Assembly: GCA_035546615.1 (NCBI GenBank) | Contig: DASZWM010000002.1 | Span: forward strand, 1 to 64,000 | Origin: Minisyncoccota bacterium | GTDB lineage: Bacteria > Patescibacteriota > Minisyncoccia > Phycocordibacterales > SBAW01 | Direction of reading: 5' to 3' | Length of the DNA: 64,000 bases | Part shown: piece by piece, positions 1 through 64,000 of the stretch | How the letters are laid out: every line of letters starts with the position of its first letter | Position numbering within the stretch: position 1 is the stretch's first letter | Made by a program: the position numbers and the translations under genes | Notes under the pieces: generated by a model | What the model saw: the letters and a program-made list of their open reading frames with translations, nothing else | Database searches by the model: none | What the model was told of the DNA's origin: nothing

Positions 1-2
1 CC

Positions 3-839
3 ATGACCAATCAGCCGCTGCGATTGGGCAAGAGCGTTGATACCTATTGGCAGGCACTAGCGGGTTCGCTCGATGATGTGCGTGTATATAATCGCGTGCT
101 TTCGGCAACAGAGGTACGCCAACTCTATCAGCTTGGAGGAGGCAAGGCCTCTTCAGGCGCCGCTTTGCAAAACGGCACGACGCTTGCAAGCGGCCTGGTC
201 GGCTACTGGAGCTTTAACGGCGCCGATGTAACCGACAAGGTGTATGACCGCGCCGGCACCAACAACGGGTATTTCTACAATGCGGCCACGTCGTCGGCGA
301 AAGTCCAGGGCAAGCTGGGGCAGGGGCTGCAGTTCAACGGAACCAGCGCGTATGTGCGCGTGCCGGACGCAGCCGCGATCGACAATAACGCCTTCACTGT
401 TTCTGCCTGGATAAAATACACGGGCAGCCAGCTTGGCGGGATCATGTCCAAGGCATCCGGCGGTACCGAGATGCTGCTGCTCGTGGGCGGCGGCACATGC
501 GGCAATGCGACCGCGAGCGGAAAGATCCGTTTCGATGTGTCGGTAAGCAGCTCGATCGCATGTGCGGACAGTTCGGCCTCCTACAACGACGGCAAGTGGC
601 ATCTAGTGACAGCTACGCGCGACGGCTCGGGAACGGGCAATATGGTGCTCTATGTAGATGGCGCGCAGGTTGCTACTGCTACGAAGACGGGCGACATGAC
701 CACCAGCCAACCGCTCGCCATAGGACAGCATATCCCTGCTTCGACCTGGTACTTCAACGGCACAATGGACGAAGTGCGGCTGTATAACCGCGCGCTCTCG
801 GCCGCGGAAGTCCTGCAGCTCTACAATCTCGGGAAATGA
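3..839 (+). CDS. LamG (concanavalin A-like lectin) domain protein, 5'-truncated at window edge
   Basis: ORF runs off the window start. The C-terminal motif MDEVRLYNRALSAAEVLQLYNLG is typical of LamG-domain repeats. An internal copy DDVRVYNRVLSATEVRQLYQLG is also present. Confidence 0.6.
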   Translation: MTNQPLRLGKSVDTYWQALAGSLDDVRVYNRVLSATEVRQLYQLGGGKASSGAALQNGTTLASGLVGYWSFNGADVTDKVYDRAGTNNGYFYNAATSSAKVQGKLGQGLQFNGTSAYVRVPDAAAIDNNAFTVSAWIKYTGSQLGGIMSKASGGTEMLLLVGGGTCGNATASGKIRFDVSVSSSIACADSSASYNDGKWHLVTATRDGSGTGNMVLYVDGAQVATATKTGDMTTSQPLAIGQHIPASTWYFNGTMDEVRLYNRALSAAEVLQLYNLGK

Positions 840-2968
840 AAAAGCCCCTGTATATCATTGTCTTTGCGCTTTTCTGTCTTCCGCTTGCTGCGCAGGCTTC
901 AGCGCGTATCGCCGCGCCCGCCAACCAGCTCGGGGTGACCGCCTACTGGTCGTTCGACAGCGATACGGTGAGCGGCGCCACGGTATCCGATCTCTCCGGC
1001 AATTCCCACAACCTCACCCTGGTGAATGGTGCCTCCGTTACAGCCGGCAAGAACGGCCAGGCGCTGACGCTCAACGGCAGCAGCCAGTACGCGTGGGGGC
1101 TCATCGGGACATTGCCCACCTCGGTGTCGCTCTCGATGTGGGTCAAGGCGAACGACGTCTCCACGACGCAGAGCGTGCTGGTCGAGGAAGGCGACGGCGC
1201 GCCGAGCTCGGGCTACCATTTTACGCTCGTGGGAATATTGAACGGGAGGTTCTATGGCGGCTTTTGGGATATCGGCAACATCGCTTCCTCTCCCATCAAC
1301 GCGGGGCAGTGGTATAACGTCGTGCTCTACTATGACGGCGTAGCGCATACGCAGTCGCTCTATCTCGACGGAGTGCTGCAGGGCACGCAGAGCGGCACAT
1401 GGAGCCCGCCGTCGAATATTTATTTTCTCGCGGGCTATCAGCAGCAAGGCTGCAGCTTCACCAGCGCGTCGGGCCACTGCGGCGACCTGGCGCACTACTT
1501 CAACGGACAGATCGACGAGCTTAAGGGGTATAATCGCGCGCTTACGACAAGCGACATCAGCGCGCTTCAGCAAGCGCGCACGTATATCGGCCGCGCTACC
1601 TCCGGAACAGCCGCAAACGCGCCGCTCTCAAATGGCCTGGTCGGATATTGGCCGCTCGACGGCGCTACCACCAACTGGAGGACCAATAAGACGACCGATG
1701 TTATTGCCGGTACCGCCTCCAGTTTGGTTTCCATGAGCACTTCCACCTCGCCGAGTGCGGGGAAGGTAGGGCAGGCGCTGAAGTTTGCCGGAGGGTATAT
1801 ATCTGCCAGCGCGGCGGCCCCTTCCACGGCATATTCGGTCTCCGCCTGGATACGCTACGAGGGTGCAACGCCCATTTCGGCTATTAAAGTTGCGGTGAGT
1901 TATGGCTCAGGATCCGGGGGAAGTACGCTGTGGATGGGCTACGCCAGCGACGGCAAGCTGGCCATCAGCAATTCGTCCACCGACTTAAAAAGCTCTACGG
2001 TGAGCAACTCAACGACCTGGCACCATTTGGTGGCTGCGGTGGGCGGCGGCACCATGAGCGCCTATATGGACGGCATTCTAGTGAATACTGTTTCCATGAG
2101 CTCCCGGGCGTCCAATACGCTTGTCATGGGCGATTATACGGGCCTTATAGGATCGTTTGCCTTTCCCGGCAGCATCGACGACGTGCGGGTATATGGCCGC
2201 ACCTTGTCGGCCACCGAAGTTGCCCAGCTGTATAAGCTGGGCGGGGTTGGGGCAAACATAGCGCACTCACCCTCCGGGGCGGCCGCGCCCATCTCCAGAG
2301 GCTTGATAGGCTATTGGACTTTTGACGGCTCACAGACGAGATGGCCAACAAATACAACGCAGGATAGCTCCGGGCAGGGGAATACGGCCACTATGGTTTC
2401 GCTCGGCACGACCACCGCTCCGGTGGCGGGCAAGATCGGCCAGGCGCTGCATTTTAACGGCAATGCGCAATATGTAAGCGCTTCGGGCAGCTATCCTACG
2501 GGGACCAACCCCCGCACGCTATGCGCGTGGGCGAAGTCGGACGACACTACGTTCGAGGGCAATGCGGACCACGTGGTTAACTACGGCACTGCTGCAACGG
2601 GGCAGGCGTTCGGGTTCATGATCCATACCGGCAACCAGTGGCGCTTTTACGGGCACGGGGTCGACTTCGACACCAACGTCTCGGTAGACACGAAATGGCA
2701 TTACCACTGCGTAACCTACGACGGGGCCACCGTGATCTACTACATAGACGGGATAAACGTAGCTAGCGCAGCCCGTACGCTCAATACTACTGCGGGTAAC
2801 ATGACCTTTGCCCAAAGGCCCGACCTGGGAGCATCCAACGAGTTCAACGGCTCTATCGACGACGTGCGGGTCTACAATCGCGCGCTCTCGGCGGGCGAAG
2901 TGTATCAGCTCTACATGCTCGGGGCTCCTGCGACTCAGACTCCGCCGGCGGGGAACCCCGCAGCTTAG
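836..2968 (+). CDS. Secreted protein with four LamG-like repeats
   Basis: ATGA start overlaps the preceding stop. N-terminal signal peptide MKKPLYIIVFALFCLPLAAQA. Four repeats each end in the IDDxRVYxRxLSxxEVxQLY motif. Overall composition is Gly/Ser/Thr-rich. Confidence 0.65.
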   Translation: MKKPLYIIVFALFCLPLAAQASARIAAPANQLGVTAYWSFDSDTVSGATVSDLSGNSHNLTLVNGASVTAGKNGQALTLNGSSQYAWGLIGTLPTSVSLSMWVKANDVSTTQSVLVEEGDGAPSSGYHFTLVGILNGRFYGGFWDIGNIASSPINAGQWYNVVLYYDGVAHTQSLYLDGVLQGTQSGTWSPPSNIYFLAGYQQQGCSFTSASGHCGDLAHYFNGQIDELKGYNRALTTSDISALQQARTYIGRATSGTAANAPLSNGLVGYWPLDGATTNWRTNKTTDVIAGTASSLVSMSTSTSPSAGKVGQALKFAGGYISASAAAPSTAYSVSAWIRYEGATPISAIKVAVSYGSGSGGSTLWMGYASDGKLAISNSSTDLKSSTVSNSTTWHHLVAAVGGGTMSAYMDGILVNTVSMSSRASNTLVMGDYTGLIGSFAFPGSIDDVRVYGRTLSATEVAQLYKLGGVGANIAHSPSGAAAPISRGLIGYWTFDGSQTRWPTNTTQDSSGQGNTATMVSLGTTTAPVAGKIGQALHFNGNAQYVSASGSYPTGTNPRTLCAWAKSDDTTFEGNADHVVNYGTAATGQAFGFMIHTGNQWRFYGHGVDFDTNVSVDTKWHYHCVTYDGATVIYYIDGINVASAARTLNTTAGNMTFAQRPDLGASNEFNGSIDDVRVYNRALSAGEVYQLYMLGAPATQTPPAGNPAA

Positions 2969-3072
2969 CGGGAGGGGTTTGCCAATTCCGGCTTCAAATC
3001 TAGTGAGTTCGGTTATCCACAGCAGGGCATTTTTGTCCGTACACAAGTTTGGGTGTAGTATCTAGTGCATGG

Positions 3073-3109
3073 GGCAGACCGCAGAGGCGGTTTGGCCTTT
3101 TTTGTTTTT
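3073..3109 (+). terminator. Rho-independent terminator after LamG operon
   Basis: GC-rich hairpin GGCAGACCGC-AGAG-GCGGTTTGGCC followed by TTTTTTGTTTTT. Confidence 0.5.
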
Positions 3110-3246
3110 CGTTAGGCGAGGGAGGCGAAGTACGCCCCGACCATGCTCACGATGACAATGACGCCTATCGTCCAAGAGAATATCTTGGTGAATTTGTCCC
3201 GGTTCTTTCCAAAAAGCCCAAACATATACCGAAGAGAATAGCATAT

Positions 3247-3639
3247 ATGCAGGAATTTAAAAAGCATCACCCAAAGACCCACCATCTGCTGCGATTCGCG
3301 GCTATGCTTCTAAGCACTATCCTTCTTTTTGCTACGGCGGGAGTAGCTGTTTCCTCCGCCTGGAATATGTACGGCACGTTCGCCGTCGCGGCTGATGCGC
3401 GGGTGGACGCGGAGAAAACATTGAGCGCCGCCCAGGCCGACGAGGCCCGGATAACCGCCACGGTCGCGGCGCTGGACTCCCAAAGCGGGATAGAGCGCGA
3501 GGTACGCGAGCGTTTCGGCGTAGTTAAGCCGGGGGAAGGGGAGATCCAGATAGTGCGCGAAAGCGCGCAGGAAAGCCCGGAGGCAGTGCAGGAAGAGAAC
3601 GGCCTCCTGCGGACGCTGCGCTCGCTCTTTTTGTGGTAG
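3247..3639 (+). CDS. FtsB/DivIC-like septum formation initiator
   Basis: Internal ATG of ORF 3049..3639. Short N-terminal region, one TM helix, a coiled coil, and a C-terminal EREVRERFGVVKPGEGEIQIV motif characteristic of the FtsB/FtsL family. Confidence 0.55.
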   Translation: MQEFKKHHPKTHHLLRFAAMLLSTILLFATAGVAVSSAWNMYGTFAVAADARVDAEKTLSAAQADEARITATVAALDSQSGIEREVRERFGVVKPGEGEIQIVRESAQESPEAVQEENGLLRTLRSLFLW

Positions 3640-3658
3640 AATCTTTTCCGTCAGACAG

Positions 3659-3729
3659 GCGGAATTAGTTCAGTGGCAGAACGAGTGCTTCCCAAGCATT
3701 AGGCGCGAGTCCGATTCTCGCATTCCGCA
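3659..3729 (+). tRNA. tRNA-Gly (anticodon CCC)
   Basis: Cloverleaf folds: acceptor GCGGAAT/ATTCCGC, D-arm GTTC-AGTGGCA-GAAC, anticodon stem AGTGC/GCATT with loop TTCCCAA (U33, CCC, A37), T-arm GCGAG-TCCGATT-CTCGC. No CCA encoded. Confidence 0.7.
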
Positions 3730-3779
3730 CAAAACTTGACAGGCATGCTATAATAAAAGAAAAGCTAACCACAATACTT

Positions 3780-4022
3780 ATGGACAAGAGTGTAACCATC
3801 TACAGCACACCGACCTGCCACTTCTGCCAGATGGCCAAGGAATTCTTCGCGGAGAAGGGCGTGCAGTACACCGCCTACGACGTCGCAAGCGACGCGGCAA
3901 AGCGCGCGGAGATGATACAGCTCACCGGCCAGCTCGGCGTCCCGGTCATCGTGATAAACGGCGAAGCGATGATCGGCTTCAGTCGCGACCGCCTCGCGCA
4001 GAAGTTGGGAATTGAGGCGTAA
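3780..4022 (+). CDS. Glutaredoxin-like protein (NrdH/Grx family)
   Basis: 80 aa with CHFC redox motif near the N-terminus (YSTPTCHFCQMAKEF) and a thioredoxin fold pattern. Confidence 0.75.
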   Translation: MDKSVTIYSTPTCHFCQMAKEFFAEKGVQYTAYDVASDAAKRAEMIQLTGQLGVPVIVINGEAMIGFSRDRLAQKLGIEA

Positions 4023-4078
4023 CAGAGCGGAACTAATAAGTACTTGTATAGATTAATTTGTTAGTTTAATATAGGGGT

Positions 4079-4711
4079 ATGAGAAAACATGCCTCTGCTG
4101 TTATTGCCTCAGTAAAAGACGACCGAAAACGAGGCTTTTCCGTTTCTGAATTAATGCAAAAGTATTCGTTGCCAAAGACAACGGTATGGCATTATGTACA
4201 CTCAATAAGACTCTCTGATACGCTGGGCGCACGTATCCGCTCGCGTCAGGGAGGAAGTGCTAAACGAAGCAAGGAAGGTTGGGAAGAGGCAAAAAGACAG
4301 GCCGCTTTTTTATTGAAAGGTTTTAAGGAAGAGACTGCATGGCCTGTATTATTCGCGGCTCTGTATTGGAGCGAGGGTACAAAAAAGAGTGGGTTTGTCT
4401 TCACCAATACAGATCCTTCAATGATACGAGTCTTCTTGAAGGCTCTACGTCGTAAGTTGGGAGTGAAAGACGGGGATATCGATATTCTCATTCGCACATG
4501 CGCGCCTATGGATCAGGCCGCTTGCCGCAAACACTGGGCAAAGATAACCGATACTCCTATACATAAAATAAGAATCAACCACCATGCGCAGAATAAAAGT
4601 AAGACAACCTATGGGATGTGCCGGATTACCGTCAGGAAAGGAGGCAAGTACTTGAAGCTCGCACACTGTCTCATTCAGGAGTTAACTGGTAAGATATTGG
4701 CTGTCGCTTAA
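4079..4711 (+). CDS. HTH plus LAGLIDADG-like (homing endonuclease-like) protein, paralog of 11093..11812
   Basis: N-terminal HTH-like segment SVSELMQKYSLPKTTVWHYV. Variant single LAGLIDADG motif FAALYWSEGTKKSGFVF followed by the typical beta-rich pattern. GC is lower than the surroundings. Stop codon is 1 nt before tRNA-Arg. Confidence 0.4.
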   Translation: MRKHASAVIASVKDDRKRGFSVSELMQKYSLPKTTVWHYVHSIRLSDTLGARIRSRQGGSAKRSKEGWEEAKRQAAFLLKGFKEETAWPVLFAALYWSEGTKKSGFVFTNTDPSMIRVFLKALRRKLGVKDGDIDILIRTCAPMDQAACRKHWAKITDTPIHKIRINHHAQNKSKTTYGMCRITVRKGGKYLKLAHCLIQELTGKILAVA

Positions 4712-4783
4712 GCCCCCGTAGCTCAATGGATAGAGCACTGCACTCCTAACGCGGCGATCCAGGTTCGACTCCTGGCGGGGGCA
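4712..4783 (+). tRNA. tRNA-Arg (anticodon CCT)
   Basis: Acceptor GCCCCCG/CGGGGGC, D-arm GCTC-AATGGATA-GAGC, anticodon loop CTCCTAA (U33, CCT, A37) with one A-C mismatch closing the stem, T-arm CCAGG-TTCGACT-CCTGG. Confidence 0.7.
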
Positions 4784-4798
4784 TGGTATTATTTTTCT

Positions 4799-5074
4799 AT
4801 GAATCCGGAGATGGAAGAGCTCAAGCAGCTGGTCCGCCAGAACATCGCGCTCACGGAAGAGAACAATAAGATGCTGCACGGGATGCGCCGGAGCGCCTGG
4901 GTATCTCGCGGCATACGCCTCCTCTGGATAGCCGCCATCGTGGCGTCGTCGGTATACGCGTACTGGTACGTCCAGCCGTACCTCGCTCAGATACTGGATT
5001 TCTACGGCAATCTCCAAAGCCTGCAGCAAAAGACGTCCGGCTTCTTCGGCCAGCCGCAGCAGGGGCAGCAATAG
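4799..5074 (+). CDS. Hypothetical small membrane protein
   Basis: 91 aa ORF with one predicted TM helix (LLWIAAIVASSVYAYWYV). Followed by a hairpin plus T-run at about 5080..5118. Confidence 0.4.
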   Translation: MNPEMEELKQLVRQNIALTEENNKMLHGMRRSAWVSRGIRLLWIAAIVASSVYAYWYVQPYLAQILDFYGNLQSLQQKTSGFFGQPQQGQQ

Positions 5075-5152
5075 CTCCCTATTCCGCGCGGGGTTCCTAA
5101 ATAGGGGCTTTTTTGCTAGAATCCCTAGTGTTGCTTTCGTACGGAAGGCCGC

Positions 5153-5225
5153 GCTTGGGTAGCTCAGTTGGTAGAGCATCTCCCTGAAGAGGAGGGGGTC
5201 GCCAGTTCGATCCTGGCCCCAAGCA
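5153..5225 (+). tRNA. tRNA-Phe (anticodon GAA)
   Basis: Acceptor GCTTGGG/CCCAAGC, D-arm GCTC-AGTTGGTA-GAGC, anticodon stem TCTCC/GGAGG with loop CTGAAGA, T-arm GCCAG-TTCGATC-CTGGC. Confidence 0.85.
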
Positions 5226-5300
5226 CAGAGGAGCGAAGCGATTACTGGGCTTGGGGCCAGGATTGGGAAGGGGTCGGAAATATTTGATTTATTTTATATT
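5226..5300. repeat. tRNA-Phe trailer with inverted copy of the tRNA 3' end and a degenerate GGGGTCGGAAA...ATTTTGTGC core
   Basis: 5249..5263 (gcttggggccaggat) is the exact reverse complement of tRNA positions 5210..5224. This is followed by GGGGTCGGAAATATTTGATTTATTTTATATTTTGTGC, which resembles the trailer cores found after other tRNAs. Confidence 0.35.
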
Positions 5301-5359
5301 TTGTGCTATCCTATATATAGAGGGGCGCAAGGCCTTGATCTCAACAGACGAGGGAAACT

Positions 5360-5758
5360 ATGGGCGATTTTCAACGTGCGGTCGTTGTTGGGCTCATTGA
5401 GTCCGCGGGCGAAGTACTCTTGGTGAAAAATTCCGAGGGAAATAGGCGGGATTGGCAGTTACCCGGAGGGGCTATCAATGAGGATGACAAACCCGCCATT
5501 TCTGCTTCGATGCGGATACTTCAGGAGACCGGACTCCATGTTCGGGCGGAGAAGCTACGGCTCGTCAAGTCTTTGGCACGCGATACCGACACCGCCAGGC
5601 AAACAGTGTATTTCTATCGTGCCGAATTGCCGGGCGGCGCCTTCGACCGATTGCCGTCAGTCGGTCCAAGCGGTCACGCGATTCGTCGGGAAAACCGCAA
5701 ACGTATAAATCACTTGCTTGGTCCACAAGACCTTCAACTGATGAAACATGTACGGTAA
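5360..5758 (+). CDS. NUDIX hydrolase
   Basis: Nudix box LPGGAINEDDKPAISASMRILQETGL, matching the GX5EX7REUXEEXGU pattern. Confidence 0.7.
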   Translation: MGDFQRAVVVGLIESAGEVLLVKNSEGNRRDWQLPGGAINEDDKPAISASMRILQETGLHVRAEKLRLVKSLARDTDTARQTVYFYRAELPGGAFDRLPSVGPSGHAIRRENRKRINHLLGPQDLQLMKHVR

Positions 5759-5809
5759 GTATTGCGCCGCCGGGAAACCTGGCGGCGCAATTTGTTTTTA
5801 TATAAACGC

Positions 5810-6310
5810 TTAGTTCGATCTGACCTTGAGCTTTGCCTGCCTGCCTTTGTCCATCTTAGGAAGCCTGATAACGAGAAGGCCGTGCTTCTCTACCGCTTCC
5901 GCCTCCTCTATCTCAACCTCCTGGGGAAGCACTATCGTGCGGCTGAAGGCGCCCCAATAGAGCTCCTGGAAGAAAAAGTCCCCGTTTGTGCCCTCGGCGT
6001 GGCGCTCGCGCTTGCCGCGAATAGTAACCATGTCGCGCGTTATAGAAACATCCAGGTCCTCGGGCCGTACGCCCGCTATCATGGCCTTAATGACGATATG
6101 GGTCGGGGTCTGGTAGACGTCCACCGAAAGCTCGCCTTCGGCTTCCTCTACGACATCCGCTTCCTCGCGCATAGGCGACAGGGGGCGCTTCTCGGCGCCG
6201 CGGCTTACGGGAACGCCCGCGCCCTGGTCAAGGTCGTCAAAAGAGTATTCGGTATCCGCGCCGGCCGAGCCGGTGAGCCAATCAAAGAGGGATTTTTTGT
6301 CGCGTGCCAT
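5810..6310 (-). CDS. Hsp20/alpha-crystallin family small heat-shock protein
   Basis: 166 aa. The alpha-crystallin domain signature (DVYQTPTHIVIKAMIAGVRPEDLDVSI...GLLVIRLPK) is typical of IbpA/Hsp20. Confidence 0.85.
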   Translation of the reverse strand: MARDKKSLFDWLTGSAGADTEYSFDDLDQGAGVPVSRGAEKRPLSPMREEADVVEEAEGELSVDVYQTPTHIVIKAMIAGVRPEDLDVSITRDMVTIRGKRERHAEGTNGDFFFQELYWGAFSRTIVLPQEVEIEEAEAVEKHGLLVIRLPKMDKGRQAKLKVRSN

Positions 6311-6325
6311 AGAAATACGGGGGGT

Positions 6326-7033
6326 TTAGGAATAGTGGGGCATAGGGCGCTTCACGCGCTCAAGCCCAAGCAATATCGCGACGATACCAAGCCAGATAAC
6401 GAGGAAAATCCAAAATGTCGCGCCACTGCCACTCCCCAGTATAAAAAAATTGAACAAGGTATGCAACGCGACGGCAAGGATAACTCCGCATAAGGCGGCC
6501 AGGCGCCGCGCGGCGGCCGGCTGGTAAAAGGAAAACGCGAGCGCCACGCCGATAGACGCGGAGGAGAGCGTGTGCAGGAGGGTAGCCCCGATGAACCGAA
6601 GGTCGCCGGTGACTATCGTCTGGAGCACGTTGCCGTCCATAAGCGGGTTCAGCAGGAACAGCATGTTCTCGGCCGCCGAAAATCCGAGCGCGGCGGTTAC
6701 AAGATACACGACGGCATCCAGCGGCTCGTCGAACACGCGCGAGCGCAGGGCGACCAGATACGCGGCCGCGAACTTAAAGAGCTCTTCGGCCAGCGCCCAC
6801 AGGAACAGCACGCCCAGGCTCGTGGACGCGTAGCCGAGGCTTATCGCCTGGGCCAGTACGAGGCGCTCCACGGGGAGCACGAACGGCACCATGCACATGC
6901 CGGCCAGAAAGCAGAAGAAGATGTATTTCTTCGGCTCGGGATGCAGGCGGTCCTCAAGGAGCCAGAACGTCAGCCACAGCAGCGCCGGGAGCACGCCGCC
7001 GAGGAATGCTATGAACAGCACGGGCGAGAGCAT
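6326..7033 (-). CDS. PrsW-family intramembrane metalloprotease
   Basis: Multi-TM protein with the conserved EELFK, FxxxEN (FSAAENMLF) and HTLSSA motifs of the PrsW/CPBP-like glutamic proteases. Confidence 0.65.
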   Translation of the reverse strand: MLSPVLFIAFLGGVLPALLWLTFWLLEDRLHPEPKKYIFFCFLAGMCMVPFVLPVERLVLAQAISLGYASTSLGVLFLWALAEELFKFAAAYLVALRSRVFDEPLDAVVYLVTAALGFSAAENMLFLLNPLMDGNVLQTIVTGDLRFIGATLLHTLSSASIGVALAFSFYQPAAARRLAALCGVILAVALHTLFNFFILGSGSGATFWIFLVIWLGIVAILLGLERVKRPMPHYS

Positions 7034-7040
7034 GCGCCCA

Positions 7041-9191
7041 TTATACCGTCTCTTTTGCGGGCCACGCCTCGACCATCAACAAGTCTTTCGTATTCGGCAT
7101 GGAAGACCAGATCTCCTCGGTTACGAACGGCATGAACGGATGCATGCCTTTCAGCAGCACTTCTAGCGCCTGCAGCAAAGCGGCCGCGCGGGATTTCGCG
7201 CGCGCAGCGTCGGGGCCTTTCAAAAGCGGCTTGCTCTCCTCCAGTATGGCGTCCGCAAAGCGGTGCCATATGAATTGGTACATTGTATCGGCTGCCAGGT
7301 CGAGCCGGAACGAGTCTATGTGCGTTGCCGCCTCTTGCGCGGCCCCGCGCGCTTCCTCCACGATCGCCTCGTCCTCAGGCGCGAGGGTAGCATCCGAGTC
7401 CGCTCCGGCTGCCTGCCCGCTTTCAAGGACGAAGCGTGCAATATTCCATATCTTGTTTGCAAAATTCTTATACCCGCGTATGCGGTCTTCCGACAGCTTC
7501 AGGTCGTTGCCGGGAGCGGCGCCGACGATAAGCGAAAGGCGCACGGCGTCGGCGCCGTATTTCTCTATCATGTCCAGCGGGTCGATGATATTGCCGAGGC
7601 TCTTGCTCATCTTGCGGCCTTTCTCGTCGCGCACGAGGCCGTGCAGGTACACGCGCTGGAAGGGCACGGTATCAAGCAGGAAGCCGCTCATGAGTATCAT
7701 GCGCGCGACCCAGAAGAAGAGGATGTCGTAGCCGGTTTCGAGAACCGAAGTAGGATGATAGGTCCTCATGTCAGCCGTCTCCTCGGGCCAGCCGAGCGTG
7801 GAGAACGTCCAGAGGCCCGAAGAGAACCAGGTGTCGAGCGTATCGGAGTCCTGCTCCCAGCCCTCGCCGGGGGATTCCGCGCTGATGCGAATTTCCTCGC
7901 CCTTGTACCAGGCGGGGACGCGGTGGCCGAACCATATCTGCCTTGAGATGCACCAGTCGCGCAGGTTGTCTATCCAATGGTAATAGATCTTCTCGAAGTG
8001 GTCGGGGGTGATAGTGATGTTCTTGCTTTCAACCGCCTTGCGCATAATCTCCTTGAGCGTCGTCTGCTTGCTGTCGCGTTCGAACTCCTTGTTCACGGCG
8101 ACGAACCACTGCTTCATTATCTGCGGCTCGATGACCGCCTCGGTGCGCTCGGCCGTGGCGACATTATGCACGTAGTCCTCATCCACTTTGACGAGCAGGC
8201 CCTTTTCGCGCATTTTCTCGACTATTTTCTCGCGCGCTTCGGCTATCTTGAGCCCCGCGAACTCGCCCGCGATAGGGAGCAGCTTGCCGTACTTGTCGAT
8301 GACCTGCTCCTTGTTGAGCTTGTGGCGCTCGGCTATCTCGAAGTCGATGCCGCTGTGCCAGGGCGTTATCGTCATGACGCCGGTGCCGAACTCCGGATTC
8401 GCCGCCGCGTCTTTGATGACGGTGGCGGTAATGGGTCCGTTTATCCATTCCACTTCCAGCGTATCGCCGTGCTTATACTGCGCATAGCGCGCGTCATCCG
8501 GATGCATCACCACATACTTGTCGCCGAACTTCGTCTCCGGCCGCGCGGTGCCGATGGTGAAGGGGCCGTAGGTGAAGTAGTAGAATTTCGATTTTTCCTC
8601 CCGATATACTATTTCGTCGTCCGAAATCACCGTCTGGCCCTTCGGGTCCCAGTTCACGATGCGCTCGCCCTGGTAGATGAGCCCGGCCTTATGCATGCGG
8701 ATGAACGCCTCGTTCACCGCGCGGCGGCGGGAATCGTCGAGCGTATAGGCCTCGCGGCTCCAGTCTACCGATGCGCCCATGCGGCGCACCTGGTTCACAA
8801 TGGTGTCGTGGCTGGCCTGCGCGAACTCCTCGACGCGCTTGAGGAAGGTTTCGCGGCCGAGGTCATGGCGGTTCACGCCTTCTTTCTTCTGGATCTCCTT
8901 TTCGACCTTTGACTGCGTGGCTATTGCCGCATGGTCGGTACCGGGAACCCACAGGGTCTTAAGCCCGCGCATGCGCGCGAAGCGCACGAGGATATCCTCA
9001 ACCGCGAGCATCGCGGCGTGGCCCAGGTGGAGCGTGCCGGTGACGTTGGGCGGGGGAAGGACAATGGAAAATGACTCCGTGCGCTCGCCGGGAAGATTGT
9101 CCGGGTTGAAATAGCCGGAATCCTCCCACTTTTTGTAGATGTCCGTCTCGACCGCCTTGTGGTCGTATGGCTTGAGGAATTTGCTGTCCAT
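7041..9191 (-). CDS. valS: Valine--tRNA ligase (compact form lacking the C-terminal coiled coil)
   Basis: Class I HIGH motif (PPNVTGTLHLGHA), KMSKS motif (KMSKSLGN), and the WCISRQ and DTLDTWFSS motifs typical of ValRS. Length 716 aa. Confidence 0.85.
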   Translation of the reverse strand: MDSKFLKPYDHKAVETDIYKKWEDSGYFNPDNLPGERTESFSIVLPPPNVTGTLHLGHAAMLAVEDILVRFARMRGLKTLWVPGTDHAAIATQSKVEKEIQKKEGVNRHDLGRETFLKRVEEFAQASHDTIVNQVRRMGASVDWSREAYTLDDSRRRAVNEAFIRMHKAGLIYQGERIVNWDPKGQTVISDDEIVYREEKSKFYYFTYGPFTIGTARPETKFGDKYVVMHPDDARYAQYKHGDTLEVEWINGPITATVIKDAAANPEFGTGVMTITPWHSGIDFEIAERHKLNKEQVIDKYGKLLPIAGEFAGLKIAEAREKIVEKMREKGLLVKVDEDYVHNVATAERTEAVIEPQIMKQWFVAVNKEFERDSKQTTLKEIMRKAVESKNITITPDHFEKIYYHWIDNLRDWCISRQIWFGHRVPAWYKGEEIRISAESPGEGWEQDSDTLDTWFSSGLWTFSTLGWPEETADMRTYHPTSVLETGYDILFFWVARMILMSGFLLDTVPFQRVYLHGLVRDEKGRKMSKSLGNIIDPLDMIEKYGADAVRLSLIVGAAPGNDLKLSEDRIRGYKNFANKIWNIARFVLESGQAAGADSDATLAPEDEAIVEEARGAAQEAATHIDSFRLDLAADTMYQFIWHRFADAILEESKPLLKGPDAARAKSRAAALLQALEVLLKGMHPFMPFVTEEIWSSMPNTKDLLMVEAWPAKETV

Positions 9192-9243
9192 TGCTGCAAA
9201 TACTACGCCAAATAAGGCTTTTTTAGAAGGGTCAAGGACATAT

Positions 9244-9272
9244 TTGCTTTTTATGCTAAAATATGATATAAT
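9244..9272 (+). promoter_or_regulatory. Sigma70-like promoter candidate TTGCTT-N17-TATAAT
   Basis: Near-consensus -35/-10 with 17-nt spacer in an AT-rich intergenic region upstream of ORF 9344..9769. The valS start is divergent to it. Confidence 0.35.
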
Positions 9273-9343
9273 TGTAAAGCTGACCGGAATGGTAGCCGTT
9301 TAACTGATGAGCGGTTAGATGAACTCCAGAACAGGGGTTATTA

Positions 9344-9769
9344 ATGTCCAAAGAAATCGTTCTTTCAGGCTCCGCCCGTCTCGCACTCTTCATTGTCGAG
9401 AAGGCGCTCAGCGTCTTACTCGATAAGGAGATCATGCTTAAGGATTGCACCATCCTTCTGCATGAGCCGTGGGCCCACAAATTCGAAAATGGTGCTCAGA
9501 TTCGTGAAGGGAGAATCACAGGTAATCTTTGGCTTAAGGAGGGTGAGAAGCCGGAGCCTGTGGACGCGGTAGTGTCTCTCTTCTGTTTCGATGACGGTCG
9601 CCCAGCCATGATCTCTGGCAATCAACAAGTCATTCGGATTCCGACCTCGGGAATACTGGTATACGCGAATTGGCAAGAGAATGGTGCTATTCGGGTGGGG
9701 GATGCAAATATTTCCCCGATTCCCTGGTTTTATACCCCAGACTACGTAAAGGGATCCCTTGACCGTTAA
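9344..9769 (+). CDS. Hypothetical protein
   Basis: 141 aa ORF in a lower-GC patch. No recognisable motif. Confidence 0.4.
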   Translation: MSKEIVLSGSARLALFIVEKALSVLLDKEIMLKDCTILLHEPWAHKFENGAQIREGRITGNLWLKEGEKPEPVDAVVSLFCFDDGRPAMISGNQQVIRIPTSGILVYANWQENGAIRVGDANISPIPWFYTPDYVKGSLDR

Positions 9770-9790
9770 CCAAGTCGCCGCTTCCGGCGC

Positions 9791-9818
9791 AGAGCCAGCA
9801 TCGAAAGGTGCTGGCTCT
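9791..9818. terminator. Bidirectional hairpin between convergent genes
   Basis: Perfect 10-bp stem AGAGCCAGCA-tcgaaagg-TGCTGGCTCT between ORF 9344..9769 (+) and tsaD (-). Confidence 0.5.
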
Positions 9819-9820
9819 AG

Positions 9821-10915
9821 CTATTTTACTATCGACAATTGACCCTCCGCCCTGAAGTCTTCCTTTGTTGCGTCATCAAGGCCGTTTAAGCGCCTTGCGA
9901 GCGCGGCTTCGGCTATCATTATCGCGTTGTCACCGGTTATGGAGAGCTCCGGCAGCCGGAATTCGGCGTATGAAAAGTCTTTTTCGATAAGCTTTTGCAG
10001 CTGGCTCCGCAGATGGGCGTTCGCCGCGACCCCGCCGCCGATGACGAACGTCTTGGCACCCGTTTGTTCCATCGCGCGGGCCGTTTTCTTAAGCAGTATC
10101 TCCGTTACAGCATCCTCGAACTCGCGCGCAAAATCCGCTATTTGTTCGGCCGAAAGCGTTTGTATGCCGCCCATGTCGCGCAGGGCGTAAAGCGCGGCAG
10201 TCTTAAGGCCGGAGAAAGAGACGTCGCAAGTGTCCGCCTGAAGCATGGGACGGGGAAGCGAGACAACGCTTTTTTTTCGCGAGGTTTCACCTCGCGAAAA
10301 ACTGGCAAGCCGGGAGATTTCCGGACCGCCGGGGTAGGCGAGGCCGAGCATGCGCGCAACCTTATCGAACGCTTCGCCAACGGCGTCGTCGAGCGTCTCG
10401 CCGATAATTTCATACTTGAACCACTCGCGCATGAGCACGAACTCAGTGTGCCCGCCGGATATCAAAAGCCCTAGGACGGGGAACTGCACATTCTTAATTT
10501 CCATCATTTTAGCTTTTTGCAAAAAGCTAAAATGATTGCTTCCTGTTTGTGCAAGGGAAGAGATAAGATGCCCCTCCATATGGTTGGTCGGCAGGAGCGG
10601 CAGATTTTTATCAGCCGCGAGCTTCTTGGCGAATTCGATGCCGGTCCAGAGCGCTGGCTCAAGCCCCGGGCCCTGAGTTACCGCGATAGCGTTCGCTTCT
10701 TCATCCTTAAACTGCTCAAATAGCACGGGCAGGTTCTTCTGGTGCTCGCGCTTGGCGAGATTGGGGTAGACCCCGCCATACTCGGCGTGTAATTGGGCTT
10801 GCGAAAGGAGAGCGTGCTTAAGCACGCTAAATGCGAATCCACCGGCGGTCTTTTCTCCTTCAACTAAGGCAATACCCGTCTCGTCGCAGGAGGTTTCTAT
10901 AGCGAGGATTTTCAT
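9821..10915 (-). CDS. tsaD: tRNA N6-adenosine threonylcarbamoyltransferase TsaD (Kae1/YgjD)
   Basis: Aligns along its whole length with TsaD: MKILAIETSCDETG, HMEGHL, SGGHTEF, FSGLKT and GGGVAAN motifs. Contains an in-frame insertion of about 15 aa encoded by a palindromic repeat (see findings). Confidence 0.9.
   Translation of the reverse strand: MKILAIETSCDETGIALVEGEKTAGGFAFSVLKHALLSQAQLHAEYGGVYPNLAKREHQKNLPVLFEQFKDEEANAIAVTQGPGLEPALWTGIEFAKKLAADKNLPLLPTNHMEGHLISSLAQTGSNHFSFLQKAKMMEIKNVQFPVLGLLISGGHTEFVLMREWFKYEIIGETLDDAVGEAFDKVARMLGLAYPGGPEISRLASFSRGETSRKKSVVSLPRPMLQADTCDVSFSGLKTAALYALRDMGGIQTLSAEQIADFAREFEDAVTEILLKKTARAMEQTGAKTFVIGGGVAANAHLRSQLQKLIEKDFSYAEFRLPELSITGDNAIMIAEAALARRLNGLDDATKEDFRAEGQLSIVK
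10505..10534. repeat. Perfect 30-nt palindrome CATTTTAGCTTTTTG|CAAAAAGCTAAAATG (core of a 45-nt repeat, copy 1)
   Basis: Perfect inverted repeat inside the tsaD coding sequence. Near-identical copy at 30632..30661. Confidence 0.7.
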
Positions 10916-11051
10916 AGTCTTTTTGTGTCACAAATATTTCTTCGCCGTCGCTCAGAAATTTTGCGACCCCGGCTCGCGGTTTTGCAATTGCAAAACATCG
11001 CTGCGCCCCGCACCAGGTGCAAAAACTGCCGCAGGGCAGATTTTGCGTCTC
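10916..11051 (-). repeat. tRNA-Val trailer element (family A, copy 3)
   Basis: In tRNA sense: GAGACGCAAAAT, then hairpin CTGCC/GGCAG plus T-run, then GTGCGGGGCGCAGCGATG, hairpin TTTTGCAATTGCAAAA, CCGCGAGCCGGGGTCGC, hairpin GTCGC/GCGAC, GGCGAAGAAATATTTGTGAC, then the tsaD ATG. Homologous to 39607..39760 and 49790..49943. Confidence 0.45.
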
Positions 11052-11127
11052 TGGTGCGCGGTGAGGGATTCGAACCCCCGACATCGTCAACGTCAATGAC
11101 GCGCTCTACCAACTGAGCTAACCGCGC
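11052..11127 (-). tRNA. tRNA-Val (anticodon GAC), CCA encoded
   Basis: Reverse complement gives GCGCGGT-TA-GCTCAGTTGGTAGAGC-G-CGTCA-TTGACGT-TGACG-ATGTC-GGGGG-TTCGAAT-CCCTC-ACCGCGC-A-CCA. Confidence 0.8.
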
Positions 11128-11812
11128 GATTCCGTATTACCTTCTGGCAATACAATTGATAAAGATACAATAAATCCCGTTGTATTGCCACATCGTAATA
11201 TGAAACTATGCATACTCCTTTATAGGAATTACGTGATTTCTTCCCGATGGTCCTTTTGTCAAAATAAACACCTTTGAACTGATCTTGTGGAATTGCGAGC
11301 GCTGCGCACCAGTACTTGATTATTTCCGAAGGTCTCTGATCCGCCCGTATATGCACTTCGCACCGCATCCTTTTAAGATCTATCCTGTACGAAAGGCATA
11401 AGGCGCTTATAAAAAAGTTCAATATGTTGGGATCAGCATTTCCTAACACCAAGCCTTTCTCTCGTTTCGTTCCTTCTCCCCAATACAGCATCGCCAAAGC
11501 AAGCTTAAGTATCTCCTTATCTTTGTAGCCAATCCGCTGGATCGTTCTTTCCGCCCGGGTTTTCGCTGCTTCTATGCGCTGCATTTTTTGTTGAGTATGC
11601 CGAAGAGCAGCCTTTTCACGGGCAAGAATAAGGGCGTTTTTCCTACTTCGTTCGAGCCTGTCGCGATAGGTAGGCGGAAGTTCCACATTTCTAAGCCACC
11701 CGCTAAGAGTAGAGCGCGGGATTTGAAGTGCCTCTTCTATATTCCTAATGGAAGCTCCTTTGATTCTCAGGCGAACAGCCTTGTCCCGCAAACCAGAAAA
11801 ACGAGATGTCAT
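11093..11812 (-). CDS. HTH plus LAGLIDADG-like (homing endonuclease-like) protein, paralog of 4079..4711
   Basis: Internal Met of ORF 11093..11938. HTH-like segment IRNIEEALQIPRSTLSGWL and variant motif LAMLYWGEGTKREKGLVL. Collinear similarity to the 4079..4711 product. Lower GC. The 3' end overlaps the 5' end of tRNA-Val by about 35 nt. Confidence 0.4.
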   Translation of the reverse strand: MTSRFSGLRDKAVRLRIKGASIRNIEEALQIPRSTLSGWLRNVELPPTYRDRLERSRKNALILAREKAALRHTQQKMQRIEAAKTRAERTIQRIGYKDKEILKLALAMLYWGEGTKREKGLVLGNADPNILNFFISALCLSYRIDLKRMRCEVHIRADQRPSEIIKYWCAALAIPQDQFKGVYFDKRTIGKKSRNSYKGVCIVSYYDVAIQRDLLYLYQLYCQKVIRNRAVSSVGRARH

Positions 11813-11828
11813 ATTATCCAGTGTACAC

Positions 11829-12116
11829 TCAATGGTTCCAAGACTCAATCCTTTTTTGCTTATCTTCTCCCCAGCGCCACCGCGCAGGCTCGCCCCGTTT
11901 GTAACATATCCAGAAAAGCAGGCCGGTAGTAACCGCAATATACGGTATCAACAATAAAATTCCCCATACGTTGCCGCTCGTTACGATGAGATGCACGAGC
12001 AAGAGCGCTCCGGCGATAAAAGATAGCATCCACAAGAGCATCACCAAGAACCCTTCCTTCGTAGCGGGGTACCAGCCATATCCGTACTGCTTCGCCTTGA
12101 ACCAGTATTTTTCCAT
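11829..12116 (-). CDS. Hypothetical small membrane protein
   Basis: Internal Met ([23 protein letters not shown]...) of ORF 11829..12191. Two predicted TM helices. Starts 5 nt downstream of tRNA-Ser. Confidence 0.35.
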
Positions 12117-12120
12117 ACTG

Positions 12121-12205
12121 CGGAGGAGGTGGGATTCGAACCCACGATACCTTGCGGTATACCGGTTTTCGAAACCGGCGCGTTCGACCACTCTGCCACT
12201 CCTCC
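12121..12205 (-). tRNA. tRNA-Ser (anticodon CGA), long variable arm
   Basis: Reverse complement gives GGAGGAG-TG-GCAGAGTGGTCGAACGC-G-CCGGT-TTCGAAA-ACCGG-TATACCGCAAGGTATC-GTGGG-TTCGAAT-CCCAC-CTCCTCC-G. Confidence 0.8.
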
Positions 12206-12262
12206 GTACCTAACCGAATTAAAGTACCATTTTTTCTCAATTTAGGCTATATTTTGTCGTAC

Positions 12263-12334
12263 GGCCCTATCGTCTAACGGTTAGGACATCGGCTTTTCAA
12301 GCCGGTAATAGGGGTTCGATTCCCCTTAGGGCTA
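12263..12334 (+). tRNA. tRNA-Glu (anticodon TTC)
   Basis: GGCCCTA-TC-GTCTAACGGTTAGGAC-A-TCGGC-TTTTCAA-GCCGG-TAAT-AGGGG-TTCGATT-CCCCT-TAGGGCT-A, with a G1-U72 wobble. Confidence 0.75.
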
Positions 12335-12359
12335 CAAATTTAGGGAGTATACTTGGAGC

Positions 12360-12524
12360 ATGCAAAAGATAAAAATAGAGAACCATACGCTCTCGGGCGG
12401 GGCGTGGATAGCGGCGTGGCTTTTTACTATCGGCTACCTTCAGCTCACATTCTGGCAAGGCGTTCTCGCGGTTATACTGTGGCCCTACTATCTGGGGGTC
12501 GCGTTCAGCACGTTCTTCCACTAA
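12360..12524 (+). CDS. Small membrane protein (54 aa), not in the ORF track
   Basis: ATG at 12360 with AGGGAG 12 nt upstream. Translation MQKIKIENHTLSGGAWIAAWLFTIGYLQLTFWQGVLAVILWPYYLGVAFSTFFH has two hydrophobic helices. Confidence 0.3.
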   Translation: MQKIKIENHTLSGGAWIAAWLFTIGYLQLTFWQGVLAVILWPYYLGVAFSTFFH

Positions 12525-12528
12525 GCGT

Positions 12529-12927
12529 ATGTACGGCTACATTACGAACATCGAGAAGGCGTCGCTTGAGAACGAATACTTTCGGCGGGTGCTCTACACC
12601 GACAAGCGCCTCCAGCTTGTGGTGATGAGCCTCAATCCCCGCGAGGATATCGGCGAAGAAGTGCATCCGCTTGACCAGTTCATCCGCGTGGAGCAGGGCG
12701 ACGGCAAGGCCGTATTGGACGGCAAAGAGACCGAAATCCACGACGGCTCGGTGGTTATCATTCCGCAGGGAACCCGGCACAACATCGTCAACCTGTCTCC
12801 TGACCAGCCGATGAAGCTTTACACCCTGTACGCTCCGCCGGACCACAAGGACGGCACTATACATAAGACAAAAGCGGACGCGCAGGCAGACAAGGGGGAT
12901 GAGTTCGACGGCAAGACGAGCGAATAA
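12529..12927 (+). CDS. Cupin domain protein
   Basis: Conserved cupin motifs around EEVHPLDQFIRVEQGDG and GSVVIIPQGTRHNIVN. Confidence 0.65.
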   Translation: MYGYITNIEKASLENEYFRRVLYTDKRLQLVVMSLNPREDIGEEVHPLDQFIRVEQGDGKAVLDGKETEIHDGSVVIIPQGTRHNIVNLSPDQPMKLYTLYAPPDHKDGTIHKTKADAQADKGDEFDGKTSE

Positions 12928-13942
12928 AGAAGTGACAAAGGCCTATATTCAGCATGAGGGTAAAGCCGTAAGCGACCCGCGCTTCAGCCACATGATGGCT
13001 ATTGCCCTGGACTCAAGTTCGCAAAACAAGCGTGGCGTTATTCGCTGTATTGTGAGCCGCCAGGGGAATGTTGCGGAAAAGGGATATGTAGATCGTAGCG
13101 AGTTGCATACAATTTCCGGGGACACACTAGAACACTTTACTGTTGGAGAAAAGCTACAAATAGAAAACGAGAATGTTATTGCTGAGCAGCTAAGTGCAGA
13201 AGGGCTCGATTACCTTGGGCTCGAGGATCCGGATATTTGGATTGACCAAAAGACGGGGCTTTTGCACTTGTACTTCACCATGCCGTTTGTCAGTAAAGAA
13301 GAGGGTCATTCTCAAATTCATCTCGGACATGCTGTAGGCAAGGATTTGAACTCGCTTCAAATGACAATGCCCGCGCTCCGTGCGGATACGGGCGGTAAAA
13401 ACACCGCAAAAGAAGTCTCTATTGCTCCGACAAATAGCAAAGGGCTCCGCTACAATCTTTTTGAATCAAGCCAGATAGAAGGCGGAGTTTGGTATTCTAC
13501 GGTCCGTGTAGGCATTGCGGCAGATATGGACCAGCCGTGGCAGTTTGGCGAAACAGTATTCCATCCTAAAGAAAAAAATATTGCCTGGGCCGGTGGCCAC
13601 GCCTCGCCAGGACCCCTGTTCTCCAAAGAGTTTATTGATGTAGGGGAAGGGAAGCTCCTCGGCATTATGAACGGGCGCGAGGCCAATCAGCAGCCTGGAG
13701 ACAAAACAATATACGGAATGTTTTCAGTCGGACTTTTTGTCTACGATTACGAGAATGGAAAAGTCGACTGGGTCTCGCCCGAGCCGCTCATTATTGATTC
13801 CGAGGCCAAGACGATTACTTTCGCGAGCCAATTTGTCGAGACAGGAAAAGGCGAGGGTATCTTATATGCGCACGTGGATGATTCCTTTGTGCGGGCGTAT
13901 ACACTTAATGCGGAAGCTATAAAAGGGCTCCTGCTGAAATAA
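12899..13942 (+). CDS. Hypothetical protein, possibly a beta-propeller glycosidase-like fold (GH130/DUF377-like)
   Basis: 347 aa ORF. Likely true start at an internal Met near 12989, since the ORF start overlaps the cupin gene. Lower GC. Repeated W/Y-rich beta-strand pattern. No firm motif. Confidence 0.35.
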   Translation: MSSTARRANKEVTKAYIQHEGKAVSDPRFSHMMAIALDSSSQNKRGVIRCIVSRQGNVAEKGYVDRSELHTISGDTLEHFTVGEKLQIENENVIAEQLSAEGLDYLGLEDPDIWIDQKTGLLHLYFTMPFVSKEEGHSQIHLGHAVGKDLNSLQMTMPALRADTGGKNTAKEVSIAPTNSKGLRYNLFESSQIEGGVWYSTVRVGIAADMDQPWQFGETVFHPKEKNIAWAGGHASPGPLFSKEFIDVGEGKLLGIMNGREANQQPGDKTIYGMFSVGLFVYDYENGKVDWVSPEPLIIDSEAKTITFASQFVETGKGEGILYAHVDDSFVRAYTLNAEAIKGLLLK

Positions 13943-13987
13943 AAAGAAAGACCGCCGCGGCTCGGGGGAGCCGCGGCGGTCCTGTGT

Positions 13988-14443
13988 TTAGTTCATGCTC
14001 GGGCCTTCGTGATTGATGGGGAAGCGCTCGAATTCGTCTACCTCGATTTTCTCCGCGAATTCGAGGTGGTAGCCGGTCACGTCCGGGTCGCCTTCCACCC
14101 GGATTCGGCCCTCGAAGGTGGCTTCGAACCAATCGCGCAGAGCGTCGAGGATGCCGCGGTCGCGATAGACCTTCTTGAGGAACTCGTGCATCGCCGGCGA
14201 AGTGTCGGCCAACCTCATCCTGTTGCCGTAAGAATTGGCCGCGATCGAGTTCACGATGCTGGCGCAGATGACAGACTTTTCCGTCTCCAGCAGCCGCACC
14301 AGCTCTTCCGGCTTTTGCACCTGCCGAGGAGGAAGCTGAGATGTCACCCTCAGCTGTTCGCGCCTTGTTTCCCAATCAGCGAGCGCGGCCAGTACGTCAG
14401 AAGGCGTGGCCGCATCCAGGGCTTTAGCCATGTGCTTCTCCAA
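13988..14443 (-). CDS. Hypothetical protein
   Basis: 151 aa ORF, no recognisable motif. Confidence 0.35.
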   Translation of the reverse strand: MEKHMAKALDAATPSDVLAALADWETRREQLRVTSQLPPRQVQKPEELVRLLETEKSVICASIVNSIAANSYGNRMRLADTSPAMHEFLKKVYRDRGILDALRDWFEATFEGRIRVEGDPDVTGYHLEFAEKIEVDEFERFPINHEGPSMN

Positions 14444-14529
14444 GTTTGCGCCGAAGCGCGGTTTCTGAAACTTAGAATTCAGAGGTCTTTCCGCCTCTAT
14501 ATATAAAACAAAAAGTGCTTTCGGTCAAT

Positions 14530-15570
14530 CTAGACCCGGGCCTTAAGCCAGAAGTAGATATCCTCAAGCGCCTTCACCGCGTCGCCGGCGGCGATGTTGT
14601 TCTGATGGTAAAGTTCGTCGGTCACGTCGCCTGCGGCCCAAATTCCAAAAAAATCAGCATCTGCTTCGTTACGGGGCCTCTGTGGCTCGGTCATCGTACC
14701 AGCGGGTACGCCTTCCTCGCCGCTTTCCCCGCGCCTTGCATCTGCCGCTTTTTTTGGAATTTGCGATAAGTATGCACGCTGATTCTTTGGGTTCACCTTC
14801 ACGCGGTCGTATTCGTCCAGTTCGACGAGTCCCTTTACCCAGTCGGTCGACGGCAGCATGCCGATTTCCACGAAAATGCCCGCGACAGGAAGCTCGGAAG
14901 TTTCTCCGGTCTTGGTGTTTTTAACGACCAGGCCCGAGACGAAGTTGTCCCCCTTTACCTCAACCGGGACGGTGTACTGGAGCGCCTTCATATTGGGGTG
15001 CGCCAATACAGCGTCGACGGTGGCGGCATCCGCCTTGGAAAAATCGCTGCGGCAGATGAGAGTGACGCTCTTGCAGTAGGCCAGGAGCTGGGCGGCCGTC
15101 TCGAAGCCCGCGTTGCCGCCGCCGATAACCACCGCGTCCTGGCCGGAGAACAGCGGGCCGTCGCAGGAGGCGCAATAGGTAAGTCCCTTATTCTCGAACT
15201 GCGCGGCGCTCGGTATATCGAGCTTGCGGCGGATGCCGCCGGTCGCCACAAGCAGGGCTTTAGCCTCGTAGGAGCCTTTGGCGGTCGTTACTGAGAATCC
15301 TCCGCCGGTCTTTTCCGCCTTCAGCGCACGCTCGCCCAAATGAACGTCCACGACGTCACCGGCGTACGCGTGCAGGTGCATCTCGAGCTGTTTCGCCAGC
15401 CCCATGCCGCTTACGTGCTGAGTGCCTATCCAATTCTGGATGTCGGTCGAGTCCATGCTCTGGCCGCCGATGGTTTCGGCGATAAAGACGGTCTTGAGCT
15501 TTTTGCGCGCCGCATAGACGCCGGCCGCCACACCGGCGGGTCCGCCGCCGACTATCGCAAGGTCATACAT
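14530..15570 (-). CDS. trxB: Thioredoxin-disulfide reductase with C-terminal extension
   Basis: FAD motif MYDLAIVGGGPAG, redox CASCDG motif, NADPH motif VVIGGGNAG. About 40 aa of acidic C-terminal tail. Confidence 0.85.
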   Translation of the reverse strand: MYDLAIVGGGPAGVAAGVYAARKKLKTVFIAETIGGQSMDSTDIQNWIGTQHVSGMGLAKQLEMHLHAYAGDVVDVHLGERALKAEKTGGGFSVTTAKGSYEAKALLVATGGIRRKLDIPSAAQFENKGLTYCASCDGPLFSGQDAVVIGGGNAGFETAAQLLAYCKSVTLICRSDFSKADAATVDAVLAHPNMKALQYTVPVEVKGDNFVSGLVVKNTKTGETSELPVAGIFVEIGMLPSTDWVKGLVELDEYDRVKVNPKNQRAYLSQIPKKAADARRGESGEEGVPAGTMTEPQRPRNEADADFFGIWAAGDVTDELYHQNNIAAGDAVKALEDIYFWLKARV

Positions 15571-15613
15571 ATTGTGATTTTATCACAAATCCCGCCTTTC
15601 GGCGGGATTGTTC

Positions 15614-16768
15614 CTACTTCATTTTCGGCCTCCGGAGGAAGCTGGGCACCGCGCCCCAGTCGTCGTCTTCCTTGTCCTCCGCCTTCGGCTTGGCCTCCGC
15701 GGGCTCCTTTATGGGCATGCTTGGAGCGTTGTATATCTTGCCGATGGGCTGGGCGTCCGCGTCCTTGTCCTTGGCGAAGGTAAACAGCGGCGTGCCGCGG
15801 GGATTGATGCCAACCGCCGGGAAGCCGGTCGCGATGACGGTCACGCGTATCTCGTTCTTCTTGAGCTTCTCGTCGCGCGTTGCGCCGAAGATAATCTTCG
15901 CGTTCGGGTCAACCGATTCCGTGATTATCTTGGCGGCCTCATGCACCTCTACCATGCCCAGGTCCTCGCCGCCGGCGATGGCGAAGAGTACGCCCTTGGC
16001 GCCGTTGATGGAAAGCTCCAGAAGGGGGGAAGAGACCGCCGCCTTTGCAGCCGCCTGGGCGCGGTTCTCGCCGGAGGCGATGCCGATGCCCATGAGCGCG
16101 GAGCCGGAGTTCTCCATGACCGCGCGCACGTCGGCGAAGTCCACGTTGATGATGCCGGGATTGGTGATGAGGTCGGAAATGCCCTCGACGGCCTGCTTGA
16201 GCACGTCGTCGCACATGGCGAATGCCTGCTTGAGCGTGGTCTCTTTGGCTACGGTTGCGAGCAAACGGTCGTTGGGGATTACGATAAGCGCGTCAACCTC
16301 CTTGCGCAGCTCGTCGAGGCCGGCCTCAGCCAAGCGAAGGCGCTGCTGGCCTTCGAATGAGAAGGGCTTTGTAACGACGCCCACTGTGAGCGCGCCGAGT
16401 TCCTTGGCGGTCTTTGCGACCACGGGCGCCGCGCCGGTGCCGGTGCCGCCGCCCATGCCGCACGCGATGAAGACCATGTCGGAACCCTTGAGCGCCTGCT
16501 GGATCTCCTCCTTGGTCTCGTCGGCCGCGCGCTTGCCGAGCTCGGGGTTCATACCGGTGCCGAGGCCCCGGGTCAGGTTCTTGCCGATGTGTATCTTCTT
16601 CTTGGCGCCCGAGTTGTGGAGGTCCTGCGCGTCGGTGTTGACGGCGATGAAATCCACGCCGCGCACCTTGCTTTCGACCATGTGGTTGACGGCGTTCTTG
16701 CCGGAGCCCCCGACGCCGACGACGCGGATGCGGGCGAACGCTTCGATTTCCGGTTGTATCTGGGGCAT
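15614..16768 (-). CDS. ftsZ: Cell division protein FtsZ
   Basis: Tubulin signature [13 protein letters not shown] and N-terminal [15 protein letters not shown]. Start placed at internal Met MPQIQ; the ORF extends to 16810. Confidence 0.9.
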
Positions 16769-16887
16769 AGGTAAAAGTAGTGGATTTCTGGTAAGTCTTG
16801 CGTCCACCACTATACCACTTATGGAGCTATTGCAAACTTTGACTTTTTTGCCTTTCGTTTCCCGCGGCCTAAAGCGTTTCTATAGCC

Positions 16888-18066
16888 CTACGGAAGGAAT
16901 TTTTTGAACCAGCGCACGAATATCCGGAAGAGGTCGCGCAGGCCCGCGCCGGCGCCCGGCTCGGCTTCTTCGCCCTGGGTAAAGCCCCAAATAGTGAGGC
17001 CATACGCCACGGCCCACGAGCCGTCCTTCAAGTGCACTTTGGAGCCGACGCCTTCCTGAAGCGACGCGACGCGCGAAGGGAGCCGGAGCACGGCCTTGGC
17101 GAGGTCGGACACGGTCTGTATGGAAGAGCCGCCGCCGGTGAGCACGACACCCGCGGGCAGGAGCTCGTTCTTGCCTATTTTCTTGAGCTGCGCCTCGACC
17201 AGCTTGAACATGTCGGAGACGCGGCGCGAAATGAGGTCGTCGATTTTGCGCTGCGGGAAGGTGGAGCCCAGCACGACGCCCTGCTTGAGCTGCTCCGCGT
17301 CCTCGGGGCTGATGCGCAGGCCGAGCGCCAGGTCGTTGGTGATGTCGGCGGCGCCGACGGGGAACACGCGCATGGAAATGGGGATGCCGTCCTCGAACAC
17401 GATTATGGAAAGGGTTTCGGAACCGATATTGGCAAGCACGCAGCCCACGCGCTTCTGCATTTTGGAAAGGGCGACGAAGCTGGCGGCAAGCGGCGAGGCT
17501 GCGACGTCCTCCACCTCGATGCCTGCTTCCTCGGTGGCGGCGACAAGATCGTTCACATGGCGCTCAAGGCAGGTAATAAAGAGAGCCTCGGCGGAGAGCC
17601 GCTGACCCTTGAGCCCGGCAGGGCTGCGGCCCATGACGCGCACGCCGTCCACCGAGTAGCGCAAGGGAATCGTATGGAGCACTTTGCGGTTAAGGAGCGC
17701 CGCGGGCGACAGCCCGCTTTCGGCCGCCGACAGCACGCGCGCGATATCGCGGCCGGTCACTTCGGAGTCGCCGCGCTCGATGACGGTTTCGCCGCGCGCG
17801 AACGCCTCGTCCAGCCCGACGCCGCCGATGCCTAAGTACGCGCGCTTCACCTTAACCTGTGCCGCCTTGCTGGCCTGCGCTACCGCCGCGGCAATGGAGC
17901 GCGAGACTTCCGGGATGGAAATGATATAGCCCTGCTTCATGCCGCGGCTCTCGGCATAGCCCGTGCCGAGTATCTGCGGCGCTTCGCGGGAAAGTCCCTG
18001 GTGCGCGGCGATGACTACCTTAACTTGATAGGTGCCGACGTCTATTCCCGTGACTATTTTTTGCAT
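16888..18066 (-). CDS. ftsA: Cell division protein FtsA
   Basis: Actin-like ATPase with N-terminal IVTGIDVGTYQVKVVIA and an SHS2 insert. Lies upstream of ftsZ in the conserved order. Confidence 0.85.
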   Translation of the reverse strand: MQKIVTGIDVGTYQVKVVIAAHQGLSREAPQILGTGYAESRGMKQGYIISIPEVSRSIAAAVAQASKAAQVKVKRAYLGIGGVGLDEAFARGETVIERGDSEVTGRDIARVLSAAESGLSPAALLNRKVLHTIPLRYSVDGVRVMGRSPAGLKGQRLSAEALFITCLERHVNDLVAATEEAGIEVEDVAASPLAASFVALSKMQKRVGCVLANIGSETLSIIVFEDGIPISMRVFPVGAADITNDLALGLRISPEDAEQLKQGVVLGSTFPQRKIDDLISRRVSDMFKLVEAQLKKIGKNELLPAGVVLTGGGSSIQTVSDLAKAVLRLPSRVASLQEGVGSKVHLKDGSWAVAYGLTIWGFTQGEEAEPGAGAGLRDLFRIFVRWFKKFLP

Positions 18067-18418
18067 ACGGTATGAAGCGCTCGAGCATGCGGGTCTCGAA
18101 TCGCTCCATTGTAGCACCATGTTTGTGGCCTTTCAGATGAAGGGCGCCGTGGATAAAGAGGTAGGGCAGGCTAAAAGGCTTCGCGGCGGCCGGGCACAGG
18201 AGTATTTCGCCGGAGTTTTTTGAAAGGGGGAATGAGAGGACGTTGGAGACGTGGTCCTTCTTTTTCGTCGCAATAGTTATGCGGCGCATCTCGGCGGCCG
18301 GGATATATGCGACCGAAAGCTCGTAGTTCTTGCCTAAAATAGCATCCTTAATAGACGAGAAAAGCGCGCGGGGCATCCGCGCGCGCGTTTTGTTTGAAAA
18401 AGATACGGTGTCCCGCAT
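18020..18418 (-). CDS. ybeY: rRNA maturation endoribonuclease YbeY
   Basis: Metal-binding HGALHLKGHKH motif (HxxxHxxxH) at the expected position. Size and context fit YbeY. C-terminus overlaps the ftsA start. Confidence 0.65.
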   Translation of the reverse strand: MRDTVSFSNKTRARMPRALFSSIKDAILGKNYELSVAYIPAAEMRRITIATKKKDHVSNVLSFPLSKNSGEILLCPAAAKPFSLPYLFIHGALHLKGHKHGATMERFETRMLERFIPYAKNSHGNRRRHLSS

Positions 18419-18428
18419 CGAGAGGAGA

Positions 18429-18686
18429 TTAGCGGCGCGGACGGCGCTCGCCGGGCATGCGCTCCACCAGTTTGCCGAGCTTGATGAGTTCCTGTATTTC
18501 CTCGCGGCGCTTAATAGCCTTGAGCGCGTGCTTGCGGACTACCGCGGGGGACTTAACGCGGGCGCGGTAGCGGCGGGCGCGCATGCGGATGAGCACCTGC
18601 GCGCCTTGCACGCGCTTCGTAAAGCGGCGGATAAGATTTACCGCCGATTCGCCCTCGTTCTTCTGGACCTCCGCATTTACTGCCAT
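18429..18686 (-). CDS. rpsU: 30S ribosomal protein S21
   Basis: 85 aa basic protein. NEGESAVNLIRRFTKRVQGAQVL matches the S21 N-terminal consensus (ESxExALRRFKR). Confidence 0.8.
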   Translation of the reverse strand: MAVNAEVQKNEGESAVNLIRRFTKRVQGAQVLIRMRARRYRARVKSPAVVRKHALKAIKRREEIQELIKLGKLVERMPGERRPRR

Positions 18687-18717
18687 GTGTGATGCCTAGA
18701 ATAGCACGCGGGGGGCC

Positions 18718-19881
18718 CTAACGCAAGGTGCGCAGGAAGCGGGGGACTTCGTTGACGCTGATTATGTGCTGGGAGCTGTTGCGGGTGGAACGGACGATGA
18801 CCGTGCCGTCAAGCGCCTCGCGCTGGCCCATGATAAGGAGGTAGGGGACGCCGAGCTCTGCCGCGGCGGAGAGCTGCATCGAGAGCCGGCTGGCATCGAA
18901 GGACTGCAGCACCGGCACGTGCGCCGCGCGCAGCATATCCACGACCGCCAGGCCCTGCAGCTTGGCGCGCAGGCCGAGCTGGGCGAAATAGATCTTCGGC
19001 TTTATAGCAGGCGCGACGGTGGCGAAGTTCTGCTTGGAAACGCCTTTCTTGCGGAAGAAGATGCTCGCGCCCACGCCGGTTGAGTCCTTGCGGTGGCTTT
19101 CGCGCTTGAGGTACTCGTCATAGCGGCCGCCGAGCGCGCCCACGATAGTGGCGTCGTCTTCTTTGAAATCGAGCGCGAAGGCGATATGGGGGCCGCGCTC
19201 GTCGCCGCCCAAGAGGTCGTCGAGCTGATAGGGGATGCCAAGCTGCTCCAGATGCTCGAGCACGGAGCGGAAATGCACGCGGCTCTTTTCAGAAAGGAAG
19301 TGCATCGGCCGCGGACCGCCCTCAAGCAATGCCGTTATCTCCGGCGAGTGCAGGCGATAGACGGAGAACGGGTCGTCCATCACGCCTTTGCGCGCGGCTT
19401 CCTCGAACTGGTCGAGGTTGCGGCGCAGGTAGCTTCCGAGCTCGCGCCCGAAGCGCTGCTGGCTGTCGCGGTCGCCGAGTGCGTTGACGCGCACGCGCTC
19501 AACCTCGCTGCCCCATTCGGTGGCCACCATCGTTATGGTCTTGAGCAGGACTATTTCGCCGACGCTCTCCGGCGTGCCGATGACCTGGAGGCCGAACTCG
19601 CCCACGTCGCGCGGCGACATCCCGCCGGGCACGTGGCTGGGGGCGGGCGTAGCATAAAATCCCAGTATCGGGTCCTGCGGCCGCGCGGCCGCGCGCATGG
19701 CGCCGAGCAATGCCGCGCTTTGGAACGAGTACACGCCCTGTGTACGGCGGTTGCCGACCTTCGCCTCGATGTGGCGCATATGGTCGCGCTCTATCTCGCG
19801 CATGGGGCGGAAGCCGTAGAACGACGCCACTTCCGACGCGTGCTTCAGGAACGATATCGGCGATGTTCGGGAGGTACTCAT
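18718..19881 (-). CDS. Histidine--tRNA ligase-like protein (class II aaRS, divergent motif 2)
   Basis: Collinear with HisRS. GGRYDEY histidine-binding motif and anticodon-binding domain (PYLLIMGQREALDGTVIVR) present. The FRYERPQ/motif 2 region is not recognisable. Confidence 0.55.
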   Translation of the reverse strand: MSTSRTSPISFLKHASEVASFYGFRPMREIERDHMRHIEAKVGNRRTQGVYSFQSAALLGAMRAAARPQDPILGFYATPAPSHVPGGMSPRDVGEFGLQVIGTPESVGEIVLLKTITMVATEWGSEVERVRVNALGDRDSQQRFGRELGSYLRRNLDQFEEAARKGVMDDPFSVYRLHSPEITALLEGGPRPMHFLSEKSRVHFRSVLEHLEQLGIPYQLDDLLGGDERGPHIAFALDFKEDDATIVGALGGRYDEYLKRESHRKDSTGVGASIFFRKKGVSKQNFATVAPAIKPKIYFAQLGLRAKLQGLAVVDMLRAAHVPVLQSFDASRLSMQLSAAAELGVPYLLIMGQREALDGTVIVRSTRNSSQHIISVNEVPRFLRTLR

Positions 19882-19893
19882 GCGTGGCAGCTG

Positions 19894-20448
19894 CTATTGC
19901 GACGAAAGGCTTCCGGGGAAAAGGCCGAGTTCCTGGACGGGGAGAAGCCGCACGAACGCGCGGCCGACGATATCGGCGCGCGGCAGCACGCCCCAGATGC
20001 GCGAATCGGAGCTCTCGGGCCGGTTGTCGCCCATGACGAAATACTCGCCGGCCTTGAGCGTGACGCTCATGTCGCCGCCGTTGCCCTGATGCGTGACATA
20101 GGATTCGTCCGGCGTGAGGATATTGCCGTTGGTCATCACCACAGACACTACTCCGCGCTGTATGCGCACGGTCTCTCCCGGAAGCCCGATGACGCGCTTG
20201 ATGAAATACTGGGTCGGGTCCTTCGGATAGCGGAAAATGACGACATCGCCGCGCGCGGGCTCCTCGAACCGGTAGGAAAGCTCGTCGACGATAAGGTACT
20301 GGCCCGTCTCAAAGGTCGGCACCATCGACGCTCCCGAGACGATGAACGGTTTCGCGATGAAAAGTCGGACCGGAACGACGATGACGATTGCGATGAGTGC
20401 GAATTTCAGGAGTTCGATGAAAAAATTTTCACGTTTCTCCTCTTGCAT
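19894..20448 (-). CDS. lepB: Signal peptidase I
   Basis: Catalytic Ser box GASMVPTF, Lys box RGDVVIF...KRVIGLPGE, and GDNRPESSDSRIWG box E. Confidence 0.8.
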   Translation of the reverse strand: MQEEKRENFFIELLKFALIAIVIVVPVRLFIAKPFIVSGASMVPTFETGQYLIVDELSYRFEEPARGDVVIFRYPKDPTQYFIKRVIGLPGETVRIQRGVVSVVMTNGNILTPDESYVTHQGNGGDMSVTLKAGEYFVMGDNRPESSDSRIWGVLPRADIVGRAFVRLLPVQELGLFPGSLSSQ

Positions 20449-20672
20449 ACCGAGTATTGTACATCCGCCGTGCATTGATGCAAGCCCCGCACTGAAAATT
20501 GGCGTTGTTCATTTTGCAAAACCGTGTCATGAGGTGGTATGCGAGCGTGCAGGCGTCAAAAAATGGCGATTATCGGGAGATGAACATGTTTTGCGACGCC
20601 AATTACTAGTGTCGGGGCAAGCGCAAATGCGTTTTCTCGTGCGTTTTTTGCCGCCGTGCTATAGTTTTCGGC

Positions 20673-21203
20673 ATGCAGTGGATAGTCGCAGGCCTTGGAA
20701 ATCCCGGCGAAGAGTACGTCGGCACGCGCCACAATGCGGGCCGCGACTTTTTGCATGCGTTTGAGGACAAATTGCCGAAGAACGTGAAGGCGATAACACC
20801 CGATGTCTACATGAACAACTCCGGCGGGCCGCTCAAGAAGCTTATTCCCTCCAAAAAGGCGGCCGAGAGGCTCATTGTGCTTCATGACGAGCTCGACTTG
20901 CCGGTCGGGCGCATCAAAATCTCCTATGGCTCATCCGCCGGCGGCCACAACGGCGTCAAATCGGTACAAGCGGCGCTCAAAACGCAGGATTTCACGCGCA
21001 TCCGCATCGGCATTTCTCCTTCAACCCCTTCCGGCAAGCTGAAGCGCCCTCAAGGCGCAAAGATAGTGGACTTCGTACTCGGCAAATTCAAGCCCGCCGA
21101 CCAGGAGAAACTCAAGAAGGTCCGCAAGACGGTGCTTGAGGCTATCGAACTGATAGTAAAAGACGGCGTCCAGGCCGCGATGATGGAGATACATTCGCGG
21201 TAG
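20673..21203 (+). CDS. pth: Peptidyl-tRNA hydrolase
   Basis: N-terminal LGNPGEEYVGTRHNAG and conserved catalytic His. 176 aa. Confidence 0.9.
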   Translation: MQWIVAGLGNPGEEYVGTRHNAGRDFLHAFEDKLPKNVKAITPDVYMNNSGGPLKKLIPSKKAAERLIVLHDELDLPVGRIKISYGSSAGGHNGVKSVQAALKTQDFTRIRIGISPSTPSGKLKRPQGAKIVDFVLGKFKPADQEKLKKVRKTVLEAIELIVKDGVQAAMMEIHSR

Positions 21204-21282
21204 ACGCGCCCGGGGCTTTTTGTATACTCGCAAAGGAATCCCGTCTGCTGTAGCCGGGATGTAAAGCGCAAGGAGGCGGCAT

Positions 21283-21684
21283 ATGCGCCCGCGAGTGCTT
21301 ATTGCAGACGAAGACGACAAGACACTAGCAGTGGCGGGAAGCCTGCTCAAGGAAGCAGGCATGGAATTCGTCCTGGCAAGAACCGGCAGGTCGGCTCTCA
21401 AGGCGGCGCAAAACGTCTTCGACCTTATCATCACCGAATGCGAGATCGAATTCGACCCTGCGAAGTCTCCAGGCGAAAAAATAAACCTGCTTGAGGCGTA
21501 CAAGACAGCGTGCATCGCGACGCCCATCGTCCTGTATACGGCTCTCGAACATTCCTCCGTGATCGTCTCGGCGGCTGGCAGCCAACTCCCTCTGGTGAAG
21601 CAGATACTCCGCAAGCCGCTCGCGCTCAAGGAACCGCAGAACTTCCTGACTGCGGTCCGCGCGACGCTGATCGTGTCGTTGTAG
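21283..21684 (+). CDS. Response-regulator receiver-like domain protein (likely pseudo-receiver)
   Basis: CheY-like alternating pattern with acidic pocket LIADEDD. The phospho-acceptor position reads DLIITECE (Glu in place of Asp). Confidence 0.4.
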   Translation: MRPRVLIADEDDKTLAVAGSLLKEAGMEFVLARTGRSALKAAQNVFDLIITECEIEFDPAKSPGEKINLLEAYKTACIATPIVLYTALEHSSVIVSAAGSQLPLVKQILRKPLALKEPQNFLTAVRATLIVSL

Positions 21685-21692
21685 GTAAAACG

Positions 21693-21725
21693 AATCGCCC
21701 GCCGGAGGAACTCCGGCGGGCGATT
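21693..21725. terminator. Bidirectional terminator with 15-bp perfect stem
   Basis: AATCGCCCGCCGGAG-gaa-CTCCGGCGGGCGATT flanked by A/T runs, between convergent 21283..21684 (+) and rpsA (-). Confidence 0.6.
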
Positions 21726-21747
21726 GTTGCGTTAGTTTTTCACGGAA

Positions 21748-22869
21748 TTACTTCTTATCTCCGGCGAATGCCAGCGCCATGCGCATGTCCTTCGGCTCGA
21801 AGAGGGAAATGGTAAACGGGTAGCGCTTGCCGAGCTCGAGGCTTGCGCGGAGCTTTTCTTCGCTCCCGAACTCGCTGACGTGCACGAGGCCCGCGATGCC
21901 TTCCTCAATGGATGCGAGCGCGCCGTGCTTGTTGAACTTGATGACGACGCCCTCAACCTTATCGCCCTTGTTGTATTTGCCGGAGGCGACCTGCCACGGG
22001 TTTTCCTTGAGCTGTTTTGCGGAAAGGGATATTTTGCCGTCCTTGATGTCGATTATTTTCACCTTCACCTTGTCGCCGACCTTGTAGAAGTGGCGGGGAT
22101 CGTCAACGAGGCCCCAGTCGATCTCGGAAATGTGGACCAGGCCTTCGAGGCCTTCCTCAAGCTTCACGAAGACGCCGAAGTCAACCATACCGGTCACCTC
22201 GCCCTCTACCGTGTCGCCGACCGCGTAAGACGCAATGAGCTCGCGCTTTTCCTTATCGTCAACGCCCTTCTCGGAGAATATCAGCTTGCCTTCCTTCGGG
22301 GTTGCGGAAATGATGGAAACGATAAGGCGGGTGCCCACCAGCTTGCGCAGCTCGTCGAGGATCTTGTCCTTGTCGCCGTCTACGACGCGCGGATAGTGCT
22401 CGGCTTTAAGCTGGCTGGCGGGGAGGAAGCCGGCGATGCCCTGCCACTCAAGTATGAGTCCGCCCTTGTTGGCTTCCTTAACCAGTATCTCCACCTGGCG
22501 CTTCTCCTTGACGGCAAGCTCGGCCTCGGCCCAGATGAGCGCCTGGCGCGCCTCCTTGAGGGAAAGCTCGATGTAGCCTTCTTTGCTGTCGGTCGAGATG
22601 ACCTTGGCGGCGATGCGGTCGCCGACGTTCGTGCGCTTGATGACCTCGCGCGCGTTGAGGTATTCGCGGCCGAAGATGACGCCGGTGCCGAACGGAGGGA
22701 GGTCGATGTAGAGGCGCGCGCGGTCAAGAGCAATGACCGGACCCTCGACGATGTCTCCCGGCTGGGGAGGGGTAGGAGCACGCTCCATAAGCCCTGCCAT
22801 GATGGTCGGGGCGGCTGCAGAATCTTCGATCTGGGACGCGTCTAAGACGGCCTCTTTTGCTTTTGCCAT
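21748..22869 (-). CDS. rpsA: 30S ribosomal protein S1 (four S1 domains)
   Basis: Repeated S1 domain signatures (GxVxGxVxxIxDFGAFV-like) throughout, for example VEGEVTGMVDFGVFVKLEEGLEGLVHISE. Confidence 0.85.
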   Translation of the reverse strand: MAKAKEAVLDASQIEDSAAAPTIMAGLMERAPTPPQPGDIVEGPVIALDRARLYIDLPPFGTGVIFGREYLNAREVIKRTNVGDRIAAKVISTDSKEGYIELSLKEARQALIWAEAELAVKEKRQVEILVKEANKGGLILEWQGIAGFLPASQLKAEHYPRVVDGDKDKILDELRKLVGTRLIVSIISATPKEGKLIFSEKGVDDKEKRELIASYAVGDTVEGEVTGMVDFGVFVKLEEGLEGLVHISEIDWGLVDDPRHFYKVGDKVKVKIIDIKDGKISLSAKQLKENPWQVASGKYNKGDKVEGVVIKFNKHGALASIEEGIAGLVHVSEFGSEEKLRASLELGKRYPFTISLFEPKDMRMALAFAGDKK

Positions 22870-23145
22870 AGTCTAGTGAAGTAAGCGAAGTAAAAACTTG
22901 TTTTTATTTCGGAACGAACGACGACTATATAAGTCGCCGAGACTTCTATAATTATTGTGTTGTACGGTGAGGCCTCCAGGTCGGAGATTAGTCTCACTCG
23001 CGCTAATAAAGGATAGCCCTTTATTGCTTGCACTATATATCAAAACTGCGTGAGGCGCAAGGCTCTGAATTAAAGAAGAAACCCCGCCCCAGCAATGCGC
23101 TGGAACGGGGCCTCGGCGCCAGCGTGGGCCGCTGGTAACCGGAGA

Positions 23146-23736
23146 TCAGGAAGTGAGGAAGCCGAGCGGCATGTGCCCGACGCCGACGCCGTGAACGATG
23201 GCGCCCACCGTGTTGATGTCATTCGACGCGGCGACCAGCAGCGGGGGAGCGTGGCCGTGGCCGGCGCCCTTCTGCTTGTCGATGTCGAGGCCGTAGGCGT
23301 TCGAGATCGCGACGGTCCAGGTCGGAATGAGCGAGCCGGTGGCCGGGTAGGCCGCCGAACCGTCGTTCCAGCCGCGGGACTTCACGAAGGCGACGTCGTA
23401 GATGCCGGCATGGCCGTCGATCACGCTCGGAATACGGTCGAGAATGACCCCGCCGTCAGCGACCTGGTCGATGTGCAGCGCGCCCTCCTTGAGGCCGAAG
23501 CCGCCGGTGATGGCGTACGTGTCGTCCAGCGCCGAGGCGGCCTTCAGAAGGTTCGGATTGCCGGTGATGTGGCCGATGACGAAGGCGTCGAAGGCGACCT
23601 GGTCGATGTCGAAATGTCCGCTATAGATACCCTTGTCGATCAGCGCGTGGCCGGGCGACGAGCCGGCGAACGCGGCGGGAGCGGCGAGCAATGCGGCGGC
23701 AAACGATGCCGCAAGAGTCAGACGCAAGCTTTTCAT
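23146..23736 (-). CDS. Hypothetical secreted protein
   Basis: Signal peptide MKSLRLTLAASFAAALLAAPAAFAGSS. Gly/His-rich. Lies in a high-GC island. Confidence 0.45.
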   Translation of the reverse strand: MKSLRLTLAASFAAALLAAPAAFAGSSPGHALIDKGIYSGHFDIDQVAFDAFVIGHITGNPNLLKAASALDDTYAITGGFGLKEGALHIDQVADGGVILDRIPSVIDGHAGIYDVAFVKSRGWNDGSAAYPATGSLIPTWTVAISNAYGLDIDKQKGAGHGHAPPLLVAASNDINTVGAIVHGVGVGHMPLGFLTS

Positions 23737-23941
23737 GCGCAGTCCTCCTGGTTGCAGTTCACTTCCAAATTGACGAATTACAGTTCCGCACTTGTCCTGG
23801 ATTCAAGGTCCTGGCGTACGGAATACCAGCAGATAGTATGAAATCTTCACGTTTGTGTCAATATATGTTCTGAACAGGGTCAAAAAATAACAGTGCCCCG
23901 AGGCGGATTCCTCGGGGCGGGCGAACAGATGCGAAACGGGG

Positions 23942-24331
23942 CTAGAAGCCCTCAACTTTCTTGTATTCCCGGTAGGCCGGGTCGTTGGGGTCAAAAGACG
24001 GCTTCTGCGGCTCGGGCGGATCGTCGCCGAGCGCGGCGTCCCGGCCAGTCTCCCCGCGACGGCTGCCGTCGCCGAAGCCGCTTTCCGGATTGGGTGTCAT
24101 ATTGAACACCGAAGCGCCTTGCTGCGCCGTTGAGCGGTCGTCAGACATCGGCAATCCGCGCTGGTTGTGGGTTCCGGACATGTCGGCGTTCCCAACCATC
24201 CGTGCAGGGCCGGGGCCGCTGCCATTGGCGATCTCGCGAAGTTCTTCCATGCTTTCCCCGATATCGCAGATGCCGGGAATTGAGGTTCGGTCAGTGCCGC
24301 CGAAAGGGCCGGCGAATTTTGTAAGTCGCAT
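23942..24331 (-). CDS. Hypothetical low-complexity protein
   Basis: 129 aa, Gly/Pro/Asp-rich, no motif. A hairpin GCCCCGAGG-cggatt-CCTCGGGGC lies just downstream at about 23893..23920. Confidence 0.3.
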   Translation of the reverse strand: MRLTKFAGPFGGTDRTSIPGICDIGESMEELREIANGSGPGPARMVGNADMSGTHNQRGLPMSDDRSTAQQGASVFNMTPNPESGFGDGSRRGETGRDAALGDDPPEPQKPSFDPNDPAYREYKKVEGF

Positions 24332-24835
24332 CTTACCTGCTCCCTAAGATTTTGGTTTGCCCGATAGGGCGGAACATAGCCTCGTCATCAGCCTTTGCGT
24401 ATACGCGCAAAAGTTGGAGGTATCCGCTTACTGTAGCGCAAGGGGCGCGCTCTTTCAAACAGAGTAATCCCCCGCCGCGCCTAAAAGCGCGCCGGGGGAT
24501 ATGGCTCACACTGAGCCTTTGTCTTCGCCTCGGCGTTTGCCGTCGGGGTATTTGTGGTCGATAGCGTGCGGGCGATAGACGTCCTTTTCGGGAAGCGGTG
24601 TTCGATCCGGCCGAAGGCTCGCGTGCTCCGGCCCGGCAGGCAGACTGGCGCGTGCCCGGGCGAGCGCCTCGTCTATTTTCCGCTCCCGTTCCTCTTCTTC
24701 TGTTTCTGTTCGCACTGTTCGTACTCCTCGTAACCGACTCCGCATCATACAACAAGGCGCGAATATGCAAAGTTCTGGGGCATCTGGGGGCGTTTTAAAG
24801 AGGCAAAATGCGGCAAAATATGCTATACTAAACGC

Positions 24836-25456
24836 ATGGTTATCAGCTATTTGGGGGGCCAGAATATCAAGGTCACGCAAGGGGATTTGACCCTTTCCTT
24901 CAACCCTCCGTCCAAGGACTCCGGCCTCAAGTCGGCGAAGTTCGGCTCCGACATCGTATTCGTTTCGACCGACCACGAAGACTTCAACGGCGTTGAGAAC
25001 GCGAGCTTCGGCGAACGTGAGCCGTTCGCGATAAAAGGCCCGGGCGAGTACGAGGTCCGGGGGGTCGCGGTGCGCGGCTTCGGCATGCCCACCGAATACG
25101 GCGGCAGCCCCGGCATCAATACTATATATAGCGTGGTGCTTGAAGGCATGAACCTCTGCTTCCTCGGCGCTCTCTCAAATTCAGAGCTTCCGCAGGCGGC
25201 CAAGCAGGAGCTCGACGACATCGATATCCTCTTCCTTCCCGTTGGCGGCGAAGGCATTGTCGATACGGCGGCCGGGTACAAGCTTGCGGTACAATTGGAG
25301 CCGAAAGCGGTCGTGCCCATGCCGATGGACGACGGGGCTTTGAAGAAATTCCTGAAGGAGGCGGGCGCGGAGGACACGAAGCCAACCGACAAGCTCACGC
25401 TTAAAAAGAAGGACCTCGACGGCAAACAGGGCGAAATAATGGTGCTCGCCGCATAA
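24836..25456 (+). CDS. MBL-fold metallo-hydrolase family protein
   Basis: 206 aa with beta-lactamase-fold beta-strand pattern (IVFVSTDHEDF, DIDILFLPVGGEG), resembling UlaG-like MBL proteins. Confidence 0.5.
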   Translation: MVISYLGGQNIKVTQGDLTLSFNPPSKDSGLKSAKFGSDIVFVSTDHEDFNGVENASFGEREPFAIKGPGEYEVRGVAVRGFGMPTEYGGSPGINTIYSVVLEGMNLCFLGALSNSELPQAAKQELDDIDILFLPVGGEGIVDTAAGYKLAVQLEPKAVVPMPMDDGALKKFLKEAGAEDTKPTDKLTLKKKDLDGKQGEIMVLAA

Positions 25457-25460
25457 CGAT

Positions 25461-25718
25461 ATGAAAAAGCTTATCGAAAAACTTCGCGCAGAAAGGACTC
25501 CGCATGAGCGGCGCCAAATTTCCATGCAGGTGGCCGGCGTCATGACCGCGATACTCTTTGTCGGCTGGATAGGCACGCTCGGCGTGCGCCTGGCCGGCAG
25601 CGCGCAGCCCGCAAGCGATTCGTCGCAGGCCGCGGCAACCCTGGAGGCGGTGCAGGGAAGCGCCACCTCGACATCGACGTTCCTTCCCGGGTACTCTGGA
25701 TACTCAAACGGATTCTAA
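25461..25718 (+). CDS. Hypothetical small membrane protein
   Basis: 85 aa, one TM helix (VAGVMTAILFVGWIGTLGV). Immediately upstream of gyrA. Confidence 0.35.
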   Translation: MKKLIEKLRAERTPHERRQISMQVAGVMTAILFVGWIGTLGVRLAGSAQPASDSSQAAATLEAVQGSATSTSTFLPGYSGYSNGF

Positions 25719-25724
25719 CCTTCC

Positions 25725-28208
25725 ATGGCTGACGACGAAACAAAGAAAGACCCCAAAGACGGCCGCACTGACGGCGGCACCGGCATAGTCGGGCGCAACA
25801 TCTCCACCGAGATGCGCGAGAGCTTCATCGACTACGCGATGTCGGTCATTACCGACCGCGCGCTTCCTGATGTGCGCGACGGATTGAAGCCCGTGCACCG
25901 CCGCATCCTCTACACCATGCATCGCCTGGGGCTCACGCCTTCGGCGCGCTTCCGCAAGTCGGCGCTCGTGGTGGGCGACGTGCTCGGCAAATACCATCCG
26001 CACGGCGACGCGTCCGTATACGACGCGATGGTAAAAATGGCGCAGGAGTTCTCCATGCGCTATCCGCTCGTGCTCGGCCAGGGCAACTTTGGTTCCGTGG
26101 ACGGCGACTCGGCCGCCGCCATGCGCTACACCGAAGCGAAGATGTCCCGCATGGCGGAGCAGCTCCTCGGCGATATCGAAAAGGAAACTATCGACTGGCG
26201 CCCCAACTACGACGGCAGCCTCAAGGAGCCGGTGGTGCTTCCGGCCGCGGTGCCCAACATTTTGCTTAACGGCACGCTCGGCATCGCTGTGGGTATGGCC
26301 ACCTCTATCCCGCCGCACAACCTCACCGAGCTCTCAAACGCGCTCGTGCACCTTATTGAGAATCCCGAGGCGACGGTAGAGGACCTCATGCAGTTCGTCA
26401 CCGGCCCCGACTTCCCAACAGGTGCGCTCGTATTTAATAAGAAGGACCTGCTCCACGCGTACACCACCGGCAAGGGCGGCGTGGTTACCCGCGGCGTTGC
26501 CGAAATTGTGGAGGGCAAGAAGGGCGACTATCAGATAGTCATTACCTCCATACCGTACCGCGTGAACAAGGCCGACATGATAATGCGCGTAGCCGACCTC
26601 GTGCACGAGAAGAAGCTCGAGGGCATCCGCGGCCTGCGCGACGAGTCCACCAAGGACATCCGCATCGTAGTAGACCTGAAGCAGGGCGCGCATCCGCAGA
26701 AGGTGCTCAACTACCTCTACAAGCACACGGCGCTCGAGGACACGTTCCACTTCAACATGGTCGTGCTCGTGGACGGCGTGCCCCAGACCCTGTCGCTGAA
26801 GGGGATACTGCAGGAATTCATCAAGCACCGCCAGGACGTCGTGCGCCGCCGCACGCAGTACGACCTTACGCAGGCGCAGGCCCGCGAGCATATATTGCTC
26901 GGCCTCAAGAAGGCGCTCGACCATATCGACGAGATAATCAAGCTCATCCGCGCATCCCGGGACGTGGCCGACGCACACGCAAACCTGATGAAGAAGTTCA
27001 AGTTCTCCGAACTGCAGGCGACCGCCATTCTTGAAATGCGCCTCCAGAAGCTCGCCAACCTCGAGCGCAAGAAGATAGAGGACGAATTGAAAGAGGTTCA
27101 GGCCCTTATCGAAGAGCTCACGAGCCTGCTGAAGAGCGAAAAGAAGATGATGACGGTCATCCGCGGCGAAATAGAGGACATCAACAAGAAATACGGCGAC
27201 GAGCGCAACACCAAGGTGGTAAAGGGCGCGGCAGGCGTCATTAACGTCGAGGACCTCGTGCCCGACGAGGAGCAAGTGCTCGTGCTCACCCAGGGCGGCT
27301 ATGTAAAGCGCACCAACCCCGACGAGTTCCGCAAGCAAAAGCGCGGCGGCGTGGGCGTCATCGACCTCGATACCAAGGAGGAGGACTTCGTAACGAACTT
27401 CCTCACGACCTCGACGCACTCGGACCTGCTCTTTTTCACCAACGCGGGCAAGGCGTACCAGCTGAAGTTCTACGAGATCCCCGAAGGCAAGCGCTCCACC
27501 AAGGGCCGCCCTATTGTGAACTTCCTCTCCGTTACCCCCGAAGAGCGCGTTACCTCGGTGCTCCCTATGCGCAAGAACCAGAAGGAGGGCGAGAAATTCC
27601 TCTACATGATAACCAAGCAGGGCGTCGTGAAGAAATGCGACGCGACTGCCTTCCACGATGTGCGCCGCTCCGGCCTCATCGCGCAGAAGCTCCAGAAGAA
27701 CGACGAGCTCATCGCGGCACTCTTGGTGGAGAAGGGCGATGAAATATTCCTTTCGACCGCCAAGGGGCAGTCTATCCGCTTCAAGGAGTCCGACGTGCGC
27801 CCGATGGGCCGCGCGGCCGGAGGCGTGCGCGGCATGAAGCTCAGCGGCGGCGATACCATCGTGGGTGCCGATGTGGTTAAGAAGGGAGTAAAGAACCAGG
27901 AAGTGCTCGTCATTTCACGCAACGGCTACGGCAAGACGACCGCGACCGAAGAATATAAGAACCAGAACCGCGGCGGCTCCGGCATCAAGACCATGAATAT
28001 GACCCCCAAGACCGGCCCGCTTATCGCTGCGCGCATCATCACCAAGGAAGATGGCGTGGGTGAGGACGAGATCGTGGTCATATCTAAAAAAGGCCAGGTC
28101 ATCCGCACCGAGCTTAAGGAGATCCCCAGCCTTTCCCGCAGCACGCAGGGCGTACGCGTTATGAAGCTCCGCGAAGGCGATGCGATAGCAAGCTTCGTTT
28201 GTCTATAG
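25725..28208 (+). CDS. gyrA: DNA gyrase subunit A
   Basis: Active-site region AMRYTEAKM (catalytic Tyr), QRDR-like [16 protein letters not shown], and the C-terminal beta-pinwheel repeats. 827 aa. Confidence 0.95.
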
Positions 28209-28211
28209 GAT

Positions 28212-28805
28212 ATGGATACTACCACTCAGGCGTATCTTGAAATTCTGGAGAAAACAAATCAGCAATTAAGTCTTTGGTATAACCCATATGGTCTAATGGT
28301 GGCAGTATTGACTGGCCTAGTAGCGGCACTTGCAATTGTTTTTGCTTTTATTTTATGGAGACAGCAGAAAGAATATAAAGATGCTTTTAAAGATTTTCTC
28401 GCTGAACGTAAAAAGTTCGCCAATAGTGAGATAGCAAAGGCAATAGTAGAAGCCGGAAAAGTGCTTGACGATAAAATTATAGAAGCGGACAAACAACTCA
28501 AAGATATAAAAGACTCAAGTAGCAAAACAAAAAAAGACATTGAGAAGGAAATTCAAGAACTCAAAAAGTCCAGAGAATCTTTGCAGTCAGGTAGTGCGAT
28601 TTTTCGTAGTGGAGGTGTGAGCGGCCCAATATATGGCACCGCTGCGAGTTCTATTTTGGGAGTAGCTTCTGGCGCGAATAGTACAACCGTTTGGGATCCA
28701 ACTTCTAGTGTATTTAGTGCTGTTGGTAAAATATGTGGTTTTTGTGGAACTCAGAATTATCCTGGCGCACAATTCTGTTTCTCTTGTGGGAACCCCCTTG
28801 GATAA
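28212..28805 (+). CDS. Membrane-anchored protein with C-terminal zinc ribbon
   Basis: One TM helix, a K/E-rich coiled coil, and a C-terminal CGFCGTQNYPGAQFCFSCG double-CxxC motif. About 38% GC versus about 60% in flanking gyrA. Confidence 0.5.
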   Translation: MDTTTQAYLEILEKTNQQLSLWYNPYGLMVAVLTGLVAALAIVFAFILWRQQKEYKDAFKDFLAERKKFANSEIAKAIVEAGKVLDDKIIEADKQLKDIKDSSSKTKKDIEKEIQELKKSRESLQSGSAIFRSGGVSGPIYGTAASSILGVASGANSTTVWDPTSSVFSAVGKICGFCGTQNYPGAQFCFSCGNPLG

Positions 28806-28842
28806 AAAGTTCTTGTCTTCCTAGAAAGAATCTAATCACTAT

Positions 28843-29817
28843 ATGAAAATAAAGATTGAAGAATTGCGGCAATTAATGGTTAAAATTCTTGCGGGCAAGT
28901 ATTACTCGCAGGAGGAGGCAGAAAAGATTGCCGAAGTTTTTCTTTATGCTGAATTGTCCGGTAAAAATACACAAGGAGTTCTTAAACTTCTTGGTTCTGA
29001 GCCGGCTCAAAATATACAGCCCAAGTATCTTCCTAAGATTATAAAAGAGACAAAAGTATCTGCGCTTGTAGACGGAGGCGGAGCGGCCGGACCTTTGGCA
29101 GCTCAATTTGCACTAGATAAGGCGATTTCATTGGCTAAAGAGACTGGAGTAGGAATTGTGGGTTTAAACAATACTTTTTCTAGCGTAGGAGTTATGGGAT
29201 TTTATGCTCGCAAGATGGCCCAAGCAAATCTGATAAGTATTGTGAGTGCAAGTTCACCCAGAGCAATTGTTCCTGCGGGAGGTATTGAGCCAGCTTTTGG
29301 CACAAACCCCATAGCATTTGGTTTCCCTACAGAAGAATATCCAATCGTTTTTGATATGGCGTCTTCGGCTATCACTTGGTATGGGCTTGTTCGTGCAAAA
29401 GCCCTTGGTCAAAAGCTACCCGAAAATGTCGCGATTGATAAAGAAGGAAACATAACAACTGATCCTGAGGCGGCAATGGCTGGAGCTATTTTACCTTTTG
29501 ATCGCTCTTACAAAGGTTCTGGGCTGGCTATGGTCGTTGAACTCTTAGCGGGAGCTTTTACAGGTGCATCGGTTGTATTTGACGAAGGTGACTGGGGAAC
29601 TTCCTTTATTGCCTTTAGTCCCGATCTTGTTATTGGCACTGAGCAATTCAAGAAAAAGTCCTCAGAGCTGGTAAAGAAAGTAAAAGCAGGCAAAACCAAA
29701 GCAGGAGAGAGCATACATATCGCCGGTTATGACAGCGAGGCAAAGCTAAAAGAGATCAATGATTCAGGAGAGATAGAGATTGAAGATAAAATTCTCGATC
29801 AACTAAAGACTTTGTAA
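28843..29817 (+). CDS. Malate/L-lactate dehydrogenase family 2 (Ldh_2) oxidoreductase
   Basis: Collinear with the Ldh_2 family (sulfolactate/ureidoglycolate dehydrogenase-like), for example GVLKLLGSEP...GGGAAGPLA...GFPTEEYPIVFDMASSA. Low GC. Confidence 0.65.
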   Translation: MKIKIEELRQLMVKILAGKYYSQEEAEKIAEVFLYAELSGKNTQGVLKLLGSEPAQNIQPKYLPKIIKETKVSALVDGGGAAGPLAAQFALDKAISLAKETGVGIVGLNNTFSSVGVMGFYARKMAQANLISIVSASSPRAIVPAGGIEPAFGTNPIAFGFPTEEYPIVFDMASSAITWYGLVRAKALGQKLPENVAIDKEGNITTDPEAAMAGAILPFDRSYKGSGLAMVVELLAGAFTGASVVFDEGDWGTSFIAFSPDLVIGTEQFKKKSSELVKKVKAGKTKAGESIHIAGYDSEAKLKEINDSGEIEIEDKILDQLKTL

Positions 29818-29824
29818 TAAGAAT

Positions 29825-30364
29825 ATGAAATTTGGGAACTTGAAATTTGCGCCTGCCATTGAACACCCAGAACTTTTGGCTGCTCCTGTTGCTAGTGCAC
29901 TTACGAGTTTGTCCATCGCTGATGTTGGTGTCGCAGAAATCGACCCAGCTCTCTCCGACACCGCAGCATTTTGCGAGAAGTACGCCGTTGTGCCTGCCCA
30001 GGCTGCTAATTGTGTAGTGCTTAAGTACAAAAAAGGCGAAGAGTCGGCCTTTGTCGCATGCGTGATTTTGGCAACCACTCGTGCTGATGTGAACGGCCTG
30101 GTGCGCAAGGTACTCGACATCAAAAAGATTTCTTTTGCGCCCATGGAGGAAGCCGTGGCAGGAAGCTCGATGGAATTTGGAGCAATAACTCCTATCGGTT
30201 TACCAGCTAATTGGCCAATTTTAATAGACAAAGCCGTTGTCGATTCTCCTGGGGTTATAATCGGGAGCGGAATTCGCAAATCTAAATTAGGTTTACCGGG
30301 CAGAGTTCTTGCTTCACTGCCGAACATACAAATACTTGAAGGGCTAGGTCAGGTAAAGACATAA
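29825..30364 (+). CDS. YbaK/ProX-type aminoacyl-tRNA deacylase domain protein
   Basis: About 180 aa with the YbaK-like pattern (ANCVVLKYKK...FVACVILATTRADVN...GAITPIGLP). Confidence 0.55.
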   Translation: MKFGNLKFAPAIEHPELLAAPVASALTSLSIADVGVAEIDPALSDTAAFCEKYAVVPAQAANCVVLKYKKGEESAFVACVILATTRADVNGLVRKVLDIKKISFAPMEEAVAGSSMEFGAITPIGLPANWPILIDKAVVDSPGVIIGSGIRKSKLGLPGRVLASLPNIQILEGLGQVKT

Positions 30365-30371
30365 TAAATAT

Positions 30372-30626
30372 ATGAGCAAAGGAGATACAGTACCGCCAGT
30401 TCCTTCGGACGCTCCTCAGGTAGGAGAGGTCTTTAAGCATTACAAAGGGGACCCATACCGCGTCGTAGCGCTCGCGCTCCATTCCAACGACGACGAGTGG
30501 ATGGTGGTGTACGAGCCCATATACGAAAATCCGGCCGCGCCCATGTTTACCCGGCCGGTTCGGGAGTGGGGAGAGGAAGTAGAGTGGGAAGGCAAAAAAG
30601 TGAAGCGCTTTCAAAAAACAGCTTAA
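30372..30626 (+). CDS. DUF1653-family protein
   Basis: FKHYKGDPYRVVALALHSNDDEWMVVYEP matches the conserved DUF1653 core. Confidence 0.55.
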   Translation: MSKGDTVPPVPSDAPQVGEVFKHYKGDPYRVVALALHSNDDEWMVVYEPIYENPAAPMFTRPVREWGEEVEWEGKKVKRFQKTA

Positions 30627-30631
30627 TTCTT

Positions 30632-30661
30632 TATTTTAGCTTTTTGCAAAAAACTAAAATG
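30632..30661. repeat. Near-palindromic 30-nt repeat TATTTTAGCTTTTTGCAAAAAACTAAAATG (copy 2 of 45-nt repeat)
   Basis: Differs from 10505..10534 by two positions. The shared left flank CTTAATT extends the repeat to about 45 nt (30622..30663). Its terminal ATG is the HAD gene start codon. Confidence 0.7.
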
Positions 30662-31063
30662 AAAAAGACCGTCATCTTCGACATGTACGGCGTGCTGGTG
30701 CGCCGGAACTTTTTCATAAACGAGGAGGAAGATACGGAGATGGTCGCGCTTGTGCGGGAGCTTAAAGAAAGGGGAACTCAGCTTCTGCTACTTTCCAATA
30801 TCTATATATGGAACTCGGCGCACTTCAAAAGGAAGTACCGCTTTTTGGAGCTGTTCGACAGGCTCTACTTCTCTTCCGACACTCACTTTTCCAAGCCCGA
30901 CCCGGCGGCATTCCGAATGGTGCTTGAGGAAAATAACCTAAGCTCCGAAGACTGCGTCTTTTTTGACGACACAAAGGCCAATGTAGAAGGGGCGAAAGCC
31001 CTCGGCATAGAAGCGTATGTGTTTGAAGGCCCGGATGCGACAAGAAAAGCATTGGGTATGTAG
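30659..31063 (+). CDS. HAD-superfamily hydrolase
   Basis: Internal Met of ORF 30497..31063. Motif I VIFDMYGVL (DxD variant), motif II LSN, motif IV FFDDTKANVEGA. Confidence 0.6.
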   Translation: MKKTVIFDMYGVLVRRNFFINEEEDTEMVALVRELKERGTQLLLLSNIYIWNSAHFKRKYRFLELFDRLYFSSDTHFSKPDPAAFRMVLEENNLSSEDCVFFDDTKANVEGAKALGIEAYVFEGPDATRKALGM

Positions 31064-31105
31064 GAGAGGGACGAAAAGGGATATTTAATGCTATAACACC
31101 GGAAG

Positions 31106-31525
31106 ATGAATAGTGGAAAGGGGGCAGCGATGCCGAAAATCGAAATCGACAAGATGATGCTGGCTCGGGTGGAGGGGAGAAAGCTCCTGTTCGCCCGCAC
31201 GCGCGGCCTGGATACCTTTTACAGCCTGGGCGGCAAGCGCGAGCCGGGCGAAACGGATGAGCAGGCACTGGTACGCGAAGTGCTGGAAGAGGCGAACGTC
31301 CGCATAGACCCCGCTACCATTAAGCACGTACAGACCTTTGAAGGGCCCGCCCCGGACGGCCGTTGGATGCGCATGACCTGCTACGACGCGGAATTTGAGG
31401 GCGTCATGACGCCTTCAAGCGAAATAGAGGAGTTCAAATATCTGAGCTCAACCGATAAGCAGCTGACAACCCAGATGGGCGCCATGCTCCTGGACTGGTT
31501 CAAGGAACAAGACCTCATCGACTGA
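31106..31525 (+). CDS. NUDIX hydrolase
   Basis: Nudix box GGKREPGETDEQALVREVLEEANV. Confidence 0.65.
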   Translation: MNSGKGAAMPKIEIDKMMLARVEGRKLLFARTRGLDTFYSLGGKREPGETDEQALVREVLEEANVRIDPATIKHVQTFEGPAPDGRWMRMTCYDAEFEGVMTPSSEIEEFKYLSSTDKQLTTQMGAMLLDWFKEQDLID

Positions 31526-31570
31526 CAATATTCGTTCTATACTATAGCCAGTCTGAACAGGGAGAAATAC

Positions 31571-31765
31571 ATGAGCGATCGGCGAGATTTCGACGACAGC
31601 GACTTTCCAATCCGCGGTGGGGGAAAGCAGCCGTGGAGCTTAAAGATCTCGCGCCAGGAAGTGGAAGCCGCCGTAGAGGAGGGCAACCTTCTGCGCATGC
31701 TCGACCAAGAAGTGACTGTGACGCCGGAGGTCATCCTGATGATCGAAGCAGCACGTCGCTTATAG
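31571..31765 (+). CDS. Hypothetical small protein
   Basis: 64 aa ORF followed by a strong terminator. Confidence 0.3.
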   Translation: MSDRRDFDDSDFPIRGGGKQPWSLKISRQEVEAAVEEGNLLRMLDQEVTVTPEVILMIEAARRL

Positions 31766-31786
31766 GCGACTTCGCCACTGAAAACT

Positions 31787-31812
31787 AAAAGGCCGCCCAT
31801 GGGCGGCCTTTT
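31787..31812. terminator. Bidirectional rho-independent terminator
   Basis: AAAA-GGCCGCCC-at-GGGCGGCC-TTTT, a perfect 8-bp GC stem flanked by A and T runs. Confidence 0.6.
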
Positions 31813-31844
31813 GCTTTTGTCGTAAGGAACAGGTCGGGCCATAG

Positions 31845-32492
31845 CTAGGCCGTGCGGAAGCGCCCCGCGCCAACCCACTCGTCTTGGCCCTTGGGCTTGG
31901 GGTAGTCGTAGCGCTCGCGAGCCGACCAGACGTCGACCCGGTGACAGAACGAAGCTAGCTCGTTCATAACCCGGCGCTTGGACGAGTAGTCCGTGTACTC
32001 GCCCTCCACGTACGTCAGCGCGTTCATCTGGTAGTCGGTGAGAACGATTCCGTATTCGCGCAGCTTCTGCTCGCGGAAGCGCCGGAACGCCTCCTTGGTC
32101 TGCAAGCCTTCCGCGTTGCTGGCTTCTCCGTTCTTAACTTGGATTCGCCACGGCTTCTCCAGGTCGTGAAGGAAGAATATCAGCGTGAAATCGTCGAGCT
32201 CAAAGCGCATTGGCCTTCCGAAGGCCTTCTCGAACTCGTACAGGTGTCGCCCGTAGTTGAGGCCGTCGGTGATGTGGTCGATGTAGCCGCCTGCCCACGT
32301 TTGATGGTTGTGGGTTGAACCCTGAGCCTTCTCGAAGAGCTTGCGATTATCCTGCAGGATGCGTTCGCAAGCGCCCCTCAGGCTGGTATCGCGGATATGA
32401 GTCAGGCATTCATCGATAGTTTCGTAGTCGAAACCGAGGTTTATGGTCCGCACGGCTGTCTCCCTGGGTTTTGAAAGGACTGTTTTTACCAT
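31845..32492 (-). CDS. HD-domain-like phosphohydrolase (tentative)
   Basis: His/Asp pattern STHNHQ...YIDH...FFLHDLEK consistent with an HD metal-binding site. Otherwise unassigned. Confidence 0.35.
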   Translation of the reverse strand: MVKTVLSKPRETAVRTINLGFDYETIDECLTHIRDTSLRGACERILQDNRKLFEKAQGSTHNHQTWAGGYIDHITDGLNYGRHLYEFEKAFGRPMRFELDDFTLIFFLHDLEKPWRIQVKNGEASNAEGLQTKEAFRRFREQKLREYGIVLTDYQMNALTYVEGEYTDYSSKRRVMNELASFCHRVDVWSARERYDYPKPKGQDEWVGAGRFRTA

Positions 32493-32534
32493 ACCACCTT
32501 GTAAGGTTTTAATGAACGGCGCGTCAAAAGGGGT

Positions 32535-32954
32535 ATGAAATTACAATTTTTTGCGGGATTTTTAGTAGCTATCTTGGCACTTGTGGGCGTTTGGGCGTAT
32601 GCCTCTTGGGACCGCAACAAGATGCTGGACGGACAGGCGAACCAAAATATAGTTTCTAATGACGCCTCATCTTCTCCCGCGACCGGCGGCAAAAAGTCGC
32701 CTACTTCGGAAACTTTGACCGGCACCATTGAGTGCCTCCCGCATAAGGGCGACGGCCCCCACACTATGGAATGCGCCGTCGGCATCAAGACCGACCAGGG
32801 CCAGCACTACGCCCTCACCATGTTCGACTATCCGTCCGCTGCCGACGTTGGCGACCATGTGAAGCTCGTCGGAGTTACCGTAACTACAGACGAACTTCAT
32901 GCGAGCTATGACATAGTCGGTACATTCCAGGTCGCAAGCGTTGAAAAGATATGA
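32535..32954 (+). CDS. Hypothetical membrane-anchored or secreted protein
   Basis: N-terminal hydrophobic segment FFAGFLVAILALVGVWAYA. No motif. Confidence 0.4.
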   Translation: MKLQFFAGFLVAILALVGVWAYASWDRNKMLDGQANQNIVSNDASSSPATGGKKSPTSETLTGTIECLPHKGDGPHTMECAVGIKTDQGQHYALTMFDYPSAADVGDHVKLVGVTVTTDELHASYDIVGTFQVASVEKI

Positions 32955-33067
32955 AAGCGCGCATCGTAAAAATGAAAAACGAATACGGAGGGGAGCTGAC
33001 GGTCATCCTGATAGCGCTTGCGGCGGTATTGGCCTACGCGTTCTGGGGCTCGCTGCTCATCAAGTAA
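32951..33067 (+). CDS. Small hydrophobic ORF (38 aa), not in the ORF track
   Basis: ATGA overlap with the upstream ORF. Translation MKARIVKMKNEYGGELTVILIALAAVLAYAFWGSLLIK. Followed by hairpin CAAGCCCCCGCGGGGGCTTG at 33076..33095. Confidence 0.25.
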   Translation: MKARIVKMKNEYGGELTVILIALAAVLAYAFWGSLLIK

Positions 33068-33096
33068 TAACAGTACAAGCCCCCGCGGGGGCTTGT

Positions 33097-33360
33097 TTAG
33101 AATTCGCGACCGAACCATTTCCCCTGATGCGGAGGCGCATCGTCCTCCATATCGCCCGGGGATGTGCTGACCGCCGCCTTTCGCATAAGAGCCGTCTGGA
33201 TGATGGTGTTGAGGTGCTCCGCTCTCGCGCGGTAGACAAGCACCGCGCCTCTCTTCACGTCATATCGCCGGTAGGCCTTGATCCCTGCCGCCGTCAATTC
33301 GCGGCGTATCGCCAGAACCGTTCTCTTGGCGGCTCTGACTTTTAGAACAGTCTCCTTCAT
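33097..33360 (-). CDS. Hypothetical small basic protein (C-terminal part of ORF 33097..33708)
   Basis: Only the 3' 87 codons, from MKETVLKVRAAK, avoid being antisense to the methyltransferase gene. Shares the convergent terminator at 33076..33095. Confidence 0.2.
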   Translation of the reverse strand: MKETVLKVRAAKRTVLAIRRELTAAGIKAYRRYDVKRGAVLVYRARAEHLNTIIQTALMRKAAVSTSPGDMEDDAPPHQGKWFGREF

Positions 33361-33378
33361 TGCCGCTCCTGCCGCAGT

Positions 33379-33990
33379 ATGCGCCTGAACCGACACGACT
33401 ATACCATGCGTTCGTGGGGTATACTTATACGCATGGCAGAGAGTACTTTTTTGCACCCGGGTGCGGCGGTGCGAGCGGCCGGCATACATGAGGGGCTGCT
33501 CGTAGCCGACTTCGGGGCGGGGTCCGGCTTTTTTACCCGGGCGGCGGCGCGCGAGGTAGGCGATGCGGGCGCAGTGTGGGCGGTAGACCAGAATCGCGAC
33601 CTGTTGCCGCGCATCAAGAACCTTTCGGCAGGCGAAGGACTCAACAATGTAGAGGTTATGCACGGCGATATCGAGGTGGTGGGCGGCACCAACCTGCCGG
33701 AGAACCATTTCGACTTCGTTATTCTCGCCAACGTGCTTTTCATGCTCTCCGAGCGCGGCGAATGCATGGCGGAGATGCGCCGTGTGCTCAAAAAGACCGG
33801 CCGCGTTCTTGTTATCGACTGGAAGGATTCATTCGGGGGCCTTGGGCCGCATCCGGACCATGTGATCACTCAGGAAGCGGCACAGGCGCTGTTTGAAAAG
33901 CACGGCTTCACCATGGGCCCCGCGGTGCCGGCGGGCGAGTATCATTGGGGATTTGTCGTTCGCAAAAAAGCCGCGCAGGGCGCATTATAG
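33379..33990 (+). CDS. Class I SAM-dependent methyltransferase
   Basis: Motif I LVADFGAGSGFFT, followed by an acidic motif II and a methyltransferase type 11-like layout. Confidence 0.7.
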   Translation: MRLNRHDYTMRSWGILIRMAESTFLHPGAAVRAAGIHEGLLVADFGAGSGFFTRAAAREVGDAGAVWAVDQNRDLLPRIKNLSAGEGLNNVEVMHGDIEVVGGTNLPENHFDFVILANVLFMLSERGECMAEMRRVLKKTGRVLVIDWKDSFGGLGPHPDHVITQEAAQALFEKHGFTMGPAVPAGEYHWGFVVRKKAAQGAL

Positions 33991-33999
33991 ATACAGGAT

Positions 34000-35301
34000 A
34001 TGTCCACGTTCCAAATCGTCGTCCTCGGCATCTTTTCTTCGCTTATCCTTATAGGCGTCGGCGTGTTCGCCGCCTTTGGCGGCGTGCTGGGCGGCGCGGC
34101 CATCGGCCCGGTTACTATTTGGGGCACGCTTGATAGGAACACGATGGACGGTCTTATAGAGGCCCTGCGCGCGGAGGACAAGGGCTTTGAAACCGTTACC
34201 TATGTGCAGAAAAGCGAAGCCGCGTACGAGGGCGACCTGGTAAACGCCATGGCATCCGGCTCCGGCCCCGATCTGTTCCTCCTTTCGGGCGACGAGGTGC
34301 TCCCGTTTTCCGACAAGATACTCACCATTCCGTACGGCTCCATTTCGCAGGGAAGCTACTTAGCTTCGTACGTGGACGAGGCGCAGCTATTTTTGACGCC
34401 GCAGGGCGTGCAGGCGCTGCCCTTCACGCTCGACCCCCTCGTGATGTACTGGAATCGCGACCTTTTCGCCTCCGCCGGCATCGCGTCGCCGCCGAGCGTC
34501 TGGAGCGAGTTTTTGACGCTGGCGCCCAAGATAACCTCGCTCGATACCCGGTCCACCGTGCAGAAAAGCGCGGTGGCACTCGGCGAATGGCGCAACATTC
34601 CGCACGCCAAGGATATTCTTGCCGCCCTGTTCATGCAGGTGGGGGACACTATCGTCGCCCGCGACGGTGCCGGAGCGCCTACGGTTACGTTCGGCTCGGA
34701 GCCCGAAGGCTCGGCCGGCAATCCGGCGGAGTCGGCCCTGCGCTTCTATACCGAGTTCGCAAATCCTTCAAAGACCAGCTACTCGTGGAACCGGGCGCTG
34801 CCTCCGGCGGCTGACGCGTTCGTGTCGGGCGACGTGGGCGTCTACTTTGGCTTCGCAAGCGAGTATACGGAAATTAGCCAGCGCAACCCTAACTTGCGGT
34901 TCGGCGTCGCGCTTCTGCCGCAGATAGACCAGGGCGGAAGCCGGGTCACCTACGGCGACATCACCGGCATCGCTATAGCGCGCACGGCAGCGAACGTTAA
35001 AGGCGCGCTTACGGTAGCGCAGATACTCTCGGGCAAAACATCGGTCGGCATTATCTCCGGAGCGCTCTCCTTGCCGCCCGTTCGGCGCGATGTCGCGGTG
35101 GATACCGCATCCAGCGCCACAGCGGGCGTCTTCGTGCAGTCGGGGCTTATCGCGCGCGGCTGGCTTGATCCGTCCCCGAAAGGAAGCGATACCGTGTTCC
35201 AGACCATGATAGAATCCGTGGTGAGCGGCAAGGAGGCGCCCGCCACTGCGGTAAGCGAAGGCAAGGGGGCGCTCAGCGAGCTGCTGCCGTCGACCAGATA
35301 A
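34000..35301 (+). CDS. Membrane-anchored extracellular solute-binding protein (SBP_bac_1/MalE-like)
   Basis: N-terminal TM anchor. MalE-like landmarks IWGTLD, GSGPDLFLLSGDE, LVMYWNRDLF, PxxW. No ABC permease or ATPase gene adjacent. Confidence 0.5.
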   Translation: MSTFQIVVLGIFSSLILIGVGVFAAFGGVLGGAAIGPVTIWGTLDRNTMDGLIEALRAEDKGFETVTYVQKSEAAYEGDLVNAMASGSGPDLFLLSGDEVLPFSDKILTIPYGSISQGSYLASYVDEAQLFLTPQGVQALPFTLDPLVMYWNRDLFASAGIASPPSVWSEFLTLAPKITSLDTRSTVQKSAVALGEWRNIPHAKDILAALFMQVGDTIVARDGAGAPTVTFGSEPEGSAGNPAESALRFYTEFANPSKTSYSWNRALPPAADAFVSGDVGVYFGFASEYTEISQRNPNLRFGVALLPQIDQGGSRVTYGDITGIAIARTAANVKGALTVAQILSGKTSVGIISGALSLPPVRRDVAVDTASSATAGVFVQSGLIARGWLDPSPKGSDTVFQTMIESVVSGKEAPATAVSEGKGALSELLPSTR

Positions 35302-35304
35302 GCG

Positions 35305-35787
35305 ATGAAACTATTTTTCTTCAAGCATAAGGAAGTCATGCGCGTGCTATTTACGGTGACAATATTCTTATTGCCAATCATAGCTCTTGGGGCAACTTCT
35401 TCGGGCGGCAATACGTTGCCCACGTCCTCCGGCGGCAACACCTTGCCGACCTCCTATGGCGGCAATACGGCAAATTCAGGCGACAACTGCGACCCCAGGG
35501 TCCAGGTATGCAACCCGCTCCAGTTCCATAGCATCTGCGGCCTGGTGACCGGCGTGTTGGATGCCATCATGGTAATCGGCATTCCGATAGCTATAATGTT
35601 CGTCGTATGGGCCGGATTTAAATTCGTCGTAGCGCAAGGCAATCCGGAATCCATTTCACAGGCTAAAACCAATTTTCTGCATGTCATCATCGGCATCGCC
35701 ATATTCGTGGGTGCTTCGCTAATCGCGCATGTCATCATGCAAACGATCGAAAATCTCGGAGTGACCGGCATTAGTTCCTGCCAATAA
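35305..35787 (+). CDS. TrbC/VirB2-like two-TM pilin-like protein with Gly/Ser repeats
   Basis: Signal peptide, GGNTLPTS repeats, Cys pair (CDPRVQVCNP...SICG), then two hydrophobic helices with a WAG motif. Homologous to the N-terminal region of 47773..48873. Confidence 0.5.
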   Translation: MKLFFFKHKEVMRVLFTVTIFLLPIIALGATSSGGNTLPTSSGGNTLPTSYGGNTANSGDNCDPRVQVCNPLQFHSICGLVTGVLDAIMVIGIPIAIMFVVWAGFKFVVAQGNPESISQAKTNFLHVIIGIAIFVGASLIAHVIMQTIENLGVTGISSCQ

Positions 35788-35788
35788 T

Positions 35789-43947: not shown

Positions 43948-46647
<2,700 letters not shown>

Positions 46648-46693
46648 AAAGAAAAAGCGGAGCCCGTCGCGCATCGAAAAATGCGCGACGGGC

Positions 46694-47053
46694 TTATGCG
46701 TGGTGGTATAGGAAATCATTCGTGACGTTCCCGACCCTGGAGAACCTGTTCTTTTCCCAGAATCGCTCGCTTTGGCGCTGGACTTGCACGGCGCGAATGT
46801 CCCGCAATCCGGCCTCCCAGGCTTGTTCGAGCAGTACAGCCAGCGCTTGGCTCCCGAAGCCGCGTCCATATGCCGTATGGGGTATGACGGTCATATTGGT
46901 AATGACCAGGTCGGCCCCGGTCTGCCGGTCGTTGAACACGATGCGGATGTGCGCCCGCACGGCGTTAGGGAAGGGAAAATGCAGGATGTATGCTTCTTCC
47001 GCGCGGTCGTCGGGTTCGATCTCGCAATACTCAGCCAGCTTCTTGATCAGCAT
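46694..47053 (-). CDS. GNAT-family N-acetyltransferase
   Basis: Acetyl-CoA binding pattern QGRGFGSQALAVLLEQAW in a 119 aa protein. Confidence 0.55.
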   Translation of the reverse strand: MLIKKLAEYCEIEPDDRAEEAYILHFPFPNAVRAHIRIVFNDRQTGADLVITNMTVIPHTAYGRGFGSQALAVLLEQAWEAGLRDIRAVQVQRQSERFWEKNRFSRVGNVTNDFLYHHA

Positions 47054-47061
47054 GGTCCCTC

Positions 47062-47301
47062 CTAGTGTTTCGGTTGGGTTTTGGCGTAGAGCATGACCGC
47101 AACGGCATATACGGCCGTTAGGGTCGGCGCGCCCGTGGGGTACGTCTTCACCGCATGCTTGCCCTGATTGATCTCCTCAAGCGCCCGCTCGATGTATTCT
47201 CGCGGAACAGGAGTATCTCCCCGGCCTTGCGCCGTATCCTCGACTAGTTTTACCATGTCCGACATCCGCAGATTCTCCTTACTAACGCGTTCTGCCTCCA
47301 A
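47062..47301 (-). CDS. Hypothetical small protein
   Basis: 79 aa ORF. No motif. Confidence 0.3.
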   Translation of the reverse strand: MEAERVSKENLRMSDMVKLVEDTAQGRGDTPVPREYIERALEEINQGKHAVKTYPTGAPTLTAVYAVAVMLYAKTQPKH

Positions 47302-47377
47302 AATGCACTATACGGCACCGGAGCGGAATGGGAAAGGCGAGACAGTTTTATAGTGGATAGAATAGTGGACCAAGATA

Positions 47378-47408
47378 GAAAAAGCTGGCAATAAGCCAGC
47401 AGTTTCTT
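47378..47408. terminator. Bidirectional terminator hairpin
   Basis: AAAAAGCTGGC-aataa-GCCAGC-AGTTTCTTTTTT. A-run and T-run on either side allow termination in both directions. Confidence 0.5.
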
Positions 47409-47428
47409 TTTTAGTGCGCCGGGGAGGA

Positions 47429-47609
47429 ATCGGTCAGGAATAAAGTGTTCGCCGTCGCGAATACTTTTTCACGACCCTGCCTCGCTCCCGCATCTGGTGA
47501 TGCGGGGCCCGCTCCGGCTTGCGAATCCTCACGCAAGGTATCCCATACCTTGCTCCCGCGCAGCACATAACGCAAAAAGTCCTAGCAAGAGCTAAGACTT
47601 TTTGACGTT
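47429..47609 (-). repeat. tRNA-Tyr trailer element bounded by a 15-nt direct repeat of the tRNA 3' end
   Basis: gtgcgccggggagga at 47414..47428 repeats 47610..47624, the tRNA-Tyr 3' end including the discriminator. Between the copies, in tRNA sense: terminator hairpin AGTCTTAGC/GCTAGGACT plus T-run, hairpin CAAGGTAT-ggg-ATACCTTG, GGATTCGCAAGCCGGAGCGGGCC, hairpin CCGCATC/GATGCGG, GGAGCGAGGCAGGGTCGTG, TCGCGACGGCGAA. Confidence 0.45.
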
Positions 47610-47610
47610 T

Positions 47611-47693
47611 GTGCGCCGGGGAGGATTCGAACCTCCGTAGCCCGAAGGCGACAGGTTTACAGCCTGTTGTAATTGACCACTCTACCACCGACG
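47611..47693 (-). tRNA. tRNA-Tyr (anticodon GTA), long variable arm
   Basis: Reverse complement gives GCGTCGG-TG-GTAGAGTGGTCAATTAC-A-ACAGG-CTGTAAA-CCTGT-CGCCTTCGGGCTAC-GGAGG-TTCGAAT-CCTCC-CCGGCGC-A. Confidence 0.8.
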
Positions 47694-47772
47694 CGTTTCA
47701 ATAGAACGTTCTTACTTTACACTGTTTGCTTTTCCTTGTCAGCAGGCGAAAATTGGGTGCTACAATATTGGC

Positions 47773-48873
47773 ATGCGCAATAGGGGTGCCGTACTCATAT
47801 TTGCGGGAGGGCTGCTCTTTACCCTCTTGCCGTTTATCGCCTCGGCCGCCGGGATTGTTCCATGTGGCGATACCACGGGCCTTGCGCCAGGTACTCCTCA
47901 GTATTACGCGGCCGCAACAAGTTGTCAGGCATGCAGCGTAATTCAACTGATTCAGACCCTTATTAACTTCATGATAGGACTCTCCATTCCTATCGCGATG
48001 GCGCTCTTCGCCTGGGCCGGCGTCCTGTATTTTACAGCCGCTACCAAGGAGGAGAATATATCAAAGGCAAAGAGCATTTTCCGCAGCGTATTTGTCGGAT
48101 TCATCATAGTTCTCGGCGCATACCTTATGGTAGAGACGCTCCTGCACGCCATTCTTAATCAGGATTACTTTACCGGCTGGAACAAGATCGAATGCGTTGA
48201 TAATACCAAGCGCCCAACCCAGGGCACGCTCGGTCAACTGATAAATGAAGTAATAGGCCATCCGGAAGATTCTTTAGTTGTTGGGAAGGCTCCTGTCGCG
48301 GTAAGCGATCCGTCTACATGTACCGGCAAACTGAGCTACGACAGCTCTATCAATCAGTATTACTGCTTGAATACAGTCAGCGGCATGGTCAGTCAAACAG
48401 GCTCTGGACAGTGTGCGCCCGGCAGCATACAAGCTGCTGCTGCGGCGGGAGGATATCCCATTACACCAGCACAAGCTCAGACCTTTTCCTGCCTTGCGGC
48501 TCCGGAAAGCGGTTGCCAAGGGAATCCTGGCCAAGCCAGGACGCCGACCGGCGACCCGACAAGCGCTTCCGGCCATTTTCAGATCGTCCTTGGCCTCAAT
48601 GATCAGTGTCATAATCTGAATATTCCTGCATGCACCCAGGCTGCGCAAGCAGCCGGCTATTCGGTAAGCGGGAATCTCAATTGCTCCAGCCACTTCAGGG
48701 GAGGCGTTCCTATAGACGCAGTAGGACAGGCATGCAAGGCGGCGGCAAGCAACTTTACCTGCAATGCTTCGGCTGCGGCTTGTCTGGTAACGCAGAATCC
48801 AAGCTTTAGCGACTGGACGGCGGACCCTCGCAGCAGTTCACAGAAATCATGCGTCAATACGTATAATCATTAG
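47773..48873 (+). CDS. TrbC/VirB2-like pilin domain fused to a Cys-rich extracellular domain
   Basis: Signal peptide. The first ~150 aa align with the product of 35305..35787 (CxxC, IGLSIPIAMALFAWAG, SKAKSIF, VGFIIVLGAYLMV). The remaining ~220 aa carry about 18 Cys, with further Cys pairs in the pilin-homologous N-terminal region. Confidence 0.5.
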   Translation: MRNRGAVLIFAGGLLFTLLPFIASAAGIVPCGDTTGLAPGTPQYYAAATSCQACSVIQLIQTLINFMIGLSIPIAMALFAWAGVLYFTAATKEENISKAKSIFRSVFVGFIIVLGAYLMVETLLHAILNQDYFTGWNKIECVDNTKRPTQGTLGQLINEVIGHPEDSLVVGKAPVAVSDPSTCTGKLSYDSSINQYYCLNTVSGMVSQTGSGQCAPGSIQAAAAAGGYPITPAQAQTFSCLAAPESGCQGNPGQARTPTGDPTSASGHFQIVLGLNDQCHNLNIPACTQAAQAAGYSVSGNLNCSSHFRGGVPIDAVGQACKAAASNFTCNASAAACLVTQNPSFSDWTADPRSSSQKSCVNTYNH

Positions 48874-48876
48874 GAT

Positions 48877-49485
48877 ATGAAAAGCACTACTCTATATGGA
48901 CTTATAGGATTGGGGGTCATCGCAGTGCTTTTTGCGGGCATATGGATCTGGCGCACGACGTCCGCTGCGCCTGCGGAACAAATTCCCTCCAATGACGGAA
49001 CCCCGGTATCCATCGGCGGAAATTCCTCTTCTGTAAATGTTCCGGTAAACCCGTCAAATCCATCTTCCGGCAGGGATACGGAGCCGACTATCTCAATTAG
49101 CGGTCAAAACGGAAGTTCTTTCGTAACGAAAGACTTCATCCATAACGGGGAGACCGCTTCTGACGTGGTAAATCCGGGCAATTACTATCTGGCAGGCTCT
49201 ATCGGATACTGCCTTGCTGACGGCAGATGTCCGGCAGGAGCCACCACTACGGATTTTAACGTGAGCTATGACAGCAACCACAGCTCATTCAGTATATTGT
49301 TGCTGGAAGAACCGCTGGGCCAATCCCGACTCCATGCCGAAACATTCCTTGAGGAAAAGCTCGGCCTTACGGAGGCTCAATTGTGCGGCCTCAATTATTG
49401 GCTGGGCACGACCTATTGGGTAAACGAGATCTACGCCGGCAAGAACCTCGGATTCAGCTTCTGCCCGGGCGCGACCCAGCTCTAG
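48877..49485 (+). CDS. Hypothetical membrane-anchored protein
   Basis: N-terminal TM (LYGLIGLGVIAVLFAGIWIW), Ser/Asn-rich extracellular region, three Cys. Confidence 0.4.
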   Translation: MKSTTLYGLIGLGVIAVLFAGIWIWRTTSAAPAEQIPSNDGTPVSIGGNSSSVNVPVNPSNPSSGRDTEPTISISGQNGSSFVTKDFIHNGETASDVVNPGNYYLAGSIGYCLADGRCPAGATTTDFNVSYDSNHSSFSILLLEEPLGQSRLHAETFLEEKLGLTEAQLCGLNYWLGTTYWVNEIYAGKNLGFSFCPGATQL

Positions 49486-49544
49486 GATGGTCCTGGCGCG
49501 CCTGGGTTGCGCAAAAGGCCCTTATACGGTATAGTCTTCTGGTC

Positions 49545-49703
49545 ATGTCACAAGATAGGCTTATACGGCTCGCCTGCACCAAGTGCAAGCGCATAAACTA
49601 CTGGTCTTCCAAGAATAAGAAGCTGGTGACCCGCAAGATAGAGCTCAAGAAGTGGTGCAAATGGTGCCGGGCTCAAACCGTGCACAAAGAGGCAAAAAAG
49701 TAG
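49545..49703 (+). CDS. rpmG: 50S ribosomal protein L33 (zinc-ribbon type)
   Basis: Internal Met of ORF 49383..49703. 52 aa: MSQDRLIRLACTKCKRINYWSSKNKKLVTRKIELKKWCKWCRAQTVHKEAKK, with the two CxxC pairs and KE-rich tail of L33. Confidence 0.8.
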   Translation: MSQDRLIRLACTKCKRINYWSSKNKKLVTRKIELKKWCKWCRAQTVHKEAKK

Positions 49704-49718
49704 TATCCTAAGCCGTAC

Positions 49719-49789
49719 GGGCCTATAGTTTAACGGTAGAACGTCGGTCTCCAAAACCGTCGGTCGAGGTTCAATTCCTCGTGGGCCCG
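49719..49789 (+). tRNA. tRNA-Trp (anticodon CCA)
   Basis: GGGCCTA-TA-GTTT-AACGGTA-GAAC-G-TCGGT-CTCCAAA-ACCGT-CGGT-CGAGG-TTCAATT-CCTCG-TGGGCCC-G. One mismatch at the top of the anticodon stem. Confidence 0.7.
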
Positions 49790-49943
49790 CAAAAGACGCA
49801 AAATGCAACCTTCGTTGCTTTTTGTGCGTTGCGGGAGACGGAGCGATGCCGCGCAATGGCGCGGCCGCGAGTCGGGGTCGCGAAAATTTTTTGCGACGGC
49901 AAAAAGTTATTTGTGACCGCTCAAAAATTTTTTTGCGAGCCGC
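49790..49943 (+). repeat. tRNA-Trp trailer element (family A, copy 2)
   Basis: CAAAAGACGCAAAAT, hairpin GCAAC-cttc-GTTGC plus TTTTTG, TGCGTTGCGGGAGACGGAGCGATG, hairpin CCGCGC-aatg-GCGCGG, CCGCGAGTCGGGGTCGCG, hairpin GTCGCGAAAA..TTTTGCGAC, GGCAAAAAGTTATTTGTGACCGC. Overlaps the 3' end of convergent miaA. Confidence 0.45.
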
Positions 49944-50800
49944 ATAGCCTTCGCTTTGTTCCCGATCCAGATAATGTCCTTGTTCCGCTTGAACCAGCGC
50001 ATCTGGCGCTTGGCATAATCCCAGTTTCCCCGTTCTATTTCCGCTACAAGCGCCTCTTTGTTCAGCAAGCCTTGCAGATACTGCGCAAGAGAACGGTATT
50101 CAAGCCCCAGCTCATGCATGCGCTTGTATGACACTCCTGCCTTGTGCAAACGTTTTGCTTCCATCACCATGCCTGCTTTCATGCGCCGGATGGTGCGAAG
50201 ATGGATATTTTTCTTGAGCTTTTTCTCATCTGGCGCCAGCCCCAGCCACAGGACGTCATATTTCTGTTCAGGCTTGGGTAGAGGGCTTTTGCCGATAGCC
50301 TTGGCTATCTCTATCGCGCGTATGATACGCCGCTTGTGTCCGGGTTCAATAGTGCCAGCGCGGCGCAGGTCGAGCTTTTTAAGAATTGACAGCAGCTCTT
50401 CGGCGCTCTTTTTCTCGAGCCGCGCACGAAGTGCGGGGTTAGGCGCCACATTGGGCATAGTCATGCGGCCCAGGAGCATATCGATATACAGCCCCGTTCC
50501 ACCAACTACTATGGGGAAAGTATGATATATCATACTTTTTTCGATCACGTTTTGCGCCTTCTTTACGAAGTCGTCGACGGAGAACTGCCTTTTAGGCGAC
50601 GCGACGTTGAGCAGGTGGTGGGGGATGCCGGCCATCTCTTTTTTTGTAACTTTGCCGGTCGCAATATCGAGGCCGCGGTAGACTTGCCGCGAGTCGGCGG
50701 AGATTATCTCGCCGCCCAACTTTTGCGCAAGAAAAATACCAAGGGCGCTCTTGCCCGAAGCGGTCGGTCCGACTATAGCGATAACTTTAGGCTTTGACAT
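49907..50800 (-). CDS. miaA: tRNA dimethylallyltransferase
   Basis: P-loop VIAIVGPTASGKS, SADSRQVYRGLDIATGK, and the rest collinear with MiaA. Confidence 0.9.
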   Translation of the reverse strand: MSKPKVIAIVGPTASGKSALGIFLAQKLGGEIISADSRQVYRGLDIATGKVTKKEMAGIPHHLLNVASPKRQFSVDDFVKKAQNVIEKSMIYHTFPIVVGGTGLYIDMLLGRMTMPNVAPNPALRARLEKKSAEELLSILKKLDLRRAGTIEPGHKRRIIRAIEIAKAIGKSPLPKPEQKYDVLWLGLAPDEKKLKKNIHLRTIRRMKAGMVMEAKRLHKAGVSYKRMHELGLEYRSLAQYLQGLLNKEALVAEIERGNWDYAKRQMRWFKRNKDIIWIGNKAKAMRLAKKFLSGHK

Positions 50801-50898
50801 CTCGACACTTTTACACTGTTTGTATAAAAAGGGAAGAGAAGCTAGAATGCCCTCGGCTCGTACAAAGTACTGTACGGCAGCAATACGGAGGTGTATCA

Positions 50899-51630
50899 GT
50901 GAAAGACATAGGAAGGAAAGCGATAATCCTTGCTCTAGACGAGCTTACGCTCGACCAGGCCTTGGAACTCTGCTCCAAAGTGGGCGACCGGATATTTGCC
51001 GTTAAGGGCCACAGTATTGTGGACCACTACGGCCCCGGTGTCGTTTCGCAGCTTCTCCAAGCGGGCGCTCCGCAATTTTGGGAAGATGCCAAACTTCTCG
51101 ATATCCCGAACACGGTGCGGCTGCGCGCTCAAGCAATCGCTTCGTCGGGCGTCAACATACTTACCCTGCAAGCAGAGGGAGAAATCGAAATGATGCTGGC
51201 CGGCCGCAAGGGCGGGTCTGGCATGAAGCTCTACGCCATTACCGTGCTAACCTCGCTCTCCGAAGAAGAAGTGCAGCTCCAGTCCGGACACTCGGTGAAA
51301 GCGACGGTGCTCTACCGCGCGCGTCTTGCCAAGCTGGCGGGAATGGACGGCATCGTTTGTTCGCCTCAGGAAGTTGAGCTCATTGCGAAACGCCCCGAGC
51401 TAAATGGGCTTGAGATCGTCGTTCCCGGCAGCAGATCTGCCGGCAAGGACCATGGCGACCAAAAGCGGGTCGGCACGCCAACGGCAGTGATCAAAGCGGC
51501 AGGCGATCGGCTTGCACGTCTGGTTATTGGGCGGCAAGTTACGCAGGCTTCCGACCCGATTGCTGCCCTTGAAGAACTCGAAGCCGAGATTGCAGCGGCG
51601 ATCAAAGAGAAGGAAGCAGGAGTACCATGA
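50899..51630 (+). CDS. pyrF: Orotidine 5'-phosphate decarboxylase
   Basis: GTG start with GGAGGTG 6 nt upstream. IILALD, K...DIPNTV, VLTS, GIVCSPQE, VVPGSRSAGKDHGDQKRVGTP and VIGRQVTQASDP all collinear with PyrF. Confidence 0.8.
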   Translation: MKDIGRKAIILALDELTLDQALELCSKVGDRIFAVKGHSIVDHYGPGVVSQLLQAGAPQFWEDAKLLDIPNTVRLRAQAIASSGVNILTLQAEGEIEMMLAGRKGGSGMKLYAITVLTSLSEEEVQLQSGHSVKATVLYRARLAKLAGMDGIVCSPQEVELIAKRPELNGLEIVVPGSRSAGKDHGDQKRVGTPTAVIKAAGDRLARLVIGRQVTQASDPIAALEELEAEIAAAIKEKEAGVP

Positions 51631-52343
51631 TACACGCTACGGACGTTCTCAAAATGGGTCTCCCGGAACTTCGTAAGCTGCAGGTGGACGACTTTGGTGT
51701 CCTCATGTCGCGAGCGGAGTTCGACCACATCCTCGAGACATGCCAGGCCCTCTGGCTCCACTCCGGGAAGCCACAGGACCCGCACGCACTTCTCACCAGT
51801 CTTCGGCACAGTGACGGGTTCGTCGACACGCTCCGAATGCTCCGGTATGCCAACCTGTGCATGATCATGGCCCAGCAGGTCGTGCTCAGGTTGCAGGAGT
51901 GCTACGACGACCGGGTCGATTGGGTCATCGGCTCCGACCACGCAGGCGCGACGCTCTCGTTTGCGGTTGCGTACCTGCTGGGTGCCAAGCACGACTTCAG
52001 CGAAAAAGACCCGAAGAACGACAAGAAACAGATCTGGAAGCGCTTCGAGATCGAACCGGGCGAAGTCGTCCTCCAGGTGGAGGAACTTGTAACCACTACG
52101 CAGACCCTGCACGCGGTGCGGGACGCTATCCGCGCCGGCAACTCGACACCGGTCCAGTTTGCGCCGATTGTCATGACGCTGGTCCACCGCTCCGATACCC
52201 TAGAGTTTGAGGGCGGACCGATCGGCCACGTCGTGCATTACGACATCAAGAGCTGGACAGCGGAAGAATGTCCTCTGTGCGCAGGGGGCTCGAAGGTACT
52301 TCCGCCGAAGAAGAATTGGTTGGAACTCACCCGGAAGGAATGA
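51627..52343 (+). CDS. Type I phosphoribosyltransferase, probably orotate phosphoribosyltransferase
   Basis: PRPP-binding motif VVLQVEELVTTTQTL. ATGA overlap with pyrF suggests operon partner pyrE. The remainder is divergent. Confidence 0.5.
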   Translation: MIHATDVLKMGLPELRKLQVDDFGVLMSRAEFDHILETCQALWLHSGKPQDPHALLTSLRHSDGFVDTLRMLRYANLCMIMAQQVVLRLQECYDDRVDWVIGSDHAGATLSFAVAYLLGAKHDFSEKDPKNDKKQIWKRFEIEPGEVVLQVEELVTTTQTLHAVRDAIRAGNSTPVQFAPIVMTLVHRSDTLEFEGGPIGHVVHYDIKSWTAEECPLCAGGSKVLPPKKNWLELTRKE

Positions 52344-52560
52344 TATGCAAGATCGAGGGTGTACGCGAATTGTCTCGCGCACACCCTTTTGCTTTTTATG
52401 GCGGGGGGAATCGGCTACCACGTAGCCAGGTACTTTTCGATCTCGATGACTCGATAACGAAAAGTCTTTCGATTCTCCCATGGAAGCAAATCAATTTGCT
52501 TCCTCCCCGGACTCCAGACAGAAAAAGAGCCGGGCGGTAAGCCTGGCCTGTTTTCTGTGG

Positions 52561-52644
52561 TGCCGGGGGGGAGAATCGAACTCCCATGCCATTGCTGGCG
52601 CGGGATTTTGAGTCCCGTGCGTCTACCAATTCCGCCACCCCGGC
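52561..52644 (-). tRNA. tRNA-Leu (anticodon CAA), long variable arm
   Basis: Reverse complement gives GCCGGGG-TG-GCGGAATTGGTAGACGC-A-CGGGA-CTCAAAA-TCCCG-CGCCAGCAATGGCAT-GGGAG-TTCGATT-CTCCC-CCCCGGC-A. Confidence 0.8.
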
Positions 52645-52673
52645 TTGTGTTGGCTCGTGTTAGAATATCGTTT

Positions 52674-53672
52674 ATGGCAGGGTTTTACAATAACGCTATT
52701 TTCTGGGTCGAAGTAGAGAAGATACGGCCGAATCCCTTTCAGCCGCGCAAGGAATTCGACGAGGCGAAATTGCGCGATTTGGCAAACTCCGTGCGCCAGT
52801 ACGGCGTAATCCAGCCGCTTACCGTCACGCGACACGAGGTGCAGAAGGAGGACGGCGGGCTGGCTTCCGAATACGAGCTTATCGCCGGCGAGCGCCGGCT
52901 GCGCGCGGCGAAGATGGCGGGCATCACCTCGGTGCCCGTGCTTATCCGCGACTCGTTCGACGACGACAAGACCAAGCTGGAGCTCGCGATAATCGAGAAC
53001 CTTCAGCGCGAGGACCTCAATCCCATAGACCGTGCGCTGGCCTTCGACCGGCTGGTGAAGGAATTCAGCTTCAAGCACGCCGAAGTTGCCGAAAAGATAG
53101 GCAAGAGCCGCGTGTACGTCTCCAACACCATCCGCCTGCTGGGAATGCCTCCGGAAATGCAGCAGGCGCTTTCGGAAGGCAAGATAAGCGAAGGCCACAC
53201 ACGGCCGCTCCTCATGCTTGCCGACCGGCCGCAGGAGCAGAGCGTGCTCTTCCGCGAAATAATGCTGAAGCGGCTCACCGTGCGCGACACAGAAAGCATT
53301 GCGCGGCGCATCGCCTTCGACCGCGTGCGCAAGAAGGAATATCTCTATTCGCCGCAGATACTCGAAATGGAGCGCGAGCTGACCGAGGCGCTCGGCACCC
53401 GCGTTGCCATAGAGCCCAAGGAGAACGGCGGCAAAGTGTCCATAGATTTTATGAGCGAGGAGGACTTGCAGATACTTTTCGCGCACCTGGCGGCCAAGAT
53501 CAATGCTTCAAAAGAGGTGTCGACACAGCTGATACCCGCAGCCGCCACAGCTCTTGCTGAGGAACAGCCGGCGGCTTCCGACGTGCCGCTGGCGCAAAGC
53601 CTCGACGATCGTTCGCGCGACGAAATCACGAAGGACGAAAACACCTTCGACCCGACGAATTTCTCTATCTAG
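52674..53672 (+). CDS. parB: Chromosome partitioning protein ParB/Spo0J
   Basis: Internal Met of ORF 52557..53672. ParB box LIAGERRLRAAKMAG, HTH region HAEVAEKIGKSRVYVSNTIRLL, C-terminal dimerisation region. No parA adjacent. Confidence 0.85.
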   Translation: MAGFYNNAIFWVEVEKIRPNPFQPRKEFDEAKLRDLANSVRQYGVIQPLTVTRHEVQKEDGGLASEYELIAGERRLRAAKMAGITSVPVLIRDSFDDDKTKLELAIIENLQREDLNPIDRALAFDRLVKEFSFKHAEVAEKIGKSRVYVSNTIRLLGMPPEMQQALSEGKISEGHTRPLLMLADRPQEQSVLFREIMLKRLTVRDTESIARRIAFDRVRKKEYLYSPQILEMERELTEALGTRVAIEPKENGGKVSIDFMSEEDLQILFAHLAAKINASKEVSTQLIPAAATALAEEQPAASDVPLAQSLDDRSRDEITKDENTFDPTNFSI

Positions 53673-55219
53673 CCGCTCTTCTCCGCTTCAAGCGCATTCC
53701 GGATGTGCCTTCGGGCAAGAGTGGTTTTGGCGAAGTCGAGCCATTTCTGCTTGGGCCGCGCGTTCTTCTTAGTCTGTATCTCAACGATGTCGCCGTTGTG
53801 AAGCTCGGTATCAAGCGGAACCATCTTGCCGCCCACTTTTGCGCCGAACAGGCGGTCGCCCAGGTCGGAGTGTATGGCGTATGCGAAATCCACGGGGGTT
53901 GCGGCAACCGGCAGGTCTACCACGTCGCCGTGCGGCGTAAAGACGAACACGCGGTGGGAAAATATGTCGCCGCGCACCGCGGTGTCGAAGTCAGGGTCCT
54001 CAAGCTCGTTTTCCTCAAGGCCCGAAAGCCATTCAGGCACCGGCGCGGAGCCGTAGCGCGTGCGCTCGGGGCCTTTTGGCGCGGCATCGGCCTCCGGCTT
54101 TTTCTCGGGCGCGCGGCGGAAACCCGGCAGGAGCGAGCGTATCCAATCGAAGCTGGAACCGCGGCCGCGCGCCGGATCGCCGGCCCCGCCGCGTTCTTTA
54201 TAGATAACGTGGGCGGCGATGCCGAAGAGCGCGTCGCGATGCATCTCTTTGGTGCGTATCTGGACCTCGACGATGCCGCCGTCGCCCGCGAACACCGTGG
54301 TATGGAGCGACTGGTAGCCGTTGGGCTTCGGGAAGGCGATATAGTCCTTGATTTTGTAGGGAAGCGGCTGCCAGAGATTGTTCACGAGCCCCAGCACGCG
54401 GTAGCAGTCCGCGACGTTCTCCACCACGACGCGCAGCGCGGCAATGTCGTAGACCTTGTCGAGCTCGCCGCCTTTGCGCTTGAGCTTCTGCCACAGGCTC
54501 CAGAGGCCCTTCACGCGGAAGTCGGTCTCGAAGTTGCGGATATCGTTCTTGCCGAGCTCTTTCTTGAGCGTGCGGCTCATCTCCTCGAGCCTGTTCTGCG
54601 TTTCTTTGGACTTCTCGGTCAGGAGCTTGCGCGCCTCGGCATATTCTTCCGGGTACGCGTACTCGAACGCGAGGTCTTCCAATTCCTTGCGCACCACTCC
54701 CATGCCTAAACGGTGGGCGATAGCGGCGTATATCTCGAGCGTTTCGAGCGCGATACGCTTTCGTTTCTCGGGCGGGACATGCTTGAGCGTGCGCATGTTG
54801 TGGAGCCTGTCCATCAGCTTGATGATAAGCACGCGCACGTCCTTGCCGGTCGCCACCAGCAGCTTGCGCAAGGACTCGCGATGGCGCTCCGCGCCGCGGT
54901 ACTTGAGGTGTCCGAGCTTGGTAACGCCTTCCACCAAAAACAGCACATCCTTGCCGAACTCTTTCTCAATAGTGGCGGCTTCGACGCCCATATCCTCGAT
55001 GGTGTCGTGGAGCAGTCCGGCGGCGATAGTGCGCGCGCTCATGCCTATTTCGGCGAGCGACTCGGCCGTGGCGGCCAGGTGGGTGATGTACGGCGCGCCG
55101 GAGAAGCGCTTGTGGTCGCGGTGCGCGTGCGCCGCGAACGCGTACGCTTTTTCAACCAGCGCCCTATCCTCCGCGGTGGGGGAGCTCATCTTGCCCAGTA
55201 TGTCTTTCACTTCGGGCAT
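53669..55219 (-). CDS. (p)ppGpp synthetase/hydrolase Rel/SpoT-family (HD, synthetase and TGS domains)
   Basis: HD motif HLAATAESLAEIG...LLHDTIED, synthetase region YQSLHTTV, C-terminal TGS-like segment. 516 aa, without the ACT domain. Confidence 0.85.
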   Translation of the reverse strand: MPEVKDILGKMSSPTAEDRALVEKAYAFAAHAHRDHKRFSGAPYITHLAATAESLAEIGMSARTIAAGLLHDTIEDMGVEAATIEKEFGKDVLFLVEGVTKLGHLKYRGAERHRESLRKLLVATGKDVRVLIIKLMDRLHNMRTLKHVPPEKRKRIALETLEIYAAIAHRLGMGVVRKELEDLAFEYAYPEEYAEARKLLTEKSKETQNRLEEMSRTLKKELGKNDIRNFETDFRVKGLWSLWQKLKRKGGELDKVYDIAALRVVVENVADCYRVLGLVNNLWQPLPYKIKDYIAFPKPNGYQSLHTTVFAGDGGIVEVQIRTKEMHRDALFGIAAHVIYKERGGAGDPARGRGSSFDWIRSLLPGFRRAPEKKPEADAAPKGPERTRYGSAPVPEWLSGLEENELEDPDFDTAVRGDIFSHRVFVFTPHGDVVDLPVAATPVDFAYAIHSDLGDRLFGAKVGGKMVPLDTELHNGDIVEIQTKKNARPKQKWLDFAKTTLARRHIRNALEAEKSG

Positions 55220-55248
55220 ATCCTCTAATACTACTCCTTTTGCAGTAA

Positions 55249-57468
55249 TTATTCCGCTTTTTTCTTTGCAAAGCCTCTGCGCTTCTTTTCTTCGCTCAGT
55301 ATCTCAAGCGCGCGATCGAGCGTAATCGCATATACGTCATCGGTTTTGAGTGAGCGGAAGTCGGGTTTGGGCTTCGTATTGTGGGCGATATAGGGACCAA
55401 AACGGCCGATGTTTGCAGTAATGGTCTCCTCGGTATCGGGGTGTACACCGAGCACGCGTGGGAGGCTCAAATACTTAAGAGCATCTTCAAGCGTAACTTC
55501 TTCGGGCACTTTTTCTTTGGGGATGGAGCCGCGCTTGGGCTTGTTCTTGGACTTCGAGCCCTTGCCGGTCGGCGTTTCGCCCACCTGCACGTACGGGCCG
55601 AATCGTCCGGTCAGCACGTAAATGGGCTCGCCGGTCTCCGGATAATTGCCGATGGGCTTGGGCGGCTCGTTTGAAATAACTTCGCCGGTCTCCGTGCGCG
55701 CGCCGAGGCAGTCGGGGAAGCGCGAGCAGGACATGAACTTGCCCTGGCGCGAGAGCTTGAACACCATGGGGCTGCCGCAGAGGGGGCATTTGAACTCTTC
55801 CGGCGCGGGACCGAGATCGGTAATCTTACCGGCCTCCTTATCCTTCAATTTAACGTCCTTAAGGAACGGGGTGTAGAAATCGCCGAGGGTCTTGGCATAT
55901 TCGCGCTTGCCCTGCGCGATGTCGTCGAGCTCGTCTTCCATCTCGGCGGTAAAGGTATCTGAAATATAGTTGGCGAAGTTATCCTCGAGGAAGCTCGATA
56001 CCACGTCGCCGGTGTCGGTGGGCATAAGCGTGCGGCCTTCCTTCAATACGTAGCCGCGGTCCTGGAGCGTCTTCATGATGCTCGCGTACGTGGACGGGCG
56101 GCCGATGCCGCGCTTCTCAAGCTCCTTTATGAGGCCGGCCTCGGTATAGCGGTTGGGCGGAGTGGTAGCCTTTTCCTCGGCCGACACGTCCTTAACGTCG
56201 AGCACTTCCTTGGCCGATACTTTCGGCAGTTCCACATCCTCGCCGCGGGCCGCAGGGTCGGCCTTGAGCCAGCCGTCGAATACGACGCGCGAGCCGTTGG
56301 CCGCAAATTGGGGGATCTTGGCGTTCTTGGTCTCGGCTACGACTTTCGTCTTGAGGAGCTTTGCATCCGCCATCTGGGAGGCGATTGTGCGCGCCCAGAT
56401 AAGCTCGTAGAGCTTTTTCTGGTCCGGGGTCGTGCCGACCGACTCCTTTTCTATGTGGGTGGGACGCACCGCCTCGTGGGCTTCCTGCGCGTTCTTGGAC
56501 TTGGCGGCGAAGGTATGCGCCTCGACATAGTTCTTGCCGTACTTCTTTTCGGCGTGGGCAAGTATGGAGGCGCGCGCCGGAGCGCCGAGGTTGGTCGAGT
56601 CGGTGCGCATGTAGGTGATATGCCCGGCTTCATACAGCTTCTGCGCGATGCGCATAGTATTGGAAGGGGAATACCCGAGGCGCGTCGAAGCCGCCTGCTG
56701 GAGGGTGGAAGTGGTGAACGGCGCCCGGGGTGCGCGCTTCATTTCGCTTTCGGTCACGTCCAAGACGGTAAGCCCGTCCTTTTTGACGGCCTCTAGTATC
56801 TTGTCAGCCTCGTCCTTCTTGCGCGGCTCCTCGACGCAGGTAAGCATCAGGTCATCCTTTGCCTCGGTCTTCGTCGCCGCAGTTATTACATAAAACGTTT
56901 CGGGTACGAAGGCGCGTATCTCGCGCTCGCGCTCCATGATGATGCGCAAGGCGGGGCTCTGCACGCGTCCGGCCGAAAGCCCGTAGCGCACTTTCTTCCA
57001 AATGAGGCCGGAGAGGTCGTAGCCCACGAGGCGGTCGAGCACGCGGCGGGCCTCCTGGGCGAAGCGGAGGTTCTGGTCTATCTGGCGCGGATTCGCGAGC
57101 GCCTCGGCAATGGCTTCCTTGGTAATTTCGTGGAATACGATGCGCTCGGGCTTTTTGAGCTTAAGCTCCTGGCCGATGTGCCAGGCGATAGCCTCGCCCT
57201 CGCGGTCGGGGTCGGTCGCGAGTATGACCTCGTCGGCCTTCTTGGCGAGATGCGCCAGCTCGTCGATGACCTTGGCCTTGCCGGGCACGACCTCGTAGTG
57301 GGGGACGAAGCCCGCCGGAATGTCGATGGCTTTCTTATTGGACTTCGGCAGGTCGCGCACGTGGCCCACGGATGCCCGCACGACGAAATCGCCTTTCTTG
57401 TCTATTTCGGAAAGGTACTTCTCAATAGTTTTCGCCTTGGCGGGCGACTCGACGATGACCAGTTTCAT
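55249..57468 (-). CDS. topA: DNA topoisomerase I
   Basis: Toprim start MKLVIVESPAKAKTI, active-site Tyr region, and C-terminal zinc-ribbon CxxC pairs (CPLCGSPM...CSRFPDC). Confidence 0.9.
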   Translation of the reverse strand: MKLVIVESPAKAKTIEKYLSEIDKKGDFVVRASVGHVRDLPKSNKKAIDIPAGFVPHYEVVPGKAKVIDELAHLAKKADEVILATDPDREGEAIAWHIGQELKLKKPERIVFHEITKEAIAEALANPRQIDQNLRFAQEARRVLDRLVGYDLSGLIWKKVRYGLSAGRVQSPALRIIMEREREIRAFVPETFYVITAATKTEAKDDLMLTCVEEPRKKDEADKILEAVKKDGLTVLDVTESEMKRAPRAPFTTSTLQQAASTRLGYSPSNTMRIAQKLYEAGHITYMRTDSTNLGAPARASILAHAEKKYGKNYVEAHTFAAKSKNAQEAHEAVRPTHIEKESVGTTPDQKKLYELIWARTIASQMADAKLLKTKVVAETKNAKIPQFAANGSRVVFDGWLKADPAARGEDVELPKVSAKEVLDVKDVSAEEKATTPPNRYTEAGLIKELEKRGIGRPSTYASIMKTLQDRGYVLKEGRTLMPTDTGDVVSSFLEDNFANYISDTFTAEMEDELDDIAQGKREYAKTLGDFYTPFLKDVKLKDKEAGKITDLGPAPEEFKCPLCGSPMVFKLSRQGKFMSCSRFPDCLGARTETGEVISNEPPKPIGNYPETGEPIYVLTGRFGPYVQVGETPTGKGSKSKNKPKRGSIPKEKVPEEVTLEDALKYLSLPRVLGVHPDTEETITANIGRFGPYIAHNTKPKPDFRSLKTDDVYAITLDRALEILSEEKKRRGFAKKKAE

Positions 57469-57506
57469 TGGATGCCTTGGATACTACAGTAGCACAGTGC
57501 GGAACA

Positions 57507-60500
57507 TTACCCTTTTTCCACTTCGCTTGGCAAGCGCCCCGGCCAGCGGTACACGAGCGTCGGAATGAGAATGAGCGTCAGTATCATCGCGAAGGAAAGC
57601 CCGAAAAGAATGGCGAACGCCAGCGGCCCCCACAGGGCGGACGCGAAGGTGAGCGGTATCATGCCGATCACCGTGGTGATGGTCGTGAGGACGATGGGGC
57701 GCAGGCGCGAGGTCGCCGCCTCGACCACGATGTCGGAGAATGTGCGGCCCGCTCCCGCGTGGAGGCGCTGGAGTATGGAGTCCATGAGGATGATGGCGTG
57801 GTTGATAATGACGCCCGCGAGCGCAATGACGCCCAGAAGCGAGGAGAACGAGAGCGTCTGGCCGGTCAGCACCAGGCCGCCGAACACGCCGATGAGAGAA
57901 AGCGGGATAATGGCGAGCAGATACGTGGTGTAGCGGAATGAGTTGAAGGCAAGCACGAGAATGACGAACATAAGCGCCATGCCCGCCAACAGCGCGATAC
58001 CCATCTCGGCGAAGGACTGATTGGTCTCTTCGTTCTCGCCGCCGATAGATACCGTGACGCCCACGGGAAGCTCGACGCTCTTCATCTTCTCGTTGTACGC
58101 GGCAAGCACCGCTCCGGCGGTGTAGCCCGGCAGCGTATTGGCCGACAAGGTTACTATGCGCTCCCGGTCCTCGTGGTTGATTGTCGAGTCGTTGCGCGCC
58201 ACGCTTTCCTCAAGGAGCGAGCCGAGCAGTATCGTAGTCCCGCTCTGGGTGGTGATAGGCACCTGATGAAGCGCGTCTATGGTGGCGTTTGAGGCGTCAT
58301 GCGGGTCAATGTAGGACGGGTTTAGATTGAGAAGCACGTTTATGTCCACGTCGCGCTCGGCGCCCGAAATGGACGTTGCCTTCATGCCCGACACCGCGGT
58401 GCGCAGGGTAGAGGCCACTTGCGCGGCCGTCACGCCCGCCTGCGCGAGCCGCGAGCGGTCGATGCGAAGCTCGAACTGAACGGTCTCGTTCTTGTTTGAA
58501 GCGTCGACGCTGGTGGCGCCGGGTGTCGACTCGAGCACGCCGCGCGCGGCCGCCACCGCCGCATCCAGCGCGTCGCGGTCGGAGCCGAGGAACTTAATAA
58601 GTACGGGCGCGCCCACGGGCGGGCCGCCGGTCGGCTGGTCGGACGTTACCTTGGCGCTCCGGATGCCGGAAAGCTCTTTCCGGACTTGGCTCAGCACTTC
58701 GGTGCTGGTCTTCGAGCGGCCTTTCGGCAAATTGATGGTGAGGCTCGCAAATCGCGGATCGGACTGGGGATTGCCGCTGAATTCGCTGGTGCGGCCGACG
58801 GTCGTCACGAAGGACGCGATGTCGTGGTCGTTGTACAGCACTTCCTCCACCTGGCGCGCGACCAGATCGCTCTGATTGAGCGACGAGCCCGGCGGAAGCT
58901 CAATATCGGTATATAAAAAGTCTATGTCATCCTGCGGGAAAAAGCTCACGGGAAGCAGTCCCGCGATGGGCAGGGCGAGGGCCAGAACGAACGCGAGCGC
59001 CATGCCCCACAGGAAGCGGTTCTGGTTCTTCTTGTGATGCAGGAAGCTTTTCAGCTTCGCGGAGTACCAGGTACGCGCCGCCTCGGCGTACTCTTCCTGC
59101 TTGTCCAAGAGCCAGCCGCGCGCGCCTATCTTCTGCGAGAACATCATGGTGAGCGTCGGCACCAGCCCCAGCGCCACGAAAATGGAGGCGATGAGCACGA
59201 ATATGAGCGTGTACGGGATGCCGGCGATGAATTTGCCCACGATGCCCGAAATAAAGAAGAGCGGGAAGAACACCGCGACGGTCGTCATCGTGCCGCCGAT
59301 GAGCGGCCAAGCGTACTCGCGGAGGGCCTCGAAGGCAGCCACTTTTTTGTCGCCGAACGTGCGTATGCGGGTGTGTATGGCTTCGACGACGACGATGCCG
59401 GAGTCCACGAGGATGCCGATGGCGAGAATGAGCGAGAAGAGGGAAATAAAGTTGAGCGTGTTGCCGGTGTAGAGGAGCCCGACGAACGCGATAAGGAACG
59501 AAAGGGGAATGGAAAGGCCCGCGACTATCGCCTCGCGCCAGCCGATGGTCGCAAAGAGCACGAGCATCACGAGCACGACGGTCTCAAGCCCCGTGCGGGT
59601 AAGCTCGGTCAGGTCCTGCTGCACCTCGTCGCCGGCGTCCAGCGACACCACGACCTGGCTGCCGTCCAGAAGCCCTGCCTTGAGCGTATCAAGCCTTGCC
59701 TTCACCGCGCGGGTCACAGCGGTCACGTCCTGTCCGCGCACTTTGTATACCAAAAGGGTCATGGCCTGCTCGGAGGGCGCGCCCGCAACCGAGATGCGCG
59801 AGTAGGAGGTCGCCTTCTCGACGCCGTCGGACACGTCGGCGATATCGCGCACGTAGATGACCTGCCCGCCGACGTTCAGTATCGCCACCGAGCCGATGTC
59901 CTCGGTCGTATCGAAGCTGCCGTCGAAGGCGATATTGTAGTTGATGTCATTGACCTCGATGGAGCCCACCGGAAGCGACGAGTTCGCAGCGCCTATGGCC
60001 GCCACGACCTGGGGGAGCGAAATGCCGTAGCGCGCGAGGTCCTCCTTGCGCACGACGACGTCTATCTCGCGGTTGCGCACACCGGAGATGTCTACGCGCT
60101 GGACTCCCTTCACGGCCTGGAGCTCGTTCTGTACCTGATCGGCCAGTTCCGCCAGCTGGGCGAAGGGCTCGTTGGCGGAAATGGAGATTATCTGTATAGG
60201 CTGGTCGACGAAGTTCACGTCAGATACCGTCGGGTCCTTCGCTTCCGCCGGGAGGTCCACTTTCGCCTTATCGACCTCGTCCTTGAGCTTCTGGATGGAC
60301 TTGTCGAGGTCGGCCGACGCGAGGAACTGCACGGTCACGACCGAGATGCCGTCGCGCGATGTCGAGGTGAGCGTGTCGAGGTTCTCGATGTTGGCCAGAT
60401 GCTCTTCAAGCTTGTTAGTGACCAGGCGCTCGACGTCCTCGGCCGATGCGCCCGGAAGCACGGTCGATACGATGCCCACCGGGATGGATACTTCCGGCGC

Positions 60501-60611
60501 CGACTCCTTGGTGATGCGTACGGCCGCGAAGACGCCCGATATCGTGACCGCCGCGATGACGAGCAGGGTGAACTGGCGCTTTTCTATGAAGAATTTCCAG
60601 AATGACAGCAT
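57507..60611 (-). CDS. RND-family efflux transporter permease (AcrB/CzcA-like)
   Basis: 1034 aa and 12 TM. Two large periplasmic loops. N-terminus collinear with AcrB (FIxRPxxxxVIAxxIxxxG...P...YP). Forms an operon with the upstream MFP gene. Confidence 0.85.
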   Translation of the reverse strand: MLSFWKFFIEKRQFTLLVIAAVTISGVFAAVRITKESAPEVSIPVGIVSTVLPGASAEDVERLVTNKLEEHLANIENLDTLTSTSRDGISVVTVQFLASADLDKSIQKLKDEVDKAKVDLPAEAKDPTVSDVNFVDQPIQIISISANEPFAQLAELADQVQNELQAVKGVQRVDISGVRNREIDVVVRKEDLARYGISLPQVVAAIGAANSSLPVGSIEVNDINYNIAFDGSFDTTEDIGSVAILNVGGQVIYVRDIADVSDGVEKATSYSRISVAGAPSEQAMTLLVYKVRGQDVTAVTRAVKARLDTLKAGLLDGSQVVVSLDAGDEVQQDLTELTRTGLETVVLVMLVLFATIGWREAIVAGLSIPLSFLIAFVGLLYTGNTLNFISLFSLILAIGILVDSGIVVVEAIHTRIRTFGDKKVAAFEALREYAWPLIGGTMTTVAVFFPLFFISGIVGKFIAGIPYTLIFVLIASIFVALGLVPTLTMMFSQKIGARGWLLDKQEEYAEAARTWYSAKLKSFLHHKKNQNRFLWGMALAFVLALALPIAGLLPVSFFPQDDIDFLYTDIELPPGSSLNQSDLVARQVEEVLYNDHDIASFVTTVGRTSEFSGNPQSDPRFASLTINLPKGRSKTSTEVLSQVRKELSGIRSAKVTSDQPTGGPPVGAPVLIKFLGSDRDALDAAVAAARGVLESTPGATSVDASNKNETVQFELRIDRSRLAQAGVTAAQVASTLRTAVSGMKATSISGAERDVDINVLLNLNPSYIDPHDASNATIDALHQVPITTQSGTTILLGSLLEESVARNDSTINHEDRERIVTLSANTLPGYTAGAVLAAYNEKMKSVELPVGVTVSIGGENEETNQSFAEMGIALLAGMALMFVILVLAFNSFRYTTYLLAIIPLSLIGVFGGLVLTGQTLSFSSLLGVIALAGVIINHAIILMDSILQRLHAGAGRTFSDIVVEAATSRLRPIVLTTITTVIGMIPLTFASALWGPLAFAILFGLSFAMILTLILIPTLVYRWPGRLPSEVEKG

Positions 60612-60628
60612 GGGATGATGCGGCGGGA

Positions 60629-62158
60629 TTACTGCGCTACTTCTACCGTTTCCCTCGCGCGCAGGCCCCGGGCGTCCGTGACTATCAGCATGTCGGGAGT
60701 GGCGCCGTCGAGTATGACCACGCGGTCGCCGAGCAGCTCGCCTATCGTTACTGTATGCGCCACGAGCATATTGTTCGCGTCCACCGTAAAGACGCTCATG
60801 CCGCCCTGGCCAATCTTAAGCGCCGCAAGGGGAATGACGAGGCGCGCGGGAGCGGCGGCCGTGGCGGCGTTTTGCGCGCGGGCAAGCTCGACCGTGACCG
60901 ACTGGCCGTTGATGAGAGCGGTCGCGGAGCCGCTGATGCCGACGCGCACCTCTATTTTCTTGGTGACGGGGTCAATGGCGGGCGCGATGCGGGTTATGAC
61001 GCCGTCTGCCGAGCCGCCGAGCTTCGCCTTGCCGCCTACCGCAAGCTGGCGGGCGTCGGATTCGGTGACATAGGCTACCACTTCAAGCGCGCCGTTGTTG
61101 GCTACCGTAAGGACCGCGGAGCCGAGCTGGACGTAGTCGCCGCGCTTCAGCGACAGGGAATTGATAGTGCCGGAAATGGGGGCGCGGATGAGCGTATGCT
61201 CAAGGTTGGCGCGCGCGGAGGCGAGGCCCGCCTGGGCCTGCTTTACCGCCGCGGCGCTGACCGAGGCGTTTGCGCCGGTGCCCGCGATGCTCTGGCGGGC
61301 GCTGCCGAGCGCGGTTATGGAGGCGGTCACGGCCGTGCGCGCCGCGATAGTGGCAGCCTTATAGCCGTCCAGCACCGATGCGGTCACGACCTCGTCGGGC
61401 TCGCCGGCGTTAAGCGCGCGCAGGAGGGCATCGAGGAAGTTGCGCACCTGCTGGAGCTCGGCTTCGGTTTGAGCAAGCTCGCCGCTTTGGTCTGAGGCGG
61501 AAGAGATCTGCGCCGATGCGGCCTTCTGCCTGTCGAGCGCGGCATCGAGCGCGCTGCGCAGGCTTTCGGCCTCGCGTTTGGAGGCGGAATCTTCCGTCTT
61601 TACGCGCAGGTAATACGTGTGCGGCGTGGTATCCGGATTGATGAACATAGGGTCCGCCGCGTTGTGCACCGCGTTGTCTGCCGCCGCGTAGGCGGAGAGG
61701 AGCGCGCTTGCGGCGCTGGTGCCTGAAATGCCGGCGGAGGCCTGCGCCGCCTCGACGCCGGCCTGCGCCTGGAGCACCGCCGCGCGCTCGGACGCGTTCT
61801 CGACTTCCGCTACCACCGCGCCCGCGCCGACGTAGTCGCCGAGCTGGTAGTTGAGCGAGGTAATCTCGCCGGATTTCTCCGCGCGCACGGTAGCCTCGGA
61901 CTTGGAGCTCACGGTGCCCGCTACCGAAAGCCCGGAGGTCTGGTTGGAAAGGTCGGCGATGGAGCGCAGCTCAACGCTGCGGGTATTGTTCGGCGCCGCC
62001 GCTTCGGAAGCGCCGCCTGAGAACGCCGCGTGGAGGACGATAAGCAGGACGACCAGAACGCCCGCCCCCGCGGCGAGTTTTTTCCAGCCCAGACGCTTGG
62101 CTGTACGGGTCAGATACGAAACGAAGTCCTGGAGGCGCGCGAAAATAGATTGCAACAT
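60629..62158 (-). CDS. Efflux RND periplasmic adaptor (membrane fusion protein, HlyD-like)
   Basis: N-terminal TM, a long Ala-rich coiled-coil hairpin, and lipoyl/beta-barrel segments (GELAQTEAELQQV...KRGDYVQLGSAVL). Confidence 0.7.
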   Translation of the reverse strand: MLQSIFARLQDFVSYLTRTAKRLGWKKLAAGAGVLVVLLIVLHAAFSGGASEAAAPNNTRSVELRSIADLSNQTSGLSVAGTVSSKSEATVRAEKSGEITSLNYQLGDYVGAGAVVAEVENASERAAVLQAQAGVEAAQASAGISGTSAASALLSAYAAADNAVHNAADPMFINPDTTPHTYYLRVKTEDSASKREAESLRSALDAALDRQKAASAQISSASDQSGELAQTEAELQQVRNFLDALLRALNAGEPDEVVTASVLDGYKAATIAARTAVTASITALGSARQSIAGTGANASVSAAAVKQAQAGLASARANLEHTLIRAPISGTINSLSLKRGDYVQLGSAVLTVANNGALEVVAYVTESDARQLAVGGKAKLGGSADGVITRIAPAIDPVTKKIEVRVGISGSATALINGQSVTVELARAQNAATAAAPARLVIPLAALKIGQGGMSVFTVDANNMLVAHTVTIGELLGDRVVILDGATPDMLIVTDARGLRARETVEVAQ

Positions 62159-62167
62159 ATGAAAATA

Positions 62168-62419
62168 TTATCTGTTCTTCTTAATAATACCCTGAATGAC
62201 GTTGAGCCGCTTGGACAGGTGGGTGGCGAACTTCTCGACGCCCGATAGCTTCGCGAAGGTCACCATCTCGCCGCCCATGCCGAACACAAGCAGTTTCTGG
62301 CCCTTCTTGAGGCCCATCGCCTCGCGGGCGTCCGCGGGAATGACTATCTGGCCCTTTTCGCCCAAGGTCGTGATGCCGTATATCTTCTCCGCGGGGTGGT
62401 GAGCATGGTTCTTAAGCAT
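62168..62419 (-). CDS. AbrB/MazE/SpoVT-family DNA-binding protein
   Basis: 83 aa. The swapped-hairpin motif KGQIVIPADAREAMGLKKGQKLLV is typical of AbrB/MazE. Confidence 0.6.
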   Translation of the reverse strand: MLKNHAHHPAEKIYGITTLGEKGQIVIPADAREAMGLKKGQKLLVFGMGGEMVTFAKLSGVEKFATHLSKRLNVIQGIIKKNR

Positions 62420-62542
62420 AGTATGAAATGTATTACTTTTCCTACACTGTACCGCAGGAAGGCCGTGCGGTCAATGAAGGCTTACGTGGCGTAAAAAATG
62501 CCCCGCGCGACTATGAGTCGCGCGGGGTGATGTTGTCTGGGC

Positions 62543-63070
62543 CTAGTAGGCCCCATACTGCGGATTGACCGGCGTTGCGGCCTGCCGTCCATAATGCGCG
62601 TGATAGAGGCAATACTGATTCCTTTTTCCTCCCGTATCCGCGCCGCAGTACAGCGCGGGGCTCGTTTCCGTCTGGTCGCGCACGATAGTGTGACACATCC
62701 CTTCCTCAACCTGCAGGAGCGTCACGTTGATGCTCTTCGGTTGCGGGATTTCCATGACGGCACGGGGCAGCGCAGCCTGCCGCGCGGCTTCCGGATGCAG
62801 CTTGGGCGGCTCGCGCCTTGCTTTTATCCGTAACCGCATGAGCGCGGCATTGTTTGTTGAGCCTGTTCGCGGTTTGCGCGGCCGGGCCTGGCTGGGTGCG
62901 GGCTTCGGCCGTCCGGAAAGGTTGAGACGGTGGATTTTTCCAATGACGGCATTCGCCGTAACTCCGCCCAGCTGGGCGGCTATCTGGCTTTTGGAAAATC
63001 CCTCGCTCCAGAGCTTTTTGAGCAATTCAATGCGCTCGTCCGTCCAGCCATGATTCTTGGTAGAACCCAT
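62543..63070 (-). CDS. GcrA-family cell-cycle regulator-like protein
   Basis: N-terminus WTDERIELLKKLWSEGFSKSQIAAQLGGVTANAVIGKIHRLNLSGR is nearly identical in pattern to the GcrA DNA-binding domain. The C-terminal MCHTIV...YCGADT...YCLYHAHY matches the GcrA CxW...FCG...YCxxH module. Confidence 0.65.
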   Translation of the reverse strand: MGSTKNHGWTDERIELLKKLWSEGFSKSQIAAQLGGVTANAVIGKIHRLNLSGRPKPAPSQARPRKPRTGSTNNAALMRLRIKARREPPKLHPEAARQAALPRAVMEIPQPKSINVTLLQVEEGMCHTIVRDQTETSPALYCGADTGGKRNQYCLYHAHYGRQAATPVNPQYGAY

Positions 63071-63123
63071 AGGCTTTTACTCCTTGTACTGATAGTGGAA
63101 CAAATGTCCTGTCCTTACTATAA

Positions 63124-63984
63124 CTATGTCCGTACTATCTTGCCAAGACGCTCTTCTACGAGCCCGCGGATCTGCAGCGATGAAAGCGCGATGTTCGCTT
63201 CCTGAGCGGAAAGCCCCGCGCGCTCAATAAGCTCGTCTTTTTCGAGTGCTTCGGCCAATGCCTCGAGTATTTTCGCTTCGGCAGGCGTCAGATCGGACGG
63301 GAAGGAGGCTTCCGCAGCATCTTCGACTTTCAGTCCGAGCGCTTCAAGAATATCTTCGCTGTTGCGAACGAGCGTTGCGCCTTCGCGAATCAGCCGGTTG
63401 ACGCCCGCGCCGCTCTCGCGCCCCAGCTCGTGCGGCACGGCGAGCACTTCGCGGTTGTAGTCAAGCGCGAGCCGCGCGGTAATAAGCGTGCCGGACTTTT
63501 CTCCCGCTTCTATTATGAGCGTGGCAAGCGCCATGCCGGCCCCGATGCGGTTTCGCTTGGCGAAATCGAACAGCTGGGGCCGGTAGGGGCCGGGATTCTC
63601 GCTTACGAGCGCGCCGCCCTTCTCAAGTATCCGCTGCGCCAGCCCGCGGTTGCTTGCGGGATATATAGAAGAGTCATCGCATGAGGAGGGGAGCACCGCT
63701 ACGGTTGCCAGCCCGGCATCGAGCGCCGCCTTGTGCGCTTCGGCGTCTATGCCTAAAGCGAGGCCCGAGACTATCGCGACCGGATACCGCGCTAGCCCCG
63801 CGATAAGCGCTTGGCACATACGCCTTCCATATATAGACGTAGCGCGCGAGCCCACGACGCACAGGAGCTTGTACTCGGGCGGGGGAAGTTCGCCGCGTAG
63901 GTACAGCATTTTCGGCTTGTCCGGAATTTCCCTCAAAAGGTCGGAAAATCCGTCAGGCGGCAGTTGTCGGATAGGGAAAGCCAT
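63124..63984 (-). CDS. dprA: DNA processing protein DprA (Smf)
   Basis: Rossmann-like core LLCVVGSRATSIYG...VSGLALGIDAEAHKAAL...TVAVLPSS and C-terminal winged-helix tail. 286 aa. Confidence 0.8.
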   Translation of the reverse strand: MAFPIRQLPPDGFSDLLREIPDKPKMLYLRGELPPPEYKLLCVVGSRATSIYGRRMCQALIAGLARYPVAIVSGLALGIDAEAHKAALDAGLATVAVLPSSCDDSSIYPASNRGLAQRILEKGGALVSENPGPYRPQLFDFAKRNRIGAGMALATLIIEAGEKSGTLITARLALDYNREVLAVPHELGRESGAGVNRLIREGATLVRNSEDILEALGLKVEDAAEASFPSDLTPAEAKILEALAEALEKDELIERAGLSAQEANIALSSLQIRGLVEERLGKIVRT

Positions 63985-64000
63985 TGTATTCTATGGATAT

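Follow-up and report, generated by a model that had tools for sequence, protein, structure and literature searches.

Genes for LAGLIDADG-like proteins with a helix-turn-helix domain abut specific tRNA genes in CPR bacteria and may form putative endonuclease-plus-tRNA cassettes

Several genetic systems are known in which endonucleases or insertions are associated with tRNA genes. T4 SegB is a free-standing GIY-YIG endonuclease encoded in the T4 tRNA gene cluster, which cuts tRNA genes at a recognition site lying inside them, in a generic T-loop motif common to many tRNAs (PMC2330249). Enzymes of the LAGLIDADG type (I-CreI-type single-motif homodimers, I-DmoI, I-Tsp061I) are borne by introns or inteins, and group I introns carrying LAGLIDADG genes were described for cyanobacterial tRNA-Arg(CCU), along with tRNA-Asn introns in Patescibacteria (PMC13011429). 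WhiA, a transcription factor of Gram-positive bacteria, is a domesticated LAGLIDADG scaffold combined with a helix-turn-helix (HTH) domain; it is a single-copy, conserved gene, and its product lacks catalytic acids and combines a pair of tandem degenerate domains with an HTH at the C-terminus. Finally, islands and prophages borne by tyrosine or serine integrases use tRNA genes as insertion sites, duplicate the 3' part of the tRNA and sit downstream of it. The survey of Patescibacteria tRNA introns (PMC13011429) reported only intron-borne endonuclease genes and did not mention endonuclease-like genes abutting tRNAs, and no description of such an arrangement was found in the literature searched.

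The window analysed here, a stretch of 64,000 nucleotides of a Candidatus Paceibacterota (CPR) metagenome-assembled genome (locus tags VHD55_00270 and VHD55_00320), contains two genes of this kind, designated A and B. By analogy, T4 SegB might be regarded as the closest functional analogue of their family: in both cases a free-standing endonuclease gene (putative here) is located among tRNA genes, and related genomes lack it at otherwise homologous tRNA regions. The A/B family differs from SegB in being LAGLIDADG-like with an HTH rather than GIY-YIG, in having cellular CPR bacteria as hosts, in possessing one dedicated subfamily per tRNA isoacceptor, and in that the ORF is welded to position +1 of the tRNA, with the stop codon often inside the tRNA. 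In contrast to the LAGLIDADG enzymes, the A/B domain is not recognised by sequence profiles, its first beta hairpin is cut to one strand followed by a helix, an N-terminal HTH and a long helical linker are added, the genes lie outside introns and inteins, and the activity is only putative. Unlike WhiA, the family occurs patchily and in multiple paralogs, and its proteins carry an invariant acid in a single domain preceded by an N-terminal HTH. Group I introns resemble it in involving the anticodon-loop region of specific tRNAs and an endonuclease family tied to a tRNA species, whereas the A/B family has no ribozyme, its genes are located upstream of complete, uninterrupted tRNAs, and continuity of the tRNA would be ensured by duplication or replacement together with RNase P rather than by splicing. 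Integrase-borne islands share the use of a tRNA gene as insertion site and a partial tRNA duplicate flanking the insert, but the A/B family has no integrase, its duplicate corresponds to the 5' half of the tRNA, and the insert is a single gene of roughly 0.7 kb upstream of the tRNA. Free-standing homing endonuclease genes are known; what is new is the protein family and its way of residing at the target.

Gene A (4079..4711, plus strand) encodes a protein of 210 aa belonging to the Arg(CCT)-linked subfamily and ends with a TAA stop codon (4709-4711). The first base of the tRNA-Arg(CCT) gene (4712..4783, plus strand; ARAGORN and Rfam) directly follows the stop, leaving a gap of 0 nt. The HTH (residues 6-40, nt 4094-4198) and the LAGLIDADG-like domain (residues 84-208, nt 4328-4702) are connected by a helical linker, and the latter domain carries the motif FAALYWSEGTKK (nt 4352-4387) with glutamate E99 encoded at nt 4373-4375. 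Reading of the sequence reveals a promoter-like element at 4044..4072 (plus strand), consisting of TTGTAT (4044-4049), a 17-nt spacer and TAATAT (4067-4072), the last being separated by 6 nt from the ATG at 4079. At this distance the mRNA is expected to have no leader or hardly any, and no Shine-Dalgarno motif was seen in the sequence upstream of the ATG.

Gene B (11093..11812, minus strand) encodes a protein of 239 aa of the Val(GAC)-linked subfamily. Its start at ATG 11812 is backed by the family alignment and by NCBI protein P0084; the frame could open as far as TTG 11938, and this start has no support. The product comprises an HTH (residues 6-39, nt 11797-11696), a long helix (residues 47-93) and a LAGLIDADG-like domain (residues 99-233, nt 11518-11114) with the motif LAMLYWGEGTKR (nt 11497-11462) and E113 (nt 11476-11474), all on the minus strand. 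The first 35 nt of the tRNA-Val(GAC) gene (11052..11127, minus strand; ARAGORN, Rfam) form the 3' end of gene B, so that the last 11 codons and the stop consist of tRNA sequence and the TGA stop is U33-G34-A35 of the anticodon loop. A terminator-like hairpin followed by a T run (11026..11039, minus strand) is situated just 3' of the tRNA. No terminator was found between either ORF and its tRNA, and co-transcription of gene B with tRNA-Val is inferred from this absence. The promoter-like element of gene B (11820..11848, minus strand) consists of TTGAGT (11848-11843), a 17-nt spacer and TACACT (11825-11820), 7 nt before ATG 11812, and matches the upstream consensus of the Val family, TTg...aTT.G.ACca.tGAt..TATaaT..Atac immediately followed by ATG. 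It also overlaps the 3' end of an upstream ORF for a small membrane protein.

Homology of the two products is supported by BLASTP (E = 3e-12, 27% identity across the N-terminal 123 aa), and profile alignments and AlphaFold models show the same architecture, collinear over the full length; no paralogs other than A and B were detected in the window by tblastn. Both models (pLDDT 94.6 and 95.6) consist of a three-helix HTH (residues 6-40), a long helical linker and a C-terminal alpha/beta domain, the first helix of which ends in the motif LYW[SG]EG.K. The family motif L-A-x-L-Y-[WL]-[GAS]-E-G aligns position by position with LAGLIDADG. Across 502 aligned sequences position 99 is occupied by glutamate in 99% and aspartate in 1%, G100 is found in 100% and K102 in 98%, and L95 and Y96 are also conserved. 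The acid at the catalytic position is, then, conserved in all 502 sequences, although nuclease activity remains untested. Among solved structures a LAGLIDADG protein comes closest to the modelled C-terminal domain, the nearest structural relatives of which are LAGLIDADG enzymes and WhiA.

Sequence-profile searches did not recover this assignment. No Pfam LAGLIDADG family (LAGLIDADG_1, _2, _3, LAGLIDADG_WhiA) was matched at E values up to 10 by A, B or 82 family members, all Pfam matches of which were to HTH families; NCBIfam returned only weak matches to transposase HTHs, PHROGs and PADLOC gave no useful match for the family, and phmmer and hmmsearch against PDB sequences found HTH or spurious matches only and no LAGLIDADG protein. 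Alignment of the family profile with the I-CreI sequence by hhalign (an approximate query) gave a probability of 1.4%. Foldseek against the PDB returned no match at E < 0.001, the top-ranked structures being IspF and OmpA-like domains. According to DSSP, the topology in both models is alpha-beta-alpha-beta-alpha-beta-beta-alpha, compared with the canonical alpha-beta-beta-alpha-beta-beta-alpha, a single strand replacing the canonical hairpin between the first two helices of the domain. Pfam profiles revealed no DDE, tyrosine-recombinase or serine-recombinase catalytic domain in the family.

An earlier note, made from the sequence alone, had described A and B as collinear homologs with an N-terminal HTH and a variant single LAGLIDADG motif, A adjoining tRNA-Arg in the same orientation and B overlapping tRNA-Val by about 35 nt. 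The homology held (BLASTP, profile alignments, models), as did the HTH (Pfam HTH families, models), the motif, the adjoining position of A (0 nt between) and the overlap of B, which is exactly 35 nt. The Pfam search for LAGLIDADG profiles did not recover the domain at E up to 10, and fold prediction gave a LAGLIDADG-like domain, but with one strand instead of the first hairpin. The association of paralogs with tRNAs was retained in 161 of 167 genes, in a census of 160 other loci.

A profile search of 1.84 billion representative proteins, clustered at 50% identity, revealed a superfamily of 5,826 clusters at E <= 0.001, of which 3,402 were recovered at E <= 1e-10. The named matches are nearly all annotated as hypothetical and originate from CPR lineages, among them Paceibacteria, Microgenomates, Kaiser-, Wolfe-, Davies-, Uhr-, Falkow-, Moran- and Azambacteria. 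For the search of related loci the A-type and B-type families were scanned separately, the combined A+B alignment being too divergent. An HMM census of 160 other loci found that 161 of the 167 full-length family genes adjoin a co-oriented tRNA, whereas among ORFs outside the family, of 150 aa or more and from these tRNA-rich loci, only 32 of 837 do so. The adjacency is therefore far beyond chance. B-type genes were surveyed in one genome for each GTDB species, and in 77 of 80 loci the 3' end of the gene overlaps or adjoins a tRNA-Val(GAC) in the same orientation; two of the three exceptions are contig ends, and the third (L036) contains a tRNA-Val(GAC)-like sequence that was not called by ARAGORN. 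The A-type metagenome loci are linked to tRNA-Arg(CCT) in 36 cases, Lys(CTT) in 19, Gln(TTG) in 18, and Ser(CGA) and Met(CAT) in one case each. Genes linked to Gly(GCC) and Phe(GAA), as well as a frameshifted copy preceding Trp(CCA), come from the HMM census. Subfamilies are hence known for the isoacceptors Val-GAC, Arg-CCT, Lys-CTT, Gln-TTG, Gly-GCC, Ser-CGA, Phe-GAA, Met-CAT and Trp-CCA. The nearest protein neighbour is linked to the same tRNA type in 157 of 160 cases, and therefore protein subfamily and tRNA identity are coupled. Strict, isoacceptor-specific abutment on the tRNA 5' end is the defining property of the family.

Most ORFs of the Val family (80 GTDB species loci) have no stop codon of their own. 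In about 46 loci the stop is provided by U8-A9-G10 (TAG), giving a 10-nt overlap, and the alternative is U33-G34-A35 (TGA) with an overlap of 34-36 nt; altogether the stop codon lies inside the tRNA in 58 of the 78 Val-linked genes, gene B included. A conserved Cys codon is located 77-90 nt from tRNA position +1 in 68 of these 78 genes, and the folded protein of the Val subfamily ends within a few codons of the tRNA. For gene callers and annotators this means that the stop of such ORFs may be supplied by U8-A9-G10 or U33-G34-A35 of a tRNA.

In 95 of 163 family genes the start codon is preceded, at a distance of exactly 6 or 7 nt, by the end of a hexamer resembling a -10 box (at least 5 of 6 matches), against a background of 2-3 per offset, and a Shine-Dalgarno-like motif is present in only 5 of 163. 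That the leaderless layout is specific to the element was only partly rejected: the host lineage also seldom uses Shine-Dalgarno motifs (4 of 30 genes), but a -10 box at that distance is rarer in host genes (6 of 30, against 107 of 163 family genes in this comparison). It is shown, then, that each gene has its own promoter-like element at a fixed distance from the start, placed as for a leaderless mRNA; expression from it is inferred. The Val-family promoters carry, in addition, a conserved 15-nt element between the -35 and -10 boxes. In the 3' ends of the ORFs a separate promoter for the tRNA was not recognisable, the A/T-rich consensus seen there being due to the codons.

Comparison of related genomes reveals that these genes are gained or lost at orthologous tRNA sites. 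Two loci, L171 (GCA_035546575.1) and L172, are colinear with positions 3000-10200 of the window at 67-77% nucleotide identity and share with it the order DivIC-like gene, glutaredoxin, ORF 4799, HSP20, PrsW, ValRS and TsaD. In both of them the tRNA-Arg(CCT) and tRNA-Val(GAC) sites are empty, and no family member was found anywhere in the 14.6 kb and 20.3 kb available for L171 and L172. ORF 4799 has a paralog (P0351) in the same MAG. The conserved array Leu(GAG)-Val(TAC)-Phe(GAA)-Gly(GCC) carries a family gene in the Phe/Gly spacer and none in the Val/Phe spacer in L015, in the Val/Phe spacer in L020, and in neither in L036. Presence/absence polymorphism at orthologous tRNA sites is thus established.

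The tRNA alleles themselves also bear on gain and loss. The window tRNA-Arg(CCT) is only 73-75% identical to the allele of the syntenic relatives (55/75 to that of L171) and 81-85% identical to alleles of other occupied loci, whereas the flanking tRNAs are 97-100% identical in the relatives (tRNA-Gly 70/72 and tRNA-Phe 74/74 between window and L171). A divergent allele of foreign appearance beside nearly identical flanking tRNAs suggests that gene A and its tRNA arrived together. The window tRNA-Val, on the other hand, has its acceptor stem and D arm in common with the allele of the relatives, which is not predicted by a simple import of the whole cassette.

The base composition of both genes is foreign to the window. 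The GC content is 0.455 for A and 0.453 for B, compared with 0.577 for the window, and GC3 is 0.45 and 0.44, compared with 0.64-0.84 in seven of ten neighbouring genes. The statement of the earlier note that both genes are lower in GC than their surroundings was thus confirmed, with the reservation that the other three of the ten neighbours also have a low GC3 (0.50-0.55). The same tendency holds outside the window: in 99% of 139 loci the gene has a lower GC content than its flanks, the mean difference being 6.5 points. Distant relatives also occur within dense tRNA arrays on IMG/VR contigs, the phage identity of which was not established.

Traces of insertion are provided by truncated, unannotated 5' halves of the same tRNA, found upstream of the gene in 8 of 153 loci (5%): three linked to Val (L002, L048, L077), four to Lys (L127, L140, L151, L153) and one to Gln (L144). 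In control searches, 5' halves of other tRNA types gave 8 matches in 1530, and reversed or reverse-complemented queries gave 0. The remnants of L002, L077, L144 and L153 (and, by eye, L140) stop in the anticodon loop, at positions 33-38, and the aligned part of those of L048, L127 and L151 ends at positions 22-26. The arrangement in L153 runs tRNA-Arg(TCG), 8 nt, the Lys 5' half (positions 1-38), the ORF from its ATG and finally the intact tRNA-Lys. The promoter of L002 has as its -35 box TTGAC, which is the anticodon loop of the remnant. Infernal at its E-value threshold reported no truncated 5' halves, so the support comes only from local alignment with controls, and neither window copy shows such a remnant. 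Such remnants are what one would expect of an element that enters at the anticodon loop and restores the tRNA gene by duplicating its 5' part, in which case both copies of the tRNA would act as homology arms independent of the genomic context.

Taken together, A and B are, in our opinion, rather to be read as free-standing homing-endonuclease-plus-tRNA cassettes than otherwise, a preference which is slight and in which the nuclease activity is inferred. Such a cassette would consist of its own promoter, a leaderless ORF and a tRNA that begins at or before the stop codon of the ORF. The protein would bind and cut the DNA of the cognate tRNA gene in genomes lacking the cassette, probably around the anticodon arm, the DNA of which is a natural palindrome and would suit a homodimer. 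Through repair, the gene would then be copied in, accompanied either by a whole copy of the tRNA or by a replacement for its 5' part, so that tRNA function would never be lost. Transcription of the tRNA would start at the promoter of the cassette, and RNase P would free the tRNA, doing here what splicing does when an endonuclease gene is borne by an intron. For ORFs whose stop falls within the tRNA, cleavage by RNase P would leave a non-stop mRNA and may keep the endonuclease at a low level.

Against the cassette reading, no nuclease activity, target site or immunity mechanism has been shown. Immunity is a problem because the intact downstream tRNA should keep any site internal to the tRNA. 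The main evidence against it is the pattern of selection, which is not that of a classical cycle of invasion, decay and loss: the median dN/dS is 0.12 and the highest value 0.147 (23 pairs, dS 0.4-2.6), and the frameshifted copy of L041 is the sole disrupted one among about 170, although the loci were picked by conserved peptides, which introduces a bias against decayed copies. Strong purifying selection and scarce decay thus indicate more conservation than that cycle predicts. For the Val family, a neighbour-joining tree has a star-like shape with partial grouping by taxon (Kaiserbacteria; Daviesbacteria with a Microgenomates genome) and does not separate vertical from horizontal descent; it is possible that much of the inheritance in this family is vertical.

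The rival explanation that survives best, and which remains possible, is that A and B are accessory, domesticated WhiA-like DNA-binding proteins with a LAGLIDADG scaffold and an HTH that no longer cut. Each paralog would bind its own locus and regulate itself and the co-transcribed tRNA, and the linkage would then reflect cis-acting autoregulation instead of mobility. In favour of this are the strong purifying selection (dN/dS about 0.12) with almost no pseudogenes, the conserved 15-nt promoter-spacer element of the Val family, which could be an operator, the partly coherent taxonomy of the Val-family tree, and the apparent dependence of the tRNA on the promoter of the gene, given that no terminator separates them. 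Against it are the single domain, the N-terminal HTH and the E/D in all 502 sequences, unlike WhiA; the foreign GC3 of A and B; the replacement of the tRNA-Arg allele along with the gene; and the 5' half-tRNA remnants, which point to insertion events. An essential domesticated role was rejected, because both genes are absent from the close relatives L171 and L172. The earlier note had left a choice between selfish elements and domesticated DNA-binding proteins; the selfish element was supported and fits better because there are relatives without both genes, the base composition is foreign and the acid is universally conserved.

Less likely is a minimal integrating element with this protein as its recombinase or transposase; by means of the HTH and a nuclease domain it would insert site-specifically into the tRNA anticodon loop and bring a replacement 5' part, as a mirror image of the integrase-driven islands, which carry the tRNA 3' part. 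In its favour, the HTH is similar to that of several transposases (Tc3, Sleeping Beauty, IS630, IS21) and of serine recombinases, the 5' half of the same tRNA is duplicated on the other side of the gene in 8 loci, broken at 33-38, and one homolog was labelled 'transposase' by JGI. However, there is no DDE, tyrosine- or serine-recombinase catalytic domain, the remnants are rare (8/153 loci), and LAGLIDADG enzymes are not known to perform strand transfer. An integrase-type tRNA island proper was rejected, since no recombinase domain is present and the duplicates are 5' and not 3' halves. A role at the RNA level, as a maturase-like or processing factor for the mRNA and tRNA precursor, is very improbable: LAGLIDADG maturases exist and some assist the folding of group I introns, and the ORF and tRNA are inferred to share one transcript, the ORF often ending inside the tRNA, but there is no intron or ribozyme and only uninterrupted tRNAs (Rfam), the N-terminal domain is an HTH of the DNA type, and relatives without the protein make the same tRNA species. 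A group I intron or another structured RNA was likewise rejected, as Rfam at the gathering threshold found only complete tRNAs and the ARAGORN tRNAs are uninterrupted.

Returning to the cassette reading, a bolder version of it is conceivable, to which we give less credence and which we would not favour on the present evidence: the family may represent an unrecognised gene drive for tRNA genes, in which an endonuclease is welded to a copy of its own target tRNA. Here, the cassette would replace the resident tRNA gene, with the tRNA itself serving as the homology arm on either side, and this would account for the 5' halves left behind. The part of intron or intein splicing would be taken by RNase P acting on the precursor. 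As the stop codon of the ORF is often located inside the tRNA, full-length endonuclease could come only from unprocessed precursor, so that its dosage would be coupled to tRNA maturation. On this version, more than 5,800 protein clusters and at least nine target tRNA species would amount to a major class of mobile elements that has been overlooked in CPR bacteria, and perhaps in their phages, and to a natural library of meganucleases specific for tRNA genes.

If the cassette reading is true, it would represent a third way, besides introns and inteins, to occupy an essential, conserved target harmlessly, namely by sitting in the 5' leader of the tRNA, bringing a replacement segment and leaving RNase P to remove the rest. 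It would assign a function to thousands of 'hypothetical proteins' in CPR genomes and could help to explain the turnover of tRNA-gene alleles in them. It would also offer many compact, naturally diversified DNA-recognition scaffolds with known candidate targets. Even without DNA cutting, one paralog per isoacceptor fixed at the tRNA 5' end across a bacterial radiation is unusual.

Several tRNA genes of the window that belong to isoacceptors occupied elsewhere carry no family gene. The tRNA-Lys(CTT) gene (39535..39608, plus strand), with tRNA-Leu(TAG) ending 119 nt upstream, is of the kind that carries a dedicated subfamily in 20 other loci. The tRNA-Ser(CGA) gene (12120..12205, minus strand) lies 57 nt from a divergent tRNA-Glu(TTC), and in L133 and L021 a family gene is present between the tRNAs of the same Glu/Ser pair. 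The site of tRNA-Phe(GAA) (5153..5226, plus strand) is also unoccupied, and in L020 a family gene is located immediately upstream of this tRNA. Flips of tRNA orientation were also seen here.

Comparison of the window with two syntenic related genomes, L171 (GCA_035546575.1) and L172, reveals that tRNA-Gly(CCC), tRNA-Arg(CCT) and tRNA-Phe(GAA) lie on the opposite strand in both relatives, while the order and orientation of all interleaved protein genes are unchanged. The tRNA-Gly gene occupies positions 3659-3730 in the window and 3766-3837 in L171, the tRNA-Arg gene 4712-4783 and 4173-4247, and the tRNA-Phe unit 5109-5231 and 4604-4677, respectively. Since tRNA-Gly and tRNA-Phe are 97-100% identical between the window and the syntenic relatives, it appears that single tRNA transcription units were flipped in place. 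For tRNA-Phe, roughly 45 nt of promoter belong to the inverted segment.

One arm of a 19-nt inverted repeat with 95% complementarity (5210-5228 and 5245-5263) lies at the 3' end of tRNA-Phe and the other in its trailer; this repeat is probably what the earlier note had described as a tRNA trailer repeat. In L171, a minus-strand copy of tRNA-Phe is found at this position, and its beginning matches the trailer arm. The arm might thus be the leftover of a flipped or replaced tRNA gene; alternatively, it may be a hairpin.

In the stretch 4765-4801, the ORF that follows tRNA-Arg (4799..5074) has a -10-like TATTAT ending 6 nt ahead of its ATG. This promoter shares sequence with the 3' terminal part of tRNA-Arg and is conserved in L171 despite the inverted tRNA-Arg there. 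A Shine-Dalgarno-like motif was found in 4 of 30 genes of this lineage, in which leaderless genes without Shine-Dalgarno sequences seem to be common.

A small membrane-protein ORF (11829-12116, minus strand) starts 4 nt past tRNA-Ser(CGA) and ends within the promoter of gene B, the homing-endonuclease-like gene that runs into tRNA-Val(GAC). Therefore tRNA-Ser, the small ORF, gene B and tRNA-Val form a compact head-to-tail series on a single strand, and a terminator is present only after tRNA-Val. In the promoters of the tRNA-Val-linked subfamily to which gene B belongs, the -35 and -10 boxes flank an element of about 15 nt (aTT.G.ACca.tGAt) whose conservation extends across many CPR lineages (L001-L080), 45 to 15 nt upstream of the start codons; in the window it lies at 11842-11826. 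Ordinary promoter contacts do not account for this element, which might be an operator for the HTH domain or a remnant of a tRNA.

Two other ORFs of the window have low GC3 values, 0.55 for 9344-9769 and 0.50 for 12899-13942, against 0.64-0.84. The former separates the ValRS and TsaD genes, which are adjacent in L171, and is thus probably another recent insertion.

Among further family members, a copy located directly 5' of tRNA-Trp(CCA) in L041 (5828-6500), which adds a ninth target tRNA species, is split across two reading frames, with HMM positions 1-86 in one and 84-205 in the other; either the copy is decaying, or the split is a sequencing frameshift. All tRNA-Gly(GCC) genes abutted by a family gene (L007, L015, L040, L080, L144 and L159) carry an unusual D arm, TCGTATAACGG.ATTA, whereas the D arm is ordinary in most of those without a family gene (L024, L025, L033, L049 and L122), L036 being the sole unoccupied gene with the unusual type. 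Target specificity, co-conversion or shared ancestry might each underlie this correspondence.

Distant relatives of the family occur inside dense tRNA arrays on IMG/VR contigs labelled as viral (L161-L167). There, the genes adjoin the tRNA downstream of them less tightly, while several of them start just past an upstream tRNA. Two of these contigs, of 447 and 527 kb, may represent huge phages or misclassified CPR genomes.

Follow-up and report, generated by a model that had tools for sequence, protein, structure and literature searches.

The window analysed here, a 64-kb stretch of DNA from a Minisyncoccota bacterium, contains two copies of a palindromic repeat in two different contexts. Copy 1 lies in frame within tsaD, downstream of which valS is found, and copy 2 lies between a DUF1653 gene and a gene coding for a HAD-family hydrolase (Table 1). 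Copy 1 is a perfect 30-nt palindrome with arms CATTTTAGCTTTTTG and CAAAAAGCTAAAATG, i.e. CATTTTAGCTTTTTGCAAAAAGCTAAAATG, and its complementarity reaches imperfectly from 10501 to 10538 (18/19 pairs). Copy 2, TATTTTAGCTTTTTGCAAAAAACTAAAATG, has 28 of its 30 bases in common with copy 1 (2 mismatches) and keeps 13 of the 15 arm pairs. The two copies are the sole matches within the 64 kb at ≤3 mismatches, for a chance expectation of 0.00 in 100 dinucleotide-preserving shuffles. The repeat has a G+C content of about 27% compared to about 58% for the window, and its length of exactly 30 nt corresponds to ten codons, stop-free in two of the three reading frames. Copies of the window kind have the form CATTTTAGC...GCTAAAATG.

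Table 1 Features of the window that carry or adjoin the palindrome.
Feature	Position	Strand	Description
tsaD, host of copy 1	9821..10915	-	364-aa ORF, 100% identity to a database protein named TsaD
Palindrome copy 1	10505..10534	none	TTGCAA centre, type B; in frame within tsaD; residues 128-137, HFSFLQKAKM
DUF1653 gene	30372..30626	+	Pfam PF07866, E 1e-18; stop 5 nt ahead of copy 2
Palindrome copy 2	30632..30661	none	occupies the DUF1653-HAD spacer; final three bases are the HAD start codon
HAD-family hydrolase gene	30659..31063	+	Pfam PF00702, E 1.3e-15, and PF13419; predicted ATG (30659) at the end of copy 2

Folded as RNA, copy 1 gave a hairpin of -16.2 kcal/mol (z -4.15) and copy 2 a weak hairpin of -7.0 kcal/mol (z -2.06). 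Sigma-70-type promoter prediction and terminator prediction called nothing at either window copy, and no promoter-like or terminator-like site was predicted at copy 2. The initial annotation had described a 45-nt unit repeated at 10493..10537 and 30622..30663. Both copies were confirmed at these places, and the perfect 30-nt core in tsaD, the insert between the HMEGHL and GGHTEF motifs (H128-M137) and the position of copy 2 between the DUF1653 stop and the HAD gene, with its ATG as the HAD start, all held. The 45-nt unit failed, the repeated unit being the 30-nt palindrome; the upstream CTTAATT, also proposed as shared, is offset by 2 nt between the copies, falls outside the family consensus and is probably a coincidence.

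In TsaD, the palindrome reads H128-FSFLQKAK-M137 and is flanked by the HMEGHL and SGGHTE motifs. The insert site follows the HMEGH metal-binding helix (112-121) and precedes the beta-strands leading to SGGHT. The AlphaFold2 model of the window TsaD exhibited a mean pLDDT of 91.3, with 72 and 77 for the blocks 121-130 and 131-140, and residues 125-135 were modelled as coil. To the question whether the insertion occupies a surface loop, raised when the repeat was first noticed, the model answers by placing the ten-residue insert in a low-confidence loop.

The same loop of TsaD orthologues carries 30-nt palindromes whose sequences differ, the changes being compensatory across both arms. The palindrome of L001, with arms CATTCTCACATTCTA and CAGAATGTGAGAATG, differs from the window copy at 11 of the 30 bases though the two TsaD proteins are 85% identical; L142 has CATTCTAGCTTTTTG and CAAAAAGCTAGAATG, and L003 has ..GGT../..ACC... 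The site is empty in L192 (P0006), the P0002 TsaD has no insert, decayed copies occur in many lineages (HSSFLQKAV.., and L004 with 12/15 pairs) and other lineages have no copy. The insert varies by lineage. Orthologues sharing the insert without the nucleotide palindrome would have pointed to coincidence; the opposite was found, as insert-bearing orthologues have a palindrome with compensatory changes. Among close TsaD homologues, the insert was present in 49 of 120 sequences retrieved with an insert-bearing query and in 20 of 119 retrieved with an insert-free query, i.e. 17-41%. The statement that half of the TsaDs carry the insert was dropped, the figure being inflated by the insert-bearing query. 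Independent insertion positions inside the loop looked likely but are not claimed because the loop alignment is ambiguous by 1-3 codons. Comparison of filled and empty TsaD sites showed no target-site duplication. The 17-41% occupancy exceeds what simple tolerance would predict and may instead reflect selection or targeting, which counts against the reading favoured below.

Pattern scans of public genomes and metagenomes placed the palindrome in a family with >200 copies, nearly all of them from Patescibacteria (CPR), so that the first impression of a two-copy peculiarity of this genome failed. Scanning 185,579 species genomes with a degenerate pattern gave at least about 95 palindromic hits, almost all in Patescibacteria, and a metagenome scan with the 20-nt centre alone gave 69 stretches, the majority with symmetric YATTYT/ARAATR flanks. 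The family ends are [C/T]ATT[C/T]T ... A[G/A]AAT[G/A] (CATTCT..AGAATG). Three palindrome centres were found, CTGCAG (type A), TTGCAA (type B) and CTCAAG (type C), and the central TGCA, palindromic in itself, is nearly invariant. At the free triplets of the scan pattern, 71 of 104 copies showed full complementarity between the two arms, compared to 18.7 by shuffling (maximum of 31 in 2000 shuffles), with 10 distinct complementary types. Palindromy extended beyond the core by ≥3 nt in 75 of 209 copies, against 10 expected. The flanks of about 200 copies were not conserved, and copies within one genome (L008, L071) were unlike one another yet each perfectly symmetric. These data show that the family exists, that its arms evolve symmetrically and that it occupies TsaD and YchF in frame. 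By eye, -10-like hexamers are the only promoter-like feature readable in the palindrome arms: type A copies have a centre-right CAGAAT at -12..-7 relative to the terminal ATG, and GTTAGAAT looks like an extended -10 element.

We also considered whether the repeat results from coincidence or is an artefact of assembly. Chimeras formed during assembly or amplification can produce palindromes, and several copies are located close to the end of a contig (L026, L104, L138, L148). However, none is expected by chance, and copies are internal, in frame and present in independent assemblies (NCBI, JGI, ENA and Logan). Because of this recurrence across independent data sets, the artefact explanation is refuted and, with coincidence, all but excluded. 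The literature searched gave no description of the family, of its core, of the peptide HSNILQNVRM or of a link between a palindrome and an ArsR/winged-helix protein in Patescibacteria, most subscription-journal papers being outside the coverage; we regard this 30-nt palindrome family spread across Patescibacteria as previously undescribed.

The copy density is roughly one per 20-30 kb. Intergenic copies lie between tandem (74), convergent (31) or divergent (24) genes, with no promoter-region preference, and the genes downstream of the copies are heterogeneous (63 singletons). For about 20 of 88 downstream genes, the terminal ATG of the palindrome is the predicted start. In-frame copies were found in TsaD, YchF (one site, two genomes), HemK-like, FemAB-like and other proteins, and copies in real genes read mainly H-S-x-I/F-L-Q-N/K-x-R-M. 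A conserved regulon is unsupported, given the heterogeneous downstream genes and the lack of a divergent or promoter-side preference. A role as terminator was also rejected, the stems being A+T-rich and T runs few (≥6 T in 8 bases in 47 of 418 outward flanks).

The only recurrent neighbour of the palindromes is a protein of about 88 aa with an HTH_5 domain and a winged-helix (ArsR/MarR) fold, the gene of which is bracketed by two palindromes in about one third of the loci. In 29 loci the two flanking palindromes exhibited a fixed geometry, which recurs in about 30 loci from genomes and about 20 from metagenomes. The upstream palindrome is located about 25-40 bp ahead of the regulator start codon or overlaps it, and the second one overlaps the stop codon; in types B and C, the regulator C-terminus is encoded by the palindrome. 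The domain was assigned by Pfam (HTH_5, E 3e-8) and by sequence comparison with the PDB (ArsR family, E 0.004), and the structural model (pLDDT 93.8) matched MarR, ArsR, CadC, HlyU, MexR, MepR and SmtB structures with Foldseek TM values of 0.7-0.85. The regulator shows neither an additional domain nor evident metal- or ligand-sensing residues. Clustered at 90% identity, the regulator family forms about 930 groups; clustered at 50% identity, it forms 165 (E ≤1e-10). Regulator subtype and palindrome centre correspond: 37/41 for A with CTGCAG, 36/37 for B with TTGCAA and 3/3 for C with CTCAAG, and in L137 the two paralogous units carry different palindrome variants. Both the geometry around the regulator gene and the match of subtype with centre are thus established. 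The exact window palindrome is found at the start of the type-B regulator in L126 (L126:3474; metagenome contig), and copies cluster at the regulator gene (5 in 3.3 kb in L071, 4 in about 3.5 kb in L008). The regulator gene is absent from the 64-kb window, as searched by tblastn and with an HMM of the regulator; the window DUF1653 gene is syntenic with L137, in which the two regulator-palindrome units are located a few kb downstream.

Among 143 long neighbouring ORFs, no Pfam family recurred more than 3 times and no transposase was present in the 25 commonest of the 187 Pfam families; neighbour clustering gave no recurrent transposase and no insertion sequence, and clustering together with Pfam gave no recurrent ParA/ParB-like partner gene near the palindromes. 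These data bear on the hypothesis of an ordinary REP/REPIN moved by a RAYT tyrosine transposase, or of an IS-derived MITE. In its favour, the palindrome is short, dispersed and mainly extragenic, and pairs of copies enclose a gene in the way that REPs enclose RAYT. Against it, the bracketed gene codes for an 88-aa winged-helix protein and not for a Y1 transposase, no transposase is found in the 25 commonest families of the neighbouring ORFs, the CATTCT..AGAATG ends have no GTAG or CGTC tag, and there are neither terminal repeats enclosing unrelated DNA nor target duplications. We consider this origin very unlikely. A MITE was in addition rejected on its own account, as the whole unit is a single palindrome without terminal inverted repeats, target duplication or a nearby insertion sequence. 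Two further candidates were set aside: an RNA gene between the paired palindromes, as Rfam on ten loci gave one unrelated tRNA and the interval is a protein gene, and a phage origin, as 2.9 million viral contigs gave only 5 one-strand matches, most likely due to chance.

Alternatively, the palindrome might act as an RNA hairpin that hides start codons (that of the HAD gene, or of the regulator in L126) or that stabilises or processes mRNA, the DNA-binding protein being incidental. Arm symmetry kept by compensatory changes and reaching past the core, the copy 1 hairpin (z -4.15) and the terminal ATG used as predicted start would agree with this. However, copies are found in either orientation with respect to genes, as well as between convergent ones, the copy 2 hairpin is weak (z -2.06), and the scarcity of T-rich outward flanks argues against terminators. 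The central TGCA would moreover form the hairpin loop, yet it is nearly invariant and palindromic, which suggests recognition of double-stranded DNA. An RNA function thus seems unlikely.

We favour the reading, with a probability of about 0.6, that a small dimeric winged-helix protein recognises the 30-bp palindrome and that the latter has spread as a miniature palindromic element; binding is inferred here without binding data. The protein, of about 88 aa and conserved across Patescibacteria, would recognise the 30-bp palindrome as a dimer, and the palindrome at the regulator start suggests, by inference, autoregulation. Further copies are dispersed through intergenic DNA and, in frame, through loops of conserved proteins. 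In the window, the ten added residues would be tolerated in the TsaD loop that follows the HxxxH helix and leads to the SGGHT strands, and copy 2 fills the DUF1653-HAD spacer and gives HAD its ATG. New copies might arise via a hairpin or template-switch route. Protein binding, autoregulation, the copying route and any effect on tsaD expression are all inferred and not shown. The initial annotation had offered two alternatives, a miniature insertion element accepted in frame or a palindrome bound by a protein; the two are supported together because of the dispersed family, the co-variation with the regulator, the mapping to a loop and the palindromic orthologues.

Several observations weigh against this reading. 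The link of the protein to the palindrome rests only on adjacency and co-variation, for both of which common descent and the collection of loci through pattern scans are partial confounders; the regulator gene is missing from the window; no target-site duplication accompanies the copies; and the placement is unlike that of a classical conserved regulon. In addition, a homodimer reading two half-sites explains neither the differing yet symmetric copies nor the extended palindromy. A homodimer alone is insufficient, and therefore a hairpin or template-switch process must also act.

Rather unlikely, but still possible, is a selected function of the copy in tsaD as an operator within the gene or as an internal promoter: a protein bound there would either block or initiate transcription and, depending on some signal, adjust the expression of tsaD or of valS downstream. 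This copy has stayed with the consensus (28/30 with the other window copy, identity with the regulator-flanking copy of L126) instead of diverging along with its host gene. An insert recurs in this loop in 17-41% of close TsaD homologues, two genomes share a single YchF site, and the type A CAGAAT and GTTAGAAT resemble, by eye, -10 elements. On the other hand, many lineages have decayed copies or none (L192, P0002), as for a dispensable passenger, no sigma-70-type promoter was predicted at the site and expression data are absent. A further alternative is a role in organising the chromosome, as for parS, matS or Noc sites: the winged-helix protein would bind the palindromes, and their placement would be independent of genes, which would explain their presence within conserved genes. 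The spacing of about one copy per 20-30 kb, the lack of preference for an intergenic type, the intragenic copies, the clusters at the protein's own gene (L071, L008) and the strong sequence conservation across classes speak for it. But in known systems of this type the sites are accommodated within codons already present, without the addition of ten codons, and no recurrent ParA/ParB-like partner is found nearby. We rate this explanation as unlikely. The positional evidence is limited to loci of 8-21 kb, without genome-wide positions.

A bolder reading can also be formulated, which we hold to be clearly less likely than not when its parts are taken jointly. The winged-helix protein and its 30-bp site would propagate together as a lineage-wide system of the Patescibacteria, of a type without earlier description; new sites would be made without transposase, by a hairpin or template switch, with their symmetry kept, and written in frame into tsaD and ychF; and there they would serve, as binding sites within genes, global regulation or chromosome organisation rather than being passive scars.

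Patescibacteria represent a large share of bacterial diversity, yet almost nothing is known about how they regulate their genes or how their genomes change, and their proteins are noted for unexplained insertions. One recurrent class of these insertions is here accounted for, HS.ILQN.RM / HFSFLQKAKM being a translated DNA palindrome. This palindrome is tied to a specific and highly conserved small DNA-binding protein, and the resulting protein-site pair can be tested directly, in a group where very few regulators have been characterised. The palindrome can help annotators to flag spurious 'insertions' and wrongly called start codons, and the family provides a case for studying how binding sites multiply without transposase and enter essential genes.

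Among known systems, REP/REPIN-RAYT are alike in their dispersed, mainly extragenic palindromes of 20-40 bp, in the gene bracketed by two copies and in variants that differ between genomes. One end of a REP carries a tetranucleotide tag, GTAG or CGTC (PMC3733652). Of the REP/REPIN hallmarks, the dispersion of a short palindrome is met (30-nt core, >200 copies, 2 in the window), whereas the tag and the Y1 (HUH) transposase gene are not: the partner is a small winged-helix protein without catalytic domain, there are far fewer copies, probably tens per genome, and some also lie in frame within essential genes. The hallmark of an intrinsic terminator is not met either (A+T-rich stem, 47/418 T-rich flanks, none called at either copy). 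Yeast mitochondrial GC clusters and 'byp' elements are short palindromes inserted in genes and polymorphic for presence or absence. They are organellar and G+C-rich, and some are bypassed in translation, whereas the present family is A+T-rich in a 58% G+C genome; bypassing is not suggested because the reading frame stays open. CIRCE is a near-perfect inverted repeat kept across phyla, the HrcA operator in its own operon and both a DNA site and an mRNA hairpin. It marks a small coherent heat-shock regulon upstream of genes, whereas the neighbours are heterogeneous here and copies are also convergent and intragenic. Rickettsia palindromic elements (RPEs) insert in frame into coding genes at permissive sites. 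This property is shared (TsaD coil, YchF, HemK-like, FemAB-like), but the RPEs (as termed in PMC1779305 and PMC10969869) are of about 100-150 bp, restricted to Rickettsia and without known partner protein, so that membership of that sequence family is not met by length and host; the present element is of 30 bp, is found in many Patescibacteria lineages and is linked to a regulator. The ArsR/SmtB and MarR repressors are alike in their fold, in the palindromic site at their own gene and in the symmetric reading of half-sites by a dimer. Both their winged-helix fold and an own-gene palindromic site co-varying with subtype are met, while repression by overlap of site and promoter remains inferred for the palindrome, as there are no expression or binding data. 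The present site differs from their operators in being 30 bp long, multiplied genome-wide and overlapping the regulator's stop codon.

Within the window, only two sequences matched the palindrome when up to three mismatches were allowed, with 0.00 expected from shuffled sequences, and a general repeat finder recovered the same pair. The two copies share 28 of 30 bases, and the window palindrome is of type B (palindrome types being named by their centre: CTGCAG for A, TTGCAA for B and CTCAAG for C). The G+C content of the repeat is about 27% against about 58% for the window, whose protein matches place this Patescibacteria (CPR) MAG near Adlerbacteria and Paceibacteria. Translated in the tsaD frame, copy 1 gives HFSFLQKAKM, flanked by HMEGHL and SGGHTE. 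Copy 2 starts 5 nt after the stop codon of the DUF1653 gene, and its last bases form the ATG of a HAD-family gene. The initial annotation had located both sequences correctly, and its claim that copy 2 supplies the HAD start codon held on the ORF layout, the start being a predicted one. Its 45-nt unit failed: the repeated unit is 30 nt, and the added CTTAATT, shifted by 2 nt from one copy to the other and not kept in the wider family, lies outside it. No predicted sigma-70 promoter or terminator coincided with either copy; the alternative that the palindrome in tsaD is a selected intragenic operator or promoter is not excluded.

Coordinates of the palindromes and associated features in the window and in loci (L-numbers) found in the scans or by orthologue retrieval
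Feature	Locus	Position	Strand	Remark
Copy 1	window	10505-10534		perfect 30-nt palindrome CATTTTAGCTTTTTG/CAAAAAGCTAAAATG, in the minus-strand tsaD ORF
Copy 2	window	30632-30661		TATTTTAGCTTTTTGCAAAAAACTAAAATG, two positions differ from copy 1
tsaD ORF	window	9821-10915	minus	100% identical to database TsaD
G+C-rich 29-nt palindrome	window	10273-10301		TTTTTCGCGAGGTTTCACCTCGCGAAAAA, inside tsaD; RNA fold -21.3 kcal/mol, z -5.3
281-aa ORF	window	11093-11938	minus	just upstream of tsaD, overlapping the 3' part of tRNA-Val
tRNA-adjacent repeats, family one	window	10927-11044, 39619-39737, 49820-49918		3' of tRNA Val, Lys, Trp
tRNA-adjacent repeats, family two	window	39814-39900, 47470-47556		3' of tRNA Cys, Tyr
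Low-G+C stretch	window	28000-30600		0.44 vs about 0.58; directly upstream of copy 2; Ldh_2, YbaK-type tRNA-editing domain gene, DUF1653
Exact window palindrome	L126	3474		from the metagenome scan
Paralogous type-B regulator units	L137	5520-5857, 7699-8046		2 kb apart
Decayed palindrome copy	L137	3912
Palindrome pair	L122	4241-4719		around a different small DNA-binding gene
YchF with an in-frame palindrome	L043	3478-4560		..LEKHSHILQNVGMSGL..
YchF with an in-frame palindrome	L069	3609-4646		..DKKHSHILQNVRISEL..; same site as in L043

One genome for each of 185,579 species was scanned with the pattern CATTYTNNNWTTYTRCARAAWNNNARAAT, which returned at least 118 stretches, about 95 of them palindromic (at least 13 of 15 pairs). 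The contig names of the latter were nearly all Saccharibacteria, Paceibacterota, Kaiser-, Lipton-, Nomura-, Harrison-, Moran-, Sung-, Wolfe-, Giovannoni-, Taylor-, Jorgensen-, Adlerbacteria and similar, and the most frequent palindrome, CATTCTAACATTCTGCAGAATGTTAGAATG, was unchanged across many species. The metagenome scan, which relied on the central 20 nt of the window type alone (TAGYTTTTTGCAAAAARCTA), gave 69 stretches, most with symmetric YATTYT/ARAATR flanks. Viral contigs yielded five one-strand matches only, which we take to be chance. Four high-G+C contigs (L074, L092, L093, L094), placed by binning in Thermoguttaceae, Phycisphaerae, Acidobacteriota and Planctomycetota, also carry palindromes of the same build (e.g. 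CATTCTGCTTTTTTGCAAAAAAGCAGAATG) where large ORFs are predicted to begin; these contigs may be mis-binned, or the family may extend beyond Patescibacteria.

Alignment of 120 TsaD homologues showed the canonical spacing in many and, at the same place in many others, an insert of 10-14 residues (HSNILQNVRM, HSHILQNVRM, HSGILQNTRI, HTNKLENVGM, HSSFLQKAV). Back-translated, these peptides are palindromes in which H=CAT pairs with M=ATG, L=TTG with Q=CAA, I=ATT with N=AAT and F=TTT with K=AAA. The TsaD-loop DNA was palindromic in L001 (CATTCTCACATTCTA/CAGAATGTGAGAATG), L003 (CATTCTGGTATTCTG/CAGAATACCAGAATA) and L142 (CATTCTAGCTTTTTG/CAAAAAGCTAGAATG), with additional variants in L116 and L118, a decayed copy in L004 and an empty site in L192. 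The initial annotation would have been refuted by orthologues carrying the insert without the nucleotide palindrome; this was not met, the DNA of insert-bearing orthologues being palindromic. What is conserved in the inserts is the palindrome, its arms changing together. The insert is patchy on the TsaD tree (at least 25 state changes over 120 tips), and its frequency varied with the query, from 49 of 120 top matches with an insert-bearing query to 20 of 119 with an insert-free one. L001 TsaD is 85% identical to that of the window, yet its palindrome has a type-A centre and differs at 11 of 30 positions, while L142 TsaD is merely 70% identical, yet its palindrome agrees at 28 of 30. The palindrome therefore tracks the type resident in the genome, not the host gene; replacement, re-insertion and co-evolution are all possible routes and were not distinguished. 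The initial annotation had also proposed placing the insert on a TsaD structure. In the AlphaFold2 model (mean pLDDT 91.3) it falls in predicted coil, residues 125-135, which follows the HMEGH helix (112-121) and comes before the strands ahead of SGGHT, with lowered mean pLDDT (72 for residues 121-130, 77 for 131-140).

The G+C-rich palindrome of tsaD falls in a second variable loop (GGPEIS..LPRPML), which spans 26-73 residues in homologues with the recurring peptides PRVSRIAILSSQNSLGPDHL, SPSPAKGGVGV and PLADLQG; in-frame insertion of other repeat elements there is a possibility. The 281-aa ORF matched no Pfam family and gave only a weak, sub-threshold HTH match. Immediately 3' of tRNA genes, the window also carries repeats of 85-118 nt that form two families (71-78% identity), neither with an Rfam match; conserved tRNA trailers and an unrecognised structured RNA are both conceivable.

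At several loci, palindrome pairs 290-450 nt apart enclose a gene of about 88 aa matching HTH_5 (ArsR family, E 3e-8), hereafter the regulator. ORF clustering within 1.5 kb of palindromes found it to be the sole strongly recurrent neighbour (29 loci). The 143 longer neighbour ORFs matched 187 Pfam families, none more than three times, with no transposase family among the 25 commonest. The geometry is fixed: the upstream palindrome ends about 25-40 nt before the regulator start codon or overlaps it, and the second overlaps the stop codon. The type A gene end, ..ACA TTC TAA (T F stop), is contained in CATTCTAA; in type B the entire palindrome encodes, in frame 1, the C-terminal I/VLAFCKKLE, and in type C it encodes ..FLRILE. 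The regulators form a compact family of high conservation, with 165 clusters at 50% identity (E 1e-10 or better, 1.84 billion representatives searched) and 931 at 90%, mostly 70-83% identical to the query and bearing generic names only. The predicted structure (pLDDT 93.8, layout a1-a2-a3-a4-wing-a5) resembles MexR, MepR, CadC, HlyU and SmtB (TM 0.7-0.85), and the best solved relative by sequence is an ArsR-family protein (E 0.004).

Three regulator subtypes, listed here by recognition-helix motif, matched three palindrome centres: NFKTISQHTR with CTGCAG in 37 of 41 cases (subtype A), GYxNASDHIRK with TTGCAA in 36 of 37 (B) and KTAS[ED]HIRR with CTCAAG/CTTGAG in 3 of 3 (C). A type-B regulator in L126 has the window-identical 30-mer at its start. 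On L137, whose synteny with the window holds to either side of copy 2, the two regulators are each enclosed by a different palindrome variant, AACGTTTTGCAAAA.. for one and AGTTTTTTGCAAAAAACT for the other. Recognition of the palindrome by the winged-helix protein is considered likely because of the fixed bracket, the match of subtype to centre and these two paralogous units with distinct variants on one contig; binding is inferred, without binding data. No regulator gene was found across the 64 kb of the window. The region downstream of DUF1653 is not alike in the window and L137. The gene bracketed in L122 may resemble a stand-alone OmpR/PhoB-type winged-helix domain, as inferred from sequence alone.

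The central TGCA, which hardly varies and is palindromic in its own right, is consistent with a dimer recognising duplex DNA. At two pattern-free triplets, 71 of 104 copies showed full arm complementarity, compared to 18.7 by shuffling (maximum 31 in 2000 shuffles), with ten distinct complementary types. At least 3 nt of extra palindromy outside the 30-nt core was present in 75 of 209 copies (10 expected), and unlike copies inside one genome were each perfectly symmetric (four in L008, five within 3.3 kb in L071). Protein binding by itself does not account for all these features; since the arms keep their symmetry even where copies of one genome vary, and the symmetry reaches non-conserved flanks, an added hairpin or template-switch process is indicated. 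Hairpin formation, or template-switch correction of quasi-palindromes, would then act besides protein binding. Among the outward flanks, just 11% were T-rich; action of the palindrome as an RNA hairpin is a rival that is not excluded.

By crude gene calls, intergenic copies were tandem (74), convergent (31) or divergent (24), about the proportions of no preference, and the genes predicted downstream were heterogeneous, with 63 singletons. The terminal ATG was the predicted start codon in about 20 of 88 downstream cases, the HAD gene of the window among them. In-frame copies occur at one site of YchF in two genomes, making it a second universal gene besides tsaD to show one, in a HemK-like methyltransferase (L097), in a FemAB-like protein (L085) and in further real genes, the frame nearly always reading HS.ILQN.RM. 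That the palindromes are chromosome-organisation sites is likewise not ruled out. The distribution is unlike a regulon and more probably that of a dispersed miniature element, which the regulator would keep to type. We favour, at a probability of roughly 0.6, the reading that the palindrome is the putative cognate site of the winged-helix protein, spread in the form of a 30-nt palindromic element, with in-frame tolerance in the TsaD loop.

No description of the core sequence, the peptide or a CPR/Patescibacteria palindrome system was found in the literature searched, from which most subscription-journal papers were missing, and an earlier description is not excluded. REP/RAYT systems differ in that no Y1 transposase was found with the palindrome family and the GTAG or CGTC tag ending a REP (PMC3733652) is missing from it, and MITEs in that no target duplication was seen; identity with either was rejected on these features. 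Identity with Rickettsia palindromic elements does not fit, their unit being 100-150 bp against 30 bp and their host different. By structure the partner protein falls in the ArsR/MarR class, but no member of its family has been characterised. The system resembles REP/RAYT in a gene bracketed by its own repeats, the Rickettsia elements in its in-frame tolerance, and CIRCE/HrcA in combining a conserved palindrome with a conserved repressor.

Follow-up and report, generated by a model that had tools for sequence, protein, structure and literature searches.

The low-GC stretch that follows gyrA (28212-30364) in the 64,000-nucleotide stretch of DNA analysed here (the window) probably represents the portion nearest to gyrA, and richest in AT, of a 5.2 kb layered islet, situated in a lineage-wide hotspot of horizontal gene transfer (HGT). 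Acquisition of its genes in layered events, and not as one cassette, is supported. The window belongs to a metagenome-assembled genome (MAG) of an uncultured member of Candidatus Adlerbacteria (Patescibacteria, CPR). In an earlier note on this DNA, the stretch had been read as a horizontally acquired cassette of three genes, encoding a zinc ribbon protein (ZnR), an Ldh_2-family dehydrogenase and a YbaK-like protein. Horizontal acquisition is retained from that reading, being well supported for Ldh_2 and plausible for ZnR, while the single cassette is not, as the three genes were found to have different histories.

The left flank of the hotspot is gyrA (25725-28208, plus strand, 827 aa), the product of which shares 66-90% identity with GyrA of 80 Patescibacteria genomes. 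The right flank (33379-35301, plus strand) is a pair of genes that is syntenic in relatives, encoding a SAM-methyltransferase (33379-33990) and a lipoprotein/substrate-binding protein (SBP)-like protein of 433 aa (34000-35301). Both were identified 3’ of gyrA in approximately 60 of 80 relatives, at a distance of 6 bp to 7 kb, and the order MBL, orf85, gyrA, methyltransferase and SBP, with the same 6 bp to 7 kb between gyrA and the methyltransferase gene, was found to be kept in relatives (n = 64). Homology ends at the gyrA stop codon, with the sequences 3’ of it being unrelated across 58 Adlerbacteria loci. By comparison with relatives, the variable interval of the window covers 28209-33378 (5.2 kb), ending at the methyltransferase gene.

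Eight plus-strand ORFs run from gyrA to position 31765 with gaps of 3-45 nt (gyrA, ZnR, Ldh_2, YbaK-like, DUF1653, HAD, NUDIX and orf64), the spacers from gyrA onwards being 3, 37, 7, 7, 32 and 42 nt. The earliest strong terminator candidate 3’ of gyrA is a bidirectional hairpin resembling an intrinsic terminator (31786-31813), with a 12-bp stem containing seven G-C pairs and T-runs on both strands. As the first such candidate occurs only at this position, the inserted genes may be transcribed by read-through from gyrA.

The decrease in GC content after gyrA described in the earlier note is real. It goes from 0.60 in gyrA (GC3 0.83) to 0.40, 0.43 and 0.48 in the next three genes, and begins within approximately 25 bp of the gyrA stop. 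Positions 28212-30364 have a GC content of 0.429, below that of every other 2153-bp segment of the 64 kb (z = -3.5; mean 0.576, sd 0.042); among segments that do not overlap them, the minimum is 0.491. The tetranucleotide profile of these positions was likewise deviant, correlating at 0.454 with that of the remaining sequence (mean across the window 0.775, sd 0.088). Codon usage deviated strongly in all three genes, with ZnR, Ldh_2 and YbaK-like showing the worst fit to the window among 58 ORFs (z = -2.8, -2.6 and -2.6, respectively). Tetranucleotide usage of the island correlated at 0.54-0.62 with low-GC loci that carry Ldh_2 homologues, compared to 0.13-0.41 for gyrA with the same loci. Neither uniform codon usage nor the same trio of genes in relatives was seen, the trio being present in 0 of 80 species-level relatives. 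The gene identities proposed earlier were all found to be right using Pfam (a protein with TM, helix and Zn_Ribbon_1, followed by Ldh_2, tRNA_edit, DUF1653, HAD and NUDIX).

Maximum-likelihood segmentation placed change-points at 28185, approximately 29850 and 31120-31160, with GC contents of 0.60, 0.41, 0.49 and 0.58 for the successive segments. The proposed right edge at 30364 was therefore not upheld, with the island being approximately 2.9 kb rather than 2.15 kb in size and consisting of two tiers, namely ZnR with Ldh_2 (GC 0.41) and YbaK-like with DUF1653 and HAD (GC 0.49). A 26-nt AT-rich palindrome (30634-30659), located in the spacer between the DUF1653 and HAD genes and ending at the HAD start codon, had been placed next to the island edge. 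Its second copy is real (10507-10532; two in the window compared to 0 expected by chance), but the palindrome sits at neither change-point and its other copy lies inside tsaD, and it was rejected as an island border. It was absent from 91 related loci.

Comparison of the interval between relatives showed that it spans 6 bp to 7 kb in 64 loci and is short in outgroups at 66-69% identity, where the gyrA and methyltransferase flanks are mostly adjacent. The ancestral state, as seen in the outgroups, is an almost empty interval. Clustering of 229 interval ORFs from 55 loci gave 168 clusters, 147 of which were singletons, with a Pfam census of interval ORFs identifying NUDIX, Fic, DUF1653, HAD, ASCH and others. 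Insertions were found to begin 0-8 nt past the gyrA stop in approximately 25 lineages. The first gene past gyrA did not track the gyrA phylogeny, the closest relative (L001) possessing an unrelated ORF at this position, and the first post-gyrA ORF had a median GC3 of 0.34 compared to 0.69 for gyrA, uncorrelated with host GC3. Among 27 relatives, the GC deficit was -0.144 in the first 500 bp beside gyrA and -0.024 in the last 500 bp beside the methyltransferase gene. This direction of polarity was observed in 24 of the 27 loci (Wilcoxon p ~1e-6, a value that overstates independence, as the loci are from related species). The interval between gyrA and the methyltransferase gene is probably a lineage-wide HGT hotspot that is apparently free of mobile genetic elements (MGEs), having core syntenic bounds, high turnover and no recognisable mobile element in the families listed.

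Within this hotspot, Ldh_2 would be a recent import from that part of the CPR gene pool which has a low GC content (36-44%), with YbaK-like, DUF1653, HAD and NUDIX representing older occupants common to some relatives and progressively nearer to the host in composition. New DNA may enter beside the gyrA stop with no dedicated integrase being involved. It would likely be taken up by natural transformation and then integrated through recombination, either homologous or homology-facilitated illegitimate, for which the conserved flanks serve as anchors, with older cargo shifting distally, drifting toward host GC and finally being deleted. In a segment-wise test for recombination in gyrA, the methyltransferase, SBP and MBL, the nearest neighbour of the first three was found to alternate between L001, L002, L003 and L009, all 70-88% identical. 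The available relatives are 12-25% apart at the nucleotide level and too divergent for recombination calls.

It is possible, if rather unlikely, that the 3’ end of gyrA in Candidatus Adlerbacteria is a polarised gene-capture site, functioning as an integron-like conveyor with neither integrase nor attC. AT-rich foreign genes would be repeatedly inserted 0-8 nt from the gyrA stop and would make use of gyrA transcription and translational coupling, with earlier captures being pushed downstream to ameliorate and decay. The process might be driven by one-sided homology-facilitated illegitimate recombination, with the highly conserved gyrA as its anchor. The gene that is presumably the newest in the islet, Ldh_2, is situated second and not first, a position that also counts against the layered-islet explanation. 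The locus is therefore not an exact match to a strict conveyor that begins at the gyrA stop.

The first gene of the islet, ZnR (28212-28805, plus strand; GC 0.40, GC3 0.29), starts 3 nt past the gyrA stop and encodes a helical protein that is anchored in the membrane and carries a CxxC-x10-CxxC zinc ribbon at its C-terminus (Pfam Zn_Ribbon_1, 25.3 bits with a cut-off of 25). It belongs to an uncharacterised family of 538 representative clusters, which possesses the invariant N-terminal motif ILEKTNQQLSLW-NPYG. The AF2 model of the protein predicts helices at residues 4-23, 25-98 and 104-133, disorder at 130-170 and a small ribbon at 172-195, with no globular fold (mean pLDDT 67.6). Homologues were found after gyrA in several other Adlerbacteria (L086/L138, L095, L102, L104-107, with a remote one in L003), with identities of 26-56% and being AT-rich in all. 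Downstream of these, different genes are present (ASCH in L003 and L105, Ser_hydrolase and ASCH in L086), with neither Ldh_2 nor YbaK next in any of them. Elsewhere, ZnR genes are located beside restriction-modification genes, serine recombinases (L118, L120, L121, L089) or small phage-like ORFs, and in another high-GC genome (L098) ZnR forms a single-gene low-GC islet. The family is a mobile, mostly AT-rich and repeated occupant of the first post-gyrA position in Adlerbacteria, and a horizontal origin of the ZnR gene of the window is plausible. The zinc ribbon protein YacG is a known gyrase inhibitor. A functional link of ZnR with gyrase was rejected, as 57 of 65 metagenome loci of the family have no gyrA neighbour.

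The second gene (28843-29817, plus strand; GC 0.427, GC3 0.332) encodes an Ldh_2-family NAD(P)-dependent 2-hydroxyacid/2-oxoacid oxidoreductase, matching PF02615 over residues 3-322 of 324 (E 1e-81; 275 bits with a cut-off of 38.8). It scored under every NCBIfam equivalog cut-off, the best being L-sulfolactate dehydrogenase (207 versus 500 bits), with further scores of 163 versus 356 and 150 versus 496 (AllD), and thus no substrate can be assigned to it. Its best PDB match was 2x06 (E 5.9e-44). Ldh_2 was found in 0 of 80 relatives, as judged within 10 kb of gyrA. Evidence on its context comes from the four nearest homologues sampled, which share 71-80% amino acid identity and belong to genomes or loci with a GC content of 0.36-0.435, with gene GC of 0.39-0.43 and GC3 of 0.25-0.33. 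Two of the four lie beside large serine recombinases. Third-position identity to the closest homologue is only 0.43, and is saturated, the donor thus lying outside the homologues sampled. No relative that would point to a phage origin was found in a scan of IMG/VR. Ldh_2 is the clearest acquired gene of the islet, and its horizontal origin is well supported.

It is unlikely that the three genes are not foreign but long-term residents, with a low GC content caused by AT-biased mutation that marks accessory status and not recent import. Such a bias would be left un-offset by selection or GC-biased gene conversion, since accessory or fast-evolving DNA has no homologous partners. That several lineages of Adlerbacteria possess ZnR-family genes at this position, all AT-rich and sharing 26-56% identity, is consistent with this, as are a GC3 of approximately 0.3 for the first ORF whatever the host GC3 and a GC deficit that scales with the rarity of gene sharing. 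These diverged yet AT-rich ZnR genes are awkward for a simple amelioration clock and so also count against the layered islet, since AT-richness may be maintained in accessory DNA and not mark recency. However, Ldh_2 is well conserved and full-length, is 80% identical to proteins of low-GC genomes and is missing at this site in all 80 relatives. Furthermore, the content of the interval is replaced and not merely diverged, as seen from its many singleton clusters and the unrelated first ORF of L001, and the interval of the outgroups, representing the ancestral state, is almost empty. In other lineages, the GC content of ZnR genes was found to track that of the host (0.54-0.67 in hosts of 0.58-0.70), indicating that the family is not intrinsically AT-rich.

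Site-specific integration at the 3’ end of gyrA, by an element that carried for example a large serine recombinase and later lost both recombinase and att sites, is distinctly unlikely. The start of inserts 0-8 nt past the gyrA stop in some 25 lineages would agree with such targeting, as would the large serine recombinases located 1-3 kb from Ldh_2 homologues in two of the four homologue loci (L082/L083, L087) and those near ZnR homologues. However, no integrase, transposase or other mobility gene was identified among the interval proteins of the window using Pfam, with PHROGs and PADLOC additionally giving no meaningful matches for ZnR, Ldh_2 or YbaK. No recombinase was present among the 25 commonest Pfam families of the 150 interval ORFs scanned, and tblastn with two serine recombinases and one tyrosine recombinase returned 0 matches in any Adlerbacteria interval. 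Direct or inverted repeats flanking the island did not rise above shuffled expectation, and a downstream duplicate of the last 60 nt of gyrA was seen in none of the 42 loci searched, where exact matches reached at most 8-12 nt, equal to shuffled expectation. No tRNA or Rfam elements were found in or beside the island, the nearest tRNAs being located at 12263-12335 and 39195-39279. Inserts are also mostly single small genes of differing kinds. A conserved recombination-site motif past the gyrA stop was considered and rejected, with only short A-rich spacers before the ATG, or terminator hairpins, being present.

The YbaK-like gene (29825-30364, plus strand; GC 0.48, GC3 0.43) encodes a protein of a divergent subfamily of the YbaK/ProX superfamily (tRNA_edit, PF04073; E 5e-18, 65.7 bits with a cut-off of 25.5), which falls below equivalog level for the Cys-tRNA(Pro) deacylase YbaK (TIGR00011, 29 versus 153 bits). 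It had no PDB match by sequence, with 1wdv, 1dbu and 2dxa being matched by profile only (E 5e-4 to 8e-3). The GC3 of the gene is mosaic, being low at the ends and approximately 0.5-0.7 in the middle. Intact orthologues were identified in L012 and L014 (76% and 66% identity), that of L012 abutting gyrA directly with a TAATG overlap. Remnants of YbaK truncated at the 5’ end are present in L017 and L024, just 3’ of other low-GC ORFs that follow gyrA. The gene occurs in the interval of four relatives, all without ZnR or Ldh_2, and is an older occupant of the interval.

Downstream of it, the DUF1653 gene (30372-30626, plus strand; PF07866, E 1e-18; GC3 0.59) has homologues of 57-71% identity in the corresponding interval, 3’ of gyrA and 5’ of the methyltransferase gene, in at least 12 relatives. 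The gene of the HAD-IA family phosphatase (30659-31063, plus strand; PF00702, E 1.3e-15; GC3 0.65), which scored 57 bits with TIGR01509 (cut-off 29), is the last of the 0.49-GC tier before the change-point at 31120-31160. The NUDIX hydrolase gene (31106-31525, plus strand; PF00293, E 1e-10) has a host-like GC3 of 0.74 and represents the commonest interval family across relatives (16 of the 150 interval ORFs scanned). Two further ORFs with no match in Pfam have a near-host GC3, one of 215 aa (31845-32492, minus strand; GC3 0.77) with a homologue in L051, and one of 139 aa (32535-32954, plus strand; GC3 0.61) with homologues in L003, L011 and L056 (tblastn) and in L055 (blastp clustering).

Acquisition of ZnR, Ldh_2 and YbaK-like in a single event, as one 2.2-kb cassette from one donor reaching from the gyrA stop to near the palindrome, is very improbable and already largely refuted. 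The three genes are contiguous on one strand with gaps of 37 and 7 nt, and share the poorest codon-usage fit in the window, but any two of them were found to be adjacent in 0 of 156 loci. Segmentation separates ZnR and Ldh_2 (0.41) from YbaK-like, DUF1653 and HAD (0.49) at approximately 29850, the four relatives with YbaK orthologues in the interval have neither ZnR nor Ldh_2, and post-gyrA ZnR homologues are followed by the Ser_hydrolase and ASCH genes described above. No common function is evident for the three genes, which encode a 2-hydroxyacid dehydrogenase, a tRNA-editing-domain protein and a membrane protein.

An assembly chimera, in which sequences of a high-GC Adlerbacterium and of an organism with lower GC content were joined at the gyrA stop, is extremely improbable despite the source being a MAG and the compositional switch being abrupt: a Logan contig that was built independently from SRR12170516 has the identical sequence from 27680 to 33969, across both flanks, the junction of the gyrA stop with the ZnR family recurs in contigs assembled from at least six other samples (L086/L138, L095, L102, L104-L107), the right side returns to the syntenic Adlerbacteria methyltransferase and SBP genes, and a join would be expected inside shared sequence and not 3 nt past a stop codon. 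Given the identical contig and the recurring junction, the low-GC stretch is not an assembly artefact.

CPR/Patescibacteria possess tiny genomes and a minimal metabolism, and as a result a single acquired gene, such as a dehydrogenase or an editing factor, can alter the capabilities of the cell. The layered islet is a well-bounded example of gene entry at a fixed site behind an essential gene, lineage-wide and with no recognisable MGE. Conservation of its flanks makes the site recoverable from any Adlerbacteria metagenome, and gene flow and amelioration in this uncultured group could be read from it as from a natural recorder. If the polar GC gradient is true to the order of arrival, rates of gain, amelioration and loss could be estimated from it.

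Classical tRNA-linked, integrase-borne genomic islands resemble the Adlerbacteria site in their low GC content, their unusual codon and tetranucleotide profiles and their variable occurrence between relatives. The Adlerbacteria site differs in being smaller (2-5 kb) and in having no tRNA, integrase, direct repeats or mobility genes. It resembles integron arrays in one respect, with new genes nearest to the upstream expression signal and older ones further away, in one orientation and with short spacers. However, it is not an integron, as it has neither IntI nor attC and its spacers of 3-45 nt are too short for attC. Its cargo also does not consist of cassette-sized units with recombination sites, the sole palindrome being of 26 nt and situated at one spacer.

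Genomic islands of Patescibacteria have been described previously, in a study that reported mostly intra-phylum transfer and suggested competence and pili as its route (PMC12455944). These share deviant composition, transfer mostly between Patescibacteria and metabolic and translation-related cargo with the site described here, but were predicted genome by genome (using IslandViewer and MetaCHIP). No mention of a gyrA-linked, lineage-wide site was found in that study, in the text of which the word hotspot occurs 0 times.

Hotspots that lack MGEs and are diversified through recombination at the core genes beside them have also been documented (Oliveira, Touchon & Rocha 2017, PMC5635113). Common to these and the Adlerbacteria site are a fixed spot, conserved syntenic bounds, rapid turnover, mixed accessory cargo without integrase or transposase, and a host group thought to be naturally competent. 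The Adlerbacteria site differs in that it extends across species or genera of an uncultured CPR lineage and not within species. The published model is supported by elevated recombination in the flanking genes. The Adlerbacteria site also has a marked polarity, with the most AT-rich DNA beside gyrA, and polarity is not described as a general property in PMC5635113. As hotspots of this type and horizontal transfer among Patescibacteria are both already documented, current concepts are unchanged; the Adlerbacteria site is a hotspot of a known kind in which polarity is unusually clear.

The fall in GC content directly after gyrA, described in the earlier note, was found to be real and far beyond chance. 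GC content is approximately 0.60 over gyrA (25725-28208; GC3 0.83), 0.37-0.46 across 28150-29950, and back to approximately 0.60 by 31150. Pfam confirmed every gene call of that note, and the affected stretch (28212-30364) holds the genes for ZnR, a membrane-anchored zinc ribbon protein (28212-28805; GC 0.40, GC3 0.29), for an Ldh_2-family dehydrogenase (28843-29817; GC 0.43, GC3 0.33) and for a YbaK-like protein (29825-30364; GC 0.48, GC3 0.43). GC3 then rises through the DUF1653 (30372-30626; 0.59), HAD (30659-31063; 0.65) and NUDIX (31106-31525; 0.74) genes. With a GC of 0.429, the stretch is the minimum among all windows of its length (2153 bp) across the 64 kb (z = -3.5; mean 0.576, sd 0.042), the second-lowest non-overlapping one being at 0.491. 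The codon-usage and tetranucleotide checks, when run, both showed it to be deviant: the three genes had the worst synonymous-codon fit to the window table among 58 ORFs (z = -2.8, -2.6 and -2.6), lying closer to tables from two low-GC CPR loci, and the tetranucleotide correlation with the rest of the window was 0.454 (mean 0.775, sd 0.088). Change-point segmentation placed the left break at 28185, within approximately 25 bp of the gyrA stop where the boundary had been proposed. The right edge proposed at 30364 did not hold, the compositional break being found at 31120-31160 with an internal step at approximately 29850 (GC of successive segments 0.60, 0.41, 0.49 and 0.58).

Deviant codon usage was also observed in three more ORFs of the window, 4079-4711 (GC3 0.45), 11093-11938 (0.44) and 12899-13942 (0.50), which are probably further small acquired islets. 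The first, directly beside tRNA-Gly and tRNA-Arg, and the second, directly beside tRNA-Val, have no Pfam match. Other large ORFs are ordinary core genes (class I tRNA synthetase, TopA, ClpB, RelA/SpoT, IF-2). At 57507-62158, the gene of an AcrB-type RND transporter (1034 aa, E 1.7e-183) adjoins that of an HlyD-type membrane-fusion protein, a pairing in the style of tripartite efflux, here in a CPR genome.

Assembly artefact was rejected as an explanation of the locus, as an independently built Logan contig of run SRR12170516 matches 27680-33969 without a difference and spans both flanks, and contigs of several other metagenomes show the same type of junction, with a ZnR-family gene starting 3-6 nt past the gyrA stop (loci L086/L138, L095, L102 and L104-L107).

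The window gyrA protein shares 74-90% identity with that of MAGs carrying the label Candidatus Adlerbacteria or Paceibacterota, and 66-69% with other Paceibacteria (e.g. Taylorbacteria, Yonathbacteria). Comparison of 13 window proteins with 80 gyrA loci (tblastn, 10 kb either side) showed a conserved gene order of metallo-beta-lactamase-fold protein, 85-aa ORF, gyrA, a variable interval, SAM-methyltransferase and 433-aa SBP-like protein. The gyrA-to-methyltransferase distance ranges from 6 bp to 6,983 bp across 64 loci. As the interval is below 300 bp in 12 of 16 outgroup loci (gyrA 66-69% identical), the two flanks were near-adjacent ancestrally; in Adlerbacteria it is typically 0.3-6 kb, with a GC almost always below that of gyrA. 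Homology among relatives ends exactly at the gyrA stop codon, and clustering of the 229 interval ORFs from 55 Adlerbacteria loci gave 168 clusters, 147 of them singletons. Recurrent families among the 150 ORFs scanned with Pfam are small enzymes, namely NUDIX (16 members), Fic (4), DUF1653, HAD, Ser_hydrolase and ASCH (3 each) and SET (2), with one-off families including adh_short, Ham1, adenylosuccinate lyase, aminoglycoside nucleotidyltransferase, radical SAM and RhuM. The site is thus a lineage-wide hotspot with turnover of gene content. No recombinase was present among the 25 Pfam families listed for these 150 ORFs, tblastn searches using two large serine recombinases and a tyrosine integrase as queries gave no match in any Adlerbacteria interval, and neither att sites nor a tRNA were identified at the site.

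The earlier note had read the three genes as a single acquired cassette. As no two of them were adjacent in any of the other loci compared, this reading fails; the three genes have three histories. No functional link was seen among them. Orthologues of the YbaK-like gene were identified in the intervals of two relatives, L014 (66% identity) and L012 (76%). In L012 the gene overlaps the gyrA stop (TAATG), for which reason this locus looks like the empty-site state for ZnR and Ldh_2. Two further relatives carry 5'-truncated remnants (L017, 12919-13266; L024, 13236-13379), each just 3' of a different, unrelated low-GC ORF following gyrA, and these look like insertion scars with part of the neighbouring gene deleted. 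The protein itself possesses a tRNA_edit domain, falls below YbaK equivalog level and reaches solved structures at profile level only.

ZnR opens with a short N-terminal helix, followed by a single transmembrane helix (residues ~29-48) and a long, charged helix; a disordered linker rich in Gly and Ser then leads to a CxxC-x10-CxxC ribbon. Its family (538 representative clusters at E <= 1e-3) is without a Pfam model and is characterized by an invariant N-terminal motif, ILEKTNQQLSLW-NPYG, preceding the transmembrane helix, with the C-terminal zinc ribbon being optional; PADLOC and PHROGs returned nothing meaningful for ZnR. Family members lie 3' of gyrA in L086/L138 (56% identical in a global alignment and 50% in tblastn), L095, L102 and L104-L107, and a remote relative with the same architecture (26% identity) follows gyrA in L003. 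All of these gyrA-following genes have a GC of 0.37-0.42. In L001, the closest relative by gyrA, an unrelated 106-aa membrane ORF takes the place of ZnR. Elsewhere, members occur beside restriction-modification genes (L090/L101, with L090 at 2026-6528, and L092, 4992-9548), directly adjoining an N6_N4 methyltransferase and ResIII-helicase gene pair in two loci, after mreB (L091) and near serine recombinases (L118, L120, L121, L089), which in several loci are large ones. In L098 (5001-5561), where the genome has a GC of 0.56-0.60, the gene forms a single-gene islet of 0.40. AT-richness is not obligatory in the family, since members have a GC of 0.54-0.67 in hosts of 0.58-0.70. In a neighbour-joining tree with mostly weak bootstrap support, gyrA-linked members were scattered among unlinked ones (e.g. 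L101 with L102).

For Ldh_2, no homologue was found within 10 kb of gyrA in the 80 relatives (tblastn). The four nearest homologues sampled share 80, 77, 73-74 and 71-72% identity, at loci with a GC of 0.435, 0.36, 0.41 and 0.41, respectively. Their genes have a GC of 0.39-0.43 and a GC3 of 0.25-0.33, and the window gene is alike (0.427 and 0.332), its composition matching the genomes that hold its relatives. At third codon positions, identity with the best homologue amounts to 0.43, and the true donor is thus outside the sample. Large serine recombinases lie 1-3 kb from the closest homologues: in L082/L083 (5001-10978) the gene follows an HTH_17 gene 3 kb from one, and in L087 (4803-11645) it lies between one and a tyrosine integrase. 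This suggests that, in CPR genomes of low GC, this Ldh_2 clade is carried by integrative elements. The protein is a full-length family member scoring below every named equivalog (nearest, L-sulfolactate dehydrogenase; best PDB match, 2x06) and is best described as a putative NAD(P)-dependent 2-hydroxyacid/2-oxoacid oxidoreductase.

The low GC after gyrA does not depend on the gene present. In approximately 25 Adlerbacteria relatives, the ORF starting 0-8 nt past the gyrA stop has a GC of 0.33-0.42, whatever its product. Among 30 loci, window included, with an ORF starting no more than 16 nt from the stop, the median GC3 of this first ORF was 0.34 versus 0.69 for gyrA, and was uncorrelated with host GC3 (rho 0.08). 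In the 27 relatives with an interval of at least 1.5 kb, whose first ORFs are mostly different genes, the GC deficit measured against the flanks was -0.12, -0.064 and -0.029 over successive thirds, and -0.144 and -0.024 over the first and last 500 bp. The first 500 bp were lower than the last in 24 of 27 loci (Wilcoxon p ~1e-6, with independence overstated as the species are related). The GC3 gradient of the window is therefore an instance of a general pattern. AT-richness is a general property of transferred genes; the cargo may come from an AT-rich mobile gene pool, or GC-restoring forces may be absent where DNA is without homologous partners.

Double homologous exchange and homology-facilitated illegitimate recombination are both known from other bacteria. 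Here, DNA would enter by transformation and be fixed by recombination via the conserved flanks, either by double exchange among Adlerbacteria or, with gyrA as the one-sided anchor, by homology-facilitated illegitimate recombination; the truncated YbaK-like remnants fit an illegitimate distal junction. Diversification of hotspots through recombination at flanking core genes has been modelled previously (PMC5635113). The inserted genes are probably transcribed from the gyrA operon, since every ORF from gyrA to 31765 is plus-strand and separated from the next by 3-45 nt, and the first convincing terminator candidate 3' of gyrA is a strong bidirectional hairpin at 31786-31813 (12-bp stem, 7 G-C pairs), between a 64-aa ORF (31571-31765) and a convergent 215-aa ORF. 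By eye, the 64-aa ORF, 3' of NUDIX, has short motifs (DRRDFDD.DFPI; PWSLK) in common with two small interval ORFs of L001 (13348-13584 and 14129-14401).

Two copies of a 26-nt AT-rich palindrome, TTTTAGCTTTTTGCAAAAA[G/A]CTAAAA, are present in the window, with approximately 8 more bases similar in the flanks; the palindrome is absent from 91 related loci. One copy (30634-30659) fills the DUF1653/HAD spacer, ending at the HAD start codon. The other (10507-10532) lies within the tsaD coding sequence, encoding ...FSFLQKAKMM... in a loop that is presumably longer than in E. coli TsaD. The palindrome could be a protein-binding site, or else a miniature mobile element or small in-frame insertion.

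Among known systems, the locus differs from classical islands, having neither att site nor integrase, and from integrons, having neither IntI nor attC. Of the four features that define MGE-free HGT hotspots flanked by core genes, three are present. As to the fourth, an excess of recombination at the flanks, the segment-wise nearest neighbours of gyrA, the methyltransferase and the SBP-like gene alternate among L001, L002, L003 and L009, at a divergence (70-88% identity) too high for recombination to be called. For Patescibacteria, genomic islands are on record, as is transfer mostly within the phylum (PMC12455944). The locus is a well-supported and conceptually ordinary case of this documented kind of hotspot; what sets it apart is a polarity that recurs consistently, behind an essential gene, throughout an entire uncultured lineage.

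Follow-up and report, generated by a model that had tools for sequence, protein, structure and literature searches.

A direct repeat of the tRNA-Tyr 3' end and its probable origin in a family of structured, non-coding insertion modules of Parcubacteria

Integrase islands are classically recognised by direct repeats of a tRNA 3' end; CIMEs are att-flanked elements without recombination genes. CTXphi at dif and the hairpins of integron attC sites both integrate through a folded single strand, and IS608 recognises its cleavage sites through base pairing with an internal guide. Among structured RNAs, theta (minimal HDV-like) ribozymes adjoin phage tRNAs, mostly those without an encoded CCA, and have a proposed role in the processing of the 3' trailer (PMC10879173).

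We describe here a repeat of the tRNA-Tyr 3' end in a bacterial DNA stretch of 64,000 nucleotides (the window). The repeat is probably the far end, derived from the target, of a non-coding insertion of 197 bp (47414-47610) placed exactly at the tRNA-Tyr 3' end, one of a Parcubacteria family of structured insertion modules. It shares the flanking direct repeats of the islands, but has no integrase or other gene, and it carries an inverted copy of its target together with a structured core.

The repeat pair and the module at tRNA-Tyr

The exact 15-mer GTGCGCCGGGGAGGA has two copies on the plus strand in a search of the whole window, at 47414-47428 and 47611-47625, with 182 nt between them. The original prediction had pointed to this repeat; both exact copies are present, the second one base beyond the position 47610-47624 given for it. 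Since a tRNA-Tyr (GTA) gene sits at 47611-47694 on the minus strand, as placed by ARAGORN and by Rfam, the second copy is the 3' end of that tRNA, in agreement with the first reading. The gene lacks an encoded CCA and ends in ...GGCGCAC. Read in the tRNA sense, the similarity is longer than the 15-mer: CGAATCCTCCCCGGCGCAC at 47611-47629 and CGATTCCTCCCCGGCGCAC at 47414-47432 agree at 18 of 19 nt, with a single mismatch. From base composition, the chance expectation for a second exact copy of the 15-mer is 4e-4 per window, and 1.3e-6 within 400 nt on the same strand. A shuffle control that allowed two mismatches is weak, with a mean of 0.35 and two or more matches in 5 of 100 shuffles. A chance origin is disfavoured more strongly because a whole family of related sequences follows the same repeat rule.

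The features of the locus are as follows.

47611 to 47694, minus strand: tRNA-Tyr (GTA), the host gene (ARAGORN; Rfam tRNA, 59.3 bits).
47611 to 47629, minus strand: X, the proximal repeat CGAATCCTCCCCGGCGCAC, which is the functional tRNA 3' end (3' part of the T-loop, 3' strand of the T-stem, 3' strand of the acceptor, discriminator and +1).
47567 to 47610, minus strand: Y, a spacer with a terminator-like hairpin and the first part of the putative insertion; the hairpin, AAAAAGTCTTAGC-TCTT-GCTAGGACTTTTT, lies at 47574-47603.
47553 to 47566, minus strand: X'a, an inverted (antisense) copy of the 3' strand of the tRNA acceptor, GTGCTGCGCGGGAG, which can pair with X or X~.
47534 to 47552, minus strand: a variable hairpin, CAAGGTAT-GGG-ATACCTTG, between X'a and T'.
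47522 to 47530, minus strand: T', GAGGATTCG, antisense of the 3' part of the T-loop and T-stem, CGAATCCTC, which pairs with the start of X or X~.
47433 to 47521, minus strand: the conserved core, 89 nt with two covarying stem-loops (match to CM R1 at 47431-47522, 80.1 bits, E 4.5e-16).
47414 to 47432, minus strand: X~, the distal direct repeat CGATTCCTCCCCGGCGCAC, a sequence match to X and the end of the putative insertion.
47378 to 47408, on either strand: a bidirectional terminator-like hairpin, with its stem at 47384-47400, just beyond the distal repeat.

In the sense of the tRNA, the module thus reads: terminator-like hairpin, X', variable hairpin, T', the 89-nt core with its two hairpins, and X~. 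An inverted copy of the tRNA end within the module and the two-hairpin core had both gone unmentioned in the original prediction. The first stem-loop of the core, SL-I, consists of a GSC/GS'C helix, an internal loop and hairpin 1; the second, SL-II, runs from GGGUCG to UGAC and includes an invariant G.U pair and a GACG loop. A kink-turn in the internal loop of SL-I was considered and rejected, as the strand lengths mismatch the canonical motif when the alignment is inspected by eye.

X, Y and X'a together form one long imperfect palindrome, and the fold from X to X'a is a hairpin of about 30 bp at -44.3 kcal/mol. For the whole tRNA-Tyr trailer the fold reaches -101.5 kcal/mol, with z = -8 against shuffled controls, and in the MFE fold the pairing of X' with X~ closes the core. 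The Y hairpin is flanked by A- and T-runs; a promoter/terminator scan made no terminator call at 47574-47603. The hairpin beyond the distal repeat, which the first reading had taken for a bidirectional terminator, is terminator-like on both strands (47384-47400), and may be the original terminator of tRNA-Tyr.

Relatives in the window and in other genomes

Repeat finding, together with inspection of the trailers of all 13 tRNA genes in the window, identified related sequences at tRNA-Lys, tRNA-Cys, tRNA-Trp and tRNA-Val. A scan for the core pattern in one genome per species returned at least 119 loci, of which about 70 hold real elements and the rest are chance matches in GC-rich genomes. An alignment of 58 cores was used to construct CM R1, whose E-values are rough. 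Run on the window, CM R1 finds exactly five cores, which score 74-87 bits; every one lies on the strand of a tRNA, immediately 3' of it. The members other than tRNA-Tyr are these.

39609 to 39743, plus strand: tRNA-Lys member, of the short-repeat type; core at 39652-39738.
39760 to 39927, minus strand: tRNA-Cys member, of the long-repeat type; core at 39775-39866 and a decayed X~ at 39760-39776, with an orthologous copy in L123.
49791 to 49922, plus strand: tRNA-Trp member; core at 49833-49919, with a 4-nt repeat, CCGC, and the native flank on the MiaA side directly after it.
10919 to 11051, minus strand: tRNA-Val member; core at 10925-11011, with an X', CTGGTGCG, that contains the complement of the encoded CCA.

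At the window's tRNA-Phe, nothing is left but a 15-nt inverted copy of the gene's own end. For the Lys, Val, Trp and Tyr members of the window, the sequence that begins at the tRNA end, takes in the spacer hairpin and closes with X' reads by eye as a long imperfect palindrome, the fold having been computed for Tyr alone. The short-repeat members at tRNA-Lys, tRNA-Trp and tRNA-Val lie outside what the original prediction had described, as does the occurrence of the same arrangement at tmRNA and protein genes.

The 58 aligned cores share two stem-loops, with compensatory changes at 16 of 24 pairs and one G.U pair that is invariant. G.U pairs greatly outnumber A.C pairs, which indicates that the core folds on the tRNA-sense strand. 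Strong hits to CM R1 number at least 91, five in the window and 86 at other loci, the latter in Parcubacteria MAGs and metagenome contigs. Among the matches listed, the gene upstream is a tRNA, of many isotypes, in 65 of the 91, and a tmRNA confirmed by Rfam in four; seven hits lie at locus edges, and about 14 have something else upstream, among them the 3' ends of topA, rpsI and a further ORF. RNase P RNA was considered as the upstream gene in L002, L036 and L049 and dropped, as there was no Rfam match at E up to 0.01. The genomes with real elements, again among the matches listed, are all Patescibacteria MAGs, labelled as deposited as Kaiser-, Adler-, Nomura- or Taylorbacteria, as Paceibacterota, or generically as 'Saccharibacteria'. 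Of the tRNA genes sampled, roughly 40-55% have a module: 6 or 7 among the 13 of the window, and 65 of 145 in a set of loci that is biased. Module size across the family is 130-200 bp. Tandem arrays occur in L008, L023, L071, L108 and L224, and degenerate copies were also found.

No family for the module exists in Rfam 15, which at the gathering threshold recognises only the tRNAs in the whole window; at E up to 10, the region 47300-47720 yields the tRNA plus weak matches at chance level. A viral collection gave four hits to the pattern, none of them convincing: three were not scored at all by R1 and the fourth reached 19.9 bits, E 0.008. A phage origin was rejected, as the viral collection holds no true copy of the module. 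A search of the literature found no description of such elements.

Across the family, the segment 5' of the core is complementary to the 3' end of the upstream gene, and a direct copy of that end stands 3' of the core. In the short-repeat members (Lys, Trp and Val in the window) these matches span 4-9 nt; the tRNA-Trp module, for example, has GCGGG and CCGC as flanks for a tRNA ending in CCCGC, and the tRNA-Val module has CTGGTGCG for a tRNA ending in CGCACCA. In the long-repeat members (Tyr and Cys in the window) they extend 15-26 nt, into the T-loop, and an additional hairpin is present. The median longest exact match of X' is 11 nt to the cognate tRNA and 5 nt to non-cognate tRNAs; for X~ the corresponding medians are 7 nt and 5 nt, with 15-26 nt in long-repeat members. 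X' frequently crosses the junction between tRNA and flank. The complement of CCA appears in X' only where CCA is encoded in the gene, as for the window's tRNA-Val and for tRNA-Phe in L070, and so X' derives from the gene or its primary transcript rather than from mature tRNA. A primer binding site of retroviral type, taken from mature tRNA, was rejected, X' having no TGG unless CCA is encoded, as in those two cases.

In about half of the long-repeat members (L030 and L047, for example), X~ has decayed though X' still matches the tRNA, a pattern that a function at the level of RNA or hairpin fits as well as age does. Where a long-repeat member stands at a tRNA, X~ commonly has a terminator after it, as expected after an original tRNA end, and in L084 and L014 the repeats reach into the flank. 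At a protein gene, topA of L038, the module is placed within the 3' end, and the repeat comprises about 60 nt of coding sequence, with seven synonymous differences and one non-synonymous difference over 21 shared codons. The distal copy keeps the frame and has its own stop codon and terminator, while the proximal copy ends early, in VKKKK*. This pattern, with only eight differences in all, favours a proximal gene end imported with the element, in the manner of an island attP, and a distal copy that would be the displaced original; purifying selection on the proximal copy alone could explain part of it.

Among the matches listed, the nearest relatives of the window's cores follow different tRNAs in other genomes: the core of the window's tRNA-Cys member is 92% identical to a tRNA-Gly core (L014), and that of its tRNA-Trp member is 88% identical to a tRNA-Arg core (L045). 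Conversely, tRNA-Tyr modules elsewhere have a common flank scaffold (X'a, a hairpin, YGT, GGAGGATTCGAA ... CGAATCCTCC...) around at least three or four different cores, and the hairpin between X'a and T' differs in sequence from one genome to another. By our own reading, these alternative cores appear to be recombinations of two kinds each of first and second stem-loop. One of them is the trailer of tRNA-Leu(CAA) in the window. Judged by sequence, cores would appear to move between targets.

Empty sites, possible mechanism and rival explanations

A scan of metagenomes with the 3' end of the window's tRNA-Tyr returned at least 120 loci, about 100 of them tRNA-Tyr; sites were called empty by simple motif rules. 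Of 85 tRNA-Tyr loci with enough downstream sequence, among the matches listed, a module is present at no fewer than 14-20, and about 60 seem to be empty. The three whose ClpB is most like that of the window among the matches listed, L218, L135 and L187 (90, 87 and 84% identical), have the same convergent tRNA-Tyr/ClpB synteny, an identical tRNA end and an empty site, with 51-71 nt holding a plain terminator between tRNA-Tyr and the ClpB stop, compared with 963 nt in the window. L123 (ClpB 85%) has no module at tRNA-Tyr and has the orthologous module at tRNA-Cys. In L164 the tRNA-Tyr and tRNA-Cys sites are both empty, and the orthologous tRNA-Lys module is present. The flank after the tRNA in the empty L164 aligns with the flank of the occupied L234 past the distal repeat, with a score of 110 as against 22 for the proximal side; likewise, for the window's tRNA-Trp module against L188 and L195, distal-flank scores are 76 and 90 as against 18 proximal.

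The original prediction had suggested that the trailer is itself a tiny integrative element, to be abandoned if related tRNA-Tyr loci offered no empty sites. The comparison of orthologous loci finds the module absent from syntenic relatives, with native flank continuing past the distal repeat, and so bears the suggestion out. From such sequence comparisons we infer that the modules are mobile. Some are inherited vertically, as are the tRNA-Cys module that the window shares with L123 and the tRNA-Lys module that it shares with L164, and part of the pattern of presence and absence could therefore reflect loss rather than gain.

An enzyme for this mobility was sought with Pfam and NCBIfam models in 38 ORFs of the window, namely every ORF of 240 aa or more, together with eight shorter ones from the vicinity of tRNA-Tyr/tRNA-Trp and of the pyrimidine genes. 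No integrase, recombinase, transposase or reverse transcriptase was found among these 38. Matches were to housekeeping families only (class I tRNA synthetase, TsaD, FtsA, S1, GyrA, TopA, RelA/SpoT, AcrB, IF-2, ClpB, MiaA and PyrF), and seven of the 38 had no Pfam match. A GIY-YIG nuclease encoded inside L083 was examined as a partner and set aside, as homologues occur in only seven other loci, none of them in the window, and do not stand consistently beside modules. A pilin-like gene in the neighbourhood has an exact-protein match only in a 2-kb contig.

If modules insert as proposed, they would settle at the very 3' end of a tRNA, a tmRNA or, in some cases, a protein gene, and the host gene would stay active. 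The tRNA would stay intact, as its complete proximal 3' end precedes the module, and its transcript would end at the terminator-like hairpin that the module itself provides, ahead of the antisense X'. X' would have two possible partners: pairing with X~ would close the core into a three-way junction, and pairing with X would form the hairpin of roughly 30 bp. The order X-loop-X'-core-X~ may be the outcome of a folded single-stranded intermediate joined to the target by strand exchange inside X, a step we regard as rather doubtful. In such an intermediate the stem of X paired with X' would mimic the target duplex, and an enzyme encoded elsewhere would carry out the joining, reading the conserved core. 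Strand exchange of this kind does not account for closely related cores whose flanks match different tRNAs. Templated resynthesis at insertion, quasi-palindrome correction against the tRNA, or selection among guide variants are possibilities for that matching. Taken together, the modules might be an undescribed class of mobile element, gene-less and single-stranded (as DNA or RNA), carrying a copy and an anti-copy of the target, re-templated for each target and dependent for insertion on an enzyme, of the host or acting in trans, by which the core is recognised; we offer this tentatively, and with less than even confidence.

The same features can be read as those of a cis-acting functional RNA, a cassette for 3'-end processing, termination or stabilisation of the upstream gene. 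X' would then pair across the junction of tRNA and trailer, and the long duplex so formed might, for example, be an RNase III-type substrate or guide a ribozyme core; X~ would resemble X merely because both pair with X'. A conserved, covarying structure with an invariant G.U pair on the tRNA-sense strand suits such a role, as do a fixed position and orientation 3' of stable-RNA genes, the hairpin of about 30 bp and -44 kcal/mol from X to X'a, and an X' that still matches the tRNA where X~ has decayed (L030, L047). Theta (HDV-like) ribozymes beside phage tRNAs provide a precedent (PMC10879173). This explanation is nevertheless unlikely in our view, since the module is wholly absent in close relatives with identical tRNA-Tyr and tRNA-Trp ends, and the repeats are more identical than pairing needs and extend into the flank (L084, L014) or, in L038, over some 60 nt of a coding region. 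Strains without the module presumably mature their tRNA-Tyr normally, which speaks against its being necessary. The existence of arrays in tandem and of degenerate copies also argues against it, as do the terminator-like hairpin that separates tRNA from core and the lack of a match to any ribozyme or other family in Rfam.

Two kinds of known mobile DNA would explain the repeats in other ways. That they are the attL/attR scar of a larger, integrase-bearing island, almost wholly deleted, was the other suggestion of the original prediction, and it does not hold up well. The direct repeats fit the classic island signature, the stretch from the tRNA to ClpB contains DNA peculiar to the window, with two small ORFs at 46694-47301, and L083, a related locus, has 1.6 kb with three ORFs between a tRNA end and its distal copy. 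Yet those two ORFs fall outside the repeats, and what the repeats enclose is a conserved and covarying module that recurs about 90 times. A scar is not expected to include its target in inverted form, and no integrase is found among the scanned ORFs of the window. Distal copies at tRNA-Tyr, moreover, lie 56-320 nt away in every case and never kilobases away, over about 85 loci among the matches listed, and we consider a scar highly improbable. A MITE-like or IS200/IS605-PATE-like non-autonomous transposon, with its transposase elsewhere and the repeat as a target-site duplication or a guide-recognised cleavage site, is also very unlikely. It would suit a small, non-coding, multi-copy element with paired ends and insertion polymorphism; the strand-specific hairpins recall single-strand transposons, and guide pairing in IS608 counts as a parallel. 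However, the terminal inverted repeat is specific to the target rather than the element, and the direct repeat can be as short as 4 nt or exceed 25 nt, reaching about 60 nt in L038. The targets show no fixed tetra- or pentanucleotide, and the scanned ORFs of the window include no transposase.

Should the modules prove to be insertions re-templated for each target, about half of the sampled tRNA genes in this lineage would be trailed by gene-less elements that copy their target in both orientations. This would be a new mode of site-specific insertion, would explain much of the intergenic DNA of these very small genomes, and would point to an enzyme that reads the two hairpins of the core and finds its site of action through base pairing, in effect a naturally programmable insertion system. 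Annotation pipelines leave module loci blank, and distal copies of tRNA ends can be mistaken for island borders or tRNA fragments.

Comparison with known systems

Theta ribozymes resemble the module in being structured elements at tRNA genes mostly without an encoded CCA. Unlike them, the module keeps its core apart from the tRNA by a 44-nt spacer that includes a terminator-like hairpin, and it occurs in bacterial chromosomes, flanked by copies of its target. An HDV/theta-like or other self-cleaving ribozyme was rejected, as there is no match to an Rfam model and the core does not abut the tRNA. Group II introns, in particular those of class C, which insert after terminators, likewise have an internal segment (EBS/IBS) complementary to the sequence just upstream of the insertion, and several modules begin GTGCG after a terminator-like hairpin. 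This identification is rejected because GTGCG is the complement of tRNA ends (...CGCAC) and changes with the tRNA, the alternatives being GCGGG for tRNA-Trp, GTCC and TGCC. The 89-nt core, moreover, is far too small for such an intron, and there is no domain V, reverse transcriptase or match to an Rfam intron.

MITEs and CIMEs are, like the module, short, non-coding, multi-copy and non-autonomous, and polymorphic between relatives. The inverted repeats of the module are instead target-specific, and its conserved, covarying core means that it is no deletion derivative. MITEs have terminal inverted repeats conserved across a family and a target-site duplication of fixed length, whereas here the X'/X~ stem differs at every locus and the repeat is 4 nt at tRNA-Trp, 15-26 nt in long-repeat members and about 60 nt in L038. 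PATEs derived from IS200/IS605 insert 3' of a fixed tetra- or pentanucleotide in genomes with a Y1 TnpA; at the modules no fixed target motif is seen, and no TnpA is found among the scanned ORFs of the window.

With integron attC sites and CTXphi attP(+)/dif, the latter used by XerCD, the module shares, in its predicted fold, a strand-specific structure and an imperfect hairpin whose stem reconstitutes the site. Single-strand exchange would also give the sequence of parts seen after integration (site, loop, inverted arm, body, site), and L083 resembles an array of ORFs, each with a trailing module. The module differs in having no core-site motif (R'/R'' GTTRRRY or dif), and its stem copies the targeted gene. 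The resemblance is one of anatomy.

There is a likeness in outward form to the integrase-mediated islands and prophages at the 3' ends of tRNA, tmRNA and some protein genes: the target is a gene 3' end, the gene stays intact through duplication of that end, direct repeats flank the element, and empty sites exist. At tRNA-Tyr, a direct repeat of the tRNA end stands at both borders (15/15 exact, 18/19 when extended), and empty attB sites are found in relatives (L218, L135 and L187, with continuity of the flank). The proximal gene end in L038, which looks imported, is a further point in common. Unlike the islands, the module has no internal integrase, 197 bp leaving no room for a gene, and it combines an inverted copy of the target and a structured core with repeats that range from 4 to more than 25 nt. 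The conservative label for these modules is that of a variant, not previously described in the literature searched, of the elements that integrate at gene 3' ends with duplication of their target, one that is structured and gene-less.

Further modules and a probable remnant at tRNA genes of the window

Beyond tRNA-Tyr, three tRNA loci of the window show features linked to the module, the small structured non-coding insertion found at gene 3' ends in Parcubacteria.

52398-52557, minus strand: tRNA-Leu(CAA) trailer, with the same flank logic as the other modules
5249-5263, plus strand: tRNA-Phe 3' end copied in inverted orientation, 15 nt, perfect
49907-50800, minus strand: MiaA ORF, as listed, ending within the 3'-terminal stretch of the tRNA-Trp module (49907-49922)

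The tRNA-Leu(CAA) trailer contains a sequence resembling an inverted copy of the gene's 3' end (TCCGGGGAGGAAGC), an antisense copy of the 3' part of the T-loop and T-stem (T', GGGAGAATCGAAAG), and a decayed distal direct copy (CGATTCCCCCCGCCAT). Its core is of another type than the conserved two-hairpin segment, consisting of GAAAGACTTTT...AAAAGTACC plus a hairpin; this core type also follows tRNA-Tyr in L173 and L234, two of the Patescibacteria loci compared with the window. The inverted copy at tRNA-Phe lies 23 nt downstream of the gene and is followed by pieces similar to core ends (GGGGTCGG...AAATATTTG). The remnant is probably a module from which most of the core has been lost. At tRNA-Trp, because the MiaA ORF ends inside the module and the tRNA gene directly adjoins the MiaA side in L188 and L195, insertion of the module may have changed the last MiaA codons.

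Small ORFs and repeats outside the modules

One further pair of features lies outside the repeats, in the interval between the distal repeat of the tRNA-Tyr module and the convergent ClpB gene.

46694-47301, minus strand: a pair of short ORFs encoding 79 and 119 aa

By tblastn, no syntenic relative yields a match to either one, and the two therefore look like a separate insertion specific to the window, possibly a toxin-antitoxin pair. The longer of the two, at 119 aa, gave a GNAT-like hit that is very weak (E 0.065).

Elsewhere, the 30-nt near-perfect palindrome TCATTTTAGCTTTTTGCAAAAAGCTAAAAT occurs at two distant sites (10504-10533 and 30633-30662), and looks like a bidirectional terminator-type hairpin common to both. 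At 1-2968, four copies of a coding repeat of about 81 nt (family D1) are spread over a single long ORF and its neighbour, which indicates a repeat-domain surface protein.

Module variants in other Patescibacteria

Three modules (L002, L036, L049) share a sequence (...ACAGGTTCGAAC...) upstream of their cores, for which ARAGORN and Rfam gave no match. Their T' looks matched to a tRNA-like T-arm (GGTAGGACTCGAA), whose upstream counterpart was sought in these loci and not found. Modules also occur at an identical position in the 3' coding region of topA in two genomes, L038 (6528-6937) and L097 (about 2600-2850). The coding repeat is kept over about 60 nt in L038, with seven synonymous differences and one non-synonymous over 21 codons, and over only about 10 nt in L097.

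In L083 (1-3900), a tRNA 3' end at 1-54 recurs as an exact copy at about 1698. The intervening 1.6 kb holds a core (1593-1698) and three ORFs, one encoding an 87-aa GIY-YIG-like protein. Two further ORFs precede another core, at 3712-3818, whose inverted copy (X') is identical to that of the first. The arrangement resembles a cassette array or a form of the element that carries cargo.
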